Shown: positions 1-64,000 of the stretch, one piece after another
Layout of the letters: each line of letters opens with the position of its first letter
Position numbering within the stretch: the first letter of the stretch is position 1
Position numbers and translations under genes: made by a program
From: a virus
Taxonomy: Duplodnaviria > Caudoviricetes
Strand: one strand, 5' to 3'
DNA: 64,000 nucleotides
IMG/VR virus record: IMGVR_UViG_3300032227_000993
Notes under the pieces: generated by a model
What the model was told of the DNA's origin: nothing
Database searches by the model: none
The model's input: only the letters and a program-made list of their open reading frames with translations

Positions 1-199
1 CTTTAGCAACGCCTTTGTGTTTGCCTACCAATCGATCACAACTGGTGTAGTATTCTGCTTCAATAGATTCCGCAAACTTAATTACTTTTTCATCATCGGG
101 GATGACTCCCCACGCAATATAAAGATTATCTGCTTTGTACAAACGATTAAATTCTCGTTTGCCAGAAGTTAGTTTTTCAATGCGATCATGTAATATCAT
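1..199 (-). CDS. Hypothetical protein, partial (runs off window start)
   Basis: Manual translation from ATG at 199: MILHDRIEKLTSGKREFNRLYKADNLYIAWGVIPDDEKVIKF..., open to position 1; sigma70-type promoter directly upstream. Confidence 0.65.
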   Translation of the reverse strand, partial: MILHDRIEKLTSGKREFNRLYKADNLYIAWGVIPDDEKVIKFAESIEAEYYTSCDRLVGKHKGVAK

Positions 200-205
200 A
201 TTGTT

Positions 206-234
206 ATTGTATATGATATTTAGGTTGTTGTCAA
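206..234 (-). promoter_or_regulatory. Sigma70-type early promoter with nested late box
   Basis: TTGACA-N17-TACAAT on - strand, with TAAATA inside the spacer; ATG lies 6 nt after the -10 box. Confidence 0.75.
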
Positions 235-242
235 CAGTTTAG

Positions 243-270
243 AAATAAAAAGTGGGCATATAGCCCACTT
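243..270 (-). terminator. Intrinsic terminator
   Basis: AAGTGGGC-loop-GCCCACTT 8-bp stem (250-270) followed on - strand by TTTATTT. Confidence 0.75.
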
Positions 271-294
271 GGTGTTTGTTCAAAACAAATGATA

Positions 295-594
295 TTAAAC
301 TACTGTTTTAACAGTTTCAAAATTCATGCCAGTTTCAAGTTGATATTTTAAATAAAATGCTTTGATTTCTGTATCAAATTTATCAGTCTGCTCTTCGTCC
401 ACAATCATGGTATGATCGCCCCATTGTGTGACATGGCCTTGTTCTTTTAATTGATCATTTAGTGCGGTCTGGCGTTCTTTGGCCGCAGCAAATTTAGTTT
501 GATCTTCTGCTGATTGTGTTTTAATCCAATCTTCAATAGGTACAAAAGTTAATCCTTCTGGTGCTGTGTAACGATATTCAATTTGAATTGCCAT
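295..594 (-). CDS. Hypothetical protein
   Basis: 99-aa ORF with AGGAG SD and an upstream TAAATA box. Confidence 0.7.
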   Translation of the reverse strand: MAIQIEYRYTAPEGLTFVPIEDWIKTQSAEDQTKFAAAKERQTALNDQLKEQGHVTQWGDHTMIVDEEQTDKFDTEIKAFYLKYQLETGMNFETVKTVV

Positions 595-619
595 AATAAG
601 TCTCCTGCGTATGAGTTAT

Positions 620-1201
620 TTAGCTTATGATCTCAATATTCCTACAGTCAGGATAGTTTACCTGCTGATTTTGCGGCGCGATAGTAGGCAGCAATTTAGA
701 ACCTAATGCACATAGTTCCAAGGTTGGCGAATAGTGAAATCCCAATCCAAATTCTACCTGTTTATCCCACGGACTAATACGCAGATCTCGTCCATCGCTA
801 CGCCACTTAGACATGATATCATACGCTTCCGCATCATCTAACAATATGGCCCCAACTCTGCCCAAGTGCAAGGGTTTTGACCAGCCAAAACTCAAACACT
901 GCATTTGATCTGGTCTATACATACCGGGTTCTAATCTACGAGCACTATCCCAAATGCGTGTGCCGTGGAACTGATATTCACCGACCCATTGTTCTGACGT
1001 TAAAATATAATTAATCCTTAGATGATGCATTATCATAGGCACAGATAGATATGTAAATGCGCTGAATGCTGTTTGTTGTACACGGTCATAGCGCATACAC
1101 AGTTCGATAGCGTGGGTACAGCTATCAGTCAAGATCACATGGGGAGCACCTGTGTAATCTGCCAAGTCTTGTTCAAATTTAAATAATGCGTCAAAGCTCA
1201 T
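620..1201 (-). CDS. Short DegT/DnrJ/EryC1/StrS-like PLP sugar aminotransferase
   Basis: TDSCTHAIEL, WDSA and CLSFGWSKPLHLGRVGAIL resemble the DegT-family SF..xK PLP-lysine region; only 193 aa. Confidence 0.75.
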   Translation of the reverse strand: MSFDALFKFEQDLADYTGAPHVILTDSCTHAIELCMRYDRVQQTAFSAFTYLSVPMIMHHLRINYILTSEQWVGEYQFHGTRIWDSARRLEPGMYRPDQMQCLSFGWSKPLHLGRVGAILLDDAEAYDIMSKWRSDGRDLRISPWDKQVEFGLGFHYSPTLELCALGSKLLPTIAPQNQQVNYPDCRNIEIIS

Positions 1202-2151
1202 TTAGTGTACCATTTCCAAGCATGAGTAATCATATCTTCTAAATTGTATTTAGGCGCCCATCCAGTGACTTGAACAAACTTACCGGGGTCAGCTGTCAGC
1301 ATGGCTGGGTCACCTTCGCGTTTTCCGCCTACACTTAGGTTAACACGTTGGCCTGTGACTTTTTCAGCCAACCTGACAATTTCTAAATTACTGGCACCGG
1401 TCTTGGTTCCTAAATTGTAAACGCCGCTGGTCACAGCAACATCGATAGCACGAGCGTGAGCATCTGCTATGTCATCAACATGAATGTAGTCTCGAACACA
1501 AGTGCCATCTTCTGTTTCGTAGTCGTTGCCGTAGATTAAAAAGTCTGAGTTATCACGGATACTTTCTAGCACACGAGCAATGATATGTGTAGCGTTGGGT
1601 TCTTGTCCGTGTCGCACTTGTGGATCAGCACTACAGGCGTTGAAGAAACGAAACGCCACATACTCTATGCCGTAGGCTCGATGATACGCTGCCAATGCCC
1701 ACTCAATAAACAGTTTACTTTGTCCGTACGGACTGATAGGTTCTGCTGGGTCAATTTCTTGGCAAGGAACCATGATAGGGTTGCCATAGGTAGAAGCTGA
1801 CGAACTAAAAATAATTTTAGGTTTCCAAAAAAACTTATCTTTGATTTTATCAAGCAAGCGAACAGTTTTTAATACATTGTTATTGTAGTACAACTGTGGA
1901 TCAGTCACAGATGGACCAACCAGCGAAGTTCCAGCGCAATGAATAATGGCATCAGGCTTGCCCTCCATCATTAGCTTGTCAAATGCTTCGCTGTCAAAAT
2001 CACATTGTTCAAACCAATCAAACTTGCCTTCCAAGTGAGCAGGCAACGGACGTGTATCTACTCCAATGACCTGACGCCCTTGATCTTTTAGTTTGACAGC
2101 AACTTGGCCGCCAATGTAACCACTAATACCTGTGACAATAATGATACTCAT
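1198..2151 (-). CDS. galE: UDP-glucose 4-epimerase
   Basis: TGISGYIG Rossmann motif, FSSSA, YGQSK catalytic motif, RFFNA, DGTCVRDYIHVDDIA. Confidence 0.92.
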   Translation of the reverse strand: MSIIIVTGISGYIGGQVAVKLKDQGRQVIGVDTRPLPAHLEGKFDWFEQCDFDSEAFDKLMMEGKPDAIIHCAGTSLVGPSVTDPQLYYNNNVLKTVRLLDKIKDKFFWKPKIIFSSSASTYGNPIMVPCQEIDPAEPISPYGQSKLFIEWALAAYHRAYGIEYVAFRFFNACSADPQVRHGQEPNATHIIARVLESIRDNSDFLIYGNDYETEDGTCVRDYIHVDDIADAHARAIDVAVTSGVYNLGTKTGASNLEIVRLAEKVTGQRVNLSVGGKREGDPAMLTADPGKFVQVTGWAPKYNLEDMITHAWKWYTK

Positions 2152-3329
2152 TAATATTTGGCCTTTACTACATGATCACGATAACGATTACCAGCGCGAT
2201 TCCATTGTTCGCCACGACCCTCCAAGATATCTATTACACGATCAATGGTGCTGTTGTTCCAGTCACTGATTAGGCCCATGTTCTTATGTGGTTCTGCTAA
2301 AAGATTGTTTAACTTGGCGCTGGCGTCTTCTAATGACCAAGGAATGTAAAGACGTTCAGGGTCATTAGCAAAAGTTTCAGGGAAACTACGATAAGCAGGA
2401 TATAACACGTTACAACCAAGAGTATCGGCTTCAGATACTGTGTTAGATACCCAATCCTGTAAAGCACAATTAAAAAGCACACGGCTATCGTTGACCAAAG
2501 AATAATATTCATTTTTATTTAAGTTTTCGTGGATTTGCAATGCGCCTTCGTCACTCATCTTACGAGCACGTTTTACATATTCTGGATTGTTACTACGCAA
2601 TGGTCCACCTGAGAAAATAGCAAAGCTAACATCCTTATAGGCCTTTTGGTATTCTTCAGCCAGGTCCATAAAGAATCCAGGCTGTTTCTCTTGATCAAAC
2701 CTTGCGGCAAATGCCACACGCTTTTGTCTTTGATCAAATGGCCTGATGTTTGTAATACCACCAATACGTTCCAACACTTCCTCTTTGCCAAATGCCAGTC
2801 CACTGATATTGTAGATTGGAGCAGTCCAACCAGCGATACGCATATGAGCTACCATTTCTTCGTTGGTAGCAAGCACACCAGTTACAAACTCATTAACCAT
2901 CTTTTCATACGTTGCCATCCAACCAGCCATACCCCATACATGAACAAAATCGTCAGGATCGATGGCCTGAGCAAGACAACGTACAAAAATACGGGGACGC
3001 AAATTAGCAGGGACTTGATCAAGAATGTAAGGTAAGCTCTCGATACCGGGCTGAAACATATCTTCAAAGTAGATAACATCTTCATCAGTGACTTCTCCAT
3101 TGCGCATCATTTGTACCAGGTTCATCATTTGGCTCATACCGAAGTAACTGCGACCATGTGCGTCTAGCACTTGCCCTACTGAAATAGTTTGTGTGTTATC
3201 GATAGTAGAACCCGGAACATAAACTACTTCTAATCCACGACGATCAAACACACGTCGATTCCATTCAGTGAGTTGTAGAGTGTAGCGAGCCTCATATGAT
3301 TCAAGGCCCATGTAAAATAGTTTACGCAT
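2151..3329 (-). CDS. GT-B (GT4-like) glycosyltransferase
   Basis: FAARFDQEKQP and LQDWVSNTVSEA (E-x7-E-like region); start moved to MRKLF at 3329, which overlaps the upstream stop. Confidence 0.75.
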   Translation of the reverse strand: MRKLFYMGLESYEARYTLQLTEWNRRVFDRRGLEVVYVPGSTIDNTQTISVGQVLDAHGRSYFGMSQMMNLVQMMRNGEVTDEDVIYFEDMFQPGIESLPYILDQVPANLRPRIFVRCLAQAIDPDDFVHVWGMAGWMATYEKMVNEFVTGVLATNEEMVAHMRIAGWTAPIYNISGLAFGKEEVLERIGGITNIRPFDQRQKRVAFAARFDQEKQPGFFMDLAEEYQKAYKDVSFAIFSGGPLRSNNPEYVKRARKMSDEGALQIHENLNKNEYYSLVNDSRVLFNCALQDWVSNTVSEADTLGCNVLYPAYRSFPETFANDPERLYIPWSLEDASAKLNNLLAEPHKNMGLISDWNNSTIDRVIDILEGRGEQWNRAGNRYRDHVVKAKY

Positions 3330-3552
3330 GGCGACGATATCCGGAGAATCTGCGGGCATCTTCTTCCCACATATTCTTTACGTTTTTGCCTTGTACAAAC
3401 TTGTTGTACTGTTGCCAAGCGTATGCTTTAAAGTTGTAAAGATCATTCTCGTTGTAGCGATATCCGTGTTCTACACAAAATTCTAAGAACTTTGCAAGGT
3501 CATCATGAACAGCTAACGCACGAGGGCTTGGTTTGTAATGGACTTTACCCAT
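3322..3552 (-). CDS. Hypothetical protein
   Basis: Start MGKVHY at 3552 with upstream AAGGAA; stop overlaps the glycosyltransferase start. Confidence 0.65.
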   Translation of the reverse strand: MGKVHYKPSPRALAVHDDLAKFLEFCVEHGYRYNENDLYNFKAYAWQQYNKFVQGKNVKNMWEEDARRFSGYRRHA

Positions 3553-3562
3553 TTTATTTCCT

Positions 3563-4033
3563 TTAATATTTAATACTAAGATTAGGGCGAGAAAGTTCAT
3601 ACTTAATGAGGCAACCGTTCTCACCATCTTCGGCCACATCAATCCACACAGCTCGCTCAGGATATCTGGCGGCTATCTGATCATACAAGTCATCTGCTAT
3701 CATTTCGCAGGACTTAAAATCTAATTCTAAAACGGAATTCGAATCACTTCTGTGACTGGTATAGAGATTCTCGAGCCAGCGTTTGAACTGGATGAATTCG
3801 ATATCTCTGTCATTGTGGAAGACATCGATCCACACCCGGAAGTGGAAAATATGGCGATGAGGATTAGCAAGGAACGATACATCATATTCATCTCCTGTGG
3901 CCAAGTTTGGGTCTGTAGCGGCCGCAGGGTATTTATGTATACCTTCTCGGCGGAATGTAACCCAAATCTTACGTTCTGCGTTTTCTTTAATACGTTGTGC
4001 TTGTTCTACCAATGCTTGTTTTCGTTGTTCCAT
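3563..4033 (-). CDS. QueD-like T-fold protein (possible DpdL type)
   Basis: FLANPHRHIFHF (LxxxHRHxF) metal-binding motif and SCEMIA; TAATG coupling at 4033. Confidence 0.7.
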   Translation of the reverse strand: MEQRKQALVEQAQRIKENAERKIWVTFRREGIHKYPAAATDPNLATGDEYDVSFLANPHRHIFHFRVWIDVFHNDRDIEFIQFKRWLENLYTSHRSDSNSVLELDFKSCEMIADDLYDQIAARYPERAVWIDVAEDGENGCLIKYELSRPNLSIKY

Positions 4034-4326
4034 TATTGTTTCCAAAGTTCCATTGCTACGATTTTACCAATTGTTTCTGCTACATCTTCACCGTCGGCAA
4101 TAATATGTGTAGAGTTAGCATGGCAATCATTTACGTGATCATATTTACGAAGTTGTACAATAGTACCGCCCTGTGCTGGCATAACATTGAATGTTAGTCC
4201 TTCAATATCAACCGTTGGTCTTTTTATTGATGCAACAGAAATAGTGTCAAAATCATTACGTTCTACACTTACATAACCGGCACCAAGCCAATTAAAAATG
4301 TTAAGGCGCCACTGCCTTGGTATCAT
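4033..4326 (-). CDS. Hypothetical protein
   Basis: 97-aa ORF overlapping both neighbours. Confidence 0.65.
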   Translation of the reverse strand: MIPRQWRLNIFNWLGAGYVSVERNDFDTISVASIKRPTVDIEGLTFNVMPAQGGTIVQLRKYDHVNDCHANSTHIIADGEDVAETIGKIVAMELWKQ

Positions 4327-4841
4327 TTGATTACCTCGTCTTTGGTGTATTTAGACCAGTCGGTGAATACCTCACGCTTTTGTAAATCATGTAGGCTGTG
4401 GCACCATACGCCCGGGTTTGTTGCGGCAAAATCTCTATCATCAATTTTAAGAGTGGCATTGTATCCAAATTGTCGAATGTAGGGAAGTTTAACACTAATC
4501 ATTGGAATAAAGTTATCAAACTCTACCAATGAAGATTCAAGCAGGCCTTCTGCTTGTGCTACATCTAAATCAAGTGTGCAGTAGTTTGGAATTTTTTCTA
4601 AACAGGCCTTGACCATCCACTCCCACTCACACCAACCATCACCGTCGTTAATGTCCAATGCTGGAAAACTTTGATTGGCACCAAAATAAATGTGTTCACA
4701 GTTGTTGTTGGCAAATTCTTGCAAAATAATTTGTGGATCTTGTACACCTACAACAAACAATGTACGCAGGCCAAATGCCGCTGTGTGTTCAACTTCAGTA
4801 CCAATAAAAAACGATACGTCAGTGTGTCCATCTCTATTCAT
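4323..4841 (-). CDS. Hypothetical protein in the dpdA cluster
   Basis: 172-aa ORF with GTEVEHT and HIYFGANQSF; ATGA-coupled on both sides. Confidence 0.75.
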   Translation of the reverse strand: MNRDGHTDVSFFIGTEVEHTAAFGLRTLFVVGVQDPQIILQEFANNNCEHIYFGANQSFPALDINDGDGWCEWEWMVKACLEKIPNYCTLDLDVAQAEGLLESSLVEFDNFIPMISVKLPYIRQFGYNATLKIDDRDFAATNPGVWCHSLHDLQKREVFTDWSKYTKDEVIK

Positions 4842-5038
4842 TTTTTTTCCGTTTTGTAAACAGGTTCGTTGTATTCTTGTATAAGTGTAACAAGTTCTGT
4901 CTTAACTCGCAACCTTTGCTTCTTCAAATCAGTTATTTCGACATCGTCAAATACTCCAGTACTTTCCAAACCGTCAATCTTTTTATCTAAACGGTGATGT
5001 TCTTCTTCTAAATGTTTAATACGATTTTTTACAGACAT
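4838..5038 (-). CDS. DUF465/YdcH-like small coiled-coil protein
   Basis: RIKHLEEEHHRLDKKI...LKKQRLRVK pattern. Confidence 0.65.
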   Translation of the reverse strand: MSVKNRIKHLEEEHHRLDKKIDGLESTGVFDDVEITDLKKQRLRVKTELVTLIQEYNEPVYKTEKK

Positions 5039-5040
5039 TT

Positions 5041-6591
5041 TTACGCCTCCAGTTGGTCAAGTTTATTTGGGTCAAGTTCTACATCGTCGCCGTCTACACC
5101 ATCTTCGACTTCTTCTACATCAAACAAGGTATTGAACATGGCACGAGCATTAACAGTCTTTTTACCTTTAAAGCCACGTGTACCGATGATGTCCATCCAA
5201 TAACGATTGTAGTGTTCAATAATAGCTTCTGCTTCCGCGCGATCCGGTGTGGCAAAGATCGCATTTACAATATCTTTAAACTTGGCATGATCGCCGTTTT
5301 GATTCCACATCATAGCAGGCCAAGTACCAGCGTCGTATTCGCGATTGGCACGTTGTACTGCTTCCAAGTGCATCCACACATTATGGCCCATAAGCAACGC
5401 ATAACTAAACGAATCCCAACTGGTCTTGCCTTCCTTACCGATCTTATTTAGGTCACCTGGCTTGTAGATACAGATATCTTTCATCTTTAGGTGTCGACTA
5501 ATCGGCGACTCATCAAAGTGTCCAATTAGGCCATCTGCGATAACAGCCGGACCAAACTGTCGCGGGTCAGTGGAGTATTTTTTATCATCCACAATAGGAC
5601 TCATACGATAGCACCACTTTTCGTTGTGTGGTAAATCAATGTGATGATACACCTGTCCGTTAGCTGTGGCCAAGAATGGACTAGCACAATCAAAGCTGAT
5701 GGTAAAAGCAGGGTTAACATACTTACGAACAGCACGTTGGACGTCTGTTAATAACACAGCCCACTCTAACTTACTTGTGCCCAAGAAGTGCATCCAATCG
5801 TGTACACCCTCCTGTAACAAGTTATCATAACGTAGTGCCACTAAGCGTTTAAGAACCAAGTGTATGTCGCACATATTCTGACCACCCATACTCCAGCCAT
5901 TAAAGTGTGTATCCGGATACTTGACAGGATCACAATAGTCCTTCATCAAGTCATACCACCGATCGGCTTCTGCGTGATTACTGCCTTGTAACACGTTTAA
6001 GAACTTGGCGCCACCATTCTTGACACCCTTGCGATTGGCCATGAAGTAATCATTGTTGTACTTGGTAGCGTCAACGGCTTCTTGGTATGTGGTGATAGCA
6101 CAAGCTGCGCTGGCCTTTTTATCATGTATGACCCAGGTTGGAATATCAAGAATCATGCCGTAGTCGGCCACTCCGTCCATCCACTTGAGCACAGCATCAC
6201 GTTTCTTCTGCGCCTTGGGACAACCGCTACCAGCTTTCCAGTCACCTTCCCACAAGCCCTTGGCAATCTGAAATCCACCCGAGTCGCCCAAGATAAAAGA
6301 ACCAGGATCACGATTGCGAACCATGTCTTCAGACCAGTCCTGCTTGTTAAGGTCCAAGTTGGCATGACCGCCCGAGTACAGGCTCCACCGGTAAGGAAAC
6401 AGGCCCTTCTGAGGATCAAGCCAATTCATCATTTCCATGTCCTGTATGCCTGCAGGCAAGCGAGCAGGATCTACATAAGGACCATTCACAGGATCACGTT
6501 GTTTACCAATAAAGGTAGCATAGAATCCGCTAATAGCTGGAAGGAATACAGCGTAGTCTTTTTGTTTTGCTGTTAAGTTATCTTGAGTCAT
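5041..6591 (-). CDS. dpdA: TGT-like transglycosylase, probable DNA 7-deazaguanine inserter (DpdA family)
   Basis: ILGDSGGFQ guanine-binding motif, HFLG, and ISFDCASP matching the TGT nucleophile motif (MFDCVxP); QueD-like gene nearby. Confidence 0.8.
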   Translation of the reverse strand: MTQDNLTAKQKDYAVFLPAISGFYATFIGKQRDPVNGPYVDPARLPAGIQDMEMMNWLDPQKGLFPYRWSLYSGGHANLDLNKQDWSEDMVRNRDPGSFILGDSGGFQIAKGLWEGDWKAGSGCPKAQKKRDAVLKWMDGVADYGMILDIPTWVIHDKKASAACAITTYQEAVDATKYNNDYFMANRKGVKNGGAKFLNVLQGSNHAEADRWYDLMKDYCDPVKYPDTHFNGWSMGGQNMCDIHLVLKRLVALRYDNLLQEGVHDWMHFLGTSKLEWAVLLTDVQRAVRKYVNPAFTISFDCASPFLATANGQVYHHIDLPHNEKWCYRMSPIVDDKKYSTDPRQFGPAVIADGLIGHFDESPISRHLKMKDICIYKPGDLNKIGKEGKTSWDSFSYALLMGHNVWMHLEAVQRANREYDAGTWPAMMWNQNGDHAKFKDIVNAIFATPDRAEAEAIIEHYNRYWMDIIGTRGFKGKKTVNARAMFNTLFDVEEVEDGVDGDDVELDPNKLDQLEA

Positions 6592-7664
6592 ACTAAATTG
6601 TTTATAATCGGATGGAAGTTTGTATTATTGTACATGGTTTTACATTTTTTTACAAGGGCAATACATTCTAAATGATCAGTATGAGCTGGATCTAAAATAT
6701 TGTTATCGTCAAAGCTACCATTTTCTATTGTAAATTTATCTGACGTGGACGGCAGTTTTCCAAACCTACTCCAAGTAGCCCAGTCATCGAGCGGAACTAC
6801 TTCGCCCGCAAATCCGTATTGTTCACATAGGTTAATGAAGTTTGGTAAGTCTCGCCAGTTGTTTCTTTGTAACACAAAACTTAACACCACGCGAGTCCCA
6901 CTGGTATTTTCTTTGAGCCAATTTAAATTGTCTATTAGAACACTGAACTTGCCTGGGCGACGCACTACTTCGTAAACTTCTGCAGTACCGGCATCAATAC
7001 TAATCTTGTAGCTGGTCACATTTGATAACACTGGAGCGTCTGCCAATACTTTTTTAATTAAAAGACCGTTAGTAAAAATAGTAAATGTCTGTGTAGATTT
7101 AGGCTGCCACTTTTTTAGCAAAGGACGCATAATATGACTGGCTAAACAATCTCCGTTACCGCTGGTGGTAATGTGGATAGGCTTATCGTATTTTTCTAAC
7201 CACTCAAGTATGCGCTCAACACTTTTGATACGCTCGTCGTAAATGGGGCCTTCGCTGTACAAGTATTGTTCTCTACGGCAACTGGGGCAAGCTAAATTAC
7301 AACTATCATCAATGTTAATACTAAGCTGAGTACGATCATAACTGATGTTCTTGTTAATAACATCACAATGCTTGACAGCACAGTATGTAAACTTTTTATC
7401 AGTTACATCTTGTTGTAACGCAAGAGCACGTTCATTATTAAAAACATCTTCGATACTATCAAAGTCAGTTACCTTACCTACAGGAATAGGAAGCCAAGCA
7501 TCGCAGATACAAAGATTACAATCACTATCTTTATCAACAGTAATGTACTGATATGGTACTGTACAACTGCCTTTGATAGGGCCGTCGTAGTCTTTACCAC
7601 GCGGACGATTATTAAATGTCCACCAGTCTCGGACGCTGACTTCAAACGGTCCTATTTTTGACAT
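6588..7664 (-). CDS. Radical SAM protein
   Basis: CNLACPSC (CxxxCxxC), SGNGD, ISIDAGT, extra N-terminal Cys cluster. Confidence 0.85.
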   Translation of the reverse strand: MSKIGPFEVSVRDWWTFNNRPRGKDYDGPIKGSCTVPYQYITVDKDSDCNLCICDAWLPIPVGKVTDFDSIEDVFNNERALALQQDVTDKKFTYCAVKHCDVINKNISYDRTQLSINIDDSCNLACPSCRREQYLYSEGPIYDERIKSVERILEWLEKYDKPIHITTSGNGDCLASHIMRPLLKKWQPKSTQTFTIFTNGLLIKKVLADAPVLSNVTSYKISIDAGTAEVYEVVRRPGKFSVLIDNLNWLKENTSGTRVVLSFVLQRNNWRDLPNFINLCEQYGFAGEVVPLDDWATWSRFGKLPSTSDKFTIENGSFDDNNILDPAHTDHLECIALVKKCKTMYNNTNFHPIINNLV

Positions 7665-8386
7665 TATTTGCTTTGGGCTGGAAGAATAAAGTTGTAAGTA
7701 GCAAGTCCTGAATCAACAGTAATCATTGCCGCGCCATCATCACTAATCTTCATTACTTTGTCGCCATACAAATCAAGAATACTGATTACAGTCTTGATTG
7801 GCCAGGACCAAGCACGTTTTAATTGACCTTGTACGCTGGGTTGGAAAACAAAGTTACCCGAGTGTGTGCTATGATCGCCAAACACAAACTTCAAGTCACC
7901 GTTTTCAGTTTTGGCCTGGAACGTAGTTTCTTCTATGTTGGCCTGTGCCTGCATCTTTAAACGCTGAATAGCCGCCGCTGTGGGTTCAAATTCAATGCCC
8001 CAGTTGGCACCTTTAAACTTGACAGTCTTGAGTTTTTCGTTGACAATCTCACTTGCCATAAAGCGATAGTTGTTTTTAAAGTCACCTGCTTTGTTTTCAA
8101 AGTTAATGCCATCTGGAGCACCAGTATCCTTACGTGTGATATTTAACTTGGCATCTTCTTTGTATTCTTGTAAGTTTAACAAAACCTTGAGCTTGCTTAA
8201 GTTTGGCATACCAAACGTACCAACAAAGTCAGCAACAGGGTTAGCAAACGTACCCTCGACTACAACACTACGATCCTCGGCTAATCCAGAGATTGTAGTT
8301 TCTTTATCAGAGCCAGTGATTTTTACCAAATCAATAACACCCAAATCGAAAGTATGAGACACTAAGTCTAAGAGATGATCACGCAT
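7664..8386 (-). CDS. Sliding clamp (gp45-like processivity factor)
   Basis: 240 aa, close to the polymerase gene, GTFGMPNLSKL and NYRFM segments typical of phage clamps; clamp loader present in the window. Confidence 0.6.
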   Translation of the reverse strand: MRDHLLDLVSHTFDLGVIDLVKITGSDKETTISGLAEDRSVVVEGTFANPVADFVGTFGMPNLSKLKVLLNLQEYKEDAKLNITRKDTGAPDGINFENKAGDFKNNYRFMASEIVNEKLKTVKFKGANWGIEFEPTAAAIQRLKMQAQANIEETTFQAKTENGDLKFVFGDHSTHSGNFVFQPSVQGQLKRAWSWPIKTVISILDLYGDKVMKISDDGAAMITVDSGLATYNFILPAQSK

Positions 8387-8413
8387 TTTATTTCCTTTAT
8401 GTAAGTATTTGTT

Positions 8414-8442
8414 AGTATAACAGAGTTATTTAGAATTTACAA
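8414..8442 (-). promoter_or_regulatory. Sigma70-type promoter with nested late box
   Basis: TTGTAA-N17-TATACT with TAAATA at 8427-8432 in the spacer. Confidence 0.65.
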
Positions 8443-9348
8443 CTATTTCGGCAATATTTTTGCCAACGACTGCCCACCTTTGATTGAAGTAAGTTTGCCA
8501 GGTTTTCTAAGTTCTAACCAAGTGGTGGGTCCTTCATCATTCCAGGAGAATTCAATTTGGTATCCAATACTGACAGCAAGGTCACGCAATAGATATCCTG
8601 GAGTGTAACAACAAAAATAATGCTCAACCAAAATAACAGCCGACGCTCGGTCACAATCATTAAAGGTTAATATCAGCACACCACCTGGTTTAAGTTTAGC
8701 ATAAATTTCAGTAAGATATTGCTTAATAATTTCAAACGGTCTAAAATTAAAATAATTGTAAGCAAACACCAATCCAAATTGATTATCGGGCAGGGCTTGG
8801 AGAATATTTTCACTTTCCTCCTTGACCACATATTTTCTTAATCTACGTTGATACACATCTGAAAATTTATCAGTGATTGTTTCTAAAAATTCATGATTGA
8901 TATCAGCCACATACAAAGGATCAGCCCCAACCATATCGTCGATAAAAGTTTCTTTACCAGGTCGGATAATTAATCCAGCATAATGCCAACTGACATATCT
9001 TAACAAGCGAGCTTTAAACATACTGATATCATTAAATTTGGTCGATATCCGCATATTAAAAATAGTTTCAGCAGTAGAGTTGAGTTCACCATTGTACAAA
9101 TCATAACTTTTGGCAAACCATGGTTTTTCGGCCACTACAATTTGATTTTTAAGATCTTGTTTTACTTGATCAAGCGTGGTATTAAACGTATCAAATAGAC
9201 TATTGATATTTGTTAATTGATCGCCGAGAGTGTTGCTGTTGGTTAGATGTGTGATTTTACTCAGCTCTACATTAACTGTGGTTTGAGCCAGCTCAGTAGA
9301 TAATTTATCTAATTCGTTTTTGTAATTAATAAGATCGCTTAGTTTCAT
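8443..9348 (-). CDS. Class I SAM-dependent methyltransferase-like protein with N-terminal coiled coil
   Basis: LIIRPG, LYVADI, FGLVFAYNYFNF and KLKPGGVLILT. Confidence 0.65.
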   Translation of the reverse strand: MKLSDLINYKNELDKLSTELAQTTVNVELSKITHLTNSNTLGDQLTNINSLFDTFNTTLDQVKQDLKNQIVVAEKPWFAKSYDLYNGELNSTAETIFNMRISTKFNDISMFKARLLRYVSWHYAGLIIRPGKETFIDDMVGADPLYVADINHEFLETITDKFSDVYQRRLRKYVVKEESENILQALPDNQFGLVFAYNYFNFRPFEIIKQYLTEIYAKLKPGGVLILTFNDCDRASAVILVEHYFCCYTPGYLLRDLAVSIGYQIEFSWNDEGPTTWLELRKPGKLTSIKGGQSLAKILPK

Positions 9349-12009
9349 TTAGAACTCAAATAGATTTGTAAATGTATTTTCTGTATTGGTAGCACTTGCT
9401 AAGTCCCAATCTAACACACCAAGCAAGTTATCAATCTTTTGATCAACTACAGTAGCTTCCATCAAGCCGTCATCAAAAGGTAGATCTTTAAACCAATCAG
9501 GCAGTCGTGTTTCATCTGTAGGATAACCAATACTTGTCCAACCCAATGGATTGGGCTTTAATTTACATACAATAGTTTTCATTCCGTCTACAATTTGTGC
9601 GGAATAGTTATCGCTGTTCATTCTACGTAGGTTATTCCAATTTAGTGCCGCACGGACGTGCCCTGGCATATTGGCCTTGCCTTCTTTTTCTTCCTTGGCA
9701 CCGTACGCTGTCAAGTTATTAACTCTCTTGGGACTGCCTTTCTCCCAAGCCGGTCGCTCCATGAACTCATACTTAAACTCGCGGATGCGTTCTACGATAG
9801 TATCGCGCGGTGTTCCTGTTAGCACTTTTTCAAGAATCTCATACAAGAACTCTTGGATAACCTTGGGAGTATCACTACGCTTCAAGTCCAAGCCCATGGC
9901 TTTGATCTTGCCTGGTTTACCGTCAACGTCAAGTCGTTTGTTTTCTAAATCATAAATCAATACAGCATAACGTTTTTTGGTAATAAACAAACTGTTAGAC
10001 GCAACAAGTTCGCGACCAGCTTTGATAAGTGAGCCAGCATCGCGTGGACAATGAAACGCCTGTTCCATAAACGCTGGAAATGATTCGTTGACTTGATCAG
10101 CAATATTGTCATAAAGTTGAATACACATTTCTTTACTCCAGGTCATATTGCCAGCGGCTACTTCTTTCTTAATCATCGGCCAGGCTGTAAAATAACACGA
10201 GTCAGTGTCGCCATACACAATAGCTTCGCCTACATGATCTTTTTCGCCGGTGATACATTCATTAATGTATCCGGCCATGTGACGAGCAATAGCACGTCCA
10301 CACAATGTGGTTGATTGACCAATACGCTTGTCAAAGAAGCGACAATGTGGATTCAAAATGGCGCCGTACAATGAGTTCAAGTTGATCTTTTTTACTAACT
10401 GACGCTTGTCCCAGAACGCAATCTCTTTGGGATCTTTTGCATCTTTCTTCTTGGCCTGCATCTCTTGACGTTCAGCGTACCACCTCTCTAGCAATCCTGG
10501 AACAACACCCTTCTTCTCATATGTAACAATAGTGCCATTGGCAGTCAACATCCAAGGTTGATTACTGTTAAAAACAATATTCCATACTTCTTTGGCAGAG
10601 TGAACACTTACATCGCCGTCTTGCCAATCAATGGTAATTTCTGTTCCTGCTTGTTGCTCCATAACTGCGGTGTATTCAAATGTGCCAAAAACATTTTCCC
10701 ACGCTGCCGCAAAGGATTTCTTTTTATTTTCAACTAGATCTTTGATGTATCTGTCGGTGATAATAGGTCGAAGTTGTCCTACCACGGTTTCCATCCCCAT
10801 GTTCAAGGCGCGAATAGCCGAAGGATACAGTGAGTTAATATCAACTGCGCCTACCCATTCGTGTACGCCTTTTTTAGGATAAGCAACATACGCACCCGCG
10901 GCCGCTGTATCTTCATCCTCGCCAATGCGCTTGCGATTAGGAACTACAAATCCGCGTTCGTGTGCTTCGTTGATAATGGCCTGTTCAGTAACTGCTACTG
11001 CGCCCATGACTGTTGGAAGCAATACTGTGTTGTCGTGCGCAATTTCGTTGGCCAAGTCAATAAACTGTAGCTTCTTATCCAGCTTGTCTAACAACAAGGT
11101 ATCTTGTCTGTTGTATTCAATAAATTTCTTAAAGTTTTGATTGTACAGTTGATCCAATGTACCTTCGTATGCTGTTTTACTGTCATTTAATTCGTATTCT
11201 CCAATGGCATCCAAAGAATAACTATGACGTTCTTCATACGTGTATTTGCGATACAGCTGCATGTAATCCATATGAACCCGGCCGATTAAATCATATGTTT
11301 GTGATTCAGCACCAAAGCGTTCAAAGGTACGATCCTTAGGAAATTGTCCCCACAGACAAAACTTACGAGTGTCGTCTTTGCTCAACACTCGTGTGATACG
11401 ATTTACTGTGTAGGGTATATCATAACCTTCTGAGTTCCAACCTGACAGCACGTCAGCATCGTCAATCAACTCTAAGAATGTCACAAGCATATCAGCTTCT
11501 TTCTCAAACACAAGAGTGTTTTCAAAATCTTTAGCAATATCTTGTGCTGTTTCAAGGCTCATGTGTTTGGGTGGAATCACTAATGTTACTAATTGTTCCA
11601 TCCATTGTAGGTAAACAGAAATAGCAGTGATGCTGTTAAACGGATCTGATGTTGGAGAGAATCCTTTTTCTTGGTGGAAGTCCACCTCGATGTCAAAAAA
11701 CGCTACATTTAGTTTTGGGGAATCTTTGCCTTTGTAGTTATTTTCTAAACAGCGAAAGATTGGATTGATATCAGACTCATACAAATTTTTATTCTTTTGT
11801 ATTGCCTGTTCTTTGCGAAACTCTTTGCCACTACGAGTTGAAAAGCGGCTTACTGGTGTGCCATAGATACTGGTAAACTTGCCACGCGGGTCATCATGAT
11901 AGAATATGTATTCTGCTGGATATTCTTTGTAAACCCGCTTGCCATCTACACGTTCTACAACGTGTATGCGATCATGCTCGCGGTCATATAAACTGTCAAC
12001 GTAACTCAT
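9349..12009 (-). CDS. polB: Family B DNA polymerase (gp43-like)
   Basis: Exonuclease motifs FDIE, WNSEGYDIPY, YNRQD; polymerase motifs DINSLYPS, KINLNSLYG, YGDTDS. Confidence 0.97.
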   Translation of the reverse strand: MSYVDSLYDREHDRIHVVERVDGKRVYKEYPAEYIFYHDDPRGKFTSIYGTPVSRFSTRSGKEFRKEQAIQKNKNLYESDINPIFRCLENNYKGKDSPKLNVAFFDIEVDFHQEKGFSPTSDPFNSITAISVYLQWMEQLVTLVIPPKHMSLETAQDIAKDFENTLVFEKEADMLVTFLELIDDADVLSGWNSEGYDIPYTVNRITRVLSKDDTRKFCLWGQFPKDRTFERFGAESQTYDLIGRVHMDYMQLYRKYTYEERHSYSLDAIGEYELNDSKTAYEGTLDQLYNQNFKKFIEYNRQDTLLLDKLDKKLQFIDLANEIAHDNTVLLPTVMGAVAVTEQAIINEAHERGFVVPNRKRIGEDEDTAAAGAYVAYPKKGVHEWVGAVDINSLYPSAIRALNMGMETVVGQLRPIITDRYIKDLVENKKKSFAAAWENVFGTFEYTAVMEQQAGTEITIDWQDGDVSVHSAKEVWNIVFNSNQPWMLTANGTIVTYEKKGVVPGLLERWYAERQEMQAKKKDAKDPKEIAFWDKRQLVKKINLNSLYGAILNPHCRFFDKRIGQSTTLCGRAIARHMAGYINECITGEKDHVGEAIVYGDTDSCYFTAWPMIKKEVAAGNMTWSKEMCIQLYDNIADQVNESFPAFMEQAFHCPRDAGSLIKAGRELVASNSLFITKKRYAVLIYDLENKRLDVDGKPGKIKAMGLDLKRSDTPKVIQEFLYEILEKVLTGTPRDTIVERIREFKYEFMERPAWEKGSPKRVNNLTAYGAKEEKEGKANMPGHVRAALNWNNLRRMNSDNYSAQIVDGMKTIVCKLKPNPLGWTSIGYPTDETRLPDWFKDLPFDDGLMEATVVDQKIDNLLGVLDWDLASATNTENTFTNLFEF

Positions 12010-12097
12010 TTAATCTTTCTGTGTATTATGGCACACTGGCCGTGTTTCATGTTCTTAAGTGAACGACTCTTACTGCTATTTACACTATTTATAGTGT
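12010..12097 (-). promoter_or_regulatory. DNA polymerase leader: tandem late boxes and small hairpins
   Basis: TATAAATA (12086-12093) inside the palindrome ACACTAT-AA-ATAGTGT; second TAAATA at 12077-12082; hairpins GTTC-ACTTAA-GAAC and ACAC-GGCCA-GTGT. Confidence 0.6.
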
Positions 12098-12349
12098 CTT
12101 GCCTACCTGAGTTAAAATTTGTTCAAGTAATTCGTGATCGTCTTGTGTACGTCCAAATTCAGCTTTGTGAGCAATACGAATAGCTTTTTTCAAGATGCCT
12201 GGTTTGATTTCTAATTCTTCTGCTACTGCTTTGATAGTATCGTTGAGACCGCCTGTTAGTGTTTCAACTTCCATGGTAACTTGCATACCTTCATTGATAA
12301 TTTGCTCAAGTTTTTTAGTTTGTTCTGCTGTGAATACTCGATTCGACAT
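12089..12349 (-). CDS. DsbA/GapR-like small dsDNA-binding protein
   Basis: 86 aa; DTIKAVAEELEIKPGILKKAIRIAHK resembles T4 DsbA/DUF2312; strong AGGAG SD. Confidence 0.65.
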   Translation of the reverse strand: MSNRVFTAEQTKKLEQIINEGMQVTMEVETLTGGLNDTIKAVAEELEIKPGILKKAIRIAHKAEFGRTQDDHELLEQILTQVGKTL

Positions 12350-12375
12350 ATGATTCTCCTAATGTGTAAGTAGCA

Positions 12376-12404
12376 ATTATACGACATAAATATCCTTATG
12401 TCAA
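12376..12404 (-). promoter_or_regulatory. Perfect-consensus sigma70 promoter overlapping a divergent late box
   Basis: TTGACA-N17-TATAAT on - strand; + strand TAAATA at 12387-12392 lies in its spacer. Confidence 0.8.
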
Positions 12405-13216
12405 CTGATATTATTGTCCAATTTCAAGATTTGCCCGATTTGAACATAGAACTTTACCAAACATCATTTAAACAACAGTACAAAGATCTTGTTAAACGTA
12501 ATGCTCTAATTGAACCAGCAACCTACAGAGATCCCTGTCATTACAGTCCAGAATTATTGAACCAATTAGCACACCAGGCCAAAGAGCTTTTTGGTTGGGA
12601 GTGGATTGACGCTGACTACACTGACTTTAGAACTACCATGGCCCTACATAAAGAATTAGAAGTTTTGGCAGGAACCGACATGGGCTACAAAGTGATACCT
12701 CGCGAACATCGGCCTTTAGTAACTGAAATACATCACTGTTTACACAGTCTAGAAATAGCAGTACAACAAAATTTTGATCCGGTTCGTCGTCGTGGCGCTC
12801 ACTTGCAGTTAGAGTGGTTTGTAGATGATGGCTTTCCACTGCCCGAAGATTTTGAGTTTAGTCTAGGATGGAAATTTGGTGACATCAAGTTACAAAATCC
12901 TTTTGTAGGGCATCCACCAATACAAGTTTACAAAGATAACGATTATGAAAATGTCAGTCAAACTTGCAAATTTCACAACTATGTTAGGCCTGGAATTATT
13001 CCCATGTTAAATTCGCATACTCCATCATTTGATGTGGATGATTATTTGTCTTGGTTTAGAGCCAATGGCACAGACTTTTTAGCCAAGTTTGGCGAAGAGC
13101 GTACAGTACATTATGCTGGCTGGCCTATTGTTGGTTGTGTAACAAACTTGGATGATTTAGTTACTATTAGTCGTGCGCCAAGTGTTGTGGTTGAATCTGT
13201 CGTAGTAATTGATTAA
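12398..13216 (+). CDS. Hypothetical protein (counter-strand)
   Basis: 272-aa ORF with TAAATA 5 nt before its ATG. Confidence 0.8.
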   Translation: MSTDIIVQFQDLPDLNIELYQTSFKQQYKDLVKRNALIEPATYRDPCHYSPELLNQLAHQAKELFGWEWIDADYTDFRTTMALHKELEVLAGTDMGYKVIPREHRPLVTEIHHCLHSLEIAVQQNFDPVRRRGAHLQLEWFVDDGFPLPEDFEFSLGWKFGDIKLQNPFVGHPPIQVYKDNDYENVSQTCKFHNYVRPGIIPMLNSHTPSFDVDDYLSWFRANGTDFLAKFGEERTVHYAGWPIVGCVTNLDDLVTISRAPSVVVESVVVID

Positions 13217-13312
13217 GCTCACTTAAGCAATGCCTTCCGGGCACGACTCCTTAGCATCACAAGGCAGCAGCCGCCTACACCAAACGTAACTAAGTTACGG
13301 TCCTAAGGTGAT
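13217..13312 (-). ncRNA. Candidate structured RNA, unassigned
   Basis: GC-richer intergenic segment with stems CCTTAG/CTAAGG, CGTAAC/GTTACG, AGGCGG/CTGCCT, GTGCC/GGCAT and a free 3' tail. Confidence 0.55.
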
Positions 13313-14454
13313 TCTTTTAATAAATGACTGATAGCCGGCACCATGGCATGGACGTCAAGATCACGCTCGGCAGCTAATAATGTTGTTTGCTTTTTTAATT
13401 CATCGAGACTACTGTACGCTTGATCATTCAAACGATCTACAGCTATTTTAAAGGGATTACCCAATGAGGCGTGCCAGTTGCCCGGTACAGTATCAGCATA
13501 TTCTAAAAACTGTTCTGTAAGTTTGAGTTTTTCATCTGCCGGCAATAACGATACTGTTTGCCAAGCTGGCCAGGATATCCAATTGAAACTCATTTTCCAT
13601 GTTGGAAATTTATCTATCATGTATTGAATAATATTTTTTAAATCATAGATATTAAAGATATTCATTACTGTATGTGTTTCTAAACTGATGTTTGGATGAT
13701 TGCCCCATAAATCTTGATATTGTTGCATTACAGATTCTACCTGCTCAAATTTACTTGGCCAACGATACCAATCATTTACAGAGGCAATGCCGTCCAAACT
13801 AACTTTTAATCTAACCAATTTACATTGTTCGATCAAGCCGCTTAATTCAGCATTTGGTAATTTTGTTCCGTTGGTGGCAATGTACATAGATTCAATGTTA
13901 TCAAAGTTAATTTTTTTCATCAAATTGATAAAGCGTTTTTGTTCCATAAACGGTTCGCCACCAATAATTTTAAGTTCAGTTATTTGTGAGAGATCTTCTA
14001 ACTCTTCGATTGGATGACCATGTTCAACAAAACTACCACTAAGATTACGTCCGTGTTTAAAATCTTCAGTGGCCCAGGTAGACGAAAAAGATCTAGTGCA
14101 ACTTACGCAGGCAAGATTACACAGGTTACTAAAACTCATTTCTAAAAATTTTAACGGAGCAGCTTCAACTTTGGTGTAAGTAGCTGGATATTGATCGCGG
14201 CGTATTGTGCGTAAACTTTTAGCGCCACTTGCTTCTTCGGTGTAACAATTAGAGCACTCTTTAACAGATTCTCCGGCTAACATTTTTTGCCTGATGTTTT
14301 GCCAGCCTGGTTGGTTGCGCATATCTGGACCCATTGGGTTCTCAACAGGCCATAGGTGATATTGTTTAGGTTTGAACTTACAACAAGGAATTGAAGTACC
14401 GTCAGGGCGTACTGCTAAACTATCCCATGCCCACTGGCACATTGAGTCATTCAT
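13303..14454 (-). CDS. Radical SAM protein with N-terminal SPASM/twitch-like Cys cluster
   Basis: CNLACVSC, GGEPF, VSLDG; N-terminal CQWAW...PDGTSIPCC and CSNCY; start moved to MNDSM. Confidence 0.88.
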   Translation of the reverse strand: MNDSMCQWAWDSLAVRPDGTSIPCCKFKPKQYHLWPVENPMGPDMRNQPGWQNIRQKMLAGESVKECSNCYTEEASGAKSLRTIRRDQYPATYTKVEAAPLKFLEMSFSNLCNLACVSCTRSFSSTWATEDFKHGRNLSGSFVEHGHPIEELEDLSQITELKIIGGEPFMEQKRFINLMKKINFDNIESMYIATNGTKLPNAELSGLIEQCKLVRLKVSLDGIASVNDWYRWPSKFEQVESVMQQYQDLWGNHPNISLETHTVMNIFNIYDLKNIIQYMIDKFPTWKMSFNWISWPAWQTVSLLPADEKLKLTEQFLEYADTVPGNWHASLGNPFKIAVDRLNDQAYSSLDELKKQTTLLAAERDLDVHAMVPAISHLLKESP

Positions 14455-14467
14455 GCTGTTCCTAATG

Positions 14468-15109
14468 TTAATTTTTTCTGAAACTAGGTGCCGACGTGTA
14501 TCCAGTTCTATCAATTTCTTCGGCTTGACTAAGTAAACCAACTTTAGTATCAATCATAGCTTTTGCCCACATTATTTGATTGCGGACAAAAATATCAATC
14601 ACATCGTCTGGATCTTTTCTACTTTTAATATCCATGCCATCATCAACAGCACTTACAAACGCATCAGGTGGAACTGTAAAACCCAAGTAGCTGGCAAATC
14701 CAAATGCCTTGGCGGCTGTAGCTTGCCAGCCATCATCGGACCCAGATACGATAATGCCAAATGTTTTACCATAGTGCGGATTAAAATTATTTTTAATCCC
14801 CCAATCATCTATGTAACCCATGCGTTCCATAAGTGCTTGTATGTAACTGCTGTATGTACCCCACCAAATAGGTGTAGCAAAAATAATACCGTCGTATTTT
14901 AGTATTTCTTTTAGAACCCAAGTCATGTCATCAGCAACGCCGTCTCTGCGTACTCGATCTACACCAGGCTCAAAATTTAAATCTCTTAAAACAATTTCAT
15001 TAACTTCGACACCGTGACGATTGAACTCAGCAATGACTCGATCAACTACCTTTTGAGTATTTGATTCTTCTGGCGGTGTTAGAGATCCATTAAGAACAAG
15101 AAATTTCAT
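14468..15109 (-). CDS. Flavodoxin-like NAD(P)H-dependent FMN reductase (WrbA-like)
   Basis: LNGSL...SNT and DGIIFATPIWWG. Confidence 0.85.
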   Translation of the reverse strand: MKFLVLNGSLTPPEESNTQKVVDRVIAEFNRHGVEVNEIVLRDLNFEPGVDRVRRDGVADDMTWVLKEILKYDGIIFATPIWWGTYSSYIQALMERMGYIDDWGIKNNFNPHYGKTFGIIVSGSDDGWQATAAKAFGFASYLGFTVPPDAFVSAVDDGMDIKSRKDPDDVIDIFVRNQIMWAKAMIDTKVGLLSQAEEIDRTGYTSAPSFRKN

Positions 15110-15186
15110 ACTGGTGCGTAAGGATTAAGTTTGTAGTCCTGGTCGCCTTGCTGTTCAGGATAGATTGGATATTGATTTTCATTCAT
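15106..15186 (-). CDS. 26-aa Tyr/Pro-rich peptide (absent from ORF track)
   Basis: MNENQYPIYPEQQGDQDYKLNPYAPV; start overlaps the upstream stop and its TGA overlaps the next ATG (ATGA). Confidence 0.7.
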   Translation of the reverse strand: MNENQYPIYPEQQGDQDYKLNPYAPV

Positions 15187-16459
15187 CATGCGGTTCCCAA
15201 CTGTAATCTACATTAATAACAACTTTATTCTGTTTAGCATAATACGTTTTAGGATCAAAGGTATCTTTGGTTACTTTGATTCTTTTGTTTGTACCATCAT
15301 CAAAGTACACAGTCCACACATAGTATTGTCCGGCTTGTAATTCAGACTCACCTTCGTCTTCACTAAAGTGTTGTCTTTTTATGCTGTCTTTCTTTTGTTC
15401 GCGATTTTTAATAATGGTTTTGGCGTTTACTGGTTGTGCTATTCTACGTGTGATGTTGCTCAACGCATTACTCATACCTTCAGCAACATACGCGGCTTTG
15501 GCGGCAGCATAGACTTCTGGATTGGCAGTAAAGTTAGCAAAGCGAGAACCTTGTGCCACCGTCCACTCCATAAAGTTTATTGATTCATTATGTTTCTTCT
15601 TGTTAGCATTGTCCAAGTAGCCACGCTTGTTTAAGGTAGCCCAACCAATGGCTTCTGCATCTTTCTTGCTGTGGCCCAACGCTTTTTCACTCCGAGCGAT
15701 GTGTTGTTGCATACGATCAACCTTGGCGCCTTCTTCCATTTCGCTGGATTCAGCACCAAAACTTTGACCTGGCCGAGGAGCACCCGCTTGTGTTCCCTTG
15801 TAATATCCGCCAAACTTGGCACCTGTAGGATTGTGTGCGGCCTGGGCCATAGACGCTTCATCTACACCTTGTTCTTTTTTCTTGGCAATGGCAATGGCGG
15901 CCTGCTGTGCTGGGCTACCTGCTTCGTCAAGATTCAGCGGCATCAATGTAATCTTTTCTGCTTTGGCCATGTTGCCTTCGCGATACAACTTTTGCTTCCA
16001 GTTGTCGTGGAAGCGGCGAGCTTGTTCATAGTAGTCAAACTTCTTAACAGGCTTACCTGCCAAACAAACAGCGTATGGCTCTACCTTGTTGAAGTCTTGG
16101 AATCCTTCATCAGCTCTGTGTGCTCGTACATAAGCGTGCCATTGACGTGGAGTGTCGCCACCGCCGCCGTGTTCTTCTAAATCTTCTTCTGCTAAACCTA
16201 ATGCTTGTAAATTACTTGCATCTGTTGATTGATTGTGTGCTAATGTTTCAGCACCTGGTGCTTCGTCTACATTTATTTTGTAATAGTTATCACGCTCTGC
16301 TTTGGCTCGAGCGTATTCATGGCGCATAGCTTCTTTGTATTTAGGATCGTTTGATGCTTTGGCACGTGCTGTGTAATCGTCCATCTTGGCTTCTAAATCT
16401 TCAATACGACGTGCTTCAAGGTCGTCGATGGCGCCTTCAAAAATATCAAATAAATTCAT
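15179..16459 (-). CDS. Modular putative internal head protein
   Basis: N-terminus MNLFDIFE; short modules separated by VDE/LEE/LDE/MEE sites. Confidence 0.6.
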   Translation of the reverse strand: MNLFDIFEGAIDDLEARRIEDLEAKMDDYTARAKASNDPKYKEAMRHEYARAKAERDNYYKINVDEAPGAETLAHNQSTDASNLQALGLAEEDLEEHGGGGDTPRQWHAYVRAHRADEGFQDFNKVEPYAVCLAGKPVKKFDYYEQARRFHDNWKQKLYREGNMAKAEKITLMPLNLDEAGSPAQQAAIAIAKKKEQGVDEASMAQAAHNPTGAKFGGYYKGTQAGAPRPGQSFGAESSEMEEGAKVDRMQQHIARSEKALGHSKKDAEAIGWATLNKRGYLDNANKKKHNESINFMEWTVAQGSRFANFTANPEVYAAAKAAYVAEGMSNALSNITRRIAQPVNAKTIIKNREQKKDSIKRQHFSEDEGESELQAGQYYVWTVYFDDGTNKRIKVTKDTFDPKTYYAKQNKVVINVDYSWEPHDE

Positions 16460-16461
16460 TT

Positions 16462-17421
16462 TTATTTCTCTTCGATGTAGTCAGCAGATTGTTCTGAAGC
16501 TAATTTTTCAGCACGATGAGCATTGTACATTTCCAATGCCATTTCTGCTTCGGCCAACGTGGCAAATTTGGTTGGCAATTCTTTGCCAGCACGTTTAATA
16601 CAGAATCCATCACGCTCGTCGCCGTGGATCTCAACCAGTACACTTCCGCCCATTTCATCCAATGGAACATTCATTGTTCTAACTGGTGCTGTGATACTTT
16701 CAGCATAAGTGGAGTTACTACCTTGTGCGTATGTAGTATCTGTTTCGCCAGCCGGAGCTTCGCCAGTTGGAGGAGTTTGATTTGGATCTTCATCTAATTC
16801 TTTACCGTGCTGTAAATCCCATACAGCATCGTGCTCGTCATCCTCCCAATCTTCAACATCTTCTTGGTCGTCGTGGAATTCAACATCACTAATGTGCATG
16901 CTTATTTCTTTACCGTATCCAAGATCAACAACCACAAACTTACCACTTGGACTAAACTCGGTAATATTACCAAACTCACCTTGATGATCATTAGGACCTA
17001 CAACACAAATACGATCACCTACTTCTAACTTCTGATGATCTTCCAGTGTCATTGGAATAGCTTCGTCGACTTCTTGTTGATTAACTTGTAGTTCTAAATC
17101 ACGTAATTCTTTTTTCTTTAAATCTAAGTCTTGTTTCTTCTTAGCAATTAAATCTCGATCTTGTTTGATTTGTTCTTCGGCACTTTTCAAGTAGTCAGCA
17201 AGACTATTTTTAACTTTAGATAGAACATCCTCTTCCATTTTATCTTCGGCAAACTCAACACCGCCGACCATGGGGATAGCCGACTCATCTCGTTTTAGAT
17301 TATTAAATAGTGCTGGTTTCTTTTGCTTTGTTGCGGTTTCAGCAATGACATTATCCTTGGGAGCAATACGCCCTTCAAGGATAGCTAATTTCTCAACAAT
17401 GCTTAAAAAGTGCTGATCCAT
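16462..17421 (-). CDS. Modular hypothetical protein with coiled coil and KOW/SH3-like segment
   Basis: LEVGDRICVVGP...GEFGNITE; repeated xDE/xAE sites. Confidence 0.6.
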   Translation of the reverse strand: MDQHFLSIVEKLAILEGRIAPKDNVIAETATKQKKPALFNNLKRDESAIPMVGGVEFAEDKMEEDVLSKVKNSLADYLKSAEEQIKQDRDLIAKKKQDLDLKKKELRDLELQVNQQEVDEAIPMTLEDHQKLEVGDRICVVGPNDHQGEFGNITEFSPSGKFVVVDLGYGKEISMHISDVEFHDDQEDVEDWEDDEHDAVWDLQHGKELDEDPNQTPPTGEAPAGETDTTYAQGSNSTYAESITAPVRTMNVPLDEMGGSVLVEIHGDERDGFCIKRAGKELPTKFATLAEAEMALEMYNAHRAEKLASEQSADYIEEK

Positions 17422-17422
17422 G

Positions 17423-17863
17423 TTATGCTCTGGCTACCTTTAGATAACTCTTTAATTGCCAGGAATATTTGCCATGGGCACTTTGACGTTCAGCGGCAAA
17501 GTTTGCGATGTCTTCGCGACCTTCGGCAGCGGCAGCATCAAATACTTGCTTGCTCATGCCAATCATGGTCTGTGTATCTGCGAGTAATTCTTCTAACATT
17601 AATCGGGCACGAGGAACCTTGGTCTGGTCCTGTATTTGGCTTAGTTCATTGAAGCGTGTTAGGCTTCCTGGTGCGTATTCTTCCATGGTACGGATGTATT
17701 CAGCAATGGGATCTACGGCTGAATATGCGTCTTCGTAGATTTTTTGTAAAAACTTGTGTAATTGGCCAAAGTCTGGGCCTTCTACGTTCCAATGGAACAT
17801 ATGACTCTTTAAATAGTACGAAAATGTACTGGCTAAGTAAGTTTTTAACAAATCTGCTAACAT
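17423..17863 (-). CDS. dps: Dps ferritin-like protein
   Basis: HMFHWNVEGPDFGQLHKF and DPIAEYIR ferroxidase motifs. Confidence 0.92.
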   Translation of the reverse strand: MLADLLKTYLASTFSYYLKSHMFHWNVEGPDFGQLHKFLQKIYEDAYSAVDPIAEYIRTMEEYAPGSLTRFNELSQIQDQTKVPRARLMLEELLADTQTMIGMSKQVFDAAAAEGREDIANFAAERQSAHGKYSWQLKSYLKVARA

Positions 17864-18066
17864 TATTTTTTCCGTTTGTATCGTTTGTACTCTGCCGGGG
17901 TATTAGGTGTCGGATCAGAGGCCGTAGTGTATTTACCTACAAACATACTATCGGGTATTCTTCGCTGGACAGCGCCCAAAGGCATAGCAACCGTAGCTAT
18001 ACTGCCGCTACCGGTGCTTCCTGCGCTGGCATTTTCTGTTAATCCTACAATTTCAAACAGTCTCAT
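17863..18066 (-). CDS. Small putative internal head protein
   Basis: MRLFEIVGLTE-NASAGSTGSGSIATV; basic C-terminus. Confidence 0.6.
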   Translation of the reverse strand: MRLFEIVGLTENASAGSTGSGSIATVAMPLGAVQRRIPDSMFVGKYTTASDPTPNTPAEYKRYKRKK

Positions 18067-18349
18067 CTGTAATCCTAAAAGTTGTATTGTCGATTATTTC
18101 AGCAGGGCCGTAATCTACAGTTAAATCACCTATTTTTAATTCAGCCAAACAGGGCGGAACCAGTTCATAACGTAATTTGTATGTATTGGGTTCGGCTTCT
18201 ACTTGTAATTCTTCTACAAGATATTGCCCTTCCCAAACCCATGTACGTTCACTAAACAATTCATCGTTGATGTATAGACGATAGGTGGGACTTAGGCCCT
18301 CCCATTCGCAGTCTATTTTACTCAGTAATCGCACGAATGTTTTGCTCAT
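18053..18349 (-). CDS. Hypothetical protein
   Basis: 98-aa ORF with TAAATA 4 nt before its ATG. Confidence 0.7.
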   Translation of the reverse strand: MSKTFVRLLSKIDCEWEGLSPTYRLYINDELFSERTWVWEGQYLVEELQVEAEPNTYKLRYELVPPCLAELKIGDLTVDYGPAEIIDNTTFRITDETV

Positions 18350-18368
18350 ACTGTATTTAGTGCTAATA

Positions 18369-19964
18369 TTATTTGGGGCTGGCTACTAAGCGTACATTTT
18401 GGGCTATATCGCCGCGGTATCCGTGTGTTGATTCCGGGTCATCTGCCCCGGTATTGATGGGTTTGTTTGTGCGCATATTGAATGCGTGTACATTTACAGA
18501 GCGGCCGTAGCGTTGCTCTAAGTCTTGCCATACTCGTTGGCCACCTGGACTTTGATATTTGTCGCTGACTAATGTAAGGCCTTGATTTTTAACTAACCAA
18601 GCATACAAGTCGGCAGCACGGATGGGAGCTTGTGGGCCAGCATAAATTCCAAAGATTTCAAATGCGTGTGGCTTGTTGTGCCCACTGATAGTCATTTGAC
18701 TAATGCGTGTTTTGGGATCGTACACAGAATAAGCAGAATCTTTTTTGTCGTCCCATTTGTAAACTTCGTAAGCTCCTATTCGGCCCACTTTAGTACCAAG
18801 CAGTTTTTGTTCTTTACCTGGCGGCACCGGCTTGCCTCTGTTTACCAATCCCGAGGTGTCTTGATTTTTAGGTTTGATGTTGTTATGATAAATCACTTCG
18901 CTTAACTCTCGTTCTTTATTTACACGAGCCATGTGTTGGGCATAAGTTTCTTGATCTTCTTCTGCGGACAAATCTGGTACATACGCCGGAATAGATTTAA
19001 TTCCTAATTCTCTTGCGGCCACAGCACGATGATTCCCATCAATCACCCATCCGTCATTATCTACTACAATTGGTTTATTTTTAATATCTTGTGCTGTGAT
19101 ATCACGAACATGATCGTAGTCAACGTAACTAATTTGTCCATAAGGACTGCCGTCTTTTTCAAGATGTAAACTACTAACAGGTACAGTAGTCAACTCCCAT
19201 ACAGGATGATTAGTTATTGAAGAATCAATTTTAAACTCACCTTTAGGGTGTATCTTTTTAATGTAAGACAGTATCTGCTTGCTTAACTCTTCGTTAGTCT
19301 TTTTTTTACCCGACTTCATGTTGGCGCACCAATGATACATTTTGGCACGTTCACCTGAACTATTCTTAGCCTTACGGCGTAAGTCTGTTACTGAACCTGA
19401 ACAACTGGCTCCAGCCTTTTTTACTCTACCTGGGCGACTTTTACCTTTAACTTTGCCATCAGCAAAGTTTTCGTCAATGTGTGGTTTTAAAAAAGTGTCA
19501 GCAAACTTTTTACATAACGCTTTGAGTTTAGTATTTTCTGTGATAATAGTAACAAACTTGTCTTGTGTATTTTCTTGCGTGGGATCTTTGTAGCCGCAGT
19601 AAGCAACTTTGACACCTTTGCTGTTTAACAAATCAGCACAGGATTCTTCATAGCGGCTATCCATTCTGTCCGAACATGGACTCAGCGTAGTAACTACAAT
19701 ACTGCCCTTGGGTAGTTCGCCGTACTCCGCTTCGTATTTGTCGACAGCGGCACGTTCTGCGTGTACACGATAGTCGCCATACACGTAGTTTAATCCTGTG
19801 ACCAATCTGCCAGCAGGATCAATCACAGCGGCCGCTACTGAACCATAAAAGTCTGGATTATCTTGTTTACCTTCTAAAATAATTTCGCATAGCTCGACCA
19901 GCACCGCATCTAATTGTTCGTTGCTATACTTTGTTTTAGGAACAGTAAAATCATTTAATATCAT
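18369..19964 (-). CDS. Polyprotein: Zn-deaminase domain, basic Cys module, ParB-like domain, unknown C-terminal domain
   Basis: HAE...TLSPC...C deaminase motif; VIDGNHR ParB/Srx motif. Confidence 0.75.
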   Translation of the reverse strand: MILNDFTVPKTKYSNEQLDAVLVELCEIILEGKQDNPDFYGSVAAAVIDPAGRLVTGLNYVYGDYRVHAERAAVDKYEAEYGELPKGSIVVTTLSPCSDRMDSRYEESCADLLNSKGVKVAYCGYKDPTQENTQDKFVTIITENTKLKALCKKFADTFLKPHIDENFADGKVKGKSRPGRVKKAGASCSGSVTDLRRKAKNSSGERAKMYHWCANMKSGKKKTNEELSKQILSYIKKIHPKGEFKIDSSITNHPVWELTTVPVSSLHLEKDGSPYGQISYVDYDHVRDITAQDIKNKPIVVDNDGWVIDGNHRAVAARELGIKSIPAYVPDLSAEEDQETYAQHMARVNKERELSEVIYHNNIKPKNQDTSGLVNRGKPVPPGKEQKLLGTKVGRIGAYEVYKWDDKKDSAYSVYDPKTRISQMTISGHNKPHAFEIFGIYAGPQAPIRAADLYAWLVKNQGLTLVSDKYQSPGGQRVWQDLEQRYGRSVNVHAFNMRTNKPINTGADDPESTHGYRGDIAQNVRLVASPK

Positions 19965-21337
19965 TCACAATTCCAACGACGGCGTGCCTTGCAAATTGCT
20001 TTATCTGGAGTCTTGGCACAGCTGATACTGTGCATTTTCATTTGGCCTCGACTGCGTGAGCAATAACTCTTGCGACGCTTGCTGGCCTTTGAACCCTTCT
20101 TTAACTTGCTGGGTTTGGTAGTCACAGCCGTCTTCAACTTGCTACCTGGGTGTTCTCTGCGATAAGAATTAACAGCCTTTTGACTCATGCCATCTGTCTT
20201 GTCTTTCTTGTTGGCCTTTTGCCAATCTTCCATGACAGGTTGTGTGACAGCAAACACATACAATTCATCATCAGTTAGGCTTTCTAAATCTTCCCAAATT
20301 ACATCTGCGTCTACTTGATTGCGTACGGCCAGTGTGTTAATAATTGATTCGATAAGATCAAACTCTTCGGTCATAGCGTCTACTATGCCATTTTCGTGTT
20401 GGCTAACCATGTAGTCCATGACTGCCACCACCATGCCTTTGGCCTGTGATATTTTGGCTTGACACCACTCAGGTAAATTTTCGTTATCGTAAATGGCTTT
20501 TTCTAAATGTGTGCTGACCCGTTGTATTGTTTGCAGATCGTTTTTAAACATACCTGCTTCGTCGTTGTATTCAGCATTATCAATATCTTCGCCAAATCTA
20601 GCACGATAGCTGTTGGGATCCATACTGGATTTACTACCAATAACTTTGTGTCCTTCGCCGGCAAGCAACATATCGTACATCATTTTAATAATTACCAAAG
20701 GACTATTTAATTGATCTACCCGATCATAAAAGAAAGCAATTTTTTCAGGTTTCATTCGCTTAACTGGCTTGCCCTTGATTAATTCTTTGGCCCGGGCTTT
20801 TAGTGTAGGCAAATCACGAATGCGCTCTAAACTTTTTAGGTCAGCAGGTGTAAAATTATCATGTTCACCATTTATTTCTGTGCTTTCATTTTTGGCAGTC
20901 TTGGCAGCATCTTTCCAGGCCTGTGCTGTAGGTGCTTTAGGGCTGTCAGCATCTCTGCTGGTGCCGGCCTTTTTGCGTTTGTTCACGTTGTAATACAATC
21001 CGTGCTTGGCCTCTTCTTCTACACTTTCGTTAGGCACACAGTTACGCACTTGTTTGCCTGTGGTAGCACTTTTCTTTGTACCTGCCGCATGATAGCCTGA
21101 CCAGCATTTGGTAACGCCATTTGAATCCTTGGCACCTTTTTTGATCTCCATAATGCTACCATGTGTTTGACACTTGCCACAGTCGGGGCAAGTCATTTCC
21201 ATTACAGACATACTTTCATTGGTTTTTTTCTTGCCAGCACAGTGAGCCTTTTGACTAAAACCTTTGGGATGTGAGCAGTTGATACTCTTCTTGTACTTGC
21301 GACTCCATTCTTCATTTAGAATTTCATTAATTTGCAT
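19961..21337 (-). CDS. Polyprotein of small Lys/Cys-rich modules
   Basis: INCSHPKGFSQKAHC, CPDCGKC, KCWSGY...RNCV, and a C-terminal RRKSYCSR...ARRRWNC module. Confidence 0.75.
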   Translation of the reverse strand: MQINEILNEEWSRKYKKSINCSHPKGFSQKAHCAGKKKTNESMSVMEMTCPDCGKCQTHGSIMEIKKGAKDSNGVTKCWSGYHAAGTKKSATTGKQVRNCVPNESVEEEAKHGLYYNVNKRKKAGTSRDADSPKAPTAQAWKDAAKTAKNESTEINGEHDNFTPADLKSLERIRDLPTLKARAKELIKGKPVKRMKPEKIAFFYDRVDQLNSPLVIIKMMYDMLLAGEGHKVIGSKSSMDPNSYRARFGEDIDNAEYNDEAGMFKNDLQTIQRVSTHLEKAIYDNENLPEWCQAKISQAKGMVVAVMDYMVSQHENGIVDAMTEEFDLIESIINTLAVRNQVDADVIWEDLESLTDDELYVFAVTQPVMEDWQKANKKDKTDGMSQKAVNSYRREHPGSKLKTAVTTKPSKLKKGSKASKRRKSYCSRSRGQMKMHSISCAKTPDKAICKARRRWNCE

Positions 21338-23225
21338 TTTTAAACTCCTGGTATTCTTTCATCATACGCTTTACAACACCATCGGCACGTAGCTCTTGTG
21401 GGCGGCCTTGGCTGTCTGTATTTAACAATAATTTGTTGGCATTTTTTCCTGTGGCACCTGGGCGTACATCCACAGTAAGTGCCATTTCAAAACGTGGATC
21501 GTCGGCTTGTGCGGCGGTAGGAATGTAGCCCGAAGCTTCGTTTAATTTGGTTTCCATCACCGGCATTTTTTTAATATCTATCTTTGATTCGGAATATTTT
21601 ATTTTAAGCACTAATTTAAAATCTTCAAAATCTTTTTGCGAAGCAAATAAAAGTTGATTATTTTTTGAATAGTTATGCGTACCACTATCAATTTTAAGTA
21701 TGTAATGTGTATTTGTTTCGCCAATATATTCGGCAATACCGTAAAAAATAATAATATCGCTAGCGGTTTGATTGGGCATTGCTAAAATACATTTATTATA
21801 TTTTTTAGGTTCTGGTAAATCTTTTTTGTAGTTGTTTAACCATGTATTAAAATCTGTTGACTCTTTAGGATTTGTTGATTCAAACATTTTAGCGGGCCAT
21901 AAATCATCACTTCTTATGCTAAACCCAATTTCATTCCACGGATTTTGCGCGGCTTCGTTTAAATCTACACTTGAAAACAATTCTGGATGAGCATGACCAT
22001 ATTCACGCATCAAGATACCAGCTCTAGCATTTGCTTCGTTTTCCCAGGCACTACCAGTGTCGCCTGCGTGGCCTGGAACATCTTCACGCTCGTGTTGGTG
22101 TTGATGAGTAAGTTCATGAGCAACCGTGCGAAGAATATCCATAAGATGGCGATTGGCCAAACTCACTTCTAATTGATTGGTTTCAGAATTGTAACGACCA
22201 AATGTTTTAGCACGTTTAGACCATTCTGGATCACGTTTGATACGCAAGTCTGGTGTGCGTTCTAATCCAAGTTGATCAACACAGAACTGTACAAAATCTT
22301 GAAGCGTATCCTCTTTACTAGTAGGCTCTGCGTCTTCGTTGGCAAATTCACAGGTGCTGGCGTTGGTACCGTCGGGCGTAATTCCAACTTCGTCTAGGTG
22401 TTCTTCGTTGGCAAACATACAAGTACTGGCGCTAACGCCATCGGGTGTTACTCCTACTTCATCTAGATAATCTTCGCCATAGCCGTAATTGACAACGTTA
22501 CGAGTCTTGAGTCTTTCTTTAAGACTTAATTCAGCATCATGCATTTCGTTGCGAGCTTTGAATAATTTTTCTAACAAGCCGTTGTGTCTTAACATTTTGA
22601 AAACCAAGTTTTCAACACTGAACTCGCCTGCTGTGTGCAGGCCTGACTTGCGCATTTGTCCAATGCGTTGAATTAGATCTTTGATAGAACCAAGATCTCC
22701 TGAAGCAACGGTTTGTTTAATGCGGTCTGCGTAATCTTCAAACTTGCTAGTAACACTGATATCATTGGTTTCAGATTTATGACGTTTGGGAATTTCTATC
22801 CACTTGTTGTGTAGTACGCTGTAAATGCCTTGACTAACGTGCGGTTCATTGGCATCCTGTACATACAGTTCAACTGGGGTTCCGCCAATGGTAATTTTAT
22901 GTTGTGTATTGTATTGAAACTTTTTAGCATTAAATAATTCACGATACACATCAATGTTGTAGGTTGGAAAATTTATTACCAAGTGCAAATCAATGTCGCT
23001 TTCTGGTGTATAGGTGTACGCTGCGTTTGAGCCAGAAATAGTAATGTCTACAAGATCTAAATCAGCCACACCCAGTGATGTTTTAAAATCATCTGCTATT
23101 GCCAATAATGCGTCGTGTACATCTGGGCGTAGTTGTTCGTGTTTATCCCAAAGTCTAGGGTTTAATTTTGTATTAAATTTTACAGCATCGGCTAAATTGA
23201 AGTTTTCAAGCTCAAAAATATTCAT
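21327..23225 (-). CDS. Polyprotein: Pol-beta-type nucleotidyltransferase, HExxH metallopeptidase-like domain, further modules
   Basis: SGSNAAYTYTPESDIDLHL (GS..DxD) with VELYVQD; VAHELTH. Confidence 0.75.
   Translation of the reverse strand: MNIFELENFNLADAVKFNTKLNPRLWDKHEQLRPDVHDALLAIADDFKTSLGVADLDLVDITISGSNAAYTYTPESDIDLHLVINFPTYNIDVYRELFNAKKFQYNTQHKITIGGTPVELYVQDANEPHVSQGIYSVLHNKWIEIPKRHKSETNDISVTSKFEDYADRIKQTVASGDLGSIKDLIQRIGQMRKSGLHTAGEFSVENLVFKMLRHNGLLEKLFKARNEMHDAELSLKERLKTRNVVNYGYGEDYLDEVGVTPDGVSASTCMFANEEHLDEVGITPDGTNASTCEFANEDAEPTSKEDTLQDFVQFCVDQLGLERTPDLRIKRDPEWSKRAKTFGRYNSETNQLEVSLANRHLMDILRTVAHELTHQHQHEREDVPGHAGDTGSAWENEANARAGILMREYGHAHPELFSSVDLNEAAQNPWNEIGFSIRSDDLWPAKMFESTNPKESTDFNTWLNNYKKDLPEPKKYNKCILAMPNQTASDIIIFYGIAEYIGETNTHYILKIDSGTHNYSKNNQLLFASQKDFEDFKLVLKIKYSESKIDIKKMPVMETKLNEASGYIPTAAQADDPRFEMALTVDVRPGATGKNANKLLLNTDSQGRPQELRADGVVKRMMKEYQEFKNAN
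22333..22466 (-). repeat. Two in-frame 69-nt (23-aa) tandem units
   Basis: LDEVGVTPDGVSASTCMFANEEH / LDEVGITPDGTNASTCEFANED. Confidence 0.85.
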
Positions 23226-23242
23226 AGTATACTATTTACCGT

Positions 23243-23281
23243 AAAAAACAAAAGCCGCTTACATTGCTGTAGCGGCTTTTG
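23243..23281 (-). terminator. Intrinsic terminator
   Basis: AAAAGCCGCT...AGCGGCTTTT stem followed on - strand by GTTTTTT. Confidence 0.85.
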
Positions 23282-23310
23282 CCCGTTTATTACTACCTTA
23301 AAGGCAGTGA

Positions 23311-24243
23311 TTACTTCTTCTTTTTCTTGCTTGCTGTTACAACCTGTGCTTTAGGAGCAGCTGGTGCTGGAGCAGGTACATCAACTGGGGCTGCAATACC
23401 TGTAGCTGGAACTGCTGCTACAGCCTGTTGAGCACTGGCATTACTCAATGCTAGGGCGTGTAGATCTTTGTACAGTTGATCTTGTGCCGCAAAGTCAAAC
23501 ACGTATGTGCCTGTGTGCTTGAGCAAAACACGTTTGTCCACCCAAATCTTACCACCTAGATCACGCCAGTTTTCACAGAATGTCCAATCTTCTGAATAGT
23601 AACGGTTCTCACGTACCGCTGTATCAAAGTAGGTCTTCATGTAAACATTCAACTCTGGTGGGAGACCAATGTCTGAGTTAAAAGGCTTAACTGCTGGATG
23701 GGCATTTAACTTCTCAAACACATGACGCTTCATTAACAAGAAGCCTGTGCCTGTTTTAGTTACTTCTTGTAGGCCATCTGGACCTTCTTCTGCGCCGTCA
23801 AAGCCGTTGACGCACCATTTAACTGGTAAGGATTTCATGGGATACAATCCACCAATCACATCCACGTCACGATTCAACATGACCAACAGGTGCCATGGTT
23901 CCCAACCAATATCGGCGTCAATAAACATCAAGTGTGTTGAGTCTGGATTTGAGAGGAACTTGGCTGTAAGTGTGTTACGAGCACGTGAAATCAATGACTC
24001 GTTTGTCATGGTTTCCATGGTCCAATCAATGCCCAATTGACGGGCAGTATTGGCCCATTTGATGTAACTCATAAATGTTGATTCAGTTAACATCCCACCA
24101 TAACAAGGCATGCAAATGTGCACGCGGGTAGTTTTTAAGAAATCAATGTTGACTTGTACTTGACCTTGCTGTGGAGCAGCAGGAGTTTCTGCTGTAGGAG
24201 TTGCTTGTGCTACTGCTGTTGCTGCTGCTTGTTGTTCTGACAT
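23311..24243 (-). CDS. GT-A fold glycosyltransferase-like protein with Ala/Pro-rich termini
   Basis: ICMPCYGG, ESLISRARN, LMFIDADIGW (DxD), GTGFLL, SEDWTFC. Confidence 0.75.
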   Translation of the reverse strand: MSEQQAAATAVAQATPTAETPAAPQQGQVQVNIDFLKTTRVHICMPCYGGMLTESTFMSYIKWANTARQLGIDWTMETMTNESLISRARNTLTAKFLSNPDSTHLMFIDADIGWEPWHLLVMLNRDVDVIGGLYPMKSLPVKWCVNGFDGAEEGPDGLQEVTKTGTGFLLMKRHVFEKLNAHPAVKPFNSDIGLPPELNVYMKTYFDTAVRENRYYSEDWTFCENWRDLGGKIWVDKRVLLKHTGTYVFDFAAQDQLYKDLHALALSNASAQQAVAAVPATGIAAPVDVPAPAPAAPKAQVVTASKKKKK

Positions 24244-24275
24244 AAGTTCCTCTTTTAAAATATGTCAGATATTTA
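24236..24275 (-). promoter_or_regulatory. Late box followed by a hairpin covering the start codon
   Basis: TAAATA-TCTGACATA-loop containing AGAGGA-TATGTCAGA; perfect 9-bp stem that includes the ATG. Confidence 0.7.
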
Positions 24276-24314
24276 AGTCAGTACGTCTAGGCCGGCAAAA
24301 TTTCTAGCCCCTGT

Positions 24315-25136
24315 TTAAATGCGACTAGGAGGCCAGTAGGATTCAGTTTTGTCTTTTTCGTTAATGTAGTTGGGAGCTAAATCTTCGTCAAATACAGCAT
24401 AGCTGTTTACAGCACGAGCTTCTAGGACCTGTATTGATTCTAGCATTTTAGCCAACTTTTCTTTGTGCTCGCGCTTTACTGGAGCAGGAGTGTCCATTAC
24501 ATTAGCGTCTAATGGTTTTTGTTTGTACACAAAATCTTTGGCTTGTTGAGCTGGAAGTAATCTAGCATCAAAAATATCTTTTAAATTGTCATCAGGTTCA
24601 CCGTACAAATCTGTAATAATTTGCTCACGGTCAGCGTTGTTGCCAGCTGTGTACATTTTACGGATTTCTGTAGCAGAATTAGCATCCTTACCTTTGACTT
24701 TGAAGTTGACTGTAGGAGTTACCATCACATAAGCGTGTTTGGTCATTGGCTTTACACCTTTACCATCAGCTGGGTATGGTTGCATGTAACTTGGAGTGCC
24801 ATCTTTTTTAACTCCAAATTTAAATCTAGCATCCTCACCCATGTCTTTTTGAGATACAGCAAAAATTAATACTGTATTTTCTGGATCAGCAATATCTTTG
24901 GTAATTTCTTGTGCCTGATATGGATTTCTAACTTGAACAACGCGACTGCTAGGAATACCAGTTTTTGTTATCATAGCAAGTTTGTCACCAAAACTAAATG
25001 GACTTGTTACCGGTGCCTGTACTGCAGATGTGGCAATGTAAACATCATCAAACTGACTGATCAGCTGATCATAACTGGCCTTGTGGCCTTGGTGAAATGG
25101 TTGAAATCTTCCGGGATATATTACAACTGTGCGCAT
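24315..25136 (-). CDS. Cytidyltransferase-like (HxGH) nucleotidyltransferase
   Basis: YPGRFQPFHQGH and SATEIR. Confidence 0.8.
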   Translation of the reverse strand: MRTVVIYPGRFQPFHQGHKASYDQLISQFDDVYIATSAVQAPVTSPFSFGDKLAMITKTGIPSSRVVQVRNPYQAQEITKDIADPENTVLIFAVSQKDMGEDARFKFGVKKDGTPSYMQPYPADGKGVKPMTKHAYVMVTPTVNFKVKGKDANSATEIRKMYTAGNNADREQIITDLYGEPDDNLKDIFDARLLPAQQAKDFVYKQKPLDANVMDTPAPVKREHKEKLAKMLESIQVLEARAVNSYAVFDEDLAPNYINEKDKTESYWPPSRI

Positions 25137-25149
25137 TTTAATATTTATG

Positions 25150-25587
25150 CTACATTACTTCTAGAAGCCAGAGATAAGTTGGGGTAACATAATCCAGCGC
25201 AACTGTGCCATTGCAGCCCATTATGCCATAAAACTTGGTTGCTATTTGTGATTGTGTGCCATTGAAATCATGAGAATAAACAGCATGATCTACAAATACT
25301 TGATTTAATTCTATGTCATCAAATGCCACATGATCAATGGTGATCGCAGCATCTTTTATGATTGTACCGTTGGCATCAAGTTTTGTATGCTCTGCGATTT
25401 TGCCCTTCATCACAAAACGCAATTCATGGTGGGCTTCATCTTCTTCTAGATCAAAGGCAAGTGGCATGGACTCGTGAGTGATATGATCTGCGTCAAACAA
25501 CAGCTGATTATCGATCCATATTTCTAAACCTAGTTTGGCGGTAGGATCAGTTGTACCGACTGTACACGATAATTGATATTTGGACAT
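25150..25587 (-). CDS. Hypothetical protein
   Basis: 145-aa ORF in operon context. Confidence 0.7.
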   Translation of the reverse strand: MSKYQLSCTVGTTDPTAKLGLEIWIDNQLLFDADHITHESMPLAFDLEEDEAHHELRFVMKGKIAEHTKLDANGTIIKDAAITIDHVAFDDIELNQVFVDHAVYSHDFNGTQSQIATKFYGIMGCNGTVALDYVTPTYLWLLEVM

Positions 25588-25596
25588 TGTGATTTT

Positions 25597-25965
25597 TTAA
25601 AATACTACAGTGGCAGAATTGATGGTACCAGCAGTAAATTCAGTCACAGCGGCCCGAAGCCAAACAAAATTACCTACCAGGTTAACTGCTACAGTATCAG
25701 TGGTTGGTACAGAAGCATTACCATAATCAGCAATGTCAAACCAAGCAGCTTGTTCGTACAAACTTTCCAAGCTGCCTTGGAATTTGATTACACCAGTAAA
25801 TCCTGTTGTTTCAATTATTGCTGTTTGTATGCTACCTTGTCCGCCATAGTAATTTGCTGCTGGAATAGCATTGCCAATAAAAGCACTAGATGTGCCATCG
25901 TAATTACCCGACGGTGTTCCATAAGTTGTCAGCGGTAAAAATGTTTCTGTAGTTAATGTTGCCAT
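25597..25965 (-). CDS. Hypothetical beta-rich protein, possibly virion
   Basis: 122-aa ORF with TAAATA 7 nt before its ATG. Confidence 0.65.
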   Translation of the reverse strand: MATLTTETFLPLTTYGTPSGNYDGTSSAFIGNAIPAANYYGGQGSIQTAIIETTGFTGVIKFQGSLESLYEQAAWFDIADYGNASVPTTDTVAVNLVGNFVWLRAAVTEFTAGTINSATVVF

Positions 25966-25971
25966 AGTCTA

Positions 25972-26688
25972 TTATTTAGCTGGAATAATACTAAGAGTTT
26001 TTCTTAATAAACCGGGTCTAATTAGGGACAGCATTACCAGTAAACTTTCCCCGGTGTGATCAATAAAAAAATAATCTTGTGTTCTGTAAAGTTCTCGACC
26101 AAGCCAATATGTAACTGATGGGCTTAACCGTATGTCTGTTTGATTGATAAAAAACTTATTGATATTGTGCTTTTCTTCTGGTGTTAGTTTAAGTATTTTA
26201 AAATAACTCCTGTGTGTATGACGGGGATTTTTTAATTTGACAGTATCTTTGGGACGATTAACCACCGCTTCTGTGTAGGTTTTGTATTTGAGTTCGTGAT
26301 CAAGTGATAGCGTTTCTATCAATGATACATGGTTAGTGTAGACCCACGCATGATCCACGCTGGTTACTAATTTAAATTCGACGTCTGACTTTATCAATTG
26401 ATCTGCCAACTGATGTAAATTCAGCACAGCCACATCTGTAATATCTCGCATACGTTTGGCCACAATAGTGGCCAGTTTGCTTCCTGTTCTCTGTGCTTTA
26501 TTACTGAGCAAGCGTTGATGACTAATTTCGCGCCAATACCTACGGCGTTCAATCATGGTATCTATGTATTCATGATTAACTTGTTTTAGACAGCTTACTT
26601 CTTCCAGCATAAACGATATGCAATATCGCCACCGGTTGTAAAATAAACTGTCCTTGACAACAGGATTAAATTGTAGGGTCGATGCCAT
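25972..26688 (-). CDS. Hypothetical protein
   Basis: 238-aa ORF overlapping the end of clpA. Confidence 0.7.
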   Translation of the reverse strand: MASTLQFNPVVKDSLFYNRWRYCISFMLEEVSCLKQVNHEYIDTMIERRRYWREISHQRLLSNKAQRTGSKLATIVAKRMRDITDVAVLNLHQLADQLIKSDVEFKLVTSVDHAWVYTNHVSLIETLSLDHELKYKTYTEAVVNRPKDTVKLKNPRHTHRSYFKILKLTPEEKHNINKFFINQTDIRLSPSVTYWLGRELYRTQDYFFIDHTGESLLVMLSLIRPGLLRKTLSIIPAK

Positions 26689-28945
26689 CGATTACAATGA
26701 TACCGTTTTCGTCAACCGTTGGCAACTGACCCACACTCACAATAGTAAATTCAATTTTGTCATCAACCATGTTTGCGTGGATGTCACAGTCGCTTAGTCT
26801 TTCAAACAACATTTTCTTAGATAACGGAACACGAATCAGCTCGTCAATTTTACGATTTAACGGACGGGCACCCATCTTGGCATCGTAACCTTTGTCTGCC
26901 AACATATCAATCACAGATTCTGTAAGTGTCAGGCGAATGTTTTTAGCAGCAAGACTTGACTGTAACTGATCAACAAACTTGAGCACAACTTTCTTAATAG
27001 CAAGTGTATCAAGTTTCTTAAAGCGACAAATTTGGTCAATACGATTGCGTAGCTCTGGCTTGAAGAAGTCTTTCATGGCTTTTTCTTCAGATCCAGTTTT
27101 TTCTAATACCTGTCCAAATCCAATGTTATTGTTTTCGTTATCTCGAGCACCCAAGTTACTGGTCATGATGATAATGGTATTTTTTAAGTTGACAGTTTTA
27201 CCGTTGGCACTGGTAATTCTGGCTTCATCTAACATTTGTAACATGATGTTTATGACATCTGGATGTGCCTTTTCAATTTCGTCAAACAAAATAATCGAGT
27301 ATGGGTTTTTGCTAATGTCACTGATAAGTTTACCGCCACCTATGTTGCCATCTTCAAAACCTACATAGCCTGGAGGAGCACCGATCAGACTACTAACTGT
27401 GTGCTTCTCCTGATACTCACTCATATCGTACTTTAACAGTTGCATGTCCAAGTTCTTGGCCAACAACTTGGCCAGTTCAGTTTTACCTGTGCCTGTTGGT
27501 CCCAAGAACAAGAAACTTGCTATTGGACGATTATCGTTGCCAATACCTGAGAAGTTAATGTACACCCGCTCCAATACAGAGTCTACAGCTTCATCTTGGC
27601 CGTAGAGTTTTTCTTTGATGTTGCTTTCTAAATTAATAATGTCAGCAGATTTTTCATTTTGTAATCGGTCTACCGGAACAGCAGTAACACGACTCAACTG
27701 CTCCATGATCATATCTTTGGTAACAGTGACATTGCCTAAATCTTTGACACGTTCTTTGGCACAGGCGCCATCCAACAAGTCGATTGATTTGTCTGGGTTC
27801 TTGCGATCGTGTATGTAACGGCCGCTTAGTTCTACTGCGGAAGTGATGGCATCAGTATCAATTAATACATTGTGGAACAACTCCAAGCGTGGGCTAAGAC
27901 CAATTAGGATTTGCTCTGTGACTTCTGGTGTTGGTTCATCAATACTTACACGATGGAAGCGGCGCATTAAGGCACGATCCTTTTCAAAGCTCTCGTAGTA
28001 TTCTTCCCAAGTGGTCGAAGCCACAACTTTGAGTGTGCCTTTGGTGATACTTGGCTTTAACATATTGGCAAAGTCCAGTGTACTTTGTGTACTTGCGCCG
28101 GCACCCTTCATGGTGTGTGCTTCGTCAATAAACAAAATACAGTTTTTCTTAGTTTCAAGAGCTTGGATGACCTGTTTAAACTTCTCTTCAAATTCACCAC
28201 GATACTTTGATCCGGCCAACAACGAGCCAATCTCCAGACCCCATACTTCGTGTCCTTTTAAGAACTCAGGAACACGGCCTGCGTTGATCTCCTGGGCAAG
28301 TCCTTCCACAATGGCAGTTTTACCTACGCCAGGGTCGCCAACCATGAGTACGTTGGCCTTGAAGCGACGTGCTAACACAGTGATCATTTCATCAAGCTCT
28401 TCGCCACGTCCAATCATGGGTTCAAGGCGATCTTCGTGTGCCATCTTGGTAAGATTAATACAGTATTCTGTAAGTATCTCGTCGGCTTGATTATTGGTTA
28501 ACTTGATATCTTTGTAGTTGTAGTTCTTGTTGTAGTGTTCCATGAACTCAATTTTTTTAACGCCGTATTTTAATAAAAAGTAATGAGCATGACTATTATT
28601 TTCTGCCATCATGGCAAGATACAAATCGCCAGTGGTCACTGTTTTGCGGCCTGTAAATAAAACCTGTGTAAGAGCACGATTGAACACACGTTCTAAGCCA
28701 TGTGTCTTTTTAGGTTGATATCCTGCCGGAGGACTTTTTAGTGCTGGCAGTGATGTGAGATAACCATCGAGCTCTAAATCAAACATTTCCACATTAGTGC
28801 CAAACGATGTTAACACCGCGTTGAATGGACCATGTCGTAACAGAGATAACAATAGATGTTCAGTCAATACATATTCGTGTTTGTATTCTCGTGCCAACTT
28901 GCTGGCGGTTTCAATCAGTTGTTCAATTTCTGGGTTATTCTGCAT
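26666..28945 (-). CDS. clpA: ClpA-type AAA+ unfoldase
   Basis: Clp N-domain (TEHLLL), two Walker A motifs (GDPGVGKT, GPTGTGKT), IGF loop (NIGFG), GARPL; no middle coiled coil. Confidence 0.92.
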   Translation of the reverse strand: MQNNPEIEQLIETASKLAREYKHEYVLTEHLLLSLLRHGPFNAVLTSFGTNVEMFDLELDGYLTSLPALKSPPAGYQPKKTHGLERVFNRALTQVLFTGRKTVTTGDLYLAMMAENNSHAHYFLLKYGVKKIEFMEHYNKNYNYKDIKLTNNQADEILTEYCINLTKMAHEDRLEPMIGRGEELDEMITVLARRFKANVLMVGDPGVGKTAIVEGLAQEINAGRVPEFLKGHEVWGLEIGSLLAGSKYRGEFEEKFKQVIQALETKKNCILFIDEAHTMKGAGASTQSTLDFANMLKPSITKGTLKVVASTTWEEYYESFEKDRALMRRFHRVSIDEPTPEVTEQILIGLSPRLELFHNVLIDTDAITSAVELSGRYIHDRKNPDKSIDLLDGACAKERVKDLGNVTVTKDMIMEQLSRVTAVPVDRLQNEKSADIINLESNIKEKLYGQDEAVDSVLERVYINFSGIGNDNRPIASFLFLGPTGTGKTELAKLLAKNLDMQLLKYDMSEYQEKHTVSSLIGAPPGYVGFEDGNIGGGKLISDISKNPYSIILFDEIEKAHPDVINIMLQMLDEARITSANGKTVNLKNTIIIMTSNLGARDNENNNIGFGQVLEKTGSEEKAMKDFFKPELRNRIDQICRFKKLDTLAIKKVVLKFVDQLQSSLAAKNIRLTLTESVIDMLADKGYDAKMGARPLNRKIDELIRVPLSKKMLFERLSDCDIHANMVDDKIEFTIVSVGQLPTVDENGIIVIDGIDPTI

Positions 28946-28973
28946 TACGGTCCTTTATAATTGTTACTGTATT

Positions 28974-29002
28974 AGTATATAGCAAATTGTTTTAAAAATC
29001 AA
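28974..29002 (-). promoter_or_regulatory. Sigma70-type promoter for clpA
   Basis: TTGATT-N17-TATACT. Confidence 0.6.
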
Positions 29003-29015
29003 CTATTATGGCTGG

Positions 29016-29825
29016 TTATTTCTTGTGAATTTCTTTGATCAGGGTGGTAAGCGTTGGATCTATCTGATTGGGTATACGGGCATTTATTCTCACAAGCAAA
29101 TCGCCCGGCATACCTTGCCGTGCTGACAATCCGCGACCTTTTAATCTAAGAATACTATTAGGCTGTGTCAGTGGTGGAATGTTTAATGTAAGTTGTGTGC
29201 CTAAGATATCAGTCAATATGGTTTCGCCACCCACAATACAATCCCAAATACTTACCTGATGATCCACAGTCAAATTTAATCCATTGCGTTGCCACTTGGG
29301 ATTTGGATGTATGCGATAATTAACAATTAAATCAGTTCCGTTGGGACCAATCCTGGCATACTGAACATTATCCCCATCATTGATACCCAAGGGTATTTCA
29401 ATCTCAATAGTCATTGCGCCGTGCTGAGTACCTATGGTCACTGGTCGTTTGCCACCAGCAGCTACATCTTCTAATTGAACCCACAGGCTCATCCGAGTTT
29501 GTTGTGGGCGTTGTTGACCAAAGCCTGGGCCAGCGTTGTGTCCATGTTGAAATCGAGCACCAAAAATATTGAAGATATTTTCAAAATCAAAGCCGCCGGG
29601 TGCGCCATTAAATTCAAAATTAAACCCCTGCGACATGGGATTGTCGTATTGGGCACGTTTTTGATCGTCGCCTAGTACTCCGTAAGCAGCTTGGATGGCC
29701 TGGAAGGCCGCTTTGTCGCCGCCCTTGTCGGGATGATGCTGACCTGCCAGCTTGCGATAAGCCTTTTTAATTTCATCAGGAGTGGCACCACGTGAGACGC
29801 CTAAAGTTGCATAATGGTCAGTCAT
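29016..29825 (-). CDS. dnaJ: DnaJ/CbpA-like co-chaperone
   Basis: J-domain with HPD, G/F-rich linker, C-terminal GDL motif, no zinc finger; start moved to MTDHY. Confidence 0.88.
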
Positions 29826-29831
29826 AGACAT

Positions 29832-29861
29832 AGTATACAATAATTTATGCTACAATGTCAA
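29832..29861 (-). promoter_or_regulatory. Sigma70-type promoter, leaderless
   Basis: TTGACA-N18-TATACT, then 6 nt to the ATG at 29825. Confidence 0.7.
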
Positions 29862-29869
29862 CCAGTTTG

Positions 29870-30055
29870 TTATTTCTTTTTATTGGCTGGCGTTTTTTCA
29901 GGTACCTTGGTTCCTTCAACCTTTTTGTGAACCTTAACATTCTTGCACACTTCTTTTTTGGTTTTAGGATCAGTTTTACACACCCGTTTGATTTCGCCAG
30001 CAGCCATTGTACTAGTCGCAAAGACCACAGCAATAATGACCAATAATGATTTCAT
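29870..30055 (-). CDS. Small basic protein with signal peptide
   Basis: MKSLLVIIAVVFATSTMA leader, two Cys, Lys-rich. Confidence 0.65.
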   Translation of the reverse strand: MKSLLVIIAVVFATSTMAAGEIKRVCKTDPKTKKEVCKNVKVHKKVEGTKVPEKTPANKKK

Positions 30056-30056
30056 C

Positions 30057-30173
30057 TTACTTTCCTTTTAACAAGCCTAAAAGTTTTGCCTGAATGCTTT
30101 TGGCAAAATCAGGTTGTGGTAAGTTCCAACCTACAAATGCTCCTACTGCGATCCAAAATAATGTTTCTAACAT
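30057..30173 (-). CDS. 38-aa single-pass membrane protein (absent from ORF track)
   Basis: MLETLFWIAVGAFVGWNLPQPDFAKSIQAKLLGLLKGK; AGGAG SD and TATAAATA at 30193-30200. Confidence 0.7.
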   Translation of the reverse strand: MLETLFWIAVGAFVGWNLPQPDFAKSIQAKLLGLLKGK

Positions 30174-30195
30174 GGTCATGCTCCTTTTAATTTAT

Positions 30196-30663
30196 TTATA
30201 GTTCTGGGAATGATGTTCGCCCAGGTCCTGTTGGTTTACTGCCAAAACTTGGCGGCGGAGCTGGCATAAATGCCGGGGCCGCACTACCACCAAATGATGG
30301 AGTAGGTGTACTTGTTGCGCCAAATGATGATGTGTTAGGCGCAGTAAACGATGGAACACTTGGAGTTGCACTACCATTGCCGCCTGCCGCTCCTGCCATC
30401 TTTTCTTGTGTACGACCATACGCCGCAATACCTAATACAGCACCCATGGCCATATGGAATAGGCCAGCGCCGTTGAGTGTTAAAGGCTGCCATTGATTAG
30501 CAACTTGTCCGTGATTGACTGCTTGATGTAAACTCCATAATACTGGAAATATTACAAAGTCGCATACACATACGCCCATGTACATCCAACCCATGGCTGG
30601 ACGCCACTTTTGTTGCATCCAATCTTCTTTTTCTTTACCTTCTACATTCTTTACTTCTGACAT
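30196..30663 (-). CDS. Holin (3TM-holin-like)
   Basis: KWRPAMGWMY motif, hydrophobic segments, location in the lysis cassette. Confidence 0.7.
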   Translation of the reverse strand: MSEVKNVEGKEKEDWMQQKWRPAMGWMYMGVCVCDFVIFPVLWSLHQAVNHGQVANQWQPLTLNGAGLFHMAMGAVLGIAAYGRTQEKMAGAAGGNGSATPSVPSFTAPNTSSFGATSTPTPSFGGSAAPAFMPAPPPSFGSKPTGPGRTSFPEL

Positions 30664-30684
30664 ACCAGCTCCTTGTTATTATTT

Positions 30685-30951
30685 TTATTTTACGCTGTCA
30701 AATATTTTTTTCTGTGTATTATACCATTCTATCCATAATTGACTCTTAGTATCACATTCTTGATACTGTCCGTAGTTAGTAACCACGCTTTGGACCACAT
30801 CGCTTAACTTAGTTGTTGTTGGTTCAACTGTAACCAACGGTGGGCAACTGGTCATCAACTCAACCGGCGCATTAGGAAACTTGCGCTCAACAGGTACACT
30901 TACACAAGCAGACAAACCTAATACTGCGGTAAGGATTAATAACTTTTTCAT
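30685..30951 (-). CDS. o-spanin (Rz1-like lipoprotein)
   Basis: Lipobox LSAC, Pro-rich, overlaps the i-spanin gene. Confidence 0.75.
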   Translation of the reverse strand: MKKLLILTAVLGLSACVSVPVERKFPNAPVELMTSCPPLVTVEPTTTKLSDVVQSVVTNYGQYQECDTKSQLWIEWYNTQKKIFDSVK

Positions 30952-31382
30952 TTCTTGGCTCCTTGTTTAGCAGCATCGTTGAGAATAGAGATAACATCAC
31001 TAGAAACTGTACATTGTGCGTCCATTTGTTGTGATGATTGCTGGATACGATTTTTTAATTCAGTTTGTTTGGCGGCAATCTCTTTTTCTTTTTGTGCCAG
31101 TTTACTTACTAGTGCGCCGTTGGCTTCAGCTGACTTTACTTCTGCTTGTGCTACTTTCTTTTCTAATGCCGCGGCACGTGATTTCCATGCGTCATTGTCG
31201 CTAATAGCACCTTCAAAGAAAATAGCAATGCCTAATACAATACCAGACGCAAGTTGAATAGCTTTTGCGTTGGTAGAGATAAATGGAATACTGTCCAAGA
31301 CAATACTAGCCACAATGCCTAGTAAACCAACTAGTAACAATAGATGGAAAATCCAATCTGGTAAAAAATTAACAATCCACAT
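30948..31382 (-). CDS. i-spanin (Rz-like)
   Basis: N-terminal transmembrane segments and C-terminal coiled coil ending in a Cys-containing tail. Confidence 0.7.
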   Translation of the reverse strand: MWIVNFLPDWIFHLLLLVGLLGIVASIVLDSIPFISTNAKAIQLASGIVLGIAIFFEGAISDNDAWKSRAAALEKKVAQAEVKSAEANGALVSKLAQKEKEIAAKQTELKNRIQQSSQQMDAQCTVSSDVISILNDAAKQGAKK

Positions 31383-31383
31383 A

Positions 31384-32007
31384 TTATGCTCCTAGTACGT
31401 GTTTAGCGTGTTCGTAATGCTTTTTACGATCTTCTAATCCAATCGTGCCACCGTTGATACGTTTTGTCATGGTGAGAATATCATCTGTGTCGGCGTATTG
31501 GTTCAAGTTGTTTGCTTCCCAGAACCAGCAAGCTGATTGGATAGCACCTTCAAATGTTTCTAAGAAAGCTGGAACGTCTTCTACAGGCATTTCCAAACTG
31601 TCAGCAAATGCTTGATAGTTTGACTTACCAGTCAACTGGATTAGGCCACGACCGCAATAACGGAATCCATCACCCGAAGCTTCGTCACCGTTGCCCATGC
31701 GATTGGCATAAACGCGATTGGCAATTAGTTCTGCCTTGTTAGGCTGACTCGCATACTGTTCAGCAATAGCATCATTTGGAAAATATTTAGGAAATACCTT
31801 GCGTAGTGTGGCCGCACGATAGTTTAAATTTTCGTGTAGTGCTGTAAAGCCGCCTGACTCGTGAGCGCATTGTGCTAAGAAAGCCGCTTCACGCTGTGGT
31901 GTGTTGATATCGTAGTCAGGAAGAATTTTGTTCAGTGCTTCCGTCCAGTGATCCAGGTGTGGATTACCAGGTAAAATTTGTGCTAATTGGTCTTGTGAAA
32001 TTGCCAT
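31384..32007 (-). CDS. GH19 chitinase-like endolysin
   Basis: FLAQCAHESGGF, ENLNY, RGLIQLTG..NY, TKRINGG..GL.DR. Confidence 0.93.
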   Translation of the reverse strand: MAISQDQLAQILPGNPHLDHWTEALNKILPDYDINTPQREAAFLAQCAHESGGFTALHENLNYRAATLRKVFPKYFPNDAIAEQYASQPNKAELIANRVYANRMGNGDEASGDGFRYCGRGLIQLTGKSNYQAFADSLEMPVEDVPAFLETFEGAIQSACWFWEANNLNQYADTDDILTMTKRINGGTIGLEDRKKHYEHAKHVLGA

Positions 32008-32036
32008 AGTAAATTTGCTCCTTGATCTACTATTTA
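32006..32036 (-). promoter_or_regulatory. Late box overlapping a hairpin around the endolysin RBS
   Basis: TAA-ATAGTAGAT-CAAGGAGCAA-ATTTACTAT-G: 9-bp stem with one G-U, SD in the loop, AT of ATG paired. Confidence 0.75.
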
Positions 32037-32043
32037 GCTAAAT

Positions 32044-32685
32044 CTAGCCGTGTAAGGCGCTCAAAAAATCTTTGGTTTTTTCAGTTACGACCCCAGTTAT
32101 TTGTAGTGTAATTCTAGGATTATGCCCAGCATTGGCAGTTGAATGTGGAATATTTTGCCAGTCAAATGTGGTTACATCACCAGCTCGCCAGCCAGAATGT
32201 ATGTAGTTGCCATAACTAAAAAAGTGGCCTGGTTCCCAATCTGTGAGTGCGATCATGACTCGCATAATTTTTGATGGATCTTCTGGATTCCATTTTTCTA
32301 ATTTGTCTAGGTGTAGATTCCATACCTGCCCTGGACGTTGTATGTGAAGTCGCATCTTGCAGTTATCCATACCTAAAGATTCAGTAATTTTATTAAACGT
32401 TTCTGGAACTTCCCAGGTTAAATCACCTACGATTAAATCTTTGCCGTAGCCATACTGTTCTAGATCATACTCTTCTTGGTCATATTCTTCGCTAGAGCGA
32501 TCACTACCTTGCCCGCGAGTGCGCCATGTTTTAGGTTTGGCCAATTCCTTGATGGCTTCCAGCTCAGACAACCAAAATGGTTCTATGTTACCCAAGTAAG
32601 TGACCTTGTCCTGCTCTGGATCAAATTTGGTATTATCAAAATGATACGTGCTACGCTGTTTAGTTAACTCCCAACTGCTTTTCAT
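32044..32685 (-). CDS. 2OG-Fe(II) oxygenase-like protein
   Basis: HLD...H facial triad pattern (NLHLDK, IPHST) and a distal Arg (PRITLQ). Confidence 0.6.
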   Translation of the reverse strand: MKSSWELTKQRSTYHFDNTKFDPEQDKVTYLGNIEPFWLSELEAIKELAKPKTWRTRGQGSDRSSEEYDQEEYDLEQYGYGKDLIVGDLTWEVPETFNKITESLGMDNCKMRLHIQRPGQVWNLHLDKLEKWNPEDPSKIMRVMIALTDWEPGHFFSYGNYIHSGWRAGDVTTFDWQNIPHSTANAGHNPRITLQITGVVTEKTKDFLSALHG

Positions 32686-33299
32686 ATTACTTTTACTCCC
32701 AAGTCTGATTTACTGTAATCTTGAATATATTCTTCCGGTGCCGGTAATATGCCTAAGATGTGCGCCAGTGCAAAATTGTTTGGGGGCATCATGCCAGGAT
32801 ATTTTGCCCACGCTTGTTGAATATCTCGATTTTGATCTGCGATAATTTTAGCCATTGTACGCAAATCTTTGTAATACTTATCATAACTAGGATAGGTAAT
32901 ATCAAAATGCCCACACTTGACCCACCATCCCAGGCAAGCGTCGTCAGAACGATGTGCCAGTATGATGGGACAATCAGGCCAAGTGGCTTTAAGGTAGTCT
33001 ATGTTGTGAGCAAACACGTGACTCTTAATAATGCGTACACCTGTGCCTGTAAACGGAGCATCAAACATCTGCTCGCACTCTTCTTTACTATGCTGAGACA
33101 AATCCACAGGAACTTCAAACTCCATGCCAGGATCAAAGTAAGCACCCAAGTGCATTAATTCTAGTGTACCAGGAGCATCGTGCCAGTAAGTACGCTCTTC
33201 AGAATAGTCTGAACGATCTATGGAAGGACTATAGTAAATGTTTTTAATTAAAGAGCTCCATTTACTACCGGGAGCTCCTGCGCAAAAGATATACTTCAT
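32682..33299 (-). CDS. Hypothetical protein, sulfotransferase-like P-loop
   Basis: AGAPGSKWSS at the N-terminus and IIKSH; ATGA-coupled to tctC. Confidence 0.45.
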   Translation of the reverse strand: MKYIFCAGAPGSKWSSLIKNIYYSPSIDRSDYSEERTYWHDAPGTLELMHLGAYFDPGMEFEVPVDLSQHSKEECEQMFDAPFTGTGVRIIKSHVFAHNIDYLKATWPDCPIILAHRSDDACLGWWVKCGHFDITYPSYDKYYKDLRTMAKIIADQNRDIQQAWAKYPGMMPPNNFALAHILGILPAPEEYIQDYSKSDLGVKVI

Positions 33300-34252
33300 T
33301 CTGGTTTTATCTTTTTTGCTATTGGTTGCCAAACCTGTCTTAGTCTTACCATACTGGCTCTTACTCCTTCTGGAGTATGTTCAGCTGGTGTAACAAACAT
33401 CATATTTTCAGTAAACTTATCACTAGATTCTTTGCTGTTGATGGCCGGAATAAAATTAGCACGATACCATGCTTGTACATCTGCTGGTGTACCTTTGGGT
33501 AATACCATGTTCCAGCAACCATGTATGTTTAGTCCTGCTACATAATTTTTCATTAAGGGATATTTTTCAAGTCCTTTAATAGGAGTTTCATTGGCAATAC
33601 CAATCAACTTTAGTTTACCAGCTTGAACGTGTGGCCATCCAACCGCAATAGGAGTAACAGCAAATTCAGCGTGTCCGCCCATGACATCTAACAATGCTTG
33701 TGCTGGACCTTTGTACATAGCAGTAATAACTTCGTCACCGCCTTGTACTTTTAACCGGTCTACAAGATACTCAACAGCAAGTTTATGTCCACCGCCACCG
33801 ATGGCAAATGTAATAGGACGCTTCTTGGCCTTAATGTCACGAATTAAATCTTCGGGAGTGTTGACAGTACTTGTAGGTTTGGCAAAGAACGCTAGTGGAC
33901 TACGAGCAATATTTGCCACAGGTTCAAAATCCATGGCATTGTATTTTACTGCGTGTGGATACCAAATTTCTGCTGTGACCCAGTTGCTTTGGCAAGCCGG
34001 AACTGCTACAGTATATCCATCGGCTGGAACAGTATTAAAATGATTCATTGCTATGTTACCATCAACACCTGGACGATGTTCACTAACAAAGCTCGCTCCT
34101 GTTTTTTTCTCTACTTGAGCCGCTACAATACGAAAGCTAATTTCGTTACCTGCGCCAGGGCCATTTGGAAAAATTACAGTGATAGGTTTTTTTGGTTCCC
34201 AAGCAAATGCCAAGACAGGAATTAGTAATAGCGCCAGTAATACTTTTTTCAT
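33296..34252 (-). CDS. tctC: Bug/TctC tripartite tricarboxylate transporter substrate-binding protein
   Basis: Signal peptide, KPITVIFP..PG, EHRPGVDGNIA, YKG...ALLDVMGGH. Confidence 0.88.
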   Translation of the reverse strand: MKKVLLALLLIPVLAFAWEPKKPITVIFPNGPGAGNEISFRIVAAQVEKKTGASFVSEHRPGVDGNIAMNHFNTVPADGYTVAVPACQSNWVTAEIWYPHAVKYNAMDFEPVANIARSPLAFFAKPTSTVNTPEDLIRDIKAKKRPITFAIGGGGHKLAVEYLVDRLKVQGGDEVITAMYKGPAQALLDVMGGHAEFAVTPIAVGWPHVQAGKLKLIGIANETPIKGLEKYPLMKNYVAGLNIHGCWNMVLPKGTPADVQAWYRANFIPAINSKESSDKFTENMMFVTPAEHTPEGVRASMVRLRQVWQPIAKKIKPE

Positions 34253-34352
34253 AGGGGTCCTTAATAGTTGTTAAATAGTTATTAGAAAATTACAAAGAGA
34301 TCTAAATTTTTGCCTTTTTGTAAAAATATTTATCTAATTTACATAAAATACT

Positions 34353-35081
34353 ATGAATACTAAAATTTTTGCCTTAATTACTAAAAATTTAAACCTTGCG
34401 TTTAATTTACCAAAATATGCTGATATTACTATCGACAAAAATACTGTGGTAAATCAATTGCCGTGGACCCCTGCTAGATTTGCCAAGTTCAAAGACGCTA
34501 TGGAAGCAGAATTAAATATTGCGTCAGAATACCAAGGCACCATTGAGTCTATTGTTAAAGATTTAGATGTACGGTACAGTAATCGTTTTTTTGGCGAAAT
34601 TTGGCAGCCTAGAACCAATGACTACAATTACACCGGCTGGCAGTTGGTAGAGGAAATTAACAAACATGATCCAAAGGCCGTGTTAGATGTAGGTTGTGGG
34701 TATCATCCTTTTAAAAATCGTATTCCAAATTTAATTGGTATTGATCCGTACAATCATGCCGCTGAATATCAGGTAGATATTCTTGAATACAAAGTCAAGC
34801 CAGAATCTTATGATCATATCATTGCGTTGGGCTCAATTAACTTTAACTCAAAAGAAGATATTGAGGATAGATTTAGTCATTGTGTAAATTTATTACAACG
34901 TGGCGGTCGATTCTATTTGCGAGCCAATCCAGGAATCACACACAAAACTGGTCCTTATGTAGATATCTTTCCTTGGACGTTTGAAGTGGTCAACGAGTTT
35001 GCTGAAAAATACAATTTAAAATTAGATACCTTTCAGAAAGATTCAAACGATAGATTATTTTTTGTGTACACTAAACTTTAA
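34353..35081 (+). CDS. Class I SAM-dependent methyltransferase
   Basis: VLDVGCG, GIDP, ALGSINF, LQRGG. Confidence 0.82.
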   Translation: MNTKIFALITKNLNLAFNLPKYADITIDKNTVVNQLPWTPARFAKFKDAMEAELNIASEYQGTIESIVKDLDVRYSNRFFGEIWQPRTNDYNYTGWQLVEEINKHDPKAVLDVGCGYHPFKNRIPNLIGIDPYNHAAEYQVDILEYKVKPESYDHIIALGSINFNSKEDIEDRFSHCVNLLQRGGRFYLRANPGITHKTGPYVDIFPWTFEVVNEFAEKYNLKLDTFQKDSNDRLFFVYTKL

Positions 35082-35106
35082 ATGCCTAGGTCCACCATGG
35101 ATGTTT

Positions 35107-36060
35107 TTATTCAAAGCTCACTTTGATATCATGGCTAGGCATACCAAATTTTTTCAATAGTTCCTTACCTTCGATCACAGTACCCACTGGCATTCCACCC
35201 ATTTTTTCACTGTACTTGACTCCGTACTGGTCCAACCAAGCACGGAAGTTATCTGATTTAATAATATCTGATTTAACTGTAGGGCCAATGTCCATGGCCA
35301 GTTTGCCTGAGTAGCCCAGTTGTCCTGATACATCCCAGTTGGTAGGATCATCATAGTCATAGTAAGCGTGTATGAAATCTTTGCCTAGTATGTCACGACC
35401 TACCCATGTGTCAAACTCGTCGCTGTCAGTGAAGTATTTGTAGTCATCTTCGGTGTATTCGGTAAACGACCCTTCTAGCGTAACGTAGGGTCCTAGATCT
35501 GAATATGGATTACTATTGGTAACGTTGGCTATCAATTCTACTTGTTGAAATACTTGTTTAGGATTGTCAGGCTTGCGATCTGTTTTCATGTAAAACTCAG
35601 TATCGTGAACCATTGAGTTGATAATTTCAGTGAGATACAGTACACGGTCTAGCTGCTTTTCGGATACTGTAAAGTTGGACTCAAAACGATCAGACCACTT
35701 TAATATTTTCTTACCAGCAAAGTACTCACGATGTGCTGTGGTAAAACTACGATGTAGTTGATTGAGTAACTGTTGTCCGGCAGCGTCTTGACCAATCAAG
35801 CTGTCTGGGTTGACACAGTAAGGAAAGTTAATGTTGTAGCTATTAAGTTCGTCGATAATGGCAATAAATTTATCTGTTTGATTTTGTACATAGACAGTAT
35901 TTTGACCGCGGAATAAACCCAAGGGAGGGCCACTGCCTATCTCCGACTGGAATCTAGTGTGCAAGTGACGCAGTTGTTCAGTGTATTTTTCAACAAAAAG
36001 ATTTTGTACTAATTCAACACGTACTAGACCGTATTGAGTGTCCAAATTGATGTACTTCAT
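35107..36060 (-). CDS. Hypothetical protein
   Basis: Start moved to MKYIN at 36060, 5 nt after TAAATA. Confidence 0.75.
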   Translation of the reverse strand: MKYINLDTQYGLVRVELVQNLFVEKYTEQLRHLHTRFQSEIGSGPPLGLFRGQNTVYVQNQTDKFIAIIDELNSYNINFPYCVNPDSLIGQDAAGQQLLNQLHRSFTTAHREYFAGKKILKWSDRFESNFTVSEKQLDRVLYLTEIINSMVHDTEFYMKTDRKPDNPKQVFQQVELIANVTNSNPYSDLGPYVTLEGSFTEYTEDDYKYFTDSDEFDTWVGRDILGKDFIHAYYDYDDPTNWDVSGQLGYSGKLAMDIGPTVKSDIIKSDNFRAWLDQYGVKYSEKMGGMPVGTVIEGKELLKKFGMPSHDIKVSFE

Positions 36061-36123
36061 AAAGATATTTATGTATGGTTGTGCTGCCAATAAAAATACT
36101 AAATTAAAAGATTGTGACAATTT

Positions 36124-36894
36124 CTAGTGTAAGTTTTTCCATTGTGCTTCAGTGTACACTTTCATGTATCCGTTGCTTACATCTTTAGAATTTGCCCCTA
36201 CTTTGTAGTGACTAATAATTAAGTTAGGAGTATTATCGGCATAGTTTGATTGGATAGCTTGTTGGCTGTGATTCCATGCTTTTTGAACCCATGTATCATC
36301 CTTTAATTCGGCTATTTCCTTACCATCTATTCCGCGATGTATTTCCAAGCGTATGTTGTGTACTTCACCGTCGATAAAATCACAAGTGGCAATATAGTTG
36401 GCATGATAGTGTTCAAACCGATCAAACCAGCAGGCATCGCCGCCGTGCTCTAAAATAAACTGCTTGACATAATGGCCACCACCACCGACATTTAATCTCA
36501 ATCCTGAATTAGGTCTATTAATAAAAGTACCTATATGTGTGTAGCGGGTGCCAGCAGGTAGTTGGGGTAGTGAGTGTGGAGTTAATCCGCTTATTGCCCA
36601 CATAGTTTCTAGAGTAGTATCAAATGTACTAGGATATCCCAGTGCTTTAAAAATAGCCGGAGTACTTAACTGATTGTTTGTAACCTGATCTAAGTCGTAT
36701 TCTAGTATTACATCGCGGGTATCTATATTGATTAATTTAGTAACCAACTCTCTTGCGTATTCAGGAACAGTTAGTAAAGTTTCTGTATTAGCCAAAGCAA
36801 AATAACCCACAGCTTCAAGCGCACTATTCTTATTGTATTCGTATCCTGTTACTGGTGGTTGAGGCGGTAATGTATAAAAATAATCACAGCTCAT
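36124..36894 (-). CDS. Hypothetical protein
   Basis: Start moved to MSCDY, just after the upstream stop. Confidence 0.7.
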   Translation of the reverse strand: MSCDYFYTLPPQPPVTGYEYNKNSALEAVGYFALANTETLLTVPEYARELVTKLINIDTRDVILEYDLDQVTNNQLSTPAIFKALGYPSTFDTTLETMWAISGLTPHSLPQLPAGTRYTHIGTFINRPNSGLRLNVGGGGHYVKQFILEHGGDACWFDRFEHYHANYIATCDFIDGEVHNIRLEIHRGIDGKEIAELKDDTWVQKAWNHSQQAIQSNYADNTPNLIISHYKVGANSKDVSNGYMKVYTEAQWKNLH

Positions 36895-36895
36895 A

Positions 36896-37804
36896 TTAGC
36901 CAGCTGAATAGTAAGCCATACCAGCTCCGGTACTGGATGCGTCGCCTGTGATTGTGTAACTAGACGCAGCAATAGCATAGTTAGCACTAGGGTCTTTTAT
37001 TTCGTTAGTAAATGTGTATCCTAGAGAACTGCCTGGATCAAAAGCAATGTCCCCAGCGTTGACCACAGGTGCTATTTTGAAATAACTACCTGTTATTGGT
37101 GGCAGGAATGAAGCAATATTAGGTGGAGTAAATGTTGAAGTGTAAACAGCATTGCCTACAGTATATCGAGTATTACGAGTTTTGCCTGTATAGTTGTATA
37201 TACTATTGCCGCTGTCGTATCTACTAAAGGCCTGAACGCCATACATACCTATGGTAGCTCCGGTGGCAGAAGGATTAGTAATACTAGCAGAAAAAGAAGT
37301 AGTGTATGAAAGTGTTCCGTTGACCCATAAGTTAAGTGTGCCAGACGAGCGAGTTACTGCCAAATGGTTCCAGGTATTTTGTAGAATAAAGTTACTGTTA
37401 AGCGGATCAGCTGTGCCAGTGTTAACAACTGTGCCGTAGGCACCAGTGGTGCCTTTCATACTGGCTACCAACTGCCAATGTACTCCGTCCGTGCCGTAGG
37501 TAGCACTATTGTTTAGTAATCCTAACCCTAAGTCAGCATCAAAAATAGTATTGTTGCCACCCAAGGTCCAAATGCCTGTTAACTGTTGGGAGCCAGTAAA
37601 GTACGCCCAAGATTCAATACAAAAGTCACCTACACCAGGATACCAGGATGCCCAGGTGGTATTAGTAGTACTGCTATTGCTACCGGACATATACAAACTA
37701 CAACCTGGATTGGTAAATGGTTGGCTATTGTCCACCGACATCATCCATAATGCCGGAGGCGGATTAAACCCCTGTACATCAGAAAAGCTAGGACTAATAA
37801 GCAT
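36896..37804 (-). CDS. LamG/concanavalin-A-like lectin domain protein (tail-associated)
   Basis: DFCIESW, NTWNHLAVTRSSGTLNLWVNG, RYTVGNAVYTSTFTPP. Confidence 0.8.
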   Translation of the reverse strand: MLISPSFSDVQGFNPPPALWMMSVDNSQPFTNPGCSLYMSGSNSSTTNTTWASWYPGVGDFCIESWAYFTGSQQLTGIWTLGGNNTIFDADLGLGLLNNSATYGTDGVHWQLVASMKGTTGAYGTVVNTGTADPLNSNFILQNTWNHLAVTRSSGTLNLWVNGTLSYTTSFSASITNPSATGATIGMYGVQAFSRYDSGNSIYNYTGKTRNTRYTVGNAVYTSTFTPPNIASFLPPITGSYFKIAPVVNAGDIAFDPGSSLGYTFTNEIKDPSANYAIAASSYTITGDASSTGAGMAYYSAG

Positions 37805-40800
37805 TATGTGTAATCCGTTGATGAACCTAACACCAACAAGTTACCACCATTGTTTAATATTGAGTAACTCAATGTATTAATAAATCCTGCGATGATTGGA
37901 GGCTGTACACCGTTGGTCCAACGTACTGCGGTATTGGCACCGTTGATCTGGAATGCATCGTATGGTGTGTACAACGGAGTGCTTGCGCCACCTGGATCCA
38001 ACAACAATGTTACCACAGCAACAGCTGAGTTAGAAATAGTCAAGTTAGCCAAGTTAACACCCCAGTTGGCTGTAGCGGCAGAAATATCTACATAAAAAAT
38101 TTGTGAACTTGTGCAATCATAACTGTTGACGGCATTACTTGTTACTGTAGAAGTAGCAAATGTAGTTACGGCGCTGGTTACAGGATTGTAAGTAAACTCT
38201 TTGGTGGTGGTGTTGTAGAACAACTGATTAGTAGTATTACCTGAATCGCTGCGAACATTATTAAAGAATACACTGGCATTACTAAATGTTGCCGCAGTAG
38301 AGTTAGCCACGGACATAGTGATGTTGCCATCACTACTAGAAATACTTACATTACTTGTACCGTTGCTGATAGAGTTAGCTGAACCGCCACCGCCTGCGCC
38401 GTATGTCAACTCTTTTGTAGTAGTGTTGTAGTAAACAGCGTTGGTTACGTTACCTGTATCGTTACGTACTGGCGCCGCATAGAAGCCGGAATTACTGGCA
38501 TTAACAGCGGTACCTGAACCGTTGAGGATAATGCTGTTGGCTACTTGTGTAGTTTGCCCTGCAAAACGACCAATAGCAATACTATTAATACCTTGGACGT
38601 TGGCGCCAGCACTAGTTCCAATAGCAACAGCGTTAGCACCTTGTGTGGTTAGGCCGGCTCCAGTACCAATAGCAACAGCAGAATTACCCTGAGTATTTCC
38701 TGCGGCGCTAGCTCCGATAGCAATACTTTGTGTGCCCTGTGCCCCAGCTGTGCCACAGGCTTGATAACCGATGGCAATGGCACCAGAGCCCGATCCAAAG
38801 TAACTAGTCTGGTAACCCATAGCAATAGCACCTGTGCCTGACCCACTAAAGGCAGCACTATCACCAATACTGATAGCTCTAGTTCCCGACGCTGTTCTAG
38901 CCGCGGTTGTTCCGATTGCTACTGCGCCTAACCCTTGGCTAGTTGCTCCAGCAAGTTGTCCAATAGCAATGGCAGTATTACCTTGACTGGTTCCAGCTGC
39001 ACCAAATCCAATTGCTACAGCATTTTGACCTTGTGTCCCTGCGCCAGCGTTTGCTCCAATAGCAACCGACTGTAGTCCTTGTGTTGTTGCTCCGGCATTG
39101 TAACCCATAGCCACTGCTTGTGTGCCTTGGGCTGCATTACCAGCAAGTGCTCCTACGGCCACAGCTCCTGAAGCTTGTGTGTTACCGCCAGCATTGGTTC
39201 CGATAGCAATACCGTTTTGAGCTTGTGAAGCGTAACCAGCATTAAAGCCCAAGGCAACTGTGTAAAGGCCTTGTGTTATTGCTCCAGCATTGTAACCTAC
39301 AGCAACAGCGTTGGCACTTTGTGTAGTGGTACCTGCTTGGAAACCAATAGCCACAGCAGTAGTGCCTTGTGTGTTACCGCCAGCTAAGTAACCAACAGCT
39401 ATTCCAAAATTGCCTTGTGTACTATTCCCAGCGGAATAACCAATGGCAACAGCGGCGCCACCTTGCGTATTAGCGGCAGCCTCTCTACCAATGGCAATAC
39501 TATTAATTCCTTGAGTGTTGGCGCCAGCATTTAGACCGATAGCAACAGAGTTGCCTCCTTGTGATGAATTTCCTGCCAAGCGACCAATAGCAACTGCTTG
39601 AGTACCTTGACTTGTTAAACCTGCTTGCCAACCTATAGCAATACTGCTAGCACCTTGCGTAGTTGCGCCCGCACCTTGACCAACAGCAACGCTTTGTGCG
39701 CCTTGTGTTGTAAGACCGGCTTGCCAACCAATACCAACAGCACCAGAGCCTTGACTGCTATTACCTGCCAGATAGCCAATGGCAATAGCCTGAGTACCTT
39801 GTGTATTGGCGCCAGCTTCGCGACCAATAGCAATGGCATTAACACTTTGAGAATTAGAAGCTGCCTGGAAGCCGATAGTAACAGTAGTATTTGATAAATT
39901 AAATGATTGTGTGCCAGTAATACCCATTGTAATGTTAGCATTTGCGGCGACCGTTACATTACTTGTACCGTTGGTTAAACTTGTTGGAGTTCCAGCCAAG
40001 CCAGTGAGTAGTGCTCCGTTACCAATAAAATAGTTGCCACTGATATTACCAGTGGCACTTACCAGACCAACCGCAGAAATATTGCCGCCTGTGACATTGC
40101 CTGTGGCACTTACTAGTCCACCGGTTCGAACATTGCCTCCTGTAACATTGCCTGTGGCACTTACCAAGCCAGCAGTAGTGATGTTACCTGAGATAACATT
40201 ACCTGTAGCACTTACTAATCCAGTGACAGTCAACCCTGTGTTGGCAAATACACCAACAATATTAGCAGTAGAGCCGCCACCAGCAATAACTTTGACTTCT
40301 TTGCCACTAGTGCCAGCACCAAGAATTAAGTTACCACCGTTGTCGCCTGCGCCATTGCCAAATGTGTACAAGTAAGCATCGTTGGCTCGGACACTGGTAC
40401 CAAGCGCATTAGCTGATAAGCCATCGTAGGTTGATGACGCAATACCCAAGTCAACATAATATGTTGTGTTGGTACCATTATCAGCAGTGGCCACGTAGTC
40501 TGCACTTGCGCCAGATCCAGAGTTGATATTCTGGAAGTTTAACTGTGCGTAATCAGGATAGTTAGCACTAAATTGTGTTACTGTAGCTGGCAAGTTGGCA
40601 AAGCCGCTTGAGATACCTGCGTATAGTGCGCCAAATCCAAACGAGTCGCCAAAGAAGCTACCTTGATTACCTGTGATTTGATTAATGTTGCCTGGTAGTG
40701 TTACATTGCCTGTGACTACCAAGTTACCAATAGTAGCGTTACCCGACACACCTAGGGTAGCACTATTAACAGCACCACTAACAGCCAGGGCTGATAAGTT

Positions 40801-43800
40801 GCCTAAACTGGTAATATTAGGTTGTGCGTTGGTGGTTAGTGTGCCGCCAATCGCGCCCGAGTAAGTTGGCAAGTAAGCGCCTACTTCGGTATTACCATAC
40901 ATACCGGTCAACTGACTACCGTTACCTAAGAAATATGATCCTGTTATATTACCAACAGCACTTAAATTGTTACTTACGGTCCAAGTATCAGTGGCACTGG
41001 CCCAAGTAAATGTAGCATATTCAGCATTGGCTGGTCCAACTCCAAAACCAGCACCGTTGGCATAAATTGCCGCGTTGGCATTATTGGCCACGTTGAATAC
41101 CAAGTCATTGATAGAAACGTTGTTACTATCAACAGTAGTTGTTGTTCCTTGAACTACTAGGTTACCAGTGATGAGAGCATTACCAGCTTGAATATTACCT
41201 GTGTAGGTTGGCAAGTAAGCTCCTACCTGTGTATTGCCATACATACCTGTAAGATTACTACCGTCACCAGTAAAATATCCACCGATAACATTACCTATGA
41301 CGACAGCGTTAGCTTCAACGTTAATACTGCCACCAAAATAGCCATCAAGTAAAGAGCCAATACTTTCGTTTGCTATGATATTGTTAGCACTAATATCGCC
41401 AGCGGTTGTGAATCCAGCTGTGTCGTTGCCAGATGCTAGATAAAGAGAAACGTCAGCATTGCCATAATTAGCTGGCAGTCCTGTAATGTTACTACCATCA
41501 CCATACAAGTAACTACTGACTAAATTGCCAGTGGTTACAATATTGCTAGTGGTACCGCTTTCTAAGAACGTAGAAACATTAGAGTTAGTATATACTTGAC
41601 CTTGTAAGGTTGTTACATTACTGGCAACGTTGGCAACATTGCTATCTGTATTTGCTAAACTTGTAGTTAGATTAGCCACGTTACTATTTGTATTAGCAAC
41701 ATTGGCATTTGTATTTGCTAAACTTGTTGTCAAGTTAGCTACGTTACTGTTTGTATTTGCTAAGTTATTGTTTGTAGTAGATAGATTTGTAGTTAAGTTG
41801 GCTACGTTGCTGTTAGTGTTAGCAACGTTGGCATTTGTGCTGACAATGGCATTGCCCAAGGCCGCGCCTTGAATCTCAACGTTGGCCAAGTCGGCATTAG
41901 TGTTAGCTAAACTTAATGTTAAATTAGCTACATTACTATTTGTATTAGCAACATTGGCATTTGTATTTGCTAAACTTGTTGTCAAATTAGCTACATTACC
42001 GTTTGTATTTGCTACATTACTATTAATGCCAATAATAGTATTACTGGTTGGCAAATACGCTTCAACATTGGCATTGCCATATCCGCCAGCGGCAGTTACT
42101 ACGTTTTGAACAAAACTTGTGGTTGCTACCAAGTTTGAATTATCCGAATTACCTTGTGTAGTTGCTATTAAGTTACCAGTTACTGTTAGATTGGATATGT
42201 TACCCGAGTAGGTAGGCAAGTAAGCAGCAACATCAGCATTGCTATAGCCAGCAGGTAAGCCAGAGATAAACGCACCGTTACCTAATAAGTAAGCACCACT
42301 AATATTGGCAGTGGTTGTAATGTTACCAGTGGTACTGATTATGGCATTGGTGCCTGCGCCCAAGAATGATTGTGTATTAGCGTTAGTGTAAACTTGACCT
42401 TGTAAAGTGGTAACGTTACTGGCTATGTTGGCAACATTACTGTTGGTATTGCCTTGTGCGATTGCTAGATTGGCAACATTGCCGTTTGTGTTAGCTACAT
42501 TGGAATTGATGCCAATGATAATGTTACTTGTTGGCAAGTAAGCTTCTACGTTGGCATTACCATAGGAGGCTGGAAGTCCTGTTAGCTGACTACCGTTACC
42601 AATAAAATAGTTGCCGGTCACATTACCAGTGGCACTTACTAATCCAGCTGTTAAAATATTGCCAGCAGATATGGTATTGCCAACTGTAGCAGTTTGTGTA
42701 GCGGCATTGTATGTAAAGCCAATGTCCGATCCAGCATTGCCATTATTGTTATATATTACCCAAGTGTTACTACCAGGAACAACTAAGTTACCTGAGATAT
42801 TACCTTGGAAGTTACCGATAAAAGTTGTGGCTGTGACTGTGTTGCTAACATTTATGTTTGTAGCATAGATGTTGCCAGTGGTGTTGGCATTGCCAAGATA
42901 TGCTGATACGTTAGCATTAGCATAAACTTGTCCTTGTAGTGTTGTTACATTAGATGCTACATTAGATACATTAGAATCTGTGTTAGCTAAACTTGTTGTT
43001 AAATTTGCTACGTTACTATTTGTATTAGCTACATTTGCATTTGTATTAGCAAGAGCGTTGACTCCTTCTGTTGTTGAGATCTGCAACTGAGAAATACTGT
43101 TGGTATTATTTGCAGTAACTAGTGTTAAGTTAGCTAAGTTACTGTTAGTATTAGCTACGTTAGCATTGATAGCAATAATTGTATTACTAGATGGTAAGTA
43201 TGCTTCAACGTTAGCATTACCATATGCGCCATTAATATTAGCTGCATTAATATTTGATAATAATGATCCATTACCAATAAAATAGTTAGCAGTTACATTG
43301 CCGCCAGCAACTATGTTACCAGCGGTTGAAAATTGACCAGCAGTAAGATTACCTGTGTATGTAGTCAAATAATCTGCTACATTAGCATTGCCATAGTTAC
43401 TAGCACCGGCGGCAGTAGTTTGAACTGTGCCGTCAGCAAAGGTGATCCCAGCGCCAGGAGTAGCATTAGACACAACAACATTACCAGCAATAATATTGGC
43501 AGTGGTGGCAATGTTGGCTGTTTGTGGAGCAGCTGTGTTAGAACTCAACACAACAGGAACGTTGTTAACTAATAAATCGTTGTTTGCGGTTAAACTTACA
43601 GGAATTGAATTCAAATAAATTGTGTTGTTACTTACCCACAAGTCTTTCCATTGATTAGTACTGTTACCCAAACTTAATGTCACATTAGAAGCAGGAATAA
43701 CGTTAGTGGTTACCGCTGTTAAATTTACATTGCCAGTAGTAATGCCAGTGAGTTGGCTACCATTACCAAGTATGTAATTTCCAGTGATGTTACCTGTAGC

Positions 43801-43836
43801 TGATACGCCTAAAATTCCGTTTAAATTAATTGACAT
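37804..43836 (-). CDS. Giant tail fibre/adhesin (2010 aa)
   Basis: G/N/T/A-rich, Asn-rich heptad coiled coils, YGNxxVxxYL junction motifs, YadA-head-like repeat array. Confidence 0.85.
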   Translation of the reverse strand: MSINLNGILGVSATGNITGNYILGNGSQLTGITTGNVNLTAVTTNVIPASNVTLSLGNSTNQWKDLWVSNNTIYLNSIPVSLTANNDLLVNNVPVVLSSNTAAPQTANIATTANIIAGNVVVSNATPGAGITFADGTVQTTAAGASNYGNANVADYLTTYTGNLTAGQFSTAGNIVAGGNVTANYFIGNGSLLSNINAANINGAYGNANVEAYLPSSNTIIAINANVANTNSNLANLTLVTANNTNSISQLQISTTEGVNALANTNANVANTNSNVANLTTSLANTDSNVSNVASNVTTLQGQVYANANVSAYLGNANTTGNIYATNINVSNTVTATTFIGNFQGNISGNLVVPGSNTWVIYNNNGNAGSDIGFTYNAATQTATVGNTISAGNILTAGLVSATGNVTGNYFIGNGSQLTGLPASYGNANVEAYLPTSNIIIGINSNVANTNGNVANLAIAQGNTNSNVANIASNVTTLQGQVYTNANTQSFLGAGTNAIISTTGNITTTANISGAYLLGNGAFISGLPAGYSNADVAAYLPTYSGNISNLTVTGNLIATTQGNSDNSNLVATTSFVQNVVTAAGGYGNANVEAYLPTSNTIIGINSNVANTNGNVANLTTSLANTNANVANTNSNVANLTLSLANTNADLANVEIQGAALGNAIVSTNANVANTNSNVANLTTNLSTTNNNLANTNSNVANLTTSLANTNANVANTNSNVANLTTSLANTDSNVANVASNVTTLQGQVYTNSNVSTFLESGTTSNIVTTGNLVSSYLYGDGSNITGLPANYGNADVSLYLASGNDTAGFTTAGDISANNIIANESIGSLLDGYFGGSINVEANAVVIGNVIGGYFTGDGSNLTGMYGNTQVGAYLPTYTGNIQAGNALITGNLVVQGTTTTVDSNNVSINDLVFNVANNANAAIYANGAGFGVGPANAEYATFTWASATDTWTVSNNLSAVGNITGSYFLGNGSQLTGMYGNTEVGAYLPTYSGAIGGTLTTNAQPNITSLGNLSALAVSGAVNSATLGVSGNATIGNLVVTGNVTLPGNINQITGNQGSFFGDSFGFGALYAGISSGFANLPATVTQFSANYPDYAQLNFQNINSGSGASADYVATADNGTNTTYYVDLGIASSTYDGLSANALGTSVRANDAYLYTFGNGAGDNGGNLILGAGTSGKEVKVIAGGGSTANIVGVFANTGLTVTGLVSATGNVISGNITTAGLVSATGNVTGGNVRTGGLVSATGNVTGGNISAVGLVSATGNISGNYFIGNGALLTGLAGTPTSLTNGTSNVTVAANANITMGITGTQSFNLSNTTVTIGFQAASNSQSVNAIAIGREAGANTQGTQAIAIGYLAGNSSQGSGAVGIGWQAGLTTQGAQSVAVGQGAGATTQGASSIAIGWQAGLTSQGTQAVAIGRLAGNSSQGGNSVAIGLNAGANTQGINSIAIGREAAANTQGGAAVAIGYSAGNSTQGNFGIAVGYLAGGNTQGTTAVAIGFQAGTTTQSANAVAVGYNAGAITQGLYTVALGFNAGYASQAQNGIAIGTNAGGNTQASGAVAVGALAGNAAQGTQAVAMGYNAGATTQGLQSVAIGANAGAGTQGQNAVAIGFGAAGTSQGNTAIAIGQLAGATSQGLGAVAIGTTAARTASGTRAISIGDSAAFSGSGTGAIAMGYQTSYFGSGSGAIAIGYQACGTAGAQGTQSIAIGASAAGNTQGNSAVAIGTGAGLTTQGANAVAIGTSAGANVQGINSIAIGRFAGQTTQVANSIILNGSGTAVNASNSGFYAAPVRNDTGNVTNAVYYNTTTKELTYGAGGGGSANSISNGTSNVSISSSDGNITMSVANSTAATFSNASVFFNNVRSDSGNTTNQLFYNTTTKEFTYNPVTSAVTTFATSTVTSNAVNSYDCTSSQIFYVDISAATANWGVNLANLTISNSAVAVVTLLLDPGGASTPLYTPYDAFQINGANTAVRWTNGVQPPIIAGFINTLSYSILNNGGNLLVLGSSTDYT
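38551..39852 (-). repeat. 27 tandem ~16-aa beta-roll repeats
   Basis: Consensus (T/S)QGxxAVAIGxxAGxx counted by hand; 1302 nt = 27x16+2 aa. Confidence 0.9.
41600..42025 (-). repeat. 21-aa Asn-rich coiled-coil repeats
   Basis: ANTNANVANTNSNVANLTTSL repeated several times; boundaries approximate. Confidence 0.8.
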
Positions 43837-43861
43837 TGCTTTTCCTGTTATTATTATTTAT

Positions 43862-44536
43862 TTATACTATACCCCAGTTGCCGTTGAGTGAGTCAACGAC
43901 TATTCCGTCTGGAATTGTTATGGGTCCTGCGCTCAAAGCATTGTAGCCTGGAGGAATTGTGTAATTTGCTGTTACTGTGTTGGCATTAAGAAACAAGGCA
44001 TTTTGTGCCACTACTAAATTGGCATCCACAGTATTGGTTACTGTAACGTTGCCAGCAACATCAACTCCGGTGGCATTTACTACAACAACATTACTAGTGC
44101 CATCTATGCTTACTGTAACATTGGCGTTGGCACCGGCAATATCAACATTGCTTGTACCATTAAAAATCCTATTGCTTGATACATTAATACCGGTTAAAAA
44201 AGCACCGTTACCTACGAAATAATTGCCTGTGACATTACCAGTTACAGCAACATTAGCGCCATCAAATGTAAAGTTAGTGGAGCCGCCAAATACGCCGTTG
44301 CCAGCATTAAACTGGACTGTGTTTGCTGATCCACCAGGAACGCCATTGCCTGATCCACCGCCGCCAACCAATATGCCGCCAGGTGTAGTGCCATCACTGA
44401 CATAGATAGCATTAGTTACAGGATCATACCAAAGGCGCTGTTCTTGTCCTACATAACTGGCCGAGTTGGCATTGTTATCTCTACTGGTAAAGAATCTTTG
44501 TATTGCTACTGGATCATTTGGAATATTGGCAGACAT
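43862..44536 (-). CDS. Small tail-fibre-like protein
   Basis: N-terminal RLWYDP...IYVSDGTTPGG and Gly/Asn-rich repeats shared with the giant fibre. Confidence 0.7.
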   Translation of the reverse strand: MSANIPNDPVAIQRFFTSRDNNANSASYVGQEQRLWYDPVTNAIYVSDGTTPGGILVGGGGSGNGVPGGSANTVQFNAGNGVFGGSTNFTFDGANVAVTGNVTGNYFVGNGAFLTGINVSSNRIFNGTSNVDIAGANANVTVSIDGTSNVVVVNATGVDVAGNVTVTNTVDANLVVAQNALFLNANTVTANYTIPPGYNALSAGPITIPDGIVVDSLNGNWGIV

Positions 44537-44547
44537 AAGGCTTCTCC

Positions 44548-44925
44548 TTAGTCATCCAACGGTTCGTCGTTAGTGAGTTCTTGTATCACTGCTGGATTAA
44601 GACCAGCGGCTCTACGTAAGGCAACAATTTCATCCTCTTTGATTGGAGTATCTGGAATTTCTTGTTCAGCGCCATAAGCATCTAATTCAGCTGTATGATC
44701 ATAAACATTGTCAACATCCACTGCTCGCTTGAGCAGTTCAATTTTTAACTGCAGCGGTGGAATCATAAGGCCATGGGGCTGTTCAGCTTCACCGCTAGGA
44801 TTGTCTACTTGGCCAGCGGCCTCAGGTTCTACCACAACTGCGGCTGGCTGTGCCTGGGTGTCTTGTCCGGTGCCATGCTGTTCGATTGTGTCGGCCAATG
44901 CTCTCAATATTTCTTCAAATCTCAT
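44548..44925 (-). CDS. Hypothetical acidic protein
   Basis: 125-aa ORF, MRFEEIL N-terminus. Confidence 0.65.
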   Translation of the reverse strand: MRFEEILRALADTIEQHGTGQDTQAQPAAVVVEPEAAGQVDNPSGEAEQPHGLMIPPLQLKIELLKRAVDVDNVYDHTAELDAYGAEQEIPDTPIKEDEIVALRRAAGLNPAVIQELTNDEPLDD

Positions 44926-44926
44926 T

Positions 44927-45460
44927 TTATCTTATCCCTGCGGCTGATTGTAATGCCTTGATAGCATCGTCTTCTTCGTAAATTACCTTGGTAGGTAAAC
45001 CAGCGGCCACACGCATTTCATTCATTGCTTCGTCGTGTGTCTCACGGTATGCTTTTGGCGATAGCGGTACCAATCGCTCAAATTCCTCTTGTGTAAAAGG
45101 TACTTGTTTGCCTTCGTAAATCATGGTCCAATCTTGTGGCTCAAACTCTGTTAAGGTGTTTAAATCTTCTAACAACTGTTGAACGTGTGCTCCGGCTGTG
45201 CTACGACGGCGAATTTCGACATAGACTAAAAAACGATTGGGTTTTATTTCACCTGGACTTTTGTCAGCATCAACCACAAAATCATAACCTTTTTCAAACC
45301 AGTTCATTAGGTCTTTGGCCGCTTGTCCATCACGAACAAAAAAGCTCACTACAATGATATCATCATCTTCGCCCATTTTGCTGGTAAATTCATCCACGTG
45401 AATTTCTGGTTTGAGCAATCCTTCTAGATCTTTGTATTGTAAGGTTTCAAATACAAGCAT
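44927..45460 (-). CDS. Hypothetical protein
   Basis: 177-aa ORF in operon context. Confidence 0.75.
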   Translation of the reverse strand: MLVFETLQYKDLEGLLKPEIHVDEFTSKMGEDDDIIVVSFFVRDGQAAKDLMNWFEKGYDFVVDADKSPGEIKPNRFLVYVEIRRRSTAGAHVQQLLEDLNTLTEFEPQDWTMIYEGKQVPFTQEEFERLVPLSPKAYRETHDEAMNEMRVAAGLPTKVIYEEDDAIKALQSAAGIR

Positions 45461-45461
45461 A

Positions 45462-46061
45462 TTACATTCCTAACTTTTGTTCTGGTGCTGGCGCGGCATT
45501 GGTAGCCGGATCAGTAAGAGCATTGGCTCCTGGAGCTGCTGATGATTCAGTGTGACTATCATCATAGGCCGCATCTAAATCGCTTAGATCAACTTCTTGA
45601 TCTTCTAAATCAATACTGCCTGTACGAATGTCGCTCATCAAGCTCTTGGGCATAGAAATTTCAACCAACCAAATCTTCTTTTCAACAATGCGAGCTTTTT
45701 TAGTGCCCGGAATGTAATCAGATGGATCTTCAATTTTCATTGGGATTTTCATATTTGTGCGTTTGAATTTAACTTCACAATCAAACGGTAATAAACGAGT
45801 GCCGCCGCGAGGATCTGGCATTAGGTATTCTGGCCACATAAAAATGCAACTGACTTTGTATTTAGAAATAGTAGGACCCTGGACTAATTCACCAATGTCC
45901 CAATTTTTAAATGCGTAAACATCAAGCTGGTCTAGTACCCGCTCAAAATCAAGCAGAGTTAAAAGTGATCCCTCACTCATGTAGATGTTTTTGATGTTAT
46001 CACTAATCTGCCAGTAATCAGAATGATCTTTAAACAGTTCTTTATCGAAGTCTTTTGCCAT
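45462..46061 (-). CDS. Hypothetical protein
   Basis: Start moved to MAKDF, 7 nt after TAAATA. Confidence 0.75.
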   Translation of the reverse strand: MAKDFDKELFKDHSDYWQISDNIKNIYMSEGSLLTLLDFERVLDQLDVYAFKNWDIGELVQGPTISKYKVSCIFMWPEYLMPDPRGGTRLLPFDCEVKFKRTNMKIPMKIEDPSDYIPGTKKARIVEKKIWLVEISMPKSLMSDIRTGSIDLEDQEVDLSDLDAAYDDSHTESSAAPGANALTDPATNAAPAPEQKLGM

Positions 46062-46246
46062 GGTCAAGTATTTAGCCATATTAGCGCGATAGGGTTATTT
46101 TGATTTTTAGGGTATTACTGACACAGCTCTTTACTTAGCTGGTTAAAACAATAAATTACCGCCCATAAAACTTTATTTTTAACCCTGTAAATACTCTTGA
46201 CAGCACGAGGCTGTTGGAAGTAACTAACCCACTACACGGAGTATTA

Positions 46247-46981
46247 ATGAGTAGACATAAAGCAGTTAGTAAGACTCAAAAACGTCAAATGACAAATCAA
46301 GAAAACACAATACGCTTTGAAACAGCAAAACCAGTAAAACAGCGGCCCATTGATATTGTACCACGTACAAGGAATCAGGAACGCTTGGTATTGGCTCTGC
46401 AAGATAGTAGTCAGCATATTGTAGTGACAGCAGGACCAGCAGGAACCGGTAAAACTTATCTAGCAATGTTGGCTGCCGTACGAGCATTTAGAGCAGGAGA
46501 AGTAGACCGCATAGTACTAACACGCCCAGCGGTGGGTGTAGATGATGAGAAGCATGGCTTCTTACCAGGCGATTTAAACCAAAAGATGGATCCGTGGGTT
46601 CGCCCGCTAACAGACATACTGCGAGAGTATTATCGTCAGCAAGACATTGCTGCTATGATCGACGAGCAGAAAATTGAAATTGCGCCATTGGCATTTATGC
46701 GTGGCCGGACATTCAAAAACGCCTACATTATTGCTGACGAGATGCAAAATGCTACACCAGCACAATGTAAAATGCTAATGACCCGCATTGGGGAAAATAG
46801 TAAAATCGTCATCACTGGTGACGTGGAACAAACTGACCGTAACAAGGCTAACAATGGCCTGGCAGATTTATGCCAAAGATTGAAGGAAGGGGGTGTAAAA
46901 GGTATAGCAGTTTGCGATTTGGATAATCGCGACATACAGCGGCATAAGATTATTGATGCTGTGCTAGACCTTTACAGCTAG
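46247..46981 (+). CDS. phoH: PhoH-like ATPase
   Basis: GPAGTGKT, LTRP, GFLPG, RGRTF, DEMQN, ITGD..QTD; start moved to ATG at 46247 with GGAG SD. Confidence 0.95.
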   Translation: MSRHKAVSKTQKRQMTNQENTIRFETAKPVKQRPIDIVPRTRNQERLVLALQDSSQHIVVTAGPAGTGKTYLAMLAAVRAFRAGEVDRIVLTRPAVGVDDEKHGFLPGDLNQKMDPWVRPLTDILREYYRQQDIAAMIDEQKIEIAPLAFMRGRTFKNAYIIADEMQNATPAQCKMLMTRIGENSKIVITGDVEQTDRNKANNGLADLCQRLKEGGVKGIAVCDLDNRDIQRHKIIDAVLDLYS

Positions 46982-47709
46982 CCTCTAACGGCTTTACGAA
47001 CTCGATCCGCTGTGAGTGTTTCTTCAAGTATTTGCTCATAGCGGCGTCGGTCGTATTCTAACTCGGGCAGTAGATAGCGATCTAAGAATTCTAAATGTAC
47101 GCTGCTCACTGGTTGTACTTCGCCCACATCTAACTCATTGAACTGACTGCCGTATCTAAAAGTAGACATAGGCTCCCAAATGTATTTAGAGGGATTTACC
47201 AAGTTATTTTTACTCCAAGATGAATCATAACTGAACAAATATTTGTATTTGGCACTATAATGTTCCAGCGCATAAGTTGTGGCCAATTGAGCCATTCTAC
47301 CACGAGTTTGATGCTGTTCCTCAAGTAGTAAATCATTATGTGTTTGAACCCACGCTAGTTCACTGGCACTACTGGCCCAAAAAGTTTTGTTTTTCCTGGT
47401 GGTAGCAAAGTTTCTACTGTATACTTTGTCTGTTTTTATGTCATCTATTAATTCTTGATTATCAAGATCCACTTGTAGATCTAATCGTGTACAGTTGGTC
47501 CATTGTATTACCCATAAGGTATCTTGTGGATTTGGTTCTTTTTCTAAGGCGTGTATCACCTGCGTGGCAATAAGTTCATTTCCAGAACCCATGGTTGATA
47601 GGTTGACCCACTCAATGTTTATTATCCGAGCCAGCAGTTCTGGCCACATAGGGTATATGTGATTACAGCCATAGCCGTCAGACACGGTGTACAGTTTTTT
47701 ATATCTCAT
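46978..47709 (-). CDS. SGNH-like hypothetical protein
   Basis: VSDGYG, NLSTMGSGN, IQWT..RLD, C-terminal QP...H. Confidence 0.5.
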   Translation of the reverse strand: MRYKKLYTVSDGYGCNHIYPMWPELLARIINIEWVNLSTMGSGNELIATQVIHALEKEPNPQDTLWVIQWTNCTRLDLQVDLDNQELIDDIKTDKVYSRNFATTRKNKTFWASSASELAWVQTHNDLLLEEQHQTRGRMAQLATTYALEHYSAKYKYLFSYDSSWSKNNLVNPSKYIWEPMSTFRYGSQFNELDVGEVQPVSSVHLEFLDRYLLPELEYDRRRYEQILEETLTADRVRKAVRG

Positions 47710-48352
47710 GTGCTTCCTTAATTAAATCTTGATTGCGTTCCCGGTAGGTCATGACTGCTTGTTCAAATTGAGCACGGTCACCAGATAATCCCACAAAATG
47801 TTGGATAACATCAAAGATTTCACCGGGACGATCTAGTATTAAATCTGCCCATTCTATTTGTAAGTGTCGAGTATGTCGATAATTGGTCGCTGGCGGTCGA
47901 AATAGATAAAACTCTAATGATACTCCACTTTGTATTTTGGCCACAGCGGCTTTGGCGGCAAACTTTTGACTTACTGGATTATTCATGGTAATTTCTATCA
48001 AAGGTCTAGTATTAAGATATTGATCTATAAATTCAATGCTCATATCATTTGGATGAGCTAAAATAACATAATGATCGCCTTTAAACAAGTTTTTAGCTAC
48101 ATTGACTCTATATATTAATTCATCTGTATTTATACAAATACGGTAGTCATTTTTAAGAGCATGATTAAAAAAATCTCTGTAAACAGTTCGGCCTGTTTCT
48201 TTATGCTCTACTCTGGGTTTTGCTATTGAATCAATACTGTCAGTTAATGCGCTGGCTAGAAATTCGCCGGACAGGCCTGATGGGTACAGGATAATAAAGG
48301 CCGGTTGGCTATCTAACTCTTCGAGTGATGTAACATAATCTTTCCACGGCAT
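47699..48352 (-). CDS. Hypothetical protein, sulfotransferase-like
   Basis: YPSGLSGEFL N-terminal loop and IEWADL...IQHFVG C-terminal pattern. Confidence 0.4.
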   Translation of the reverse strand: MPWKDYVTSLEELDSQPAFIILYPSGLSGEFLASALTDSIDSIAKPRVEHKETGRTVYRDFFNHALKNDYRICINTDELIYRVNVAKNLFKGDHYVILAHPNDMSIEFIDQYLNTRPLIEITMNNPVSQKFAAKAAVAKIQSGVSLEFYLFRPPATNYRHTRHLQIEWADLILDRPGEIFDVIQHFVGLSGDRAQFEQAVMTYRERNQDLIKEAHEI

Positions 48353-48366
48353 AACTAATCCTATTG

Positions 48367-48969
48367 TTAATTAGTTATCAATTCGTAGATATGCTTCCAA
48401 TTTTTTACAAGTGTAATATCAGGATGGTAATAAGTCATGTTGTGACCGTGTTCTAATAACAGACACTTTAAGCCGGCTTTGTATCCAGCTTCGGCATTTT
48501 CAATCTTGTCCTCAATCCAAAGACAACCGGTGCCTTCATACTCTTCAAGTGCCTCATCTTTAGGAGCTCCGGTATCTAAACACACAATACGTTCAAATGC
48601 TGTGTCGCCAAAAATTTTGTGTAAATTCATTTCACGCAATCTCTGTGCGTTGGGATCCAAACTAAGCGAGGTAATAGCATGGAATCTAAATCCGTGTTCT
48701 TCGTGTAGTCGCTTGATGTAGTAGGTAGCATCTCGCTGTGCTGGAAGGAATCCGATAGCGGCGCTTTCGTTAAAAATTCTAATAAGTTTGACCACTTGCT
48801 CACGAGTGATATTGTAGCGTATGCTCATATCGTAGTTTAACTTACTGCCTGGTACTTCTTCAAATCCGTGTTCTTGCATCCAGGTGTTAAATGCGTACTC
48901 CCAATCGAGCACACATCCGTCGATGTCAGTTAGGATAAGTTTTTTTAGGTTCTTGTATTTCGATTTCAT
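48367..48969 (-). CDS. HAD-superfamily phosphatase (5'-nucleotidase-like)
   Basis: LTDIDGCVLDW motif I and WIEDK motif IV. Confidence 0.85.
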   Translation of the reverse strand: MKSKYKNLKKLILTDIDGCVLDWEYAFNTWMQEHGFEEVPGSKLNYDMSIRYNITREQVVKLIRIFNESAAIGFLPAQRDATYYIKRLHEEHGFRFHAITSLSLDPNAQRLREMNLHKIFGDTAFERIVCLDTGAPKDEALEEYEGTGCLWIEDKIENAEAGYKAGLKCLLLEHGHNMTYYHPDITLVKNWKHIYELITN

Positions 48970-48975
48970 ATTACT

Positions 48976-49004
48976 ATTATACAATAATATGAATTTATTG
49001 TCAA
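48976..49004 (-). promoter_or_regulatory. Perfect-consensus sigma70 promoter, leaderless
   Basis: TTGACA-N17-TATAAT-N6-ATG. Confidence 0.85.
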
Positions 49005-49010
49005 CCTAGG

Positions 49011-49307
49011 TTAGTGGGCACTAACCTTGTCGGGTGGCGGCAACTCTTCGGGTAATTTGTGTCCATTTTCTTCAAACAAGCGTTCAAAGATGTTGGGGTA
49101 ATGTTCGTAGTAGGTACTAACCACATGGTCCCAATTTTTTGTAGCCACAGTATTGCCAACAGAACATTTTAGTACTTTGAGCTCTTTAAAATCCAAAATG
49201 ACATTTACTGTTTGCCAGTCTTTGGTTCGAACTTTATTGGCCACAATCATGGCTTCGTCAATCTTACCGTCGGGTTTGGTGTAATAAGTTAAAAACAAGT
49301 ATCTCAT
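49011..49307 (-). CDS. Hypothetical protein
   Basis: 98-aa ORF coupled to the clamp loader gene. Confidence 0.7.
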   Translation of the reverse strand: MRYLFLTYYTKPDGKIDEAMIVANKVRTKDWQTVNVILDFKELKVLKCSVGNTVATKNWDHVVSTYYEHYPNIFERLFEENGHKLPEELPPPDKVSAH

Positions 49308-50224
49308 AGTTGAGCCAATTCTGCCAGCGTTGCGCTGAGATTTATCTCTTGATCAGTCACTAGCGGTACATTGATAAGTCCGTTACGAATAATAATAATA
49401 GCTTGATCTTGTTTTATTTGGTCCTTGGCCCATAAATCCAAATTAGAATACATCCAAGTAAACATACTGTCCATGTCTTCTGTTGACGCTTGACTACAGA
49501 TAATTTTACGTGCTTCAGTAATTTTACCGGCTTTGAACAATGAGACTGCATCTAACTTCCAGTCTTTGACACTTTGATCATTTTCTCCAGGTTTGGCCAG
49601 TGTGCCTGTGGTACTATTGGCCTGTAGTAAATTTAAACATTTGCGCAGATCTGGATAGGTTGCTTTGACAAATGAGTCAAGCGTATCTATGTCAAACTCA
49701 ATTGCTTCGGTGAGCAGTACCTGTGCCACTCGGGCTGTAAATTCTGTGGTATCTGTTTTTTCTATGTGGAATCCTTGGCAACGACTATGTATTGCCGGCA
49801 TGATCTTGTTGGGATAGTTGCAAGTTAAAATAAAACGAACACTTTCAGAATAGTCTTCCATCAAGTTACGAAGTGCTGGCTGTACTGAAGTAGGGTTCAT
49901 GTAGTCGGCTTCGTCGATCAACACTACTTTAAATCGACCAAATGGCATGGTTTGACAAAAGCTGATCAGCTTGTCAACCCATTCAACTTTTCTGGCTTCT
50001 TTACTACCGTTGGCCGACATTACATCATACTCGTCTACACCAAGTTCGTTAATTAGCAATTTTGCCAGGGTAGTTTTGCCTGTGCCTGGACTGCCGGACA
50101 ATAGCAAATGTGGAATACTGCCTTGTTTGATCCACGTGGTTACTTGTTGTCGCTGACTGTCATCTGTAAACACATAGCCATCTACTGTGTTAGGGCGATA
50201 TGCTTCAGTCCATAGTTTTTTCAT
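49304..50224 (-). CDS. Clamp loader AAA+ subunit (gp44/RFC-like)
   Basis: WTEAYRP, GSPGTGKT, DEAD, SRC motif, PDLRK. Confidence 0.92.
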   Translation of the reverse strand: MKKLWTEAYRPNTVDGYVFTDDSQRQQVTTWIKQGSIPHLLLSGSPGTGKTTLAKLLINELGVDEYDVMSANGSKEARKVEWVDKLISFCQTMPFGRFKVVLIDEADYMNPTSVQPALRNLMEDYSESVRFILTCNYPNKIMPAIHSRCQGFHIEKTDTTEFTARVAQVLLTEAIEFDIDTLDSFVKATYPDLRKCLNLLQANSTTGTLAKPGENDQSVKDWKLDAVSLFKAGKITEARKIICSQASTEDMDSMFTWMYSNLDLWAKDQIKQDQAIIIIRNGLINVPLVTDQEINLSATLAELAQL

Positions 50225-50451
50225 TATTTTGCCTTGTAAGTTACTTTTATTCCGTTGTATGGAGCTTCGGTTGAATCGGTTGTTTCTAATAATTTTGTTT
50301 TAAACTTTTCTGCTAGATCGTGCGGCAAGCCCATAGTTTTCCAAATTTCGTTTGTTTCTTCATCATAGATATCAACCCATACAAAGTCATTTGTAACTCT
50401 AAAAACTGCAGTTTTGTTTCCAGCACCATCGATAAGTGTACAGTCGTTCAT
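50224..50451 (-). CDS. Hypothetical protein
   Basis: 75-aa ORF coupled to neighbours. Confidence 0.6.
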   Translation of the reverse strand: MNDCTLIDGAGNKTAVFRVTNDFVWVDIYDEETNEIWKTMGLPHDLAEKFKTKLLETTDSTEAPYNGIKVTYKAK

Positions 50452-50648
50452 TCTTTACCTTTGAGAGTTTCCTTGTCATATTTAGATACAAGTCGTTCTT
50501 CATTGTACACGTTTAAGTCGTTGTCGTCAATTGTTTTGGATGGTTGTGTTTTGCCAAAGATTTTAGCCCAGTTGGATTCAACTTGATCGTTGGGCACTAG
50601 ATTAGGTCTGCGACCGTAACCTTTACCGCCGTCCCCACTTAATGCCAT
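50448..50648 (-). CDS. Hypothetical protein
   Basis: 66-aa ORF, SGDGGKG..RRP...NWAKIF. Confidence 0.65.
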   Translation of the reverse strand: MALSGDGGKGYGRRPNLVPNDQVESNWAKIFGKTQPSKTIDDNDLNVYNEERLVSKYDKETLKGKE

Positions 50649-50833
50649 TACACCAACTCCTGACCGATCCCTAATAATTCAGCGATGACCAGCAGCCCAG
50701 CGGCCAATTGTATTTCATAATATGCTAGTGCTACGCAGGCAGCAATTCGAAAACCACTTTTTAAAAACACAATGGCTCTGTGTTTGATTGGATTTGATTG
50801 TGTCTGTAGTTTGCTTGGTCTAGTTAAGCCCAT
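50648..50833 (-). CDS. Small membrane protein
   Basis: Hydrophobic C-terminal half. Confidence 0.6.
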   Translation of the reverse strand: MGLTRPSKLQTQSNPIKHRAIVFLKSGFRIAACVALAYYEIQLAAGLLVIAELLGIGQELV

Positions 50834-50854
50834 GATTAATTCCTTTAAAATGTA

Positions 50855-51259
50855 TTACATTGATTGTTTTTCAATGTGCAGTGCGGTTGAGAATGTTTCG
50901 TCCTCAGGACGAGCAGTTGGATCGTCTGATACCAATAAGATATCTTTTGGATCAATTTTACGAACTGTTTGCGGGCCGTTTTCATCTTCGATTTCTAAGC
51001 CGCGTGTCCAACGTCCGTGGGCAACCATGATCCAGTCGCCAGGTTTGACATTGTGTTGTTCAGGGCCAACAGCATACACACGGCCCCAGCGTGGGCGAAT
51101 ACCAGAGCCCTTGCCGTTGTCGTTTAGCAGCACAATACCACCATTAGTAATACGTTGATCAAACAGCATATCGTGTACAATAACATGGTCATGTATTGCT
51201 TGGAATTTTTCACGAGAAATCTTGTGCGGGGTGTACATTGTTTTTGTAGCAGTTGTCAT
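50855..51259 (-). CDS. groES: GroES-like co-chaperonin
   Basis: AIHDHVIV, TNGGIVL mobile loop, GRVYAVGP, VKPGDWI. Confidence 0.85.
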   Translation of the reverse strand: MTTATKTMYTPHKISREKFQAIHDHVIVHDMLFDQRITNGGIVLLNDNGKGSGIRPRWGRVYAVGPEQHNVKPGDWIMVAHGRWTRGLEIEDENGPQTVRKIDPKDILLVSDDPTARPEDETFSTALHIEKQSM

Positions 51260-51267
51260 AGCGTCTC

Positions 51268-51750
51268 TTAGAGTTTACGAACGCCTTGAGCTTGTGCTCG
51301 TTCGCGTGGTGTTAGATCTAGTGTTTGTTTAACAGTTTTGGCTTTGGCCAAGGCTGCAGCCAATCCACCAGCTGGTATGGCTGATTGATCAATGGTCAAG
51401 TCCACCGGAGCCGGTGCGGCGGCAACAGCTATTTCGGGAACTGCGATATCCACGGGATTTTCTACCACAGGTTGATCAAACAGGATTTCTTCTTCTGGCT
51501 GTGCCACTCGTGATTGCTTGGCAGTCACGGTACTGGTATGTATAGGAGCATCCGACATATTGCTTTGACGTTGAACTTGGCGTTGAACTTGTCGGTTGCG
51601 ACTGTCAATCACTTTGTTTGCGCCGTCAAGGCGGTCTCCGCGGGCATTGACATTCATGTTGCCTACTGCGCGAACCATTTCATTTTGTAATGTAATTGAA
51701 CCCATGTCAACTATTTTACCCTGTGCTGTTCGGTACACTTTACTGGTCAT
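51268..51750 (-). CDS. Hypothetical protein
   Basis: 160-aa ORF, YRTAQGK.VDM and AVGNMNVNARGD; SD and upstream TAAATA. Confidence 0.75.
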   Translation of the reverse strand: MTSKVYRTAQGKIVDMGSITLQNEMVRAVGNMNVNARGDRLDGANKVIDSRNRQVQRQVQRQSNMSDAPIHTSTVTAKQSRVAQPEEEILFDQPVVENPVDIAVPEIAVAAAPAPVDLTIDQSAIPAGGLAAALAKAKTVKQTLDLTPRERAQAQGVRKL

Positions 51751-51777
51751 TTTATCTCTCCTGAGGTCTACTGGTAT

Positions 51778-52296
51778 TTAACGCAAAAATTCCGCTACAT
51801 CTAATTTATAGAACATAGAGTCAATTTTATGCACTTTTAACTTGTACAGTATGTAACTGGCCACAGAACTGCCACGTCCTACACCCCAAATAACCCGATT
51901 CTCAGTCATCACATCCACCAAGTATTTTAGATAGCGCAATAAATCAAACAAATTGCGTTCTTGGTACAGTAGTAATTCGGCACCTACTCTTTGTAGTTCT
52001 TGTTCAGAATCGCATAGGCCCAACACATAGGCCGCAATATCTAAATCTTTGTACTCCTGGGGCATATTCCACTGGGTCTGTTGTGCTGAATCCCAATCAA
52101 CCACACTCACAGGTTCGTCAGTGAATGTATGCGGAATCCAATTGGGGAATTCATCAACCAATTTGGAGATATTTTCTATGTTGACAGTATTGTCAACAAA
52201 CATACGATTTAATTCCACAGGTCGTCGCCCAGACATGAGTAAATCTACTATGTCTGATTCGTTGTAAATCTGTTCGCCAAACTTATTCTGTATCAT
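51778..52296 (-). CDS. Stand-alone fragment of DNA polymerase III alpha (DnaE), lacking catalytic aspartates
   Basis: GVGRGSSVASYILY...IDS matches the DnaE GRGS region; ORF stops at EFLR, before the PDID motif. Confidence 0.8.
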   Translation of the reverse strand: MIQNKFGEQIYNESDIVDLLMSGRRPVELNRMFVDNTVNIENISKLVDEFPNWIPHTFTDEPVSVVDWDSAQQTQWNMPQEYKDLDIAAYVLGLCDSEQELQRVGAELLLYQERNLFDLLRYLKYLVDVMTENRVIWGVGRGSSVASYILYKLKVHKIDSMFYKLDVAEFLR

Positions 52297-52903
52297 GTGA
52301 TTTTCTAAAATTAGCAAATACAATGGTATTACCTGATTCATCAAGTTCTTCTGTGTTATCTTCCATGTCGGGCCAGGCCAAATCTAATTCACGCCACACA
52401 CTACTTTTGTGTATGCTCAACACCTTGTCTGTGTCTATTAAATCACTGTCGCAATGTACCAAATCACAAGTTTCCCACCAGGCTGACGGATTGATATCAC
52501 TGATGTTTTCATTTTCACCATGTAGATAAACAATTCCATCGCCAATGGTAGAGCTCAATTCAACTTCGCCAATTAATAGCCGGCCTTCAACGATGGCTGT
52601 TAACTTGGAGTATAGCATGATTCCCACAAGTTGATCAACCGGTTCGGTTGGCATGGTAGTGATATTTAAGCCAGCCATCACATACAGTTGGCATTGTTCA
52701 ATTTCTTCATCACAGATAAAAATGGTATTTTCTAATTCGCCGTAGATAAAATGCTTGATACGGTTAAGTGCTACATTATGCTCAGCAGGGTCTTCTGTGG
52801 CTGTCATCATGTAAATCCTAACAGAATACTCGTTTAAGTGTAGACTGCCGTCGTAGTGTACTCCGGCCAAAAACTTTGTTGCGTATTGTATTCTTACATT
52901 CAT
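52283..52903 (-). CDS. Hypothetical protein
   Basis: 206-aa acidic ORF overlapping both neighbours. Confidence 0.75.
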   Translation of the reverse strand: MNVRIQYATKFLAGVHYDGSLHLNEYSVRIYMMTATEDPAEHNVALNRIKHFIYGELENTIFICDEEIEQCQLYVMAGLNITTMPTEPVDQLVGIMLYSKLTAIVEGRLLIGEVELSSTIGDGIVYLHGENENISDINPSAWWETCDLVHCDSDLIDTDKVLSIHKSSVWRELDLAWPDMEDNTEELDESGNTIVFANFRKSHDTE

Positions 52904-53124
52904 GAGATATCAATCATTCCGTCAAAGTCTGTACCGGTTTGGGTTTTGCGTAGTTTTTCTTGGTATTTGTTTTGATAAGTTTCAATGGCCATACGCAATT
53001 GATTGCACAGATCGTGATTGCCCAAACGGTATGCTATTGATAGTTTTTTATTGAGTTCGGTTACCTTACCGCCAAGTTCTTCGGTAGTAAGGTCATCGAT
53101 GCTGGAGATTAACGGGTGTTCCAT
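52900..53124 (-). CDS. Hypothetical coiled-coil protein
   Basis: 74-aa ORF directly after a sigma70 promoter. Confidence 0.7.
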   Translation of the reverse strand: MEHPLISSIDDLTTEELGGKVTELNKKLSIAYRLGNHDLCNQLRMAIETYQNKYQEKLRKTQTGTDFDGMIDIS

Positions 53125-53130
53125 AGTCTA

Positions 53131-53159
53131 AGTATACTACAAGTAGACTGGAATGTCAA
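53131..53159 (-). promoter_or_regulatory. Sigma70 promoter, leaderless
   Basis: TTGACA-N17-TATACT-N6-ATG. Confidence 0.8.
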
Positions 53160-53168
53160 CTACTTTGG

Positions 53169-54059
53169 TTAGGCAAATACTGCGCCGTTGTTGCCCACGC
53201 AATACCATTCGTTATTGACATATCTTAGTGTGACGCCTTCGCCGGGGTTATTAAATGTAATAGTACCAGAAGCGCCGTCGTTCCAACCTGCGTTGGCCAC
53301 AGTAACAACCATAGTACTAGTAGCACCACCGCCCATAAGTAGTTCTTTGACCTGTCCATACACACCATCGGCCAAGGTAGCTGTCCATGGTGTTGTTGGA
53401 ACAAATCTTGTGCCAGTCACAGCCAAACTGACAGCGGAACCAGTGGTGGCAAGCAATTCACCTGATGCGTTGTATGGCTGGAGCAACTGATTGGTTTCGT
53501 TGACCGTAATAGTGGTACCATTGTCAGTGCTGGTAAATGTAAATGTGTAAACTCCGGTGGCAGCAAAGGTGATAGTATTGGTGATTGCGTTCAAACCTTG
53601 GATACCAATGTTGTTTACGCTGACCGCTGCCGGCATGGTTACTGTATGAGCTACAGAATTTACTGTAATTTCTACAGATACAAAACCAAACTGTCCGGCC
53701 ACTGGCCAATTGCTAAATGCCAGGCTAATTGGAGCCGATGTGCCAACTGTGTAGATGTGACCAGCTGCATAATCAATAGGAACAGAGCCAGACAAATTAC
53801 CCAATGCCACACGAGTGGCCGCAAAATTAGCAATTAACGCATTGGTCAATGCTGAATTTAACATATCGTTGTTTAAAGTTGTACCTGTCAAGGCAGCCTT
53901 CAATACCACTTTGTTTTGTAGATCTGTAATTTCGTTAGCAGCAAATTGGAAATTTGTACTGGTATTGGTAAAATTATCACGGAAGCCCTGACTGTTGTTG
54001 TCTTGGCCTGCTACGGGATAAGCACCGTTTATATTATTTGGGTTGATGTTACTGGTCAT
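53169..54059 (-). CDS. Tail/baseplate structural protein
   Basis: YPVAGQDNNSQGFRDNF N-terminal attachment-like segment; beta-rich. Confidence 0.65.
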   Translation of the reverse strand: MTSNINPNNINGAYPVAGQDNNSQGFRDNFTNTSTNFQFAANEITDLQNKVVLKAALTGTTLNNDMLNSALTNALIANFAATRVALGNLSGSVPIDYAAGHIYTVGTSAPISLAFSNWPVAGQFGFVSVEITVNSVAHTVTMPAAVSVNNIGIQGLNAITNTITFAATGVYTFTFTSTDNGTTITVNETNQLLQPYNASGELLATTGSAVSLAVTGTRFVPTTPWTATLADGVYGQVKELLMGGGATSTMVVTVANAGWNDGASGTITFNNPGEGVTLRYVNNEWYCVGNNGAVFA

Positions 54060-54089
54060 TTTCTATCCTTGAATATTGCTATTATTTAG

Positions 54090-56894
54090 CTAATTTGTAG
54101 GCAACAATGTTAAAATATCTTTTCTTGGATACAGCAAATAACGATCAAATGCGTCGGTATTTGTGGTAATATCAGATGGGTCAACAAACTGCATGCTGTT
54201 TCCGTCAAATACAGTTGGTATTCCAGGAACCACAGTGATGTCCCAAAGGGCACCAACTCCAGTACCAAGCACATTGATGCCAGTGATGTCAGCATAGTCA
54301 TTGCCTGATGCAAACATATTTGCCGTACCATAACAGAATGCTGAAATAATAGCACCCGATCCAGACACAGTATTGACCACAAACATGACATCGTTCTCAG
54401 GACTTGTTCCGCCAACTGCGGTACCCAGCACTTTGATAATATTGCCCACAGCATAGCCTGTGCCGCCAGCACTATAGTTTTGTGTGGTTGTTCGATAATG
54501 ATATTGTCGATCAAATGTGGTCAGCAAGGGTGGGTGTGGAATCCATCGTGGTGTACTGGATACTGTTCCGCCAGAAACATACACGCCAGTACGATTACTA
54601 TTAAATGTAACCTGAGTTGATGTGCAAGAAGTAACATAGAATGTGCCGTTGAATATGGTTGGAATCACACCAGCAATCTTGATCATGTCGCCTGGGTTAA
54701 ACGGTGCGGCCAACGCAGAAAACGACACTACTGTTTCTGTACCGTTGGCAACAATATTGGTAATATTCAATGAGATTGTGTCCGGGTCCCAGTTGACAGT
54801 CATGGAACGATCTAACTCATATCTATCAGCCTTGAAGTCAACCAAGTTTAATCGGTCTGTGCCAAAATTTTGTTGAATGTTGTAGGCAATTTGTCCGGCA
54901 GCTCCAGGGTTAACATAAGCAATCACCCAGGCAGGAGTAAATCCTAATACTCGACCATCTGCTTGTTTACTTGTCATCCATTGTGGAAGTATGTTACTTA
55001 CCTGTCCCACAGAGTCAATAACTTGTACTCGCATATTGTCAAGTGCGTTGGGGAACACCGTATCAACTTCTTGCAGAGTGTTGGCATCCACTGGATAAGG
55101 TAATACTACTTCCTTGCCCACTGGTTGGCCGTCATTGTTGACCAAGTTATCAATGACTTCACTGTACACAACTTCATAAATTACATTGCCCAGGGCATCC
55201 AATGCCTGAGCTGTTTTAATGTTACCTAATACTAAATTTTTCCAGTAATGATTGATTACCAAGGCCTCTACATAAGCATCTATAGTGGCCGCAGTTAAAC
55301 CATAGGCATGGTTGTAAACAACATTTTTAGCAACGCCAAAATTTGGATCGTCATTGCGATAGATCAGTGCTGGTGGAAATATTGTTGTATTCAGCAACAA
55401 ACTGTTGACCAGTGCGCGATCATCATACGGAGGCATACATTCAATGTACAGATTGTTGTAGGGTTCTCCGTACACTTGATTCACACGAATTGTAAATGTT
55501 TTGTTGACACTGATTAGGCCATTGGCACTAAAAGCGTTGACAGTAAATGTGTAGCTTAGATCAAATGTTGTTGTGTTATTATCAAAAATAGTTGTGTTGT
55601 TATCCAAGCTAAAATTATCAAAAGACACTCGACCCACAATGTTGCCTGATGGCAGTAGGGTCAATCCCTGAGGAAGCCTTGAATTACTGCCCGATTTAAT
55701 TTGATATTGCAAAGCCAAGTTGGCAGTATTGGTAGCTGCCACATAAAATTCACTGGCAGAGCCGTTGTCAATAGATCCAAGATAAGACGGCGTCAACCAA
55801 GTGATGTTTGTGCTAATTGGCCCAACTGTTGTTAAACTGTACAGGTATGGACTGCTGATGATAGAAGGATTGTAATAATCGTACACTCGCACCGAGAAAT
55901 CGTATGTGAGTTCGGTCAGGCCCAGGTTTGGAATGGTTCCAAACAGCCAACCAGTTTCAGCGTTTAATTCAAGTCCAGGTGGCAAGTCAACACCCACATA
56001 GCCCAAGGTTGTAGTATTGATGGTAGAGCCAACAAATTGATAAGCAAAGTAATTGTCATTACGAACTGTGCCAATACTGCCTTGTGGATTTAATAATACT
56101 GGAGCTTCAGCAGAACTGATACTGGCAGTAAGGAATGTATTATCCGCAGTAATTTCAGTGGTAGATGCGTTGAAGACCGAGGTAGTCCATAAAAACATAC
56201 TAAAAGTTCTCAGCTGACTTGTACGGCCATCATTGAGTCTCAGGATAAATTCATAGTTGTAACTGGGACTATTGGTGTTGAAGTCAAATCCATATTGGTC
56301 AAATCCTTGGCCATTTCTACTAAAGCCAGCCAGTACAGAAATTACAGGGTTAAGTTCAATAAATCCAGAAATTAATCCGGCGTCACTAATGGTCAGCCCT
56401 GGGGGTAACTGTCCAGCAATCAAGGTAACAGGAGTGACTCCGGGAAGGGCATCAACCTGATACGCCAGTTGAAATCCGGGACTCAGTAATTCTCCAACAA
56501 AAAATTCTCCAAGTTCCCCAGGTGGAGTAATCCACTCAGGAGCAGCTTGTCCTGCCACAGTGATTGTAAATGTGCGATCAACCAGGCGATTAATCACAGT
56601 AACACCGCCTACTATTTTTGTAGTGTAGGCACGAATAGCAAATCTGCTGGTGATATCTACACCTTGGATGCTGACATCCTGCCCAGCAATAACAGTAGTG
56701 GATGGTATGCCAGTCAGTACGCCTGTGTTAGAATCGCAAACAATACCAGTAGGCAAACTGCCAGCGATGACTTGGTAATACACAGGATCGCCGCCGGGCT
56801 CATCAACAATAAGCGGAACTTGATAAAAAATTCCCTCAGGTACTGTGCCTAAGCTACCAGCAGGAGTAACCCAAATAGGCTGGACTGATGACAT
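54090..56894 (-). CDS. Baseplate wedge-like protein with Ig-like (He_PIG) repeats
   Basis: Repeated W.TP.GSLG, G.LP.GL...G.I.G and F.I.V units. Confidence 0.75.
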   Translation of the reverse strand: MSSVQPIWVTPAGSLGTVPEGIFYQVPLIVDEPGGDPVYYQVIAGSLPTGIVCDSNTGVLTGIPSTTVIAGQDVSIQGVDITSRFAIRAYTTKIVGGVTVINRLVDRTFTITVAGQAAPEWITPPGELGEFFVGELLSPGFQLAYQVDALPGVTPVTLIAGQLPPGLTISDAGLISGFIELNPVISVLAGFSRNGQGFDQYGFDFNTNSPSYNYEFILRLNDGRTSQLRTFSMFLWTTSVFNASTTEITADNTFLTASISSAEAPVLLNPQGSIGTVRNDNYFAYQFVGSTINTTTLGYVGVDLPPGLELNAETGWLFGTIPNLGLTELTYDFSVRVYDYYNPSIISSPYLYSLTTVGPISTNITWLTPSYLGSIDNGSASEFYVAATNTANLALQYQIKSGSNSRLPQGLTLLPSGNIVGRVSFDNFSLDNNTTIFDNNTTTFDLSYTFTVNAFSANGLISVNKTFTIRVNQVYGEPYNNLYIECMPPYDDRALVNSLLLNTTIFPPALIYRNDDPNFGVAKNVVYNHAYGLTAATIDAYVEALVINHYWKNLVLGNIKTAQALDALGNVIYEVVYSEVIDNLVNNDGQPVGKEVVLPYPVDANTLQEVDTVFPNALDNMRVQVIDSVGQVSNILPQWMTSKQADGRVLGFTPAWVIAYVNPGAAGQIAYNIQQNFGTDRLNLVDFKADRYELDRSMTVNWDPDTISLNITNIVANGTETVVSFSALAAPFNPGDMIKIAGVIPTIFNGTFYVTSCTSTQVTFNSNRTGVYVSGGTVSSTPRWIPHPPLLTTFDRQYHYRTTTQNYSAGGTGYAVGNIIKVLGTAVGGTSPENDVMFVVNTVSGSGAIISAFCYGTANMFASGNDYADITGINVLGTGVGALWDITVVPGIPTVFDGNSMQFVDPSDITTNTDAFDRYLLYPRKDILTLLPTN

Positions 56895-56897
56895 AGA

Positions 56898-58970
56898 TTA
56901 AAGTCTTCCGACAACTATTTCAATAACACCTGTAGTGCCTGTAAACGACTCTAAGGCTTTACCAATAACTGAACCAAACACAGGGTTACGTTCAGCACGG
57001 GCGGTTCCATCGCCGTTGCTTACCATCATGGCTCCTTTGGTAACCGATCCAGTTACGCTGGTTGGAACACGTCCTGTTAAGGCCACTATTACCATGTTAG
57101 GATCTACCGCAGCAGTATTCATGATGTAGGCAGGGTTGGTACTTACCACACCAGCAACGGTTGGATCAAGATCTACTGTGCTTTGTGTAACCTCTGCTGT
57201 GCCGCCAAAACTCAACACAGTTCCTGGAGCATAGGGTGTATCAGCAATGTACACTTCGGCCAAGTCGGCATACACAGCAGACGTTGCTTGAGCAAACACA
57301 GTATTGAAGTAGTTGGTTGAGCTACCAATGTTACCTGTTAGGTTGGCTCCAGCATTTACAATGTTATTAACTGTGATAGTACCATTTCCAACTGATAAAT
57401 TACCAGCGGTAATATTGCCAGTGGCTGTGACAAATCCACCGGTTATCACGTTAGCGGCTGTTACGTTGCCACTTGAACTGATAGTGCCTGAGTTCAACGA
57501 TGTTAACGTGCCAACAGCGGTAATGGCTGTTTGACTTGCTGTGGCAATAGTGCCAACTAAACTGGCACCAGTTACATTGCCTGTTACAGATGAGCTGGAT
57601 CCAGTGATAATTCCACCCACTACACTGGCAGCCGCAACAGATCCGGTGGCACTAACCAGGCCAGCGGTAAGGATATTACCACCCGTGACGTTGCCCGTGG
57701 CACTGATCAATCCGCCAGTTAATACATTACCAGCAGTTACATTGGCAGTTGTGGTGACTGGTCCTGCCATGGATACCAAGTTACCTGTGTAGTTTGGAAG
57801 GTAAGCGGCCACTTGAGCATTGCCATAGCCGCCGGCAACAGTCACAGCATTGGTTACAAACGCTGTAGTGGCCAATTGAGTTGAGTTGGTTCCGTTGGCA
57901 GCCGTTACCGCTGATATATTGCCAGTTACAGTTAGGTTGCCAATGTTACCCGAAAAGGTTGGCAAGTAATTGGCCACATTTGAGTTGCCATAGTTAGATC
58001 CACTAAAAGGATTGCCGTTGGCATAAAAATAATTGTCAGTGTAGATACCACCTGTGGTGAATACAAAATTGCCAGTGACTAAATTACCACCTGTGACGTT
58101 GCCCGTGGCACTCAAAGATGCCAGCGTACCCACCGAAGTAATGTTGGGTTGAGCATTTGTTGTAACTGTGGCGGCTGTGCCAGCGCCGACAGCATAAGTG
58201 GCATTGGCCACGGTTCCAGAAATATTAGCAGCAGTAATTGATGTAAGTCTTGCGCCTGATCCGGCAAAATTATTGGCATTGACAATGTTGGCATTGACAT
58301 TGCCATTAGATGTTATTAAATTGGCAGTGACATTTGATGCTGTGATTGGACCGGTCAACAACGGGTCATAAACAGCGTTGGCCCAGTCAATGGTAGTGGT
58401 AGGTTCTGCGACCACATTGCTAAACAGATTCCACGTGCCTGTGAGGTAGTTGCGTACCAATCCTGTGTGTTGATAAACTCCTGGATTGAAACTGGCGACC
58501 AATCCCAAATCAACTGTGTTGGTGAAGTTGTTGGCGCCAATGTAAATTAATGGATCTGATACTACCAAACTTGTGATGTCATTGTAGGTGATGTTGCCAG
58601 AGATAATGGCATTACCAGTGACATTAAGATTACCGCCAATATTGGCATTACCAGTAGTGGTCAAAGTATTAGAACTTAACAATCCAGTGGCTAATAAATT
58701 ACTGCCGGATACGTTTCCGTTGCTGGTAAGTCTAGTGACTACAACACCAGTGGTTGTAAATACCGCAATATTGGCCACGTTTCCAACTGTGATGTTGGCG
58801 TTGCCGCTGGTTATTGGAATAGAAAAGTTAGTGGTTCCGCTGATAATAGCGTTGCCTGGGGTGCTAAAAAGCTGAGAAAAGTTATTGTTAACCTTTTCAA
58901 ATGCGGTCCGTATTGGATCGCCATCTCCGTCGTTTGGTGCCGCACCTACATCAATAATATATTGGGTCAT
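56898..58970 (-). CDS. Tail fibre with gp9/gp10-like N-terminus and C-terminal intramolecular chaperone (peptidase G2-like)
   Basis: IDVGAAPNDGDGDPIRTAF.K.N.NF; C-terminal YADLAE...VSTNPAYIMN...ALTGRVP...IGKALE. Confidence 0.8.
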   Translation of the reverse strand: MTQYIIDVGAAPNDGDGDPIRTAFEKVNNNFSQLFSTPGNAIISGTTNFSIPITSGNANITVGNVANIAVFTTTGVVVTRLTSNGNVSGSNLLATGLLSSNTLTTTGNANIGGNLNVTGNAIISGNITYNDITSLVVSDPLIYIGANNFTNTVDLGLVASFNPGVYQHTGLVRNYLTGTWNLFSNVVAEPTTTIDWANAVYDPLLTGPITASNVTANLITSNGNVNANIVNANNFAGSGARLTSITAANISGTVANATYAVGAGTAATVTTNAQPNITSVGTLASLSATGNVTGGNLVTGNFVFTTGGIYTDNYFYANGNPFSGSNYGNSNVANYLPTFSGNIGNLTVTGNISAVTAANGTNSTQLATTAFVTNAVTVAGGYGNAQVAAYLPNYTGNLVSMAGPVTTTANVTAGNVLTGGLISATGNVTGGNILTAGLVSATGSVAAASVVGGIITGSSSSVTGNVTGASLVGTIATASQTAITAVGTLTSLNSGTISSSGNVTAANVITGGFVTATGNITAGNLSVGNGTITVNNIVNAGANLTGNIGSSTNYFNTVFAQATSAVYADLAEVYIADTPYAPGTVLSFGGTAEVTQSTVDLDPTVAGVVSTNPAYIMNTAAVDPNMVIVALTGRVPTSVTGSVTKGAMMVSNGDGTARAERNPVFGSVIGKALESFTGTTGVIEIVVGRL

Positions 58971-58998
58971 AGCTATAGAATCCTCGTATAGCTATTTA
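58969..58998 (-). promoter_or_regulatory. Late box overlapping a hairpin around the fibre RBS
   Basis: TAA-ATAGCTATA-CGAGGATTC-TATAGCTAT-G: perfect 9-bp stem, SD in the loop. Confidence 0.75.
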
Positions 58999-59036
58999 GC
59001 CAAGGATTAACTACAGCGGGTTTGGGTTATTTTGGC

Positions 59037-59363
59037 TTAGAAAGGGCTAAAACTACTGCCGCAACCGCAGGTAGTTGTGGCCTGCATGCCTGTTATTGTA
59101 AAGGAAGATCCATATGTGTCCTCTTTGTAGTCTACGGTAGCACCTTGTAAATAGCCGCCACTCATAGAATCCACAAGAACATGGATTCCGTCTTGTTCAA
59201 AGTCCCAATCATCTTCGGCTTGTTCTTCGTCTAGAGTAAATCCAGTCTGCATGCCTGAACAACCACCACCTTGAATAAACACCCGTAATTTAAGTTTAGG
59301 GTTCTTTTCTTCTGCTAAAATGTCTTTAATCTTGGTTGCTGCTGATTGTGTTATAGTAATCAT
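59037..59363 (-). CDS. erpA: ErpA/IscA/HesB Fe-S carrier
   Basis: GGGCSG, VLVD..S..YL.G..VDY, CGCGSSF. Confidence 0.9.
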
Positions 59364-59364
59364 A

Positions 59365-59913
59365 TTAGATCCGTTCGGAACATACGTCCCAGTTGATAAT
59401 CTTCCAGATGTTATCTAGGTATTTTTCTTTGTCCCACTGGTATTCAAGGCTCCATGCATGCTCCCACCAGTCAACCAGTACACAGATATCTGTCCTAACC
59501 TGATGATTCGGGATGGTTTTAATCGTGCCCGATGTGCTAAGATATACCCAACCTGATCCCTGGATGGCCATGGCCACTTTTTTAAATTCAGCTTTGAAGT
59601 CTTCATATGTTTTAAAGTTTGATTCGATAAGTTCCAACACAGCGCCTCGTGGCTTGTTAGCACCTTTGGGTGCTTGTAGCTGTGGGAAAAACTTGTTGTG
59701 TAGGAAACTACCAGCACGATTAAAAGTGGCATCACCTTCGCCGGCATTGTAGCGTTTGGCGTAGCCTTTGGCTAGATGCTCGTAGTGATACTCGATTGTG
59801 GCAGCACTCATCACAGGCTCCAAGTCCTTGTGAGTGTAGGGCAATGGTGTAGTTTCCAGTTTGGCTGGAACTGTGCTGGCTTCTACTATGTTTATTGTTT
59901 CGCGGATATCCAT
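59365..59913 (-). CDS. sod: Fe/Mn superoxide dismutase
   Basis: LPY...LEPVMS, EYH, LHN, QGSGW, DWWEHAW metal-ligand motifs. Confidence 0.92.
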
Positions 59914-59921
59914 ACTATTAC

Positions 59922-60140
59922 TTATCTACGGCGACTGATTCGGCCACGAGTTAAATCGTAAGGGCTAATTTCTACTTCTACAACGTCACCTTCTAATACC
60001 TTGATGTTATTTTGACGCATTCTACCAGACAAAGTAGCAAGAATTGGGGCTTCAAAATTCTCCAGCTTGACCCGATAATTGGTGTTGCGTAATACCTCAG
60101 TGATTACTCCGTCCAGTTTAATAATATTGTCTTTACTCAT
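59922..60140 (-). CDS. infA: Translation initiation factor IF-1
   Basis: G.ITEVL.N..YRV.LEN...LATLSGRMR...I.VLEGD.VEVEISPYDLTRGRI. Confidence 0.95.
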   Translation of the reverse strand: MSKDNIIKLDGVITEVLRNTNYRVKLENFEAPILATLSGRMRQNNIKVLEGDVVEVEISPYDLTRGRISRRR

Positions 60141-60155
60141 TAATATTACTTATCA

Positions 60156-60566
60156 TTAACGGCGCATACTACTAATATCTTTGGCTTCATCATCGCTAAA
60201 CACCGGTACAGCATTGCTTTTGTGCATGGTACCTATACCTTTAATACGGGTGCCTGTGTAGGTATTATCTTTGACTGCTACACACGGAACCCAACCAGTA
60301 TCGCGACTGGCAATATGCGGAGTTTCACGTCCAGGAGGAGTTTTGGGCATGAAGTCCGTCATAGTTTTGCGTGGAGCATTGTGCGGGCCTGTGCTGAACT
60401 TAGGAGCCATCTTGTCAAACTCAACCAGCTTGCGATCCCATTCAGCTTGTCGTTTTTGTGCTAACTTCTTGGCCTCACTGCTGGCCCACTTACGCTTGCC
60501 TTTTTGTTTGCCTGTGGTACTAAGCCACGGACCTTCAAGATGCATAGTCATAGTATTACTCCTCAA
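60156..60566 (-). CDS. Hypothetical basic protein
   Basis: GIGTMHKSNAVPVF...AKDISSMRR; true start probably a few codons downstream. Confidence 0.75.
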   Translation of the reverse strand: MRSNTMTMHLEGPWLSTTGKQKGKRKWASSEAKKLAQKRQAEWDRKLVEFDKMAPKFSTGPHNAPRKTMTDFMPKTPPGRETPHIASRDTGWVPCVAVKDNTYTGTRIKGIGTMHKSNAVPVFSDDEAKDISSMRR

Positions 60567-61308
60567 CCGTTGGACAGTTAGTCATGTTAATGGTGGTTAA
60601 ATGCTCGTTTGGTACACACAACATATTTTGGTAATCAACAATGTAATAAGAATAATTTTCAATGGGACTCAGTGCCTGCTTGATTTCTTTGGCGCCTGTG
60701 ATAAAGTATTCTACCCAGATGTAAGGGCGATACTTGGCAATAGATCCGAGTCCACCTGTCAGGGCTGGTATTTCAAAGCCCTCAACATCTAGCTTGATAA
60801 AATCCAACCTTGGTAACGCCATAGCATCGATACTGATAATGTCCACTACACGATCATTCATCCACCCATCTTCATCCACTGTAGTTTCATCCGATAACGA
60901 AACTGTACCAAAGTCTTGGGCTACACTATAATCTACCGCAGGTAATTGAGCTACACCTGGTTCTTTGCCAAGTCCATAATTATGTAAGAATACATTGTCT
61001 AGTCCATTAAGGGCTAGGCTGCCACTCAAGGCGTTGAACAATTGACGCTGAGGTTCAAAGCCTATGACTCTTCCACCTCGCGGTTTAATGCGCTGAGCCA
61101 CAGGCACAGTAAAGAATCCAATATTGGTACCACCATCCACCACAACACAATCATTGGGTAAGGTAGCTATGATGGCAAAGATATTGGCCAGTTCATCTTC
61201 GATGTGAGTGCGCCCGGTCTTGACCAGGGCCTCAGCTTGAAATGCGCAGGTACGGGCCACAATAAACTTGCCGTACACGCTGTCCAGTACTACAAAGTTA
61301 TCAATCAT
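60556..61308 (-). CDS. FkbM-family methyltransferase
   Basis: VVDGGTNIGFF, FEPQ, DFIKLDVEGFE. Confidence 0.9.
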   Translation of the reverse strand: MIDNFVVLDSVYGKFIVARTCAFQAEALVKTGRTHIEDELANIFAIIATLPNDCVVVDGGTNIGFFTVPVAQRIKPRGGRVIGFEPQRQLFNALSGSLALNGLDNVFLHNYGLGKEPGVAQLPAVDYSVAQDFGTVSLSDETTVDEDGWMNDRVVDIISIDAMALPRLDFIKLDVEGFEIPALTGGLGSIAKYRPYIWVEYFITGAKEIKQALSPIENYSYYIVDYQNMLCVPNEHLTTINMTNCPTVEE

Positions 61309-61336
61309 CTAAGTCGCTATTGTTAATCATACTACT

Positions 61337-61365
61337 ATTTTAACAAATTACGAATTATTTGTCAA
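61337..61365 (-). promoter_or_regulatory. Sigma70 promoter, leaderless onto a 9-codon uORF
   Basis: TTGACA-N17-TAAAAT-N6-ATG (61330). Confidence 0.7.
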
Positions 61366-62038
61366 CCTCTCCGTAGAACAAGTGTTGTCCTGTGCGCTTT
61401 ATGTATGTTTTGGACTTGGCCCAAATAGGACGGATTCCAGCAGCATGAAAGTACATGGCCTTGTTGTATTTGGCGTGATATTCCGGATACTCGCCGTCGG
61501 CTAAGCGTTGGGCAATTTCGCGACTTTCTATCCAGCGTTCGTCATCGGACTTGGGCTTTTTTGCGTAGCCTGAACATACCCAAGAGAATTGGCAAACTGG
61601 AACCTGTTCGGTAACTGTGTGTACAGTTGTTACTTTTTCTGGAGGACCAAAATACCCTACACGGATCATTTCAGTTTTCTTGACTTCCTTGGTTTTGGTA
61701 ACAACTGTGCGAGCCTTGACAACATCACAAACTGATTTACCAAAGCGTGGATCTTGGGCACGGTTGAGAGTAACAATGCCTACGGCGATTTTGCCTTCTG
61801 TGGGTTCTCCACGTGACTCATAAAATATGTTACGAGCCAAACACTCTACATCTCGGTCTGACAGGAATGGAGTGGCGATTAAGTTAACAGTACGCTCTAC
61901 AAAACTTGTAGCTTGTTCTACCACTTGACCGCTAAATGTTGTGTTGTCTGCCAACACAATCGTTTCTTGTTTTACTTCTGCTGCTTGAACTACGGTAACG
62001 CCTACTGCTAATAATAACGATAATAAGATATTCTTCAT
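61355..62038 (-). CDS. SleB-like cell wall hydrolase (Hydrolase_2)
   Basis: CLARNIFYESRGE, VTLNR, CQFSW, YFHA, GQHLFY; signal peptide from MKNILL; AGAGGA SD. Confidence 0.88.
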   Translation of the reverse strand: MKNILLSLLLAVGVTVVQAAEVKQETIVLADNTTFSGQVVEQATSFVERTVNLIATPFLSDRDVECLARNIFYESRGEPTEGKIAVGIVTLNRAQDPRFGKSVCDVVKARTVVTKTKEVKKTEMIRVGYFGPPEKVTTVHTVTEQVPVCQFSWVCSGYAKKPKSDDERWIESREIAQRLADGEYPEYHAKYNKAMYFHAAGIRPIWAKSKTYIKRTGQHLFYGEVDK

Positions 62039-62323
62039 TGTCGTTCCTCTACAGCAATACTGTGCTGTTCCAGCGGAGCCCCCAATGGGCGCATTGACAA
62101 TAATGGTATGTGGAGAATCGTTAGATAACGAGACCTCGGCCTTCTTTGGCATTTACTCTTTTGTGTATCAACATCAATACACAATACCATATTGTCAACG
62201 AAGAGACGTTCCGACGGTCTCTTTCGAAACAGACAACAAAATCATTGTCTGGTGCGTGACTTAGATTTGTATTCCGGACAAGCCCGTCCGGCACTACTGT
62301 TATTCTATTACTAATAATACTTA
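62039..62323 (-). ncRNA. Candidate ~280-nt structured leader or ncRNA
   Basis: At least six stems, including an 18-bp long-range helix; TAAGTA late-like box at 62318-62323. Confidence 0.55.
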
Positions 62324-62390
62324 GTGAGTTTTTACATTCATTGTATATTAAGTTAATGTTTTGTTAATTTTTTACCATAATATGCTACTA

Positions 62391-62972
62391 TTATCTATCT
62401 TCGGCCTTTAATGCGGCCCACATAGCGGTTTTTTCTTTAAGGTCAGCTTCTAACTTACGATATTGGTCGCCTACCTCTTTTAATTCTGTCCATTCTTTTT
62501 CTAATTCAGTGTTTGGAACTAGTATGTTTAATCTTTCTTCCAAGGCTTGTAGTGTGTCTACTAAACTTTTTCCGTTGATGTTGATGTCGGCATCTTTACC
62601 TTCAAGGTTTAACTTGCCGCCGGTTATGGTATTACTAGCCCAAGGGCTTCCGCCCCCAGTACCAGTGGTATATGTGTATCCAGATCCAGTACTAAGGTTG
62701 TTAGCGGAAATAGAAGTGTTGGCGTACCTGGGCGCCACTGTAACTGATGTTGGTGTGTAAGTAGCTGTAGCGGCTGGGCTACTGATAATTACTGTACCCG
62801 AACCTGCGTTAGGAGGTACTGCCCCGTAGCCTGGGTGTAAGGATCCAGACTTTATTGCTGGCAATGGTCCAGCGGTTATGGTTCCTGTGTAGTAGCCTGG
62901 GTCTTCTGTGGTCACAGTTTCTGTTCCGTCACAGTTGTAGCTAATGTCGTATTTTTTTTCCGTAAGATCCAT
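62391..62972 (-). CDS. Hypothetical protein, low-complexity N-terminus and coiled-coil C-terminus
   Basis: Thr/Gly-rich region followed by IEERL-type segment LEERLNILVPN..LEKEW. Confidence 0.7.
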   Translation of the reverse strand: MDLTEKKYDISYNCDGTETVTTEDPGYYTGTITAGPLPAIKSGSLHPGYGAVPPNAGSGTVIISSPAATATYTPTSVTVAPRYANTSISANNLSTGSGYTYTTGTGGGSPWASNTITGGKLNLEGKDADININGKSLVDTLQALEERLNILVPNTELEKEWTELKEVGDQYRKLEADLKEKTAMWAALKAEDR

Positions 62973-63118
62973 GTGCCATCTTTGTTATCAATCCATTCAA
63001 GTGTGTCGCCGACTTCCCAGCCGGCGGCTTCGCACACTTCATCGCCAAGATCCAAAATTAAGTCACCTGTTGCTGGATCCTTGACAATAGTTCTAGTCCA
63101 ATTACTTGGCTGTGGCAA
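62912..63118 (-). CDS. AbrB/MazE-like swapped-hairpin protein
   Basis: GDLILDLGDEVCEAAGWEVGDTLEW pattern. Confidence 0.7.
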   Translation of the reverse strand: MPQPSNWTRTIVKDPATGDLILDLGDEVCEAAGWEVGDTLEWIDNKDGTWILRKKNTTLATTVTEQKL

Positions 63119-63293
63119 GTGCTTCTTTCTCAGCAGTAATTTCTTTACGACGCTCTTTGATGCCTTTGCTCATTTCTTGTAAGGCCTTGCGAGCACGGGC
63201 GGCTGCAGCTTTTACACCTTTGCCTGTAAACTTTTCGTTTTCTGCGATGTAATTATTAAATGCTGTTACGATTGCGTCATGTTGTTGTGACAT
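63102..63293 (-). CDS. Histone H1-like (Hc1-family) DNA-binding protein
   Basis: KGVKAAAARARKALQEM.K.IKERRKEI. Confidence 0.75.
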   Translation of the reverse strand: MSQQHDAIVTAFNNYIAENEKFTGKGVKAAAARARKALQEMSKGIKERRKEITAEKEALATAK

Positions 63294-63333
63294 TGTTATT
63301 TCCTTTATAATTAAAATGTGTACTACAAGTTTA

Positions 63334-63361
63334 ATTATACACGATTTTTATCGTATGTCAA
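63334..63361 (-). promoter_or_regulatory. Sigma70 promoter with palindromic spacer
   Basis: TTGACA-N16-TATAAT; spacer contains ACGAT-AAAA-ATCGT. Confidence 0.75.
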
Positions 63362-63370
63362 ATTTTTAGG

Positions 63371-63613
63371 CTAGAACGAAATGTGTCGTTTTAGGTAAGT
63401 ATCCCATATTAGGATATTATCCCAAGATTGGTTCCAGGTAACCACAAAGATCATTAGTGTATTATGATCAAAGATGTGCATCTTGTTGTCGTCAACTCGA
63501 CATTGTATTGACTTACTGGTATTAGACCATTTTTGTAAGTGATTGCGGGCTTCTGTGTCCCGCATGATGATGGTGTACAATGGGTCACCATTCTTATATA
63601 TTGGCAAGGTCAT
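63371..63613 (-). CDS. Hypothetical protein
   Basis: 80-aa ORF with TAAATA 4 nt before its ATG. Confidence 0.7.
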   Translation of the reverse strand: MTLPIYKNGDPLYTIIMRDTEARNHLQKWSNTSKSIQCRVDDNKMHIFDHNTLMIFVVTWNQSWDNILIWDTYLKRHISF

Positions 63614-63616
63614 TAA

Positions 63617-64000
63617 TTATTTACGCTCAATATCTTCTTCTCGGCAGTTGGTACCATATTGTATTTCTATTATGCGGCAAGGAGATCCAAATGGATTAGT
63701 TAACTGATGCCACGCGCCTACCTGTATTTTGTATTCTTGGTGTGTGCTTAATAGCATTGGCGGTAATTGGTATCCATCTTCGGTAATGGTATTAACTGCG
63801 CAGGCACCTTCCTCTACTATCCAGTACTCAGCTCGTTCATTGTGCTTTTGCATACTCAAGCTCTTACCTGAGTCTACTGTAAGTTCTTTAACTTTCATGC
63901 CAGGTGCTTCGTGTAGTACTCGATAGTAACCCCATTGACGTTCGGTCTTGGGTGCTTTCCATTCTTGTAAAATCCAACTGCTACTATTGGCCTTGTCCTC
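63617..64000 (-). CDS. C-terminal part of a cytidyltransferase / mannose-6-phosphate-isomerase-type cupin fusion (partial)
   Basis: Open from 64000: EDKANSSSWIL...RQWGYYRVL...SLSMQKH..RAEYW...WHQL...IIEIQYG..C.EEDIER. Confidence 0.8.
   Translation of the reverse strand, partial: EDKANSSSWILQEWKAPKTERQWGYYRVLHEAPGMKVKELTVDSGKSLSMQKHNERAEYWIVEEGACAVNTITEDGYQLPPMLLSTHQEYKIQVGAWHQLTNPFGSPCRIIEIQYGTNCREEDIERK

Follow-up and report, generated by a model that had tools for sequence, protein, structure and literature searches.

The window, a stretch of 64,000 nucleotides of viral DNA, carries at positions 620-6591 a genuine and conserved run of ten tightly coupled genes, all on the minus strand. The named genes of this run overlap or abut, and the same gene order is found in 80 viral contigs with TGT-like proteins at 61-93% identity to that of the window. 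The genes named in an earlier note made from the sequence alone are borne out in position and coupling. The host of the locus is a giant freshwater phage, and the deazaguanine genes adjoin its DNA polymerase. Read along the minus strand, the features are:

12376-12404, minus: match to a sigma-70-like promoter, ahead of the polymerase gene (TTGACA-17-TATAAT, a perfect 12/12), the total count of such sites being no higher than in shuffles
7664-12009, minus: upstream genes belonging to the same run, for a family B DNA polymerase, a methyltransferase-like protein and a 240-aa protein (Pfam)
6588-7664, minus: accessory Twitch-domain radical SAM enzyme, not QueE (Pfam Radical_SAM and SPASM; NCBIfam N_Twi_rSAM-like)
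5041-6591, minus: predicted DpdA-like base-exchange enzyme of TGT fold, 516 aa (AlphaFold model, Foldseek, motifs, hhalign)
4838-5038, minus: accessory DUF465 small protein (Pfam PF04325, E 1.4e-13)
4323-4841, minus: conserved protein u172, present in nearly all related loci
4033-4326, minus: 97-aa protein, variable among relatives and present in a minority of the 80 related loci
3563-4033, minus: DpdL, a QueD paralogue and predicted 7-carboxy-7-deazaguanine decarboxylase (LxxxHRHxF signature; phrog_17812, E 1.7e-33)
3322-3552, minus: conserved small ORF of 76 aa between dpdL and the glycosyltransferase (GT) gene (positional conservation)
2151-3359, minus: GT4-like (GT-B type) glycosyltransferase P0004, long form (weak Pfam matches, conserved motifs, kept adjacency to DpdL)
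1198-2151, minus: UDP-glucose 4-epimerase GalE, accessory sugar-donor enzyme (TIGR01179 score 299.3 bits, cut-off 262.3)
620-1201, minus: half-size DegT/DnrJ/EryC1-like PLP protein, 193 aa (Pfam PF01041, 41 bits, residues 8-42 only)
295-594, minus: ORF for a 99-aa protein, the last gene ahead of the hairpin
250-270, minus: terminator-like hairpin with a stem of 8 bp and a T-rich tail after it (consensus match only)

The order PolB, methyltransferase-like protein, 240-aa protein and TGT-like protein is kept in the majority of the 80 loci, and phage PA5oct shares the order PolB, 240-aa protein and TGT-like protein. The 240-aa protein is elsewhere annotated as a sliding clamp or as a structural protein. 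For the radical SAM gene, found in five of the 80 loci, an identity as QueE was rejected on account of its SPASM and N_Twi_rSAM-like matches. At the other end, the 99-aa protein has no family match in Pfam or PHROG, and the hairpin is a possible end of the transcription unit. With respect to the small genes of the run, the proposed DUF465-like gene was confirmed by its Pfam match and turned up by tblastn in just 12 of the 80 loci; neither the 97-aa protein nor the 76-aa ORF has a family match, ORFs of 72-89 aa occupying the position of the latter in the relatives examined. The protein u172, without a match in Pfam or PDB, has a homologue directly upstream of dpdA in phage ACP17 and another elsewhere in the genome of PA5oct, and is a candidate for a further component of the module.

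As is well established, FolE, QueD and QueE produce 7-carboxy-7-deazaguanine (CDG) from GTP. Inside the window tblastn gave no match for folE, queD, queE or the PRTase gene, in agreement with what had been claimed for folE and queE; folE begins just past the window's start on the same contig, and folE, PTPS, queE and PRTase belong to the same gene run, as seen on the contig and in relatives. QueC was not found in the five cultured genomes bearing the module. The PRTase, which adjoins queE in the jumbo clade, cyanophage BUCT-ZZ01 and L099, resembles HGPRT/XPRT salvage enzymes best, though weakly. HIT-family genes also lie near the deazaguanine run. The gene at 3563-4033, previously described as QueD-like, is DpdL and not QueD: the canonical QueD motif, where aligned QueD rows read C..HGY, is replaced by LxxxHRHxF, the defined signature of DpdL (PMC10516641), and the product aligns with DpdL of phages phiST and ACP17. 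In 7-deazaguanine phages DpdL is predicted, in the literature, to decarboxylate CDG.

The TGT-like call for the 516-aa protein is upheld by fold and motifs and not by sequence matches, of which there are none in Pfam, PHROG, NCBIfam or PDB. DSGGFQ (residues 103-108) and SFDC (residues 299-302) can be read directly in the translation, and the aspartates of DSGG[FY]Q, LDxP and [FY]D are invariant or almost so in the family (D103, S104, G106 and D301 in all, D149 in 50 of the 51 aligned sequences), while the canonical zinc motif is absent. With the AlphaFold model built from this alignment (pLDDT 89.4), all top 50 Foldseek matches in the PDB are TGT, and the top five by VIA-align are ArcTGT (Z 18.3), QTRT2 (17.2), TGT (16.2), DpdA 7ui4 (15.9) and Cap10 (15.2), with generic TIM barrels ranking below (Z at most 11.7); these fold scores do not discriminate DpdA from tRNA TGTs. 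Judged by model and motifs, on which its identity as a TGT rests, the protein is predicted to be a divergent member of the TGT/DpdA superfamily without Pfam membership. Its placement with DpdA comes from profile comparison instead: the best partners of the family profile in hhalign, with a probability of 96%, are the DpdA-type genes of phages ACP17 and X1. Together with a genomic setting that is always deazaguanine synthesis beside replication genes, this points to DNA rather than tRNA as the target. Out of several thousand homologues, the best 120 are 75-90% identical to the 516-aa protein, and the genomes of PA5oct and Phosso contain no other Pfam-recognisable TGT.

For the proposed GT-B glycosyltransferase, gene and coordinates stand, but its Pfam matches to GT group 1 (Glycos_transf_1 and Glyco_trans_1_2, E 1e-3) fall below the cut-off. 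Its homologue in BUCT-ZZ01, 68% identical, passes PF13692 and PF00534, the latter being matched by six of ten family members, and the motifs RxxxEKQ and (E/D)x7E are conserved across the family, which unites the window GT with those of PA5oct, ACP17, Phosso, X1, BCSR5, BUCT-ZZ01 and divergent jumbo loci. No family member tested matches Pfam QTMAN_N, and by language-model features the GT falls close to clusters that bear the name tRNA-queuosine mannosyltransferase. All 39 informative metagenomic relatives, i.e., those with at least 5 kb of sequence downstream, carry DpdL and an adjacent GT. The GT lies at most 3.5 kb from DpdL in cultured phages of seven lineages, PA5oct, ACP17, Phosso and BUCT-ZZ01 among them, and in ACP17 and PA5oct it is part of a tight dpdA-GT-dpdL run. 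Between lineages its identity drops to 20-24%, yet adjacency to DpdL and the DpdA-like gene is preserved. The GT is a fixed, core partner of both genes in modules of this kind. It is missing from roughly half of the cultured lineages that bear DpdL, and a more distant GT relative in phage PhiXhv-12 resides beside GlmS-like and deacetylase-like genes, with no deazaguanine genes.

Co-occurrence with dpdA is strongly positive for the GT. For GalE and the DegT-like gene it fails; both are lineage-specific accessories. GalE, named as such in the earlier note and clearing the curated TIGR01179 cut-off, is present in 23 of 24 loci with the long GT form versus three of 15 with the short form. The supposed DegT-like aminotransferase retains the PF01041 match, and in an alignment to a full-length WecE-like enzyme its K109 and D85 fall on the PLP lysine and aspartate, but at 193 aa it has half the family length. 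Its homologues are located in phage sugar clusters, including those of S-SCSM2R and of Flavobacterium phage immuto_2-6A, whose DNA bears no sugar and shows nothing beyond fdPreQ1 and the canonical dA, dC and dT (PMC10516641). Sugar-nucleotide cassettes vary by lineage, with GalE here and a GDP-heptose-like pathway in L099, where a GmhA/HddA/GmhB/HddC-like set sits between folE and PRTase. Insertion of such cassettes between folE and PRTase/queE is observed, and C-methyl-sugar genes occur farther along in the clade of the window phage.

Among known systems, the dDG system of Cellulophaga phage phiST consists of FolE, QueD, QueE, DpdL and DpdA3 (PMC10516641) and, like the window module, has no QueC, a DpdL with LxxxHRHxF and a TGT-fold insertion enzyme, all beside replication genes. 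It differs in its short DpdA3 of 259 aa, which hhalign relates to the 516-aa family with a probability of only 64%, in lacking GT4-like and sugar-nucleotide genes, and in its MazG-like and kinase-like neighbours; since phiST makes plain dDG via DpdL without a GT, the GT is not required for dDG as such. Acidovorax phage ACP17 and Pseudomonas phage PA5oct share a large DpdA-like protein, a GT4-like enzyme of the same family, DpdL, QueE, FolE and a u172 homologue, their GT being of the short form (342-353 aa, 22% identical to the window GT) and not discussed in PMC10516641, PMC7824862 or 10.1101/2025.03.31.646159. GalE and the DegT-like gene were not found in the flanks examined of these two phages. 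PA5oct virion DNA contains modified G and resists cleavage at G-containing restriction sites (10.1101/2025.03.31.646159), and ACP17 dpdA and dpdL alone yielded no dDG in E. coli (PMC10516641), which is consistent with missing partners.

The stretch may therefore be regarded, with about even confidence, as the central part of a conserved module in phages, one that lies in a replication operon and replaces guanine in DNA by a 7-deazaguanine derivative, with an additional sugar step. FolE, QueD and QueE, encoded just outside the window, would make CDG from GTP; DpdL, by its function predicted in the literature, would turn it into 7-deazaguanine; and the 516-aa protein, to judge from its fold, retained aspartates and context, would exchange G in DNA for the deazapurine. 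The GT4-like enzyme would then glycosylate the deazaguanine with an NDP-sugar as donor, most probably once the base is in the DNA, with GalE and perhaps the mini-DegT protein tailoring the donor here and other cassettes doing so in other lineages, while the PRTase beside queE could, speculatively, recycle the released guanine. That a GT travels with deazaguanine genes in many unrelated phages suggests, at the level of sequence, an undescribed sugar-decorated deazaguanine. The linkage of the GT to dpdA, which the earlier note had proposed to check, is strong, that of GalE and the DegT-like gene is not, and the note's interpretation is partly supported; given the fixed GT, the varied cassettes and the modified G of PA5oct, glycosylated deazaguanine in phage DNA is a well-motivated hypothesis, whose probability we place at even or a little below.

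T-even DNA glucosyltransferases are of GT-B type and transfer sugar from a UDP-sugar onto 5-hydroxymethylcytosine, the sugar varying between lineages. The likeness is one of role, a phage GT-B-type enzyme that would sugar a pre-modified DNA base; the T-even base, however, is a pyrimidine that is synthesised ahead of replication and offers a hydroxymethyl group as acceptor, whereas the window module would offer a deazapurine without an evident hydroxyl. Plain 7-deazaguanine has neither hydroxyl nor side-chain amine, and no obvious O- or N-acceptor at C7, so that the sugar would have to be attached as a C-glycoside or an N2-glycoside, or the base be a different one. Glycosylation at N2 of a 7-deazaguanine-type base has been proposed for HuiG in huimycin biosynthesis, a GT in a FolE/QueD/QueE cluster (PMC7439116; 10.64898/2026.04.15.718813). 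The huimycin family carries PF13439 glycosyltransferases, the likeness to P0004 being drawn from cluster content and proposed role; huimycin differs as a free secondary metabolite of an actinomycete that needs QueC and an O-methyltransferase and involves no nucleic-acid insertion enzyme. QTMAN and QTGAL, with similar language-model features, are GT-B enzymes that decorate a 7-deazaguanine derivative already in nucleic acid, but their acceptor is the queuosine diol in tRNA, and the window GT family lacks the QTMAN_N match.

It is rather unlikely, although worth weighing, that the module yields a non-glycosylated base (dDG or dCDG) and that the GT and sugar genes serve other ends; these might be protein or host-envelope glycosylation or, for the GT, a biosynthetic or structural part in supplying the base that leaves the DNA free of sugar. 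phiST achieves full dDG replacement without a GT (PMC10516641), large phages often hold sugar clusters unrelated to DNA, those of immuto_2-6A and S-SCSM2R containing DegT-like homologues, and the GT relative of PhiXhv-12 lies apart from deazaguanine genes. However, such independence from the base is at odds with GT adjacency to DpdL and the DpdA-like gene at 20-24% identity, with the tight run of ACP17 and PA5oct, and with cassettes placed between folE and PRTase/queE, all of which favour a sugar step on the base.

PRTase-type coupling of a deazapurine to PRPP is known from tubercidin and toyocamycin biosynthesis. By analogy, the PRTase could couple CDG or DG to PRPP before replication, the product being reduced, phosphorylated and incorporated by the phage polymerase, which would leave some other task to the TGT-fold protein, e.g., repair or editing of residual G. 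The position of PRTase beside queE in the settings named above, the module's place within a polymerase operon and the HIT-family genes close by fit this route, which is nevertheless improbable: the PRTase, with its weak likeness to salvage enzymes, could simply recycle released guanine, the TGT-fold protein retains its full catalytic aspartate set at high identity among its best homologues, and, according to the literature, all known deazaguanine phages have DpdA and modify DNA after replication (PMC10516641). Less probable still is that the TGT-fold protein acts on tRNA and that the GT glycosylates the inserted base there, as in mannosyl- and galactosyl-queuosine. The undiscriminating fold scores and the language-model neighbourhood of the GT would allow for it, but the family has no QTMAN_N match, and the queuosine cyclopentenediol cannot be made because queC was not detected in the cultured relatives. 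Insertion into DNA, as preferred here, is in line with the modified G in PA5oct virion DNA (10.1101/2025.03.31.646159) and with the position of the genes in a replication module.

The ten ORFs called on the minus strand at 620-6591 each overlap or abut their neighbour, and the gene block noticed there earlier proved to be real, with an order that recurs in relatives: it is kept in 80 viral contigs, the tRNA-guanine transglycosylase (TGT)-like proteins of which show 61-93% identity, and is also found on contigs of at least 336 kb. The genes belong to an uncultured jumbo phage, and sequencing runs containing parts of the stretch (small shares) are labelled as metagenome, freshwater or lake water, with no RNA run listed among them. 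Further features of the gene run are as follows.

12376-12404, minus strand, sigma-70-like promoter match (TTGACA-17-TATAAT, 12/12), upstream of the polymerase
9349-12009, minus strand, family B DNA polymerase, start of the gene run
8443-9348, minus strand, Methyltransf_11-like gene, between the polymerase and the TGT-like gene
7664-8386, minus strand, gene for a 240-aa protein, between the polymerase and the TGT-like gene
6588-7664, minus strand, twitch-domain radical SAM gene, directly upstream of the TGT-like gene
250-270, minus strand, terminator-like hairpin with a T-rich tail, after the gene for a 99-aa protein (295-594)

Given the promoter match upstream of the polymerase and the hairpin at 250-270, the block from the polymerase to the 99-aa gene, about 12 kb in size, may form one transcription unit, promoter and terminator being consensus matches only.

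The TGT-like gene (5041-6591) codes for a protein of 516 aa, the translation of which contains both DSGGFQ and SFDC. No sequence match to this protein could be found in Pfam, PHROG, NCBIfam or the PDB, no Pfam model including PF01702 being matched at an E-value of 0.01; a profile built from 51 homologues retrieved no TGT from the PDB sequences, and the DpdA-type proteins of phages ACP17, X1, BCSR5 and BUCT-ZZ01 are likewise unmatched by hmmscan. The family comprises at least 7,955 proteins, which fall into 961 clusters when grouped at 50% identity, thousands of homologues residing on contigs that reach about 370 kb. When modelled with AlphaFold, the protein attained a pLDDT of 35 from the single sequence versus 89.4 with an alignment of diverse members, and the best 50 Foldseek matches of the model in the PDB were all tRNA-guanine transglycosylases. 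In a scan of 48,161 chains independent of Foldseek, an archaeosine TGT (Z = 18.3), QTRT2 (Z = 17.2) and a bacterial TGT (Z = 16.2) ranked highest, followed at ranks four and five by the DNA preQ0 insertase DpdA (7ui4, Z = 15.9) and Cap10 (Z = 15.2), while generic TIM barrels reached Z-scores of at most 11.7. Structural matches among viral models include a protein of Vibrio phage nt-1, a TGT of phage Motura and a protein of phiST.

D103, S104, G106 and D301 do not vary among 51 diverse homologues, D149 is kept in 50 of them, and the aspartate motifs of the TGT/DpdA superfamily, DSGG[FY]Q, (L/F)D..P and [FY]D, are all found and align with those of the ACP17 and X1 DpdA proteins; these aspartates presumably correspond to Asp102, Asp156 and Asp280 of the Z. 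mobilis TGT. The zinc site of TGTs has the form CxCxxC...H and lies in the C-terminal subdomain. Such a canonical site was not detected in the TGT-like family, there being no conserved cysteine cluster in the 51 homologues; after residue 300, the only frequent cysteine or histidine residues are C374 (32/51) and H403 (44/51). By hhalign, the family profile aligns at a probability of 96% both with the ACP17 protein whose gene adjoins dpdL and with the X1 protein that bears the annotation queuine tRNA-ribosyltransferase, at 93% with the BUCT-ZZ01 counterpart and at 64% with DpdA3 of phiST. PA5oct and Phosso each carry a homologue of 30-36% identity and have no Pfam-recognisable TGT. We read the 516-aa protein as a divergent DpdA-like base-exchange enzyme with DNA as its presumed substrate.

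A family member of 31% identity on another contig, that of protein P0246, clusters with PTPS, FolE and QueC; this cluster adjoins integrases and a TRAP transporter and probably belongs to a preQ0-type prophage or bacterial island. The C-terminal 45 residues of the window's TGT-like protein (residues 472-516; 5041-5180) are acidic and modelled with a pLDDT below 50, and recall the tails that replication proteins use to bind partners.

The gene at 3563-4033, described as QueD-like in the earlier note, does code for a QueD paralogue but not for QueD itself: in one alignment with four true QueD proteins, its product P0002 displays the signature LxxxHRHxF as opposed to their C..HG motif, which makes it a DpdL, and it was aligned with the DpdL proteins of phiST, ACP17, PA5oct, X1 and BUCT-ZZ01. 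This signature, instead of CxxxHGH, was defined for DpdL by Hutinet et al., who proposed the enzyme to be a decarboxylase converting 7-carboxy-7-deazaguanine (CDG) to 7-deazaguanine (DG) (PMC10516641). In the same study, the DNA of phiST was found to be fully modified with the deoxynucleoside dDG, and no dDG was formed in E. coli provided with dpdL and dpdA of either phiST or ACP17 (PMC10516641).

As had been observed from the sequence, folE and queE are absent from the 64 kb; together with genes for a PTPS and a purine-type PRTase they lie in the same gene run just past the window's start. No QueC above cut-off was found in five cultured genomes with the module. The purine-type PRTase gene adjoins queE both in the jumbo clade (L096:16907-18500, a metagenomic locus) and in BUCT-ZZ01 (L005:3233-4554), where its product could recycle the guanine freed by base exchange or make a deazapurine nucleotide. 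In Xanthomonas phage X1, a 177-aa PP-loop protein of the PAPS-reductase type is encoded between folE and the glycosyltransferase gene (L091:7344-7877) and might, in the manner of QueC-like enzymes, adenylate the carboxylate of CDG. In gp176 of Vibrio phage Bakedbeans (L102:6212-7363), an ORF of 383 aa, homology to DpdL is confined to the C-terminal third, pointing to a fusion protein of DpdL.

The window's glycosyltransferase (GT), P0004 (2151-3359), scores 18.6-19.4 bits (E = 1e-3) against the Pfam models of GT group 1, under their cut-offs. Its BUCT-ZZ01 homologue, 68% identical, passes PF13692 and PF00534, the latter being matched by six out of ten family members at E ≤ 5. In the family alignment, R220, E224, K225, Q226, Q301 and E310 are invariant (RxxxEKQ; acidic-x7-E), the first acidic residue of the second motif being D in a long form of about 390-400 aa (window clade and BUCT-ZZ01) and E in a short form of 342-366 aa (EST35_0317 of PA5oct, ASD50404 of ACP17 and divergent jumbo loci). 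Long and short forms share just 20-24% identity, and the GTs of Phosso, X1 and BCSR5 were added to the same family by tblastn. Judging from the motifs of the C-terminal domain and the Pfam matches of its relatives, P0004 would be a weakly scoring GT4-like glycosyltransferase of the GT-B type. Its language-model neighbours are viral GT1/GT4 clusters, the sole match of the family profile in the PDB is WlaC (E = 0.098), and comparisons with single GT4 sequences by hhalign gave low probabilities, though the expected motifs were aligned. An alternative assignment as QTMAN is not supported by Pfam: QTMAN_N (PF12038) was matched by none of ten family members at E ≤ 5, and the only link between the two is a similarity of language-model features.

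With respect to the distribution of this GT, its gene adjoins that of DpdL in the cultured phages PA5oct, Phosso, ACP17 and BUCT-ZZ01 and lies within 3.5 kb of it in X1, BUDD and BCSR5. Every one of the 39 metagenomic loci that extend 5 kb or more past the TGT-like gene on its downstream side contains both DpdL and a GT of the family, the median distance between the two gene starts being 702 nt. Moreover, the order TGT-like, DpdL, cupin, short GT and FolE is kept at a metagenomic locus where the TGT-like protein is 30% identical (L099:9001-16900). Therefore GT and dpdA, for which a survey of co-occurrence across phages had been suggested, are not independently distributed, either among the metagenomic loci or among the seven cultured lineages, and the GT genuinely belongs, as a conserved component, to the DpdL-type deazaguanine module. 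It is missing from about half the cultured lineages with a DpdL, namely phiST and its relatives, RHph_I1_18, Ahp1, Bakedbeans, D479, MA9V-3 and Roos, and a more distant GT relative in PhiXhv-12 resides in an unrelated gene context. The Synechococcus phage BUCT-ZZ01 encodes a second GT-B-like protein of 447 aa (L005:6010-7353; Glyco_trans_1_4, E = 3e-5) directly upstream of its DpdA-like gene, so that dpdA and dpdL are flanked by two GTs.

The earlier note had suggested, for an operon that also encodes GalE and a DegT-like aminotransferase, that the inserted base or a neighbour may be decorated with an (amino)sugar. This interpretation is partly supported: the GT is a conserved module member, while GalE and the DegT-like protein are only lineage-specific accessories. 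GalE (1198-2151) is a bona fide equivalog of TIGR01179 (299.3 bits versus a cut-off of 262.3) and accompanies 23 of 24 long-form GTs as compared to three of 15 short-form GTs; the flanking DNA retrieved for PA5oct, ACP17, X1 and BUCT-ZZ01 contained no full-length GalE. Near dpdL, PA5oct encodes a 172-aa protein, EST35_0320 (L001:11416-11934), with 27% identity over 124 aa to the N-terminal Rossmann part of GalE, which may be a truncated epimerase-like partner.

The DegT-like protein (620-1201) retains the PLP lysine (K109) and the pyridine-nitrogen aspartate (D85), two invariant residues that line up with SxxxxK and DxA in the full-length enzyme, but it is half-size and no full-length aminotransferase of its family: it measures 193 aa versus about 360-400 aa for a full-length fold-type I enzyme, its profile match is confined to residues 8-42, and compared with a full-length WecE-like protein it has large internal and C-terminal deletions. 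Homologues occur in multi-GT sugar clusters of Flavobacterium phage immuto_2-6A and Synechococcus phage S-SCSM2R, without any deazaguanine genes in the 9-kb flanks. Since the DNA of immuto_2-6A contains only fdPreQ1 in addition to canonical dA, dC and dT (PMC10516641), and thus no sugar, such genes alone do not imply DNA glycosylation.

The sugar cassettes carried within the module vary from lineage to lineage, that of BUCT-ZZ01 featuring its second GT-B-like gene. Further along, the window clade has genes for a C-methyltransferase, a cupin, an SDR, a UDP-sugar dehydrogenase and an epimerase besides GalE, and at L099 a set with GmhA, HddA, GmhB and HddC as best matches, below equivalog cut-offs, is found between folE and the PRTase gene. 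A constant GT combined with changing donor pathways would be the expected appearance of a diversifying glycosylation system. The L099 set resembles a GDP-heptose-type pathway and stands at the place that GalE occupies in the window.

From the fold, the motifs, the presence of the genes and their co-occurrence, we infer all catalytic steps of a route in which GTP would be converted to CDG and, via DpdL, to DG, the DpdA-like enzyme would exchange this base into DNA and the GT would then transfer a sugar, while the PRTase could recycle the released guanine. The weakest step is the sugar acceptor, because plain 7-deazaguanine offers just C7-H, N2 or ring atoms. A precedent is the huimycin pathway, where N2 of a 7-deazaguanine-type base is the proposed target of a GT (PMC7439116; 10.64898/2026.04.15.718813). 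The virion DNA of PA5oct resists cleavage at several G-containing restriction sites and is cut by modified-G-sensing nucleases (10.1101/2025.03.31.646159); as this phage encodes a homologue of the TGT-like protein and no Pfam-recognisable TGT, its modified G is indirect evidence for guanine exchange in DNA by the family. The deazaguanine system of PA5oct was already listed by Iyer et al. (PMC7824862), and the GT is discussed in none of these papers.

A glycosylated deazaguanine base in phage DNA is plausible, with close to an even chance of being real. It can further be proposed, tentatively, that a sugar-bearing 7-deazaguanine, linked perhaps at C7 (C-glycoside) or at N2 (N-glycoside), is a hypermodification widespread in phage DNA and made by the trio of a large DpdA-like protein, DpdL and a GT4-like enzyme. 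According to this proposal, the sugar could vary by lineage (a hexose via GalE, a heptose or C-methyl sugars), and the modification could occur in PA5oct, ACP17, X1, BCSR5, Phosso, BUCT-ZZ01 and abundant freshwater jumbo phages. The two best-known shields of phage DNA against restriction and CRISPR are 7-deazaguanine bases and pyrimidines that carry sugars. The open-access literature searched held no report of glycosylated deazaguanine in phage DNA, nor of any DNA base combining deazaguanine and sugar. As the module is very common and present in laboratory phages, the modified G of PA5oct, the failure of the ACP17 genes in E. coli and the reaction of DpdL are all directly testable. If true, a purine glycoside in DNA would bear on modification-dependent nucleases and on sequencing artefacts, and the module would be a source of new DNA-modifying glycosyltransferases.

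As to the remaining genes of the run, the profile of the conserved protein u172 (4323-4841) had no match among the PDB sequences, and its possible remote relatives, encoded ahead of the GT in X1 and BCSR5, reached hhalign probabilities of just 1-11%; a hint from language-model features at a small GT-A was dismissed, too few features being shared to be trusted. The Methyltransf_11-like gene (8443-9348) is kept at its place in most related loci, and a pairing of a SAM methyltransferase with a GT is also seen in the huimycin cluster, perhaps by coincidence. The radical SAM gene at 6588-7664 codes for a twitch-domain enzyme and not for QueE, and is found in only five of the 80 related loci; it has a paralogue at 13303-14553, both with an N-terminal twitch/SPASM-like domain. 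The 240-aa protein (7664-8386) is conserved in PA5oct, where it was named 'structural protein' after mass spectrometry, and Phosso has one copy labelled sliding clamp beta as well as one labelled virion structural protein.

Follow-up and report, generated by a model that had tools for sequence, protein, structure and literature searches.

What does a phage related to T4 do with a run of eight genes, several of which encode chains of unrelated protein modules? These genes, all co-oriented on the minus strand and with stops and starts that overlap or nearly abut, occupy positions 15179-23225 of the window, by which we mean the entire 64,000-nucleotide stretch of DNA that was analysed (Table 1). 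Their source is a giant phage of fresh water, uncultured and related to T4, and the eight genes are probably expressed late. A sequence-only reading had proposed that their products are packaged precursors, which are cut during head maturation and injected with the DNA. Those parts of the proposal that are open to a sequence test were borne out. We find that the eight proteins are probably packed into the head as precursors and then cut to yield enzymes and small basic peptides. Packaging and cleavage in the source phage we infer from sequence; injection into the host, with an early or anti-defence role there, is suggested by analogy only. Neither a megablast search with the whole cluster against 50,697 records of cultured phages nor a tblastn search of cultured phages with the 531-aa protein returned a match. 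Related loci were gathered by using as a conserved anchor the Dps-like protein, which is 63-91% identical across 45 loci.

Table 1. Coordinates of the cluster genes, junctions and flanking signals in the window.
Feature	Position	Strand	Basis
426-aa protein	15179..16459	-	leader, motif sites, homology boundaries
319-aa acidic protein, rich in cut motifs	16462..17421	-	VDE/A at 118, LDE/D at 209, LDE/M at 254
Dps/ferritin-like protein, without leader	17423..17863	-	Pfam PF00210, E 6e-19, residues 4-142
67-aa protein: putative leader MRLFEIVGLTE (1-11), then 56-aa basic peptide, pI 10.2	17863..18066	-	starts of relatives
98-aa conserved protein, without leader	18053..18349	-	conserved among relatives
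Second TAAATA box, 4 nt before ATG of 98-aa gene	18354..18359	-	present in G001 homologue too
531-aa protein	18369..19964	-	Pfam, PHROG, AlphaFold2, Foldseek
LSE/V junction, residues 354-356, before C-terminal domain	18897..18905	-	domain separate elsewhere
IDE/N junction, residues 163-165, deaminase/NFADG boundary	19470..19478	-	contexts compared, and model
458-aa protein	19961..21337	-	Pfam, PHROG, comparative contexts
VME/D junction, residues 368-370, before DUF6321	20228..20236	-	cyanophage homologues compared
CTS-like leader of 458-aa protein, ends LNE/E	21311..21337	-	leaders of relatives abut same module
632-aa polyvalent protein	21327..23225	-	profile matches, AlphaFold2 model, Foldseek
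LNE/A junction, residues 561-563, before ASGYIPT module	21537..21545	-	upstream contexts compared
LNE/A junction, residues 422-424, end of peptidase-like domain	21954..21962	-	homology of 13 relatives stops at 426
TAAATA box, 7 nt before ATG of 632-aa gene	23233..23238	-	like T4 late promoter core TATAAATA
Intrinsic-terminator-like hairpin and T-run closing upstream gene	23243..23278	-	kept before first cluster gene in most of 13 relatives

The 632-aa protein begins with a putative leader of five residues (IFE/L), followed by a nucleotidyltransferase (about 20-239), a disordered linker (240-299) holding two LDE/V repeats (254 and 277), an HExxH peptidase-like domain (300-418), an uncharacterised module (425-563) and an 'ASGYIPT' module (564-632). 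LNE/A sites fall at 422 and 561, and homology boundaries at residues 426 and 561. The nucleotidyltransferase of the earlier reading is supported, as one of the Pol-beta kind, by a match to phrog_36119 (E 4e-45). The peptidase assignment is tentative: the HExxH motif lies within a domain that AlphaFold2 folds confidently, and Foldseek finds minigluzincin folds (abylysin, E 0.01, probability 1.0) among matches that are weak overall, but the SprT-like Pfam match reaches only 17.3 bits, under its cut-off of 25.6. Confidence of the model falls at residue 419, and both LDE/V sites and the LNE/A site at 422 fall within linkers of low confidence or at their margins.

The 531-aa protein joins a deaminase (8-160), a basic 'NFADG' module (166-222), a ParB-like domain (227-345) and an uncharacterised beta-rich domain (380-531), with an IDE/N site at 163 and an LSE/V site at 354. 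Both enzyme-type assignments of the earlier reading are substantiated, the deaminase by PF00383 (30.8 bits versus a cut-off of 25) and by a deaminase fold in Foldseek (RibD, dCMP deaminases and TadA; best E 8e-8), and the ParB-like domain by PHROG matches. Its neighbour of 458 residues carries a leader (MQINEILNE, 1-9), a basic Cys module 'WSxKYK' (10-38), a further basic module (65-108), an uncharacterised middle, an acidic EFDLIESII module (325-370) and DUF6321 (371-458, net charge +21), with sites IME/I at 62 and VME/D at 368. The DUF6321 match, at 35.6 bits versus a gathering cut-off of 28.5, spans residues 378-455; the term itself occurs in no paper of the literature searched.

In the 426-aa protein, a leader (MNLFDIFE, 1-8) precedes an N-terminal module that runs to VDE/A (66), a module from 118 to 179 that ends at LDE/A, a 22-aa 'AQQAAIAIA' peptide that ends at VDE/A (201) and a C-terminal part. 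Its motifs start at 64 and 199 (VDE/A), 94 (LEE/H) and 177 (LDE/A), and LEE/H has scant comparative support. The middle module of the 319-aa protein (about 121-195) recurs inside other giant proteins of relatives, and the 67-aa gene is found in nearly all relatives. When ten predicted fragments were searched against Pfam with E values as high as 1 admitted, none gave a match above cut-off. An AP2-like match within the 426-aa protein (residues 97-179, E 0.002) and an OAR match from the same fragment search fell below threshold and were discarded.

All twelve hydrophobic-x-Glu sites and all five N-termini (MNLFDIFE, MRLFEIVGLTE, MILNDF, MQINEILNEE and MNIFELE) listed by the earlier reading are present exactly as it gave them. 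The T4 prohead protease gp21 cuts after L/I-x-E (PMC9026906), and in T4 Alt the cuts fall at ITE-6 and LTE-619 (PMC5694885). The informative question is whether such motifs coincide with module joints. The comparison covered 131 distinct cluster proteins drawn from 50 related loci. Points of homology change were taken as boundaries, and [ILVM]xE occurs at 84 of 205 module starts (28 expected) and at 112 of 223 module ends (37.5 expected). This roughly threefold enrichment is specific to Glu: the control motifs [ILVM]xD, xQ and xK stand at 0.5-0.9 times expectation, with Asp depleted. Hydrophobic-x-E is enriched 3.0-fold versus 1.7-fold for [AST]-x-E. Homologous proteins share boundaries, which are thus not independent and inflate the permutation p-values, so we rely only on the size of the effect and on the Asp control. 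The motif exceeds background at module boundaries, but its overall count does not: raw [ILVM]xE density, at 1.3-3.5 per 100 residues, is close to compositional expectation, and we rejected it as evidence. A tighter pattern, [LIV][DN]EA, seemed to recur in the window but was dropped (17 seen versus 11 expected in the relative G001, no enrichment).

Individual joints follow the same rule. The ASGYIPT module is preceded directly by x-x-E in 13 of 13 different upstream contexts, and 12 of these have L, I, V or A three residues ahead of the cut. NFADG has [ILVM]-x-E before it in all 15 contexts, one of them being a stand-alone gene of 69 aa with a frame that reads MELLMRAEEFISE, then NFADG. In the window the IDE/N site before this module falls inside a segment (161-176) with pLDDT below 50. 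WSxKYK, when internal, follows [LVIM]-x-E in 10 of 10 contexts, and either a leader or the motif stands before it in all 16. The domain behind LSE/V forms its own 191-aa gene, there without a leader, in two relatives, and a low-confidence segment of the 531-aa model starts at residue 358. At the point equivalent to VME/D, cyanophage homologues carry MNE/D and TNE/D; the DUF6321 homologues of Pelagibacter phages stand alone and lack both leader and motif. No constraint applies to the residue that separates the hydrophobic position from Glu. Misfits exist: KKKTNE occurs twice, with Thr third before the cut, in the 426-aa protein residue 118 follows ADE/G, and at one junction a single relative carries Lys in place of the Glu of the others.

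The modules are also shuffled, as had been proposed, in that their arrangement differs among relatives. One 963-aa protein of L016 joins modules that are spread over four window genes. Chains with at least two unrelated effector-type domains and with architectures that vary among relatives are the pattern of polyvalent proteins.

The likeness of the N-termini to the T4 capsid targeting sequence (CTS) holds against the T4 record, the leaders of the 531-aa and 632-aa proteins being doubtful. Mullaney & Black reportedly described the T4 internal-protein targeting system in 1996. In the T4 record, IPII and IPIII begin MKTYQEFIAE/A, IPI begins MKTFKEF and gp24 begins MAKINELLRE/S. The CTS and gp21 processing of the internal proteins IPI, IPII and IPIII and of Alt have been reviewed (PMC9026906; PMC5694885), and T4 experiments locate targeting at residues 4 and 7 of the CTS, with processing at 8 and 10 (PMC9026906). 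Cluster proteins of relatives start with, for example, MRAHEFIAE, MRATEFITE or MKANEFVTE; 82 of 837 open reading frames match, and 39 distinct strict matches yield the clade consensus M-[RK]-A-x-E-F-[ILV]-x-E. In the literature searched, 'capsid targeting' and 'cyanophage' co-occur in a single T4 review.

Judged by likeness to the T4 CTS, a length of about 6-19 residues and an end in hydrophobic-x-Glu, leaders are present on the 458-aa, 67-aa and 426-aa proteins and absent from the 531-aa, 98-aa and Dps-like proteins. That of the 458-aa protein closely resembles the gp24 propeptide, and relatives place MKAYEFITE, MKANEFVTE or MRSSEFVFE directly against the same WSxKYK module. Relatives of the 67-aa protein start MRAHEFIAE, MRAQEFIKE or MRASEFVVE, then NASAGxT, and the leader class of the 426-aa protein, MNL[FL]D[IL][FY]E/G, is common to relatives. 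When modules stand as genes of their own, the leader abuts the module directly. The 531-aa start, MILNDF, has no cut motif behind it. MNIFELE resembles the N-termini of nucleotidyltransferase homologues from a non-T4 Maribacter phage and from a cyanophage replication region; because the nucleotidyltransferases of unrelated phages begin alike, this start may be intrinsic to the family, and its role as a leader is doubtful. The window also encodes a superoxide dismutase that bears a leader. At the conserved leader positions codons vary synonymously, which argues for selection on the peptide.

A protease suited to these sites is available among relatives: of five large records from relatives, three contain a Peptidase_S77 gene, of the gp21 family, and these three include the two records with completeness of 90% or more. 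In G001, a complete relative, LLE, LLE, ILE and LKE occur within the propeptide of the major capsid protein, and the scaffold ranks first in the proteome for motif density. The homologue of the 319-aa protein ranks third, after this scaffold-like protein and an acidic protein adjacent to the protease. Some products, chiefly the 319-aa protein, which is acidic and has a coiled-coil-like stretch, might thus be accessory components of the prohead core that are cut up and expelled at maturation, as T4 gp22, gp67 and gp68 are (PMC5694885). We judge this distinctly unlikely, since it suits one or two of the eight genes rather than the whole cluster, and the remaining modules are mostly basic peptides or enzymes with a fold, kinds that T4 keeps in its head.

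Alternatively, these might be ordinary polyvalent proteins. Any cutting would then fall not to a prohead protease but to the HExxH metallopeptidase embedded in the 632-aa protein, which might act in cis or in trans, perhaps once inside the host. Such a role has been proposed for embedded metallopeptidase domains (PMC5512222), the domain has minigluzincin-like structural matches, and in relatives the nucleotidyltransferase-peptidase pair stands at the front of polyproteins of 1400-1700 residues. We nonetheless consider this explanation unlikely: the junction motif is that of gp21 and also ends leaders of the type that gp21 removes in T4, within the relative it reaches its highest density in the scaffold and the capsid propeptide, and only one of the five multi-module proteins in the window contains a peptidase domain.

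Late expression is suggested by a TAAATA box that lies 5-8 nt ahead of the ATG of the first gene in the window and in 13 relatives and that matches six of the eight bases of TATAAATA. No Shine-Dalgarno sequence lies between this box and the ATG of the 632-aa gene. In G001 the same layout precedes the protease-adjacent gene, which we read as portal, and the next small gene. TAAATA occurs 40 times on the coding strand of the window versus 12 times on the other, and full TATAAATA is at chance level there (4 seen versus 4.7 expected). A scan of the cluster for sigma-70 promoters and terminators found nothing above shuffled controls.

Indirect evidence at the level of the virion comes from the T4-like cyanophage S-CREM2, in whose virion proteome ORF156, ORF137 and ORF154 were detected (PMC10665884, Table 3). 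ORF156 is a nucleotidyltransferase homologue, ORF137 is a multi-module DUF6321 homologue with the motif before DUF6321, and ORF154 has the CTS-like start MKNFSSFLTE/A. The authors of that study caution that non-structural proteins, when abundant, may be carried along as virions are purified (PMC10665884). Were the proteins to work intact in the cytoplasm, the N-terminal and junction motifs would be structural or translational features without a packaging role. The background-level motif density overall would suit such a role, as would the early or replication regions in which other phages keep nucleotidyltransferase and DUF6321 homologues; several genes have starts of a leaderless type, at which the first codons might affect initiation. 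This explanation is nevertheless very unlikely in our estimation. Synonymous codon variation points to the leader peptide itself, most genes with leaders are operon-internal and translationally coupled, the Glu-specific enrichment at boundaries with depletion of Asp has no evident structural reason, and homologues do occur in S-CREM2 virions.

On balance we favour, with reasonable though far from complete confidence, the reading that the cluster is head-internal cargo of a T4-type phage, encoded as cleavable precursors. The genes would be transcribed late, and the N-terminal leader would draw each precursor into the assembling prohead core in the manner of the T4 CTS, the window leaders being degenerate forms of the consensus. 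A prohead serine protease of the gp21 type would then cut after the Glu of hydrophobic-x-Glu, taking off the leader and parting the modules at their joints. The predicted enzyme products are a nucleotidyltransferase, a zincin-like peptidase, a deaminase and a ParB-like protein; the peptides would be small, strongly basic and Cys-containing (pI 9-10.6), probably lying on the packed DNA, and acidic spacer pieces would be released as well. Because each module brings its own cut site, modules could be fused, split or reordered without loss of delivery.

On this reading the cluster combines two known kinds of system, the T4 capsid-targeting system and the polyvalent proteins. As with T4 internal proteins and Alt, a short leader that ends in hydrophobic-x-Glu precedes unrelated mature parts, some of them basic; the E-F-I-x-E core and, in relatives, the protease family are in common, and the genes, which in the cluster are probably late, lie scattered at a distance from the head genes. 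T4 cargo, in contrast, is single-module, whereas the cluster chains up to five or six unrelated modules with the motif at internal joints. Its leader is one residue shorter and starts M-R-A, and among its predicted cargo are a deaminase, a ParB-like domain and a nucleotidyltransferase-peptidase pair. Polyvalent proteins, which were predicted to be packaged in the capsid and processed into units (Iyer, Burroughs, Anand, de Souza, Aravind 2017; PMC5512222), likewise hold unrelated effector-type domains in one chain, including zincin-like metallopeptidase, Pol-beta nucleotidyltransferase and ParB-like domains. That study credits an embedded metallopeptidase with the processing, whereas the joints of the cluster show the prohead-protease motif and its leaders are of the T4 type.

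Many inner-body and ejection proteins of the giant phages phiKZ, 201phi2-1 and SPN3US are also cut after Glu at a three-residue motif, often at several sites, by a distant gp21 homologue. In those systems the motif is S/A-x-E or A-x-E, the protease is of the S80 family and the propeptides exceed 100 residues (PMC5694885), whereas the cluster has a hydrophobic third residue before the cut, S77 (in relatives) and leaders of 5-11 residues, and does not belong to the phiKZ type. S-CREM2 shares with the cluster its virion-detected homologues, the CTS-like start of ORF154 and the motif before DUF6321 in ORF137, but this phage is distantly related and the report lists the proteins as hypothetical, mentioning neither leaders nor protease sites (PMC10665884). 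The term 'polyprotein' is absent from the head-protease literature searched.

More tentatively, and with less than even confidence, we suggest that leader and hydrophobic-x-Glu joint form one grammar that T4-type phages as far apart as the jumbo phages of fresh water and the cyanophages of the sea use for loading arbitrary enzymes and DNA-coating basic peptides as polyproteins. The joint would make any module deliverable, fusion, fission and reordering would cost nothing, and redox enzymes such as the leader-bearing superoxide dismutase might be packed too. To our knowledge, the T4 targeting leader, a classic engineered tool, is known only on single small proteins of T-even phages. If this reading holds, nature pairs the same tag with the head-protease site as a general syntax by which many unrelated enzymes are loaded. 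The pairing would show how polyvalent proteins are dismantled in phages whose polyproteins for the most part carry no built-in peptidase, and it would account for the recurrent non-structural enzymes in cyanophage virion proteomes. It would also supply a simple sequence rule to predict the injected proteins of uncultured T4-type phages and cyanophages.

The eight genes of the cluster are packed end to end on the minus strand and encode products of 632, 458, 531, 98, 67, 146, 319 and 426 residues. The 632-aa protein combines a Pol-beta nucleotidyltransferase (phrog_36119, E 4e-45; PF01909 falls slightly below cut-off) with an HExxH peptidase-like domain for which the Pfam match is weak. DUF6321 forms the C-terminal end of the 458-aa protein, the 531-aa protein carries a cytidine/dCMP-type deaminase at its N-terminus plus a ParB-like domain, and the 146-aa protein is Dps/ferritin-like. 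Domain assignment gives no match for the 98-, 67-, 319- and 426-aa proteins. Elsewhere, the window encodes a T4-family DNA polymerase, a clamp loader and virion proteins, and megablast of the cluster against 50,697 phage records finds no close cultured phage at the DNA level.

Two IMG/VR scans provide 50 loci with the same cluster, one of them in G001, a 344-kb genome that is complete and carries terminal repeats. The conserved frame consists of a polyprotein led by the nucleotidyltransferase and peptidase, the DUF6321 protein, the 98-aa and 67-aa genes, Dps, an acidic protein and a giant protein, and its contents are reshuffled among relatives. Specifically, chains of 1400-1740 residues elsewhere carry the counterpart of the 632-aa protein as their first third, and one 963-aa protein (locus L016) combines modules of four different window genes. 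The basic NFADG module, internal in the 531-aa protein, is found in relatives at the C-terminus of giant chains or as a separate 69-aa gene, and the ParB-like domain is a separate 120-aa gene in G001.

The sequence-only reading proposed that these proteins are loaded into the head and cut at hydrophobic-x-Glu joints by a prohead protease like T4 gp21, and the five N-termini and twelve sites that it quoted are all present in the window proteins. The motif density of the cluster proteins (1.3-3.5 per 100 residues) equals the prediction from amino-acid composition, and [LIV][DN]EA, seemingly recurrent in the window, was rejected because the complete relative shows no enrichment. Thus, any test must concern the position of the motif. 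In an all-versus-all comparison of 131 distinct cluster proteins, a boundary was defined as a point where homology starts or stops and the flanks are unrelated. The predicted excess at such boundaries is indeed found: [ILVM]-x-E is observed 84 times against 28 expected at 205 module starts and 112 times against 37.5 at 223 module ends, figures for which we rely on effect size and the Asp control rather than on a permutation p-value, because boundaries common to homologues are not independent. The ratio to expectation is 0.47 at starts and 0.85 at ends for [ILVM]-x-D, 0.8-0.9 and 0.5-0.9 for [ILVM]-x-Q and [ILVM]-x-K, and 1.7 at both for [AST]-x-E. T4 gp21 cleaves after L/I-x-E, and processing is blocked when Asp replaces the Glu (PMC9026906).

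Individual modules show the same pattern. [ILVM]-x-E precedes NFADG in 15/15 upstream contexts, a leader or [LVIM]-x-E precedes the WSxKYK module in 16/16, and Glu precedes ASGYIPT in 13/13, with L, I, V or A third before the cut in all but one. The motif also precedes EFDLIESII in every context shown except one, which has Lys for Glu. Two basic modules of the window have KKK at their end and TNE after it, so that Thr, not a hydrophobic residue, stands third before the presumed cut; in relatives the same modules terminate with a stop codon directly after KKK, and TNE precedes DUF6321 in P-TIM68.

AlphaFold2 models built from alignments of relatives place several of the sites in or next to low-confidence stretches. 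For the 531-aa protein, IDE/N (163-165) lies within a segment of pLDDT below 50 (161-176), the basic module ends at a confidence dip (219-222), and LSE/V (354-356) sits just ahead of a low-confidence segment (358-379). In the 632-aa model, the nucleotidyltransferase (about 20-239) and peptidase-like domain (300-418) are folded with confidence, disordered residues 240-299 hold both LDE/V sites, LNE/A (422-424) coincides with a confidence drop after the peptidase domain, and residues 1-19 have low confidence. The linker of this protein also contains a 23-residue tandem duplication, both copies beginning VG[VI]TPDG...ASTC.FANE after LDE; the G001 homologue has a single copy.

Leaders taken from the T4 record read MKTYQEFIAE/A in IPII and IPIII, MKTFKEF...ITE/A in IPI, MAKINELLRE/S in gp24 and MNEPQLLIE in gp21. 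The leader pattern opens 82 of the 837 ORFs of the related loci, and its consensus from 39 distinct strict matches is M-[RK]-A-x-E-F-[ILV]-x-E. The codons for the conserved Ala, Phe, Ile and Arg vary synonymously, which indicates that the peptide itself is conserved. True N-termini of G001 show the pattern five to nine times more often than sequences that follow an internal Met. Where a module is its own gene, the leader abuts it directly, as in MRAEEFISE with NFADG, MKAYEFITE with KWSQKYK, and MRAKEFLAE before a ParB-like domain. Close to its tail/neck genes, G001 carries another set of small genes with leaders (MRAREFIAE, MRAVEFITE, MRAKEFIRE, MKNFKDYLTE).

The leaders of the window are degenerate forms of the clade consensus. 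MRLFEIVGLTE of the 67-aa protein is homologous to MRAHEFIAE, and MQINEILNE of the 458-aa protein is homologous to MKANEFVTE and near the T4 gp24 propeptide. MNLFDIFE of the 426-aa protein belongs to a second class common to relatives. Two others are doubtful as leaders: MNIFELE of the 632-aa protein, because nucleotidyltransferases of the same family start similarly in a Maribacter phage and in a cyanophage replication region, and MILNDF of the 531-aa protein, because no cut motif follows it. The Pfam domain of an Fe/Mn superoxide dismutase starts near residue 18, after a leader-like extension ending in hydrophobic-x-Glu, so this enzyme may also be head-addressed. A 125-aa protein without a family match, whose gene adjoins the 2010-aa fibre-like gene, begins MRFEEILRALADTIE/Q. 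The C-terminus of the 632-aa protein, ...MMKEYQEFKNAN, resembles the T4 leader MKTYQEF; it shares 11 nt with the start of the next gene, its helix is kept in relatives within the ASGYIPT module, and the likeness may be coincidence.

Of five related large records, three encode a Peptidase_S77 (gp21 family), and both records of at least 90% completeness are among the three. In G001 the gp21 homologue spans 89211-89861. The G001 major capsid protein homologue carries LLE, LLE, ILE and LKE in the part aligning ahead of mature T4 gp23, and no protein of the proteome exceeds the motif density of a scaffold-like protein adjoining the protease (6.7 per 100 versus a mean of 1.46), indicating that in this clade the same motif is a mark of genuine protease substrates. 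Third in that ranking is the homologue of the acidic 319-aa protein, which for this reason may be a degraded core component rather than cargo. Alternatively, the embedded metallopeptidase could cut the chains, a role suggested by Iyer et al. for such domains in polyvalent proteins, an already described class (PMC5512222). That mechanism leaves unexplained why the joints carry the gp21 motif, and why this motif also ends leaders and marks the scaffold.

In the published virion proteome of S-CREM2, a T4-like cyanophage (PMC10665884, Table 3), ORF156, the tblastn match of the window's nucleotidyltransferase, and ORF137, the match of the DUF6321 region, were detected with 6 and 4 unique peptides, respectively, with the authors' caution that abundant proteins may co-purify (PMC10665884). 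ORF156 begins MKKLISE, ORF137 has MNE/D immediately before DUF6321, and the N-terminus of ORF154, a cytidylyltransferase with virion-protein annotation, reads MKNFSSFLTE/A. A purely cytoplasmic role for the cluster proteins is hard to reconcile with these detections and with the Glu-specific boundary signal. A cytidylyltransferase-like gene two genes upstream of the window's nucleotidyltransferase mirrors the ORF154-ORF156 arrangement (both virion-detected) and is without a MKNFSSFLTE-type leader. Further cyanophage proteins adjoining the terminase gene follow the same grammar of leader and motif, and the 51-aa product of Bellamy gp122 is MKSFKQFQE followed by the WSxKYK module. In Pelagibacter phages HTVC100P and HTVC027P, DUF6321 stands alone as a basic protein of 92 residues and lacks both leader and motif. 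The joint thus appears to belong to the T4-type context and not to the domain, the contrast comprising two phages only. In these small non-T4 phages the gene lies among early or replication genes, which suggests a general nucleic-acid-binding role for DUF6321.

Upstream of the first cluster gene lies a terminator hairpin, followed by TAAATA at a distance of 7 nt from the ATG; no Shine-Dalgarno sequence is present. Thirteen relatives keep this layout, and it is seen again ahead of the 98-aa gene. In G001 it stands before two genes, a neighbour of the head protease, read as portal, and the small gene that follows this neighbour. The coding (minus) strand of the window has 40 copies of TAAATA and the plus strand 12. 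Because the full T4 late-promoter octamer occurs in the window only at chance frequency, a late-promoter function is plausible but not established. TAAATA-preceded gene starts fall into two classes, one with the box 4-7 nt before the start codon and no Shine-Dalgarno sequence, the other with the box 20-26 nt upstream followed by a ribosome-binding site. The former spacing implies late mRNAs that would be leaderless or nearly so.

Coordinates of the cluster and associated features
Sequence	Feature	Position	Strand
Window	Eight-gene cluster	15179-23225	-
Window	Basic modules ending KKK, then TNE	21208-21225; 19287-19304	-
Window	C-terminus of 632-aa protein	21327-21372	-
Window	Linker duplication, 632-aa protein	22389-22466	-
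Window	Cytidylyltransferase-like gene	24315-25136	-
Window	125-aa protein	44548-44925	-
Window	Fe/Mn superoxide dismutase	59365-59913	-
Window	TAAATA-preceded gene starts	12398, 18349, 23225, 25136, 25965, 63613	
G001	Second group of leader-bearing genes	about 124205-129949	
S-CREM2	ORF137	108049-109521	
S-CREM2	ORF156 (tblastn match)	126012-126725 (126060-126722)	

Cutting at the supported sites would yield about 25 pieces. Predicted new N-termini follow Glu 165 and 356 of the 531-aa protein, 424 and 563 of the 632-aa protein, 9, 64 and 370 of the 458-aa protein, and 11 of the 67-aa protein. Predicted basic, Cys-containing peptides are residues 10-64 (pI 9.1), 65-108 (pI 9.4) and 371-458 (pI 10.6, net charge +21) of the 458-aa protein and 166-226 (pI 10.3) of the 531-aa protein; the 67-aa protein would release residues 12-67 (pI 10.2), and further products would be enzyme domains and acidic spacers. 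The combination of a T4-type leader with the prohead-protease motif at each joint of multi-module chains, extending to cyanophages, was not found in the literature searched. The leaders of the window and its relatives appear to share with T4 internal proteins and gp24 the form that ends in hydrophobic-x-Glu, and such a leader has been suggested to let T4-like phages load varied proteins (PMC9026906).

Follow-up and report, generated by a model that had tools for sequence, protein, structure and literature searches.

A nucleotidyltransferase–zincin protein as the probable constant head of a polyvalent protein in a jumbo phage

The gene analysed here occupies positions 21327..23225 on the minus strand of the window, by which we mean the whole stretch of 64,000 nucleotides that was studied. 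It is a single open reading frame with an ATG start and encodes a protein of 632 aa. Two overlapping genes follow on the same strand. The next gene (19961..21337, 11-nt overlap) encodes a 458-aa protein that is composed of basic Cys-rich mini-modules and a C-terminal DUF6321 domain (Pfam E 1.5e-8). The third gene (18369..19964, 4-nt overlap) encodes a zinc deaminase (dCMP_cyt_deam_1, E 2.7e-7), a basic Cys module, a ParB-like domain that matches ParB PHROGs and an unknown domain. The three overlapping genes are present in identical order at two related loci, L003 and L004.

Upstream of the 632-aa gene, a terminator-like hairpin (23243..23280, minus strand) followed by the U-run UUUUGUUUUUU ends the upstream gene 23311..24243. 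RNA folding confirmed this hairpin (-22.5 kcal/mol, z -6.2), and comparable hairpins are found upstream in L001 and L008. A scan for consensus terminators in the upstream region found none; the loop of this hairpin, counted from the sequence, exceeds the 3–8 nt limit of that scan. The element TAAATA (23233..23238, minus strand) begins 13 nt before the ATG and is a candidate T4-type late promoter core. The arrangement [CG]TAAATA, then 6–9 nt, then ATG is kept in L001, L003 and L008, which together with the present phage makes four phages. TAAATA lies at most 45 nt upstream of 9 of the 56 minus-strand genes, structural-like ones among them, and the coding strand has 40 copies of it versus 12 on the other. 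No enrichment is seen for the exact T4 late consensus TATAAATA (4 observed versus 4.7 expected); only the shorter TAAATA is biased by position and strand. Judging from this distribution, TAAATA may serve as a promoter.

The 632-aa protein has three constant parts: an N-terminal Pol-beta-fold nucleotidyltransferase (NTase), a minimal zincin metallopeptidase and a conserved module of ~70 residues. The NTase region (residues 1–237; 22515..23225, minus strand) opens with the conserved N-terminal peptide MNIxELxxF and comprises a Pol-beta-fold core (residues ~26–150) and a four-helix bundle (residues 155–241). The original prediction had read an intact GS-x10-DxD motif in this region, and a motif scan found it as G65-S66-x10-D77-I-D79 (22989..23033, minus strand), invariant in 115 of 115 aligned homologues. 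In the protein it reads ISG65S66-NAAYTYTPES-D77ID79 followed by LHL, which agrees with the Pol-beta pattern hG[GS]-x9-13-[DE]h[DE]h on a strand-loop-strand element. The prediction had also placed a third acidic residue in VELYVQD. A conserved carboxylate does exist in the strand VELYV, but it is E119 (22869..22871, minus strand) and not D124. E119 sits on the following beta-strand (residues 116–124), where the third carboxylate of Pol-beta enzymes is expected, and is replaced by Q in one degenerate subclade, whereas D124 is absent from the columns conserved at 90% or more. Loss of the catalytic acids among homologues had been named as grounds for dismissing the prediction; in the 115-sequence alignment (A1), D77, D79 and E119 are invariant, as are S64, G65, S66, N67 and A68. 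K102, N106, R192, E201, N206 and K210 are likewise invariant in 115 of 115 sequences of the main clade. The invariance of the catalytic triad and of the neighbouring residues in the main clade indicates selection for enzymatic activity, and this sequence conservation indicates that the NTase is probably catalytically competent. We furthermore scanned the window's own protein and its 120 best hits, and found GSNA[AG][YF]xYTxxSD[IV]D in ~116 and HExxH in all 121 of these proteins. As patterns in sequence, the NTase and HExxH motifs are thus far beyond chance.

The AlphaFold2 model (mean pLDDT 81) consists of a Pol-beta NTase core, with the expected alpha-beta-alpha-beta-alpha-beta fold, and the helical bundle; for residues 17–150, the top structural matches are NTases. 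PHROG 36119, which is of unknown function, matches residues 15–235 (E 3.7e-45). The Pfam family NTP_transf_2 scores 20.0 bits, below its cut-off of 21, and PDB sequence searches with the single protein and with the profiles A1 and A2 returned nothing significant. When compared to the minimal NTases of HEPN-MNT systems (MntA; PDB 2rff, 1ylq, 8xeo, 7bxo), the domain has 15–20% identity, with no sequence-level match above thresholds. It differs from them by the extra four-helix bundle after the core and by having no HEPN partner: none was found adjacent or fused, the neighbours being the DUF6321 protein and a GT-like protein. We considered that the helical bundle itself might be a HEPN-like RNase, as R192-x4-H197 is present. 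We rejected this reading because the His is not conserved and S-CREM2 ORF156, a stand-alone homologue, does not have it; the bundle contains no conserved Rx4-6H and H197 is absent from the family consensus.

The NTase is followed by a linker (residues 238–299; 22329..22514, minus strand) that carries a tandem duplication of [YH]LDE-VGxTPDG...FANE, detected by TRF as 1.9 copies of a 69-nt period at 22333-22466. Behind it lies the metallopeptidase (residues 300–418; 21972..22328, minus strand). The HELTH motif of the original prediction was confirmed as H370-E-L-T-H374 (22104..22118, minus strand), the zinc-binding and catalytic motif with H370, E371 and H374 invariant, and it is located inside a confidently modelled fold (block-mean pLDDT of at least 94 across residues 306–415). 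This fold comprises an N-terminal helix, a three-stranded sheet, the HExxH helix and a Glu helix, which are the elements of the zincin domain described as the commonest hub of polyvalent proteins (Iyer et al., PMC5512222). In an alignment of 103 sequences, N396 is invariant and E395 and E397 are conserved at 90% or more; a candidate for the third zinc ligand, as judged from this conservation, lies within E395-N-E397. Foldseek with the zincin model retrieved abylysin (4jiu, E 2.5e-3, prob 1.00) and also IrrE (3dti), selecase and Wss1. The compact fold is thus shared with the minigluzincins, IrrE/PprI (M78) and Wss1/SprT, whereas the E-values are weak (2.5e-3 and worse) and the SprT third-His motif is missing: no His at the third-ligand site of HExxHxxxxxH appears in the conserved columns, which do include the Glu helix. 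The present protein also has no GAF-like or HTH domain of the kind that partners the peptidase in IrrE/ImmA. Pfam yields sub-threshold matches to SprT-like (PF10263; 17.3–18.2 bits versus a cut-off of 25.6) and Peptidase_M78.

The peptidase is followed by a variable insert (residues 419–560; 21546..21971, minus strand), which is modelled at low confidence (pLDDT ~30–40) and, according to the BLAST coverage map, is common only to the closest relatives. In relatives this slot is occupied by sigma-70 r4, ParB_N, a HAD phosphatase or DUF6934. The protein ends with the ~70-aa module (residues 561–632; 21330..21545, minus strand; LNE-ASGYIPT..DPRF.MALTVDV.PG...). Its identity reaches 86% where that of the enzyme core is ~60%, and G566, Y567, D586, P589 and A596 are invariant in 140 sequences. 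The module is present in 230 of 259 relatives and rare outside the NTase-headed family. Modelled together as a complex, the NTase domain (A1) and the module (A3) scored 0.01, a value that speaks neither for nor against an interaction. In an ESM Atlas feature search with the module, the viral clusters retrieved were all unnamed and, at 0.76, scored lower than is useful. The borders of the parts carry recurrent short motifs. Of 258 relatives, 229 have S-[LIVM]-x-E where the NTase ends, and [LIVM]-x-E precedes SGYIP in 168 of 199. VGxTPDG occurs in 53 of 258 relatives, 29 of which have two copies; [ILV]-x-E stands before it in 52 of these 53.

At the family level, the NTase comprises ~3,900 clusters at 50% identity, with 3,895 representatives found at E<=1e-3 and 1,312 at E<=1e-30; wherever taxa are recorded, they are exclusively viral. 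Of the 150 best hits, 149 have the NTase starting at residue 1–28, in proteins that range from 256 to 2,288 aa. This metallopeptidase and then the ~70-aa module usually come next. The fusion of an NTase with an HExxH peptidase, as predicted for this protein, is thus correct in both domains, and it is a widespread family architecture rather than an isolated case. Relatives furthermore carry ART-PolyVal (E 2e-59), Amidoligase_2, SLT, LysM, GH19, deaminase, NUDIX and ParB payloads, with sigma-70 region 4, ParB_N and HAD as inserts. Unrelated catalytic and accessory domains are hence combined in one polypeptide in varying arrangements, and these variable payloads across relatives point to the architecture of phage polyvalent proteins. 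In some relatives (e.g. P0028 and P0024), the deaminase part of the third gene is fused in-frame straight after the 70-aa module. In the present phage, the DUF6321 modules, the deaminase and the ParB-like domain, which make up the variable payload, are encoded separately by the two overlapping genes downstream.

The family context also bears on the idea that the domain is a small-molecule NTase of the ANT type, acting on a metabolite or an antibiotic-like compound. ANT(9), ANT(4') (KNTase) and AadA superpose poorly on the whole domain (TM 0.23–0.27, rmsd 12–17 A), the family is viral and polyvalent in context, and fused protease, ART, deaminase and lysin payloads fit metabolite modification badly. 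We regard this explanation as extremely unlikely.

Our family resembles the phage polyvalent proteins surveyed previously (PMC5512222; P1 DdrB/DarB, N4 vRNAP-like) in several respects. These likewise combine many unrelated enzymatic and small non-catalytic modules per polypeptide, contain a minimal zincin hub and ART-PolyVal, ParB, lysozyme/SLT and deaminase payloads, differ widely in architecture among close relatives and are predicted to be delivered with the DNA. In that 2017 survey (Iyer, Burroughs, Anand, de Souza & Aravind), Pol-beta NTases are confined to the polyvalent proteins of conjugative elements from firmicutes, where they are fused to ArdC-N (PMC5512222), and the NTase head described here is absent from the phage-type domains (PMC5512222). 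In contrast to the surveyed proteins, the phage proteins described here begin with another NTase, which carries a helical bundle, and have a family-specific 70-aa module and a metallopeptidase whose Pfam matches are all weak and sub-threshold; in the present phage, the polyprotein is split into three overlapping genes.

The constant position of the NTase could alternatively mean that the N-terminal domain is mainly a structural or packaging adaptor that tethers payloads in the capsid, with catalysis secondary or vestigial. This would explain why the domain stays at or near residue 1, with its conserved N-terminal peptide, and why NTase and C-module remain together in the 34 of 259 relatives that have the module without this metallopeptidase. 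It would also fit the degenerate subclade, which has lost the catalytic residues and the helical bundle and retains the N-terminus, the peptidase and the module. However, the catalytic triad and its neighbours are invariant throughout the main clade, and payload-free stand-alone forms occur in cultured phages; we regard a mainly structural role as distinctly unlikely.

These stand-alone NTase homologues are encoded by culturable cyanophages and a Maribacter phage. In cultured phages, tblastn for the full-length fused form gave only such homologues, with at most 42% query coverage, and megablast with 12 kb around the gene found no relative among cultured-phage records. One of the stand-alone homologues, S-CREM2 ORF156 (E 2e-45), has been detected in purified virions by mass spectrometry. 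This supports virion carriage at the level of the family rather than of the protein studied here, which may likewise be delivered into the host at infection. The window also encodes a cytidylyltransferase-like protein, which matches S-CREM2 ORF154 only at E 0.05 and in the HxGH motif only; as homology is not clear, we claim no conserved NTase–cytidylyltransferase pair. A Peptidase_S77 prohead protease is encoded by all three cultured homologue-bearing phages examined. It was not found in two IMG/VR relatives, whose genomes are 51–61% complete, and phmmer with three S77 proteins gave no match in the window, which covers 64 kb of a contig of 361 kb. Cleavage after Glu is known for T4 gp21 and for its homologues in giant phages (PMC9026906).

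We propose the following course of events. The cluster would be transcribed late from the TAAATA-type promoter, and the protein would be packed into the capsid, as the virion-detected homologue suggests, with the conserved N-terminal peptide as a possible targeting signal. Cleavage at the [ILV]-x-E junctions, through a prohead protease of the T4 gp21 type, the protein's own metallopeptidase or both, may then release the modules, and the pieces would enter the host along with the DNA. There the NTase may move a nucleoside monophosphate onto a host macromolecule, most likely a protein as in MntA, or alternatively onto an RNA 3' end, which would disarm a defence or redirect host machinery. The same logic of late synthesis, head packing, trimming after Glu by the prohead protease, injection and host-target modification applies to T4 Alt and the internal proteins IPI-III. 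Relatives of our protein bear Alt-like ART domains and one homologue is virion-associated; however, there is no sequence homology to the T4 proteins, the targeting peptide and the cleavage are putative here, and Alt catalyses ADP-ribosylation whereas we propose NMP transfer.

Two other readings concern the substrate. As an enzyme of RNA 3' ends, either a MenT-like tRNA-modifying toxin or a TENT, CCA-adding or RlaP-type tailing or repair enzyme, the NTase would block host translation or repair phage or host tRNAs damaged by defence nucleases; this is unlikely. As a CD-NTase/OAS-like signalling enzyme, it would make cyclic or linear oligonucleotides that serve as decoys or interfere with CBASS, Pycsar or Thoeris, which we consider very unlikely. 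The original interpretation, a virion-delivered NTase that makes decoy nucleotides or modifies tRNA or proteins, is thus supported in part, and least so for the decoys. Building on the domain identity, catalytic-residue conservation, family architecture and synteny established above, we consider it reasonably probable that the 632-aa protein of this jumbo phage is the constant head of a phage polyvalent (multi-effector) protein, a claim that we make jointly with the mechanism proposed here.

A further-reaching reading is tentative, and we hold it to be possible but doubtful: NTase head, N-terminal peptide and 70-aa C-module could together form an unrecognised capsid-loading and delivery chassis for arbitrary effectors, spread through uncultured freshwater and marine T4-like and jumbo phages, with the NTase NMPylating a host target at infection. 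Under the same reading, the invariant G-Y-I-P-T of the module could be a protease or packaging recognition element, or a site of self-NMPylation.

Among phage proteins, the polyvalent ones are considered to be the first to encounter host defences, and to our knowledge almost none has been studied experimentally. The family described here is very large, uncharacterised and phage-only, with a fixed three-part head and swappable payloads. Its culturable stand-alone homologues, one of them virion-associated, offer a direct experimental route to the target of the NTase. The same route leads to how polyvalent proteins are loaded and cut, and to the head as a possible general handle for cargo delivery. 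If the chassis reading is true, these phages would use a new kind of host takeover, by NMPylation of a host protein or nucleic acid.

The NTase head, which comprises a Pol-beta nucleotidyltransferase (NTase), a minimal zincin metallopeptidase and a C-terminal module of ~70 residues, is encoded by a single uninterrupted ORF of 632 codons with an ATG start (21327..23225, minus strand). Both motifs of the original prediction, ISG65S66-NAAYTYTPES-D77ID79 and H370ELTH374, are present in this ORF. A third acid had been placed in V118E119LYVQD124; the strand motif is found, but the conserved acid is E119 and not D124, as E119 is invariant in an alignment of 115 rows. We observed that the catalytic acids are kept among homologues, with D77, D79 and E119 invariant in this alignment alongside S64-A68, K102, N106, R192, E201, N206 and K210. 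In the peptidase (103 rows), H370, E371, H374 and N396 are invariant and E395 and E397 nearly so. A motif scan of the window protein and its 120 best hits detected HExxH in 121/121 proteins and GSNA[AG][YF]xYTxxSD[IV]D in about 116/121. The Pfam scores are just below the threshold for NTP_transf_2 (20.0 bits, threshold 21) and below it for SprT-like (17.3 bits, threshold 25.6), and residues 15-235 match PHROG 36119, a family of unknown function (E 3.7e-45). Judged from the alignments, both the NTase and the peptidase motifs are under strong selection.

For residues 1-255, AlphaFold2 (mean pLDDT 81) predicts a helix and a strand leading to the GS loop, then strand-helix-strand and a hairpin, followed by a four-helix bundle at 155-241. 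When comparing NTase structures (Foldseek, PDB), we found support for the superfamily rather than for any one clade: the best rows are ANT(9), CdnE and ANT(4'), with E ~2e-4 and TM of only 0.2-0.27. Membership in the NTase superfamily is safe; the CD-NTase or decoy role proposed originally and an ANT-like role on small molecules both have no discriminating support. A model of residues 296-632 reaches block-mean pLDDT >= 94 across 306-415, where the peptidase has a minimal zincin layout (N-terminal helix, three strands, HExxH helix, Glu-bearing helix) resembling abylysin, selecase, IrrE/PprI and Wss1. Polyvalent (multi-effector) proteins have a hub metallopeptidase to which this same fold has been ascribed (Iyer et al., PMC5512222).

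Four close relatives (P0064, P0066, P0071 and P0077) are degenerate. All four have S66 replaced by D/E and E119 by Q and lack the helical bundle, and three have D77 replaced by T/N; the N-terminal peptide is retained, and the peptidase and module are intact at ~80% identity. Since this subclade keeps the N-terminus, peptidase and module, the head has some role that outlasts the loss of NTase chemistry, while in the main clade the active site is clearly preserved. A mainly structural or adaptor role of the NTase domain is a further possibility.

A word-indexed search found more than 1,689 relatives, and exhaustive phmmer with residues 1-250 found 3,895 representatives (50% identity clusters) at E<=1e-3 and 1,312 at E<=1e-30. 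The NTase starts at residue 1-28 in 149 of the best 150 matches, with protein sizes from 256 to 2,288 aa. BLAST mapping resolved three conserved blocks, the NTase (1-250), the peptidase (about 278-425) and the ~70-residue module (561-632), which has up to 86% identity compared to about 55-60% for the enzymes. HMMs made from these blocks and run over 259 relatives detected all three in 196, NTase and module without this peptidase in 34, NTase and peptidase only in 13 and the NTase only in 16. In 89 cases the protein terminates with the module, and in 136 it continues for >50 residues beyond it. It occurs in one copy per locus and is nearly restricted to the NTase-headed family; outside, we found just 24 short proteins, mostly on contig fragments. 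Payloads or inserts in relatives include cytidine/dCMP deaminase, Amidoligase_2, SLT, LysM, GH19, NUDIX, ParB_N, sigma-70 region 4, HAD phosphatase and ART-PolyVal (E 2e-59), the last being a Pfam family whose definition comes from polyvalent proteins. The divergent NTase-headed P0222, P0248 and P0256 share a further non-catalytic module of high conservation (DYDPNGPPPGPEFKPTMP...KGLGKHDFG...TTTDIDP). Furthermore, the linker motif LDE-VGxTPDG...FANE is present twice owing to a 69-nt tandem duplication (22333-22466, minus strand; 1.9 copies, 75% identical), and 29 of 53 motif-bearing relatives also have two copies.

As the window protein sits on a 361-kb contig, the virus is a jumbo phage. The next gene encodes a DUF6321 protein (19961..21337, minus strand, 11-nt overlap) and is followed by a deaminase/ParB-like gene (18369..19964, minus strand, 4-nt overlap). 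These three ORFs behave as a split polyvalent protein, because the trio recurs in the related loci L003 and L004, the deaminase is fused in-frame straight after the 70-aa module in L001 and L002 (P0024, 886 aa), and the gene order is conserved (DnaJ, ClpB, several small genes, NTase head, payload, ferritin, PolB). Short basic Cys-containing mini-modules are found at residues 157-225 of the deaminase/ParB-like protein and at the C-terminus of the DUF6321 protein. They recur with 77-88% identity at C-termini or domain junctions of unrelated relatives (e.g. P0207, P0142, P0068), as does DUF6321, and are far more conserved than the surrounding enzymes. The region 26666-28945 (minus strand) codes for a ClpB/ClpA-like double AAA+ protein of full length. 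In L001 and L003 this protein is likewise encoded, together with DnaJ, in synteny with the polyvalent cluster. A HIGH-motif cytidylyltransferase-like gene (24315-25136, minus strand) stands two genes upstream of the NTase head, and between them is a GT-A-like protein with Ala/Pro-rich ends (phrog_1574; 23311-24243, minus strand).

Upstream of the NTase gene, RNA folding detects a strong hairpin (-22.5 kcal/mol, z -6.2) followed by a U-run, after which [CG]TAAATA starts 13 nt before the ATG, an element kept in three related phages. TAAATA lies upstream of 9/56 genes, including structural-like ones, and is biased towards the coding strand in the window (40 vs 12); the full TATAAATA consensus is not enriched there. 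The element upstream of the NTase gene fits a candidate T4-type late promoter. Genes preceded by [CG]TAAATA include 37804-43836, 51268-51750, 53169-54059, 56898-58970, 31384-32007 and 25597-25965, and two distances to start codons are favoured, about -29 with a Shine-Dalgarno leader and about -12 without. The latter spacing suggests a subset of near-leaderless late transcripts. In the cytidylyltransferase-like gene, TAAATA lies 11 nt before the ATG, close to the 13 nt of the NTase gene.

No cultured phage in the collection searched yielded the fused form, and the NTase homologues found in T4-like cyanophages, Maribacter phages and Lak megaphages are stand-alone. ORF156 of S-CREM2 is 38% identical to window residues 20-236 (E 2e-45) and terminates at ...LSLK, the NTase domain boundary. 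In CsCl-purified S-CREM2 virions, it was detected with 6 unique peptides (15.2% coverage), listed beside ORF154 and ORF155 (PMC10665884, Table 3). S-CRM01 and S-CREM2 likewise encode a 'cytidylyltransferase', a virion protein, two genes upstream of their stand-alone NTase; its homology to the window's cytidylyltransferase is not clear (E 0.05). Genes for a T4 gp21-type Peptidase_S77 are present in S-CRM01, S-CREM2 and Maribacter phage Molly; a search for this protease gave no match in the 64-kb window (of the 361-kb contig) or two incomplete relatives. T4 gp21 and its giant-phage homologues cut head and internal proteins after Glu in a short motif, and T4 internal proteins are loaded via ten-residue N-terminal capsid-targeting sequences (PMC9026906). 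In the NTase-headed family, module borders are marked by [ILV]-x-E: S-[LIVM]-x-E ends the NTase in 229/258 relatives, [ILV]-x-E precedes the linker motif VGxTPDG in 52/53 and [LIVM]-x-E precedes SGYIP in 168/199. Conservation extends to the N-terminal peptide MNIx[EQ]L[DE]S[YF], and 106/165 relatives with a canonical M[NSKT][IL] start have an [ILV]-x-E-type site in it, compared to a 13% background. The case for virion delivery of the fused protein is circumstantial.

In the survey of Iyer et al. 2017, the polyvalent proteins with a Pol-beta NTase, fused to ArdC-N, came only from firmicute conjugative elements, and such NTases are counted among the domains absent from phage-type polyvalent proteins (PMC5512222). 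The window protein is a phage protein of polyvalent type that has one. Passages of a 2021 jumbo-phage survey by the same group mention RlaP and CCA-adding NTases and SprT/ArdC-like peptidases; the NTase-zincin-module combination is not mentioned in these passages. We count the variant as new because it is absent from the 2017 survey and these passages and every neighbour of it in BFVD and ESM Atlas is an uncharacterised viral protein. We conclude that NTase-headed proteins form a subclass of polyvalent proteins that is very abundant, restricted to phages and marked by a fixed head of NTase, zincin and module.

For the NTase acceptor, RNA 3'-end modification is the main alternative; we favour a protein, since the core is structurally nearest to MNT enzymes and sister payloads such as ART domains modify proteins. 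The best-supported reading is that the NTase-headed protein would be made late in infection, loaded into the capsid and processed by proteolysis as a multi-effector, and that after ejection the NTase would NMPylate a macromolecule of the host.
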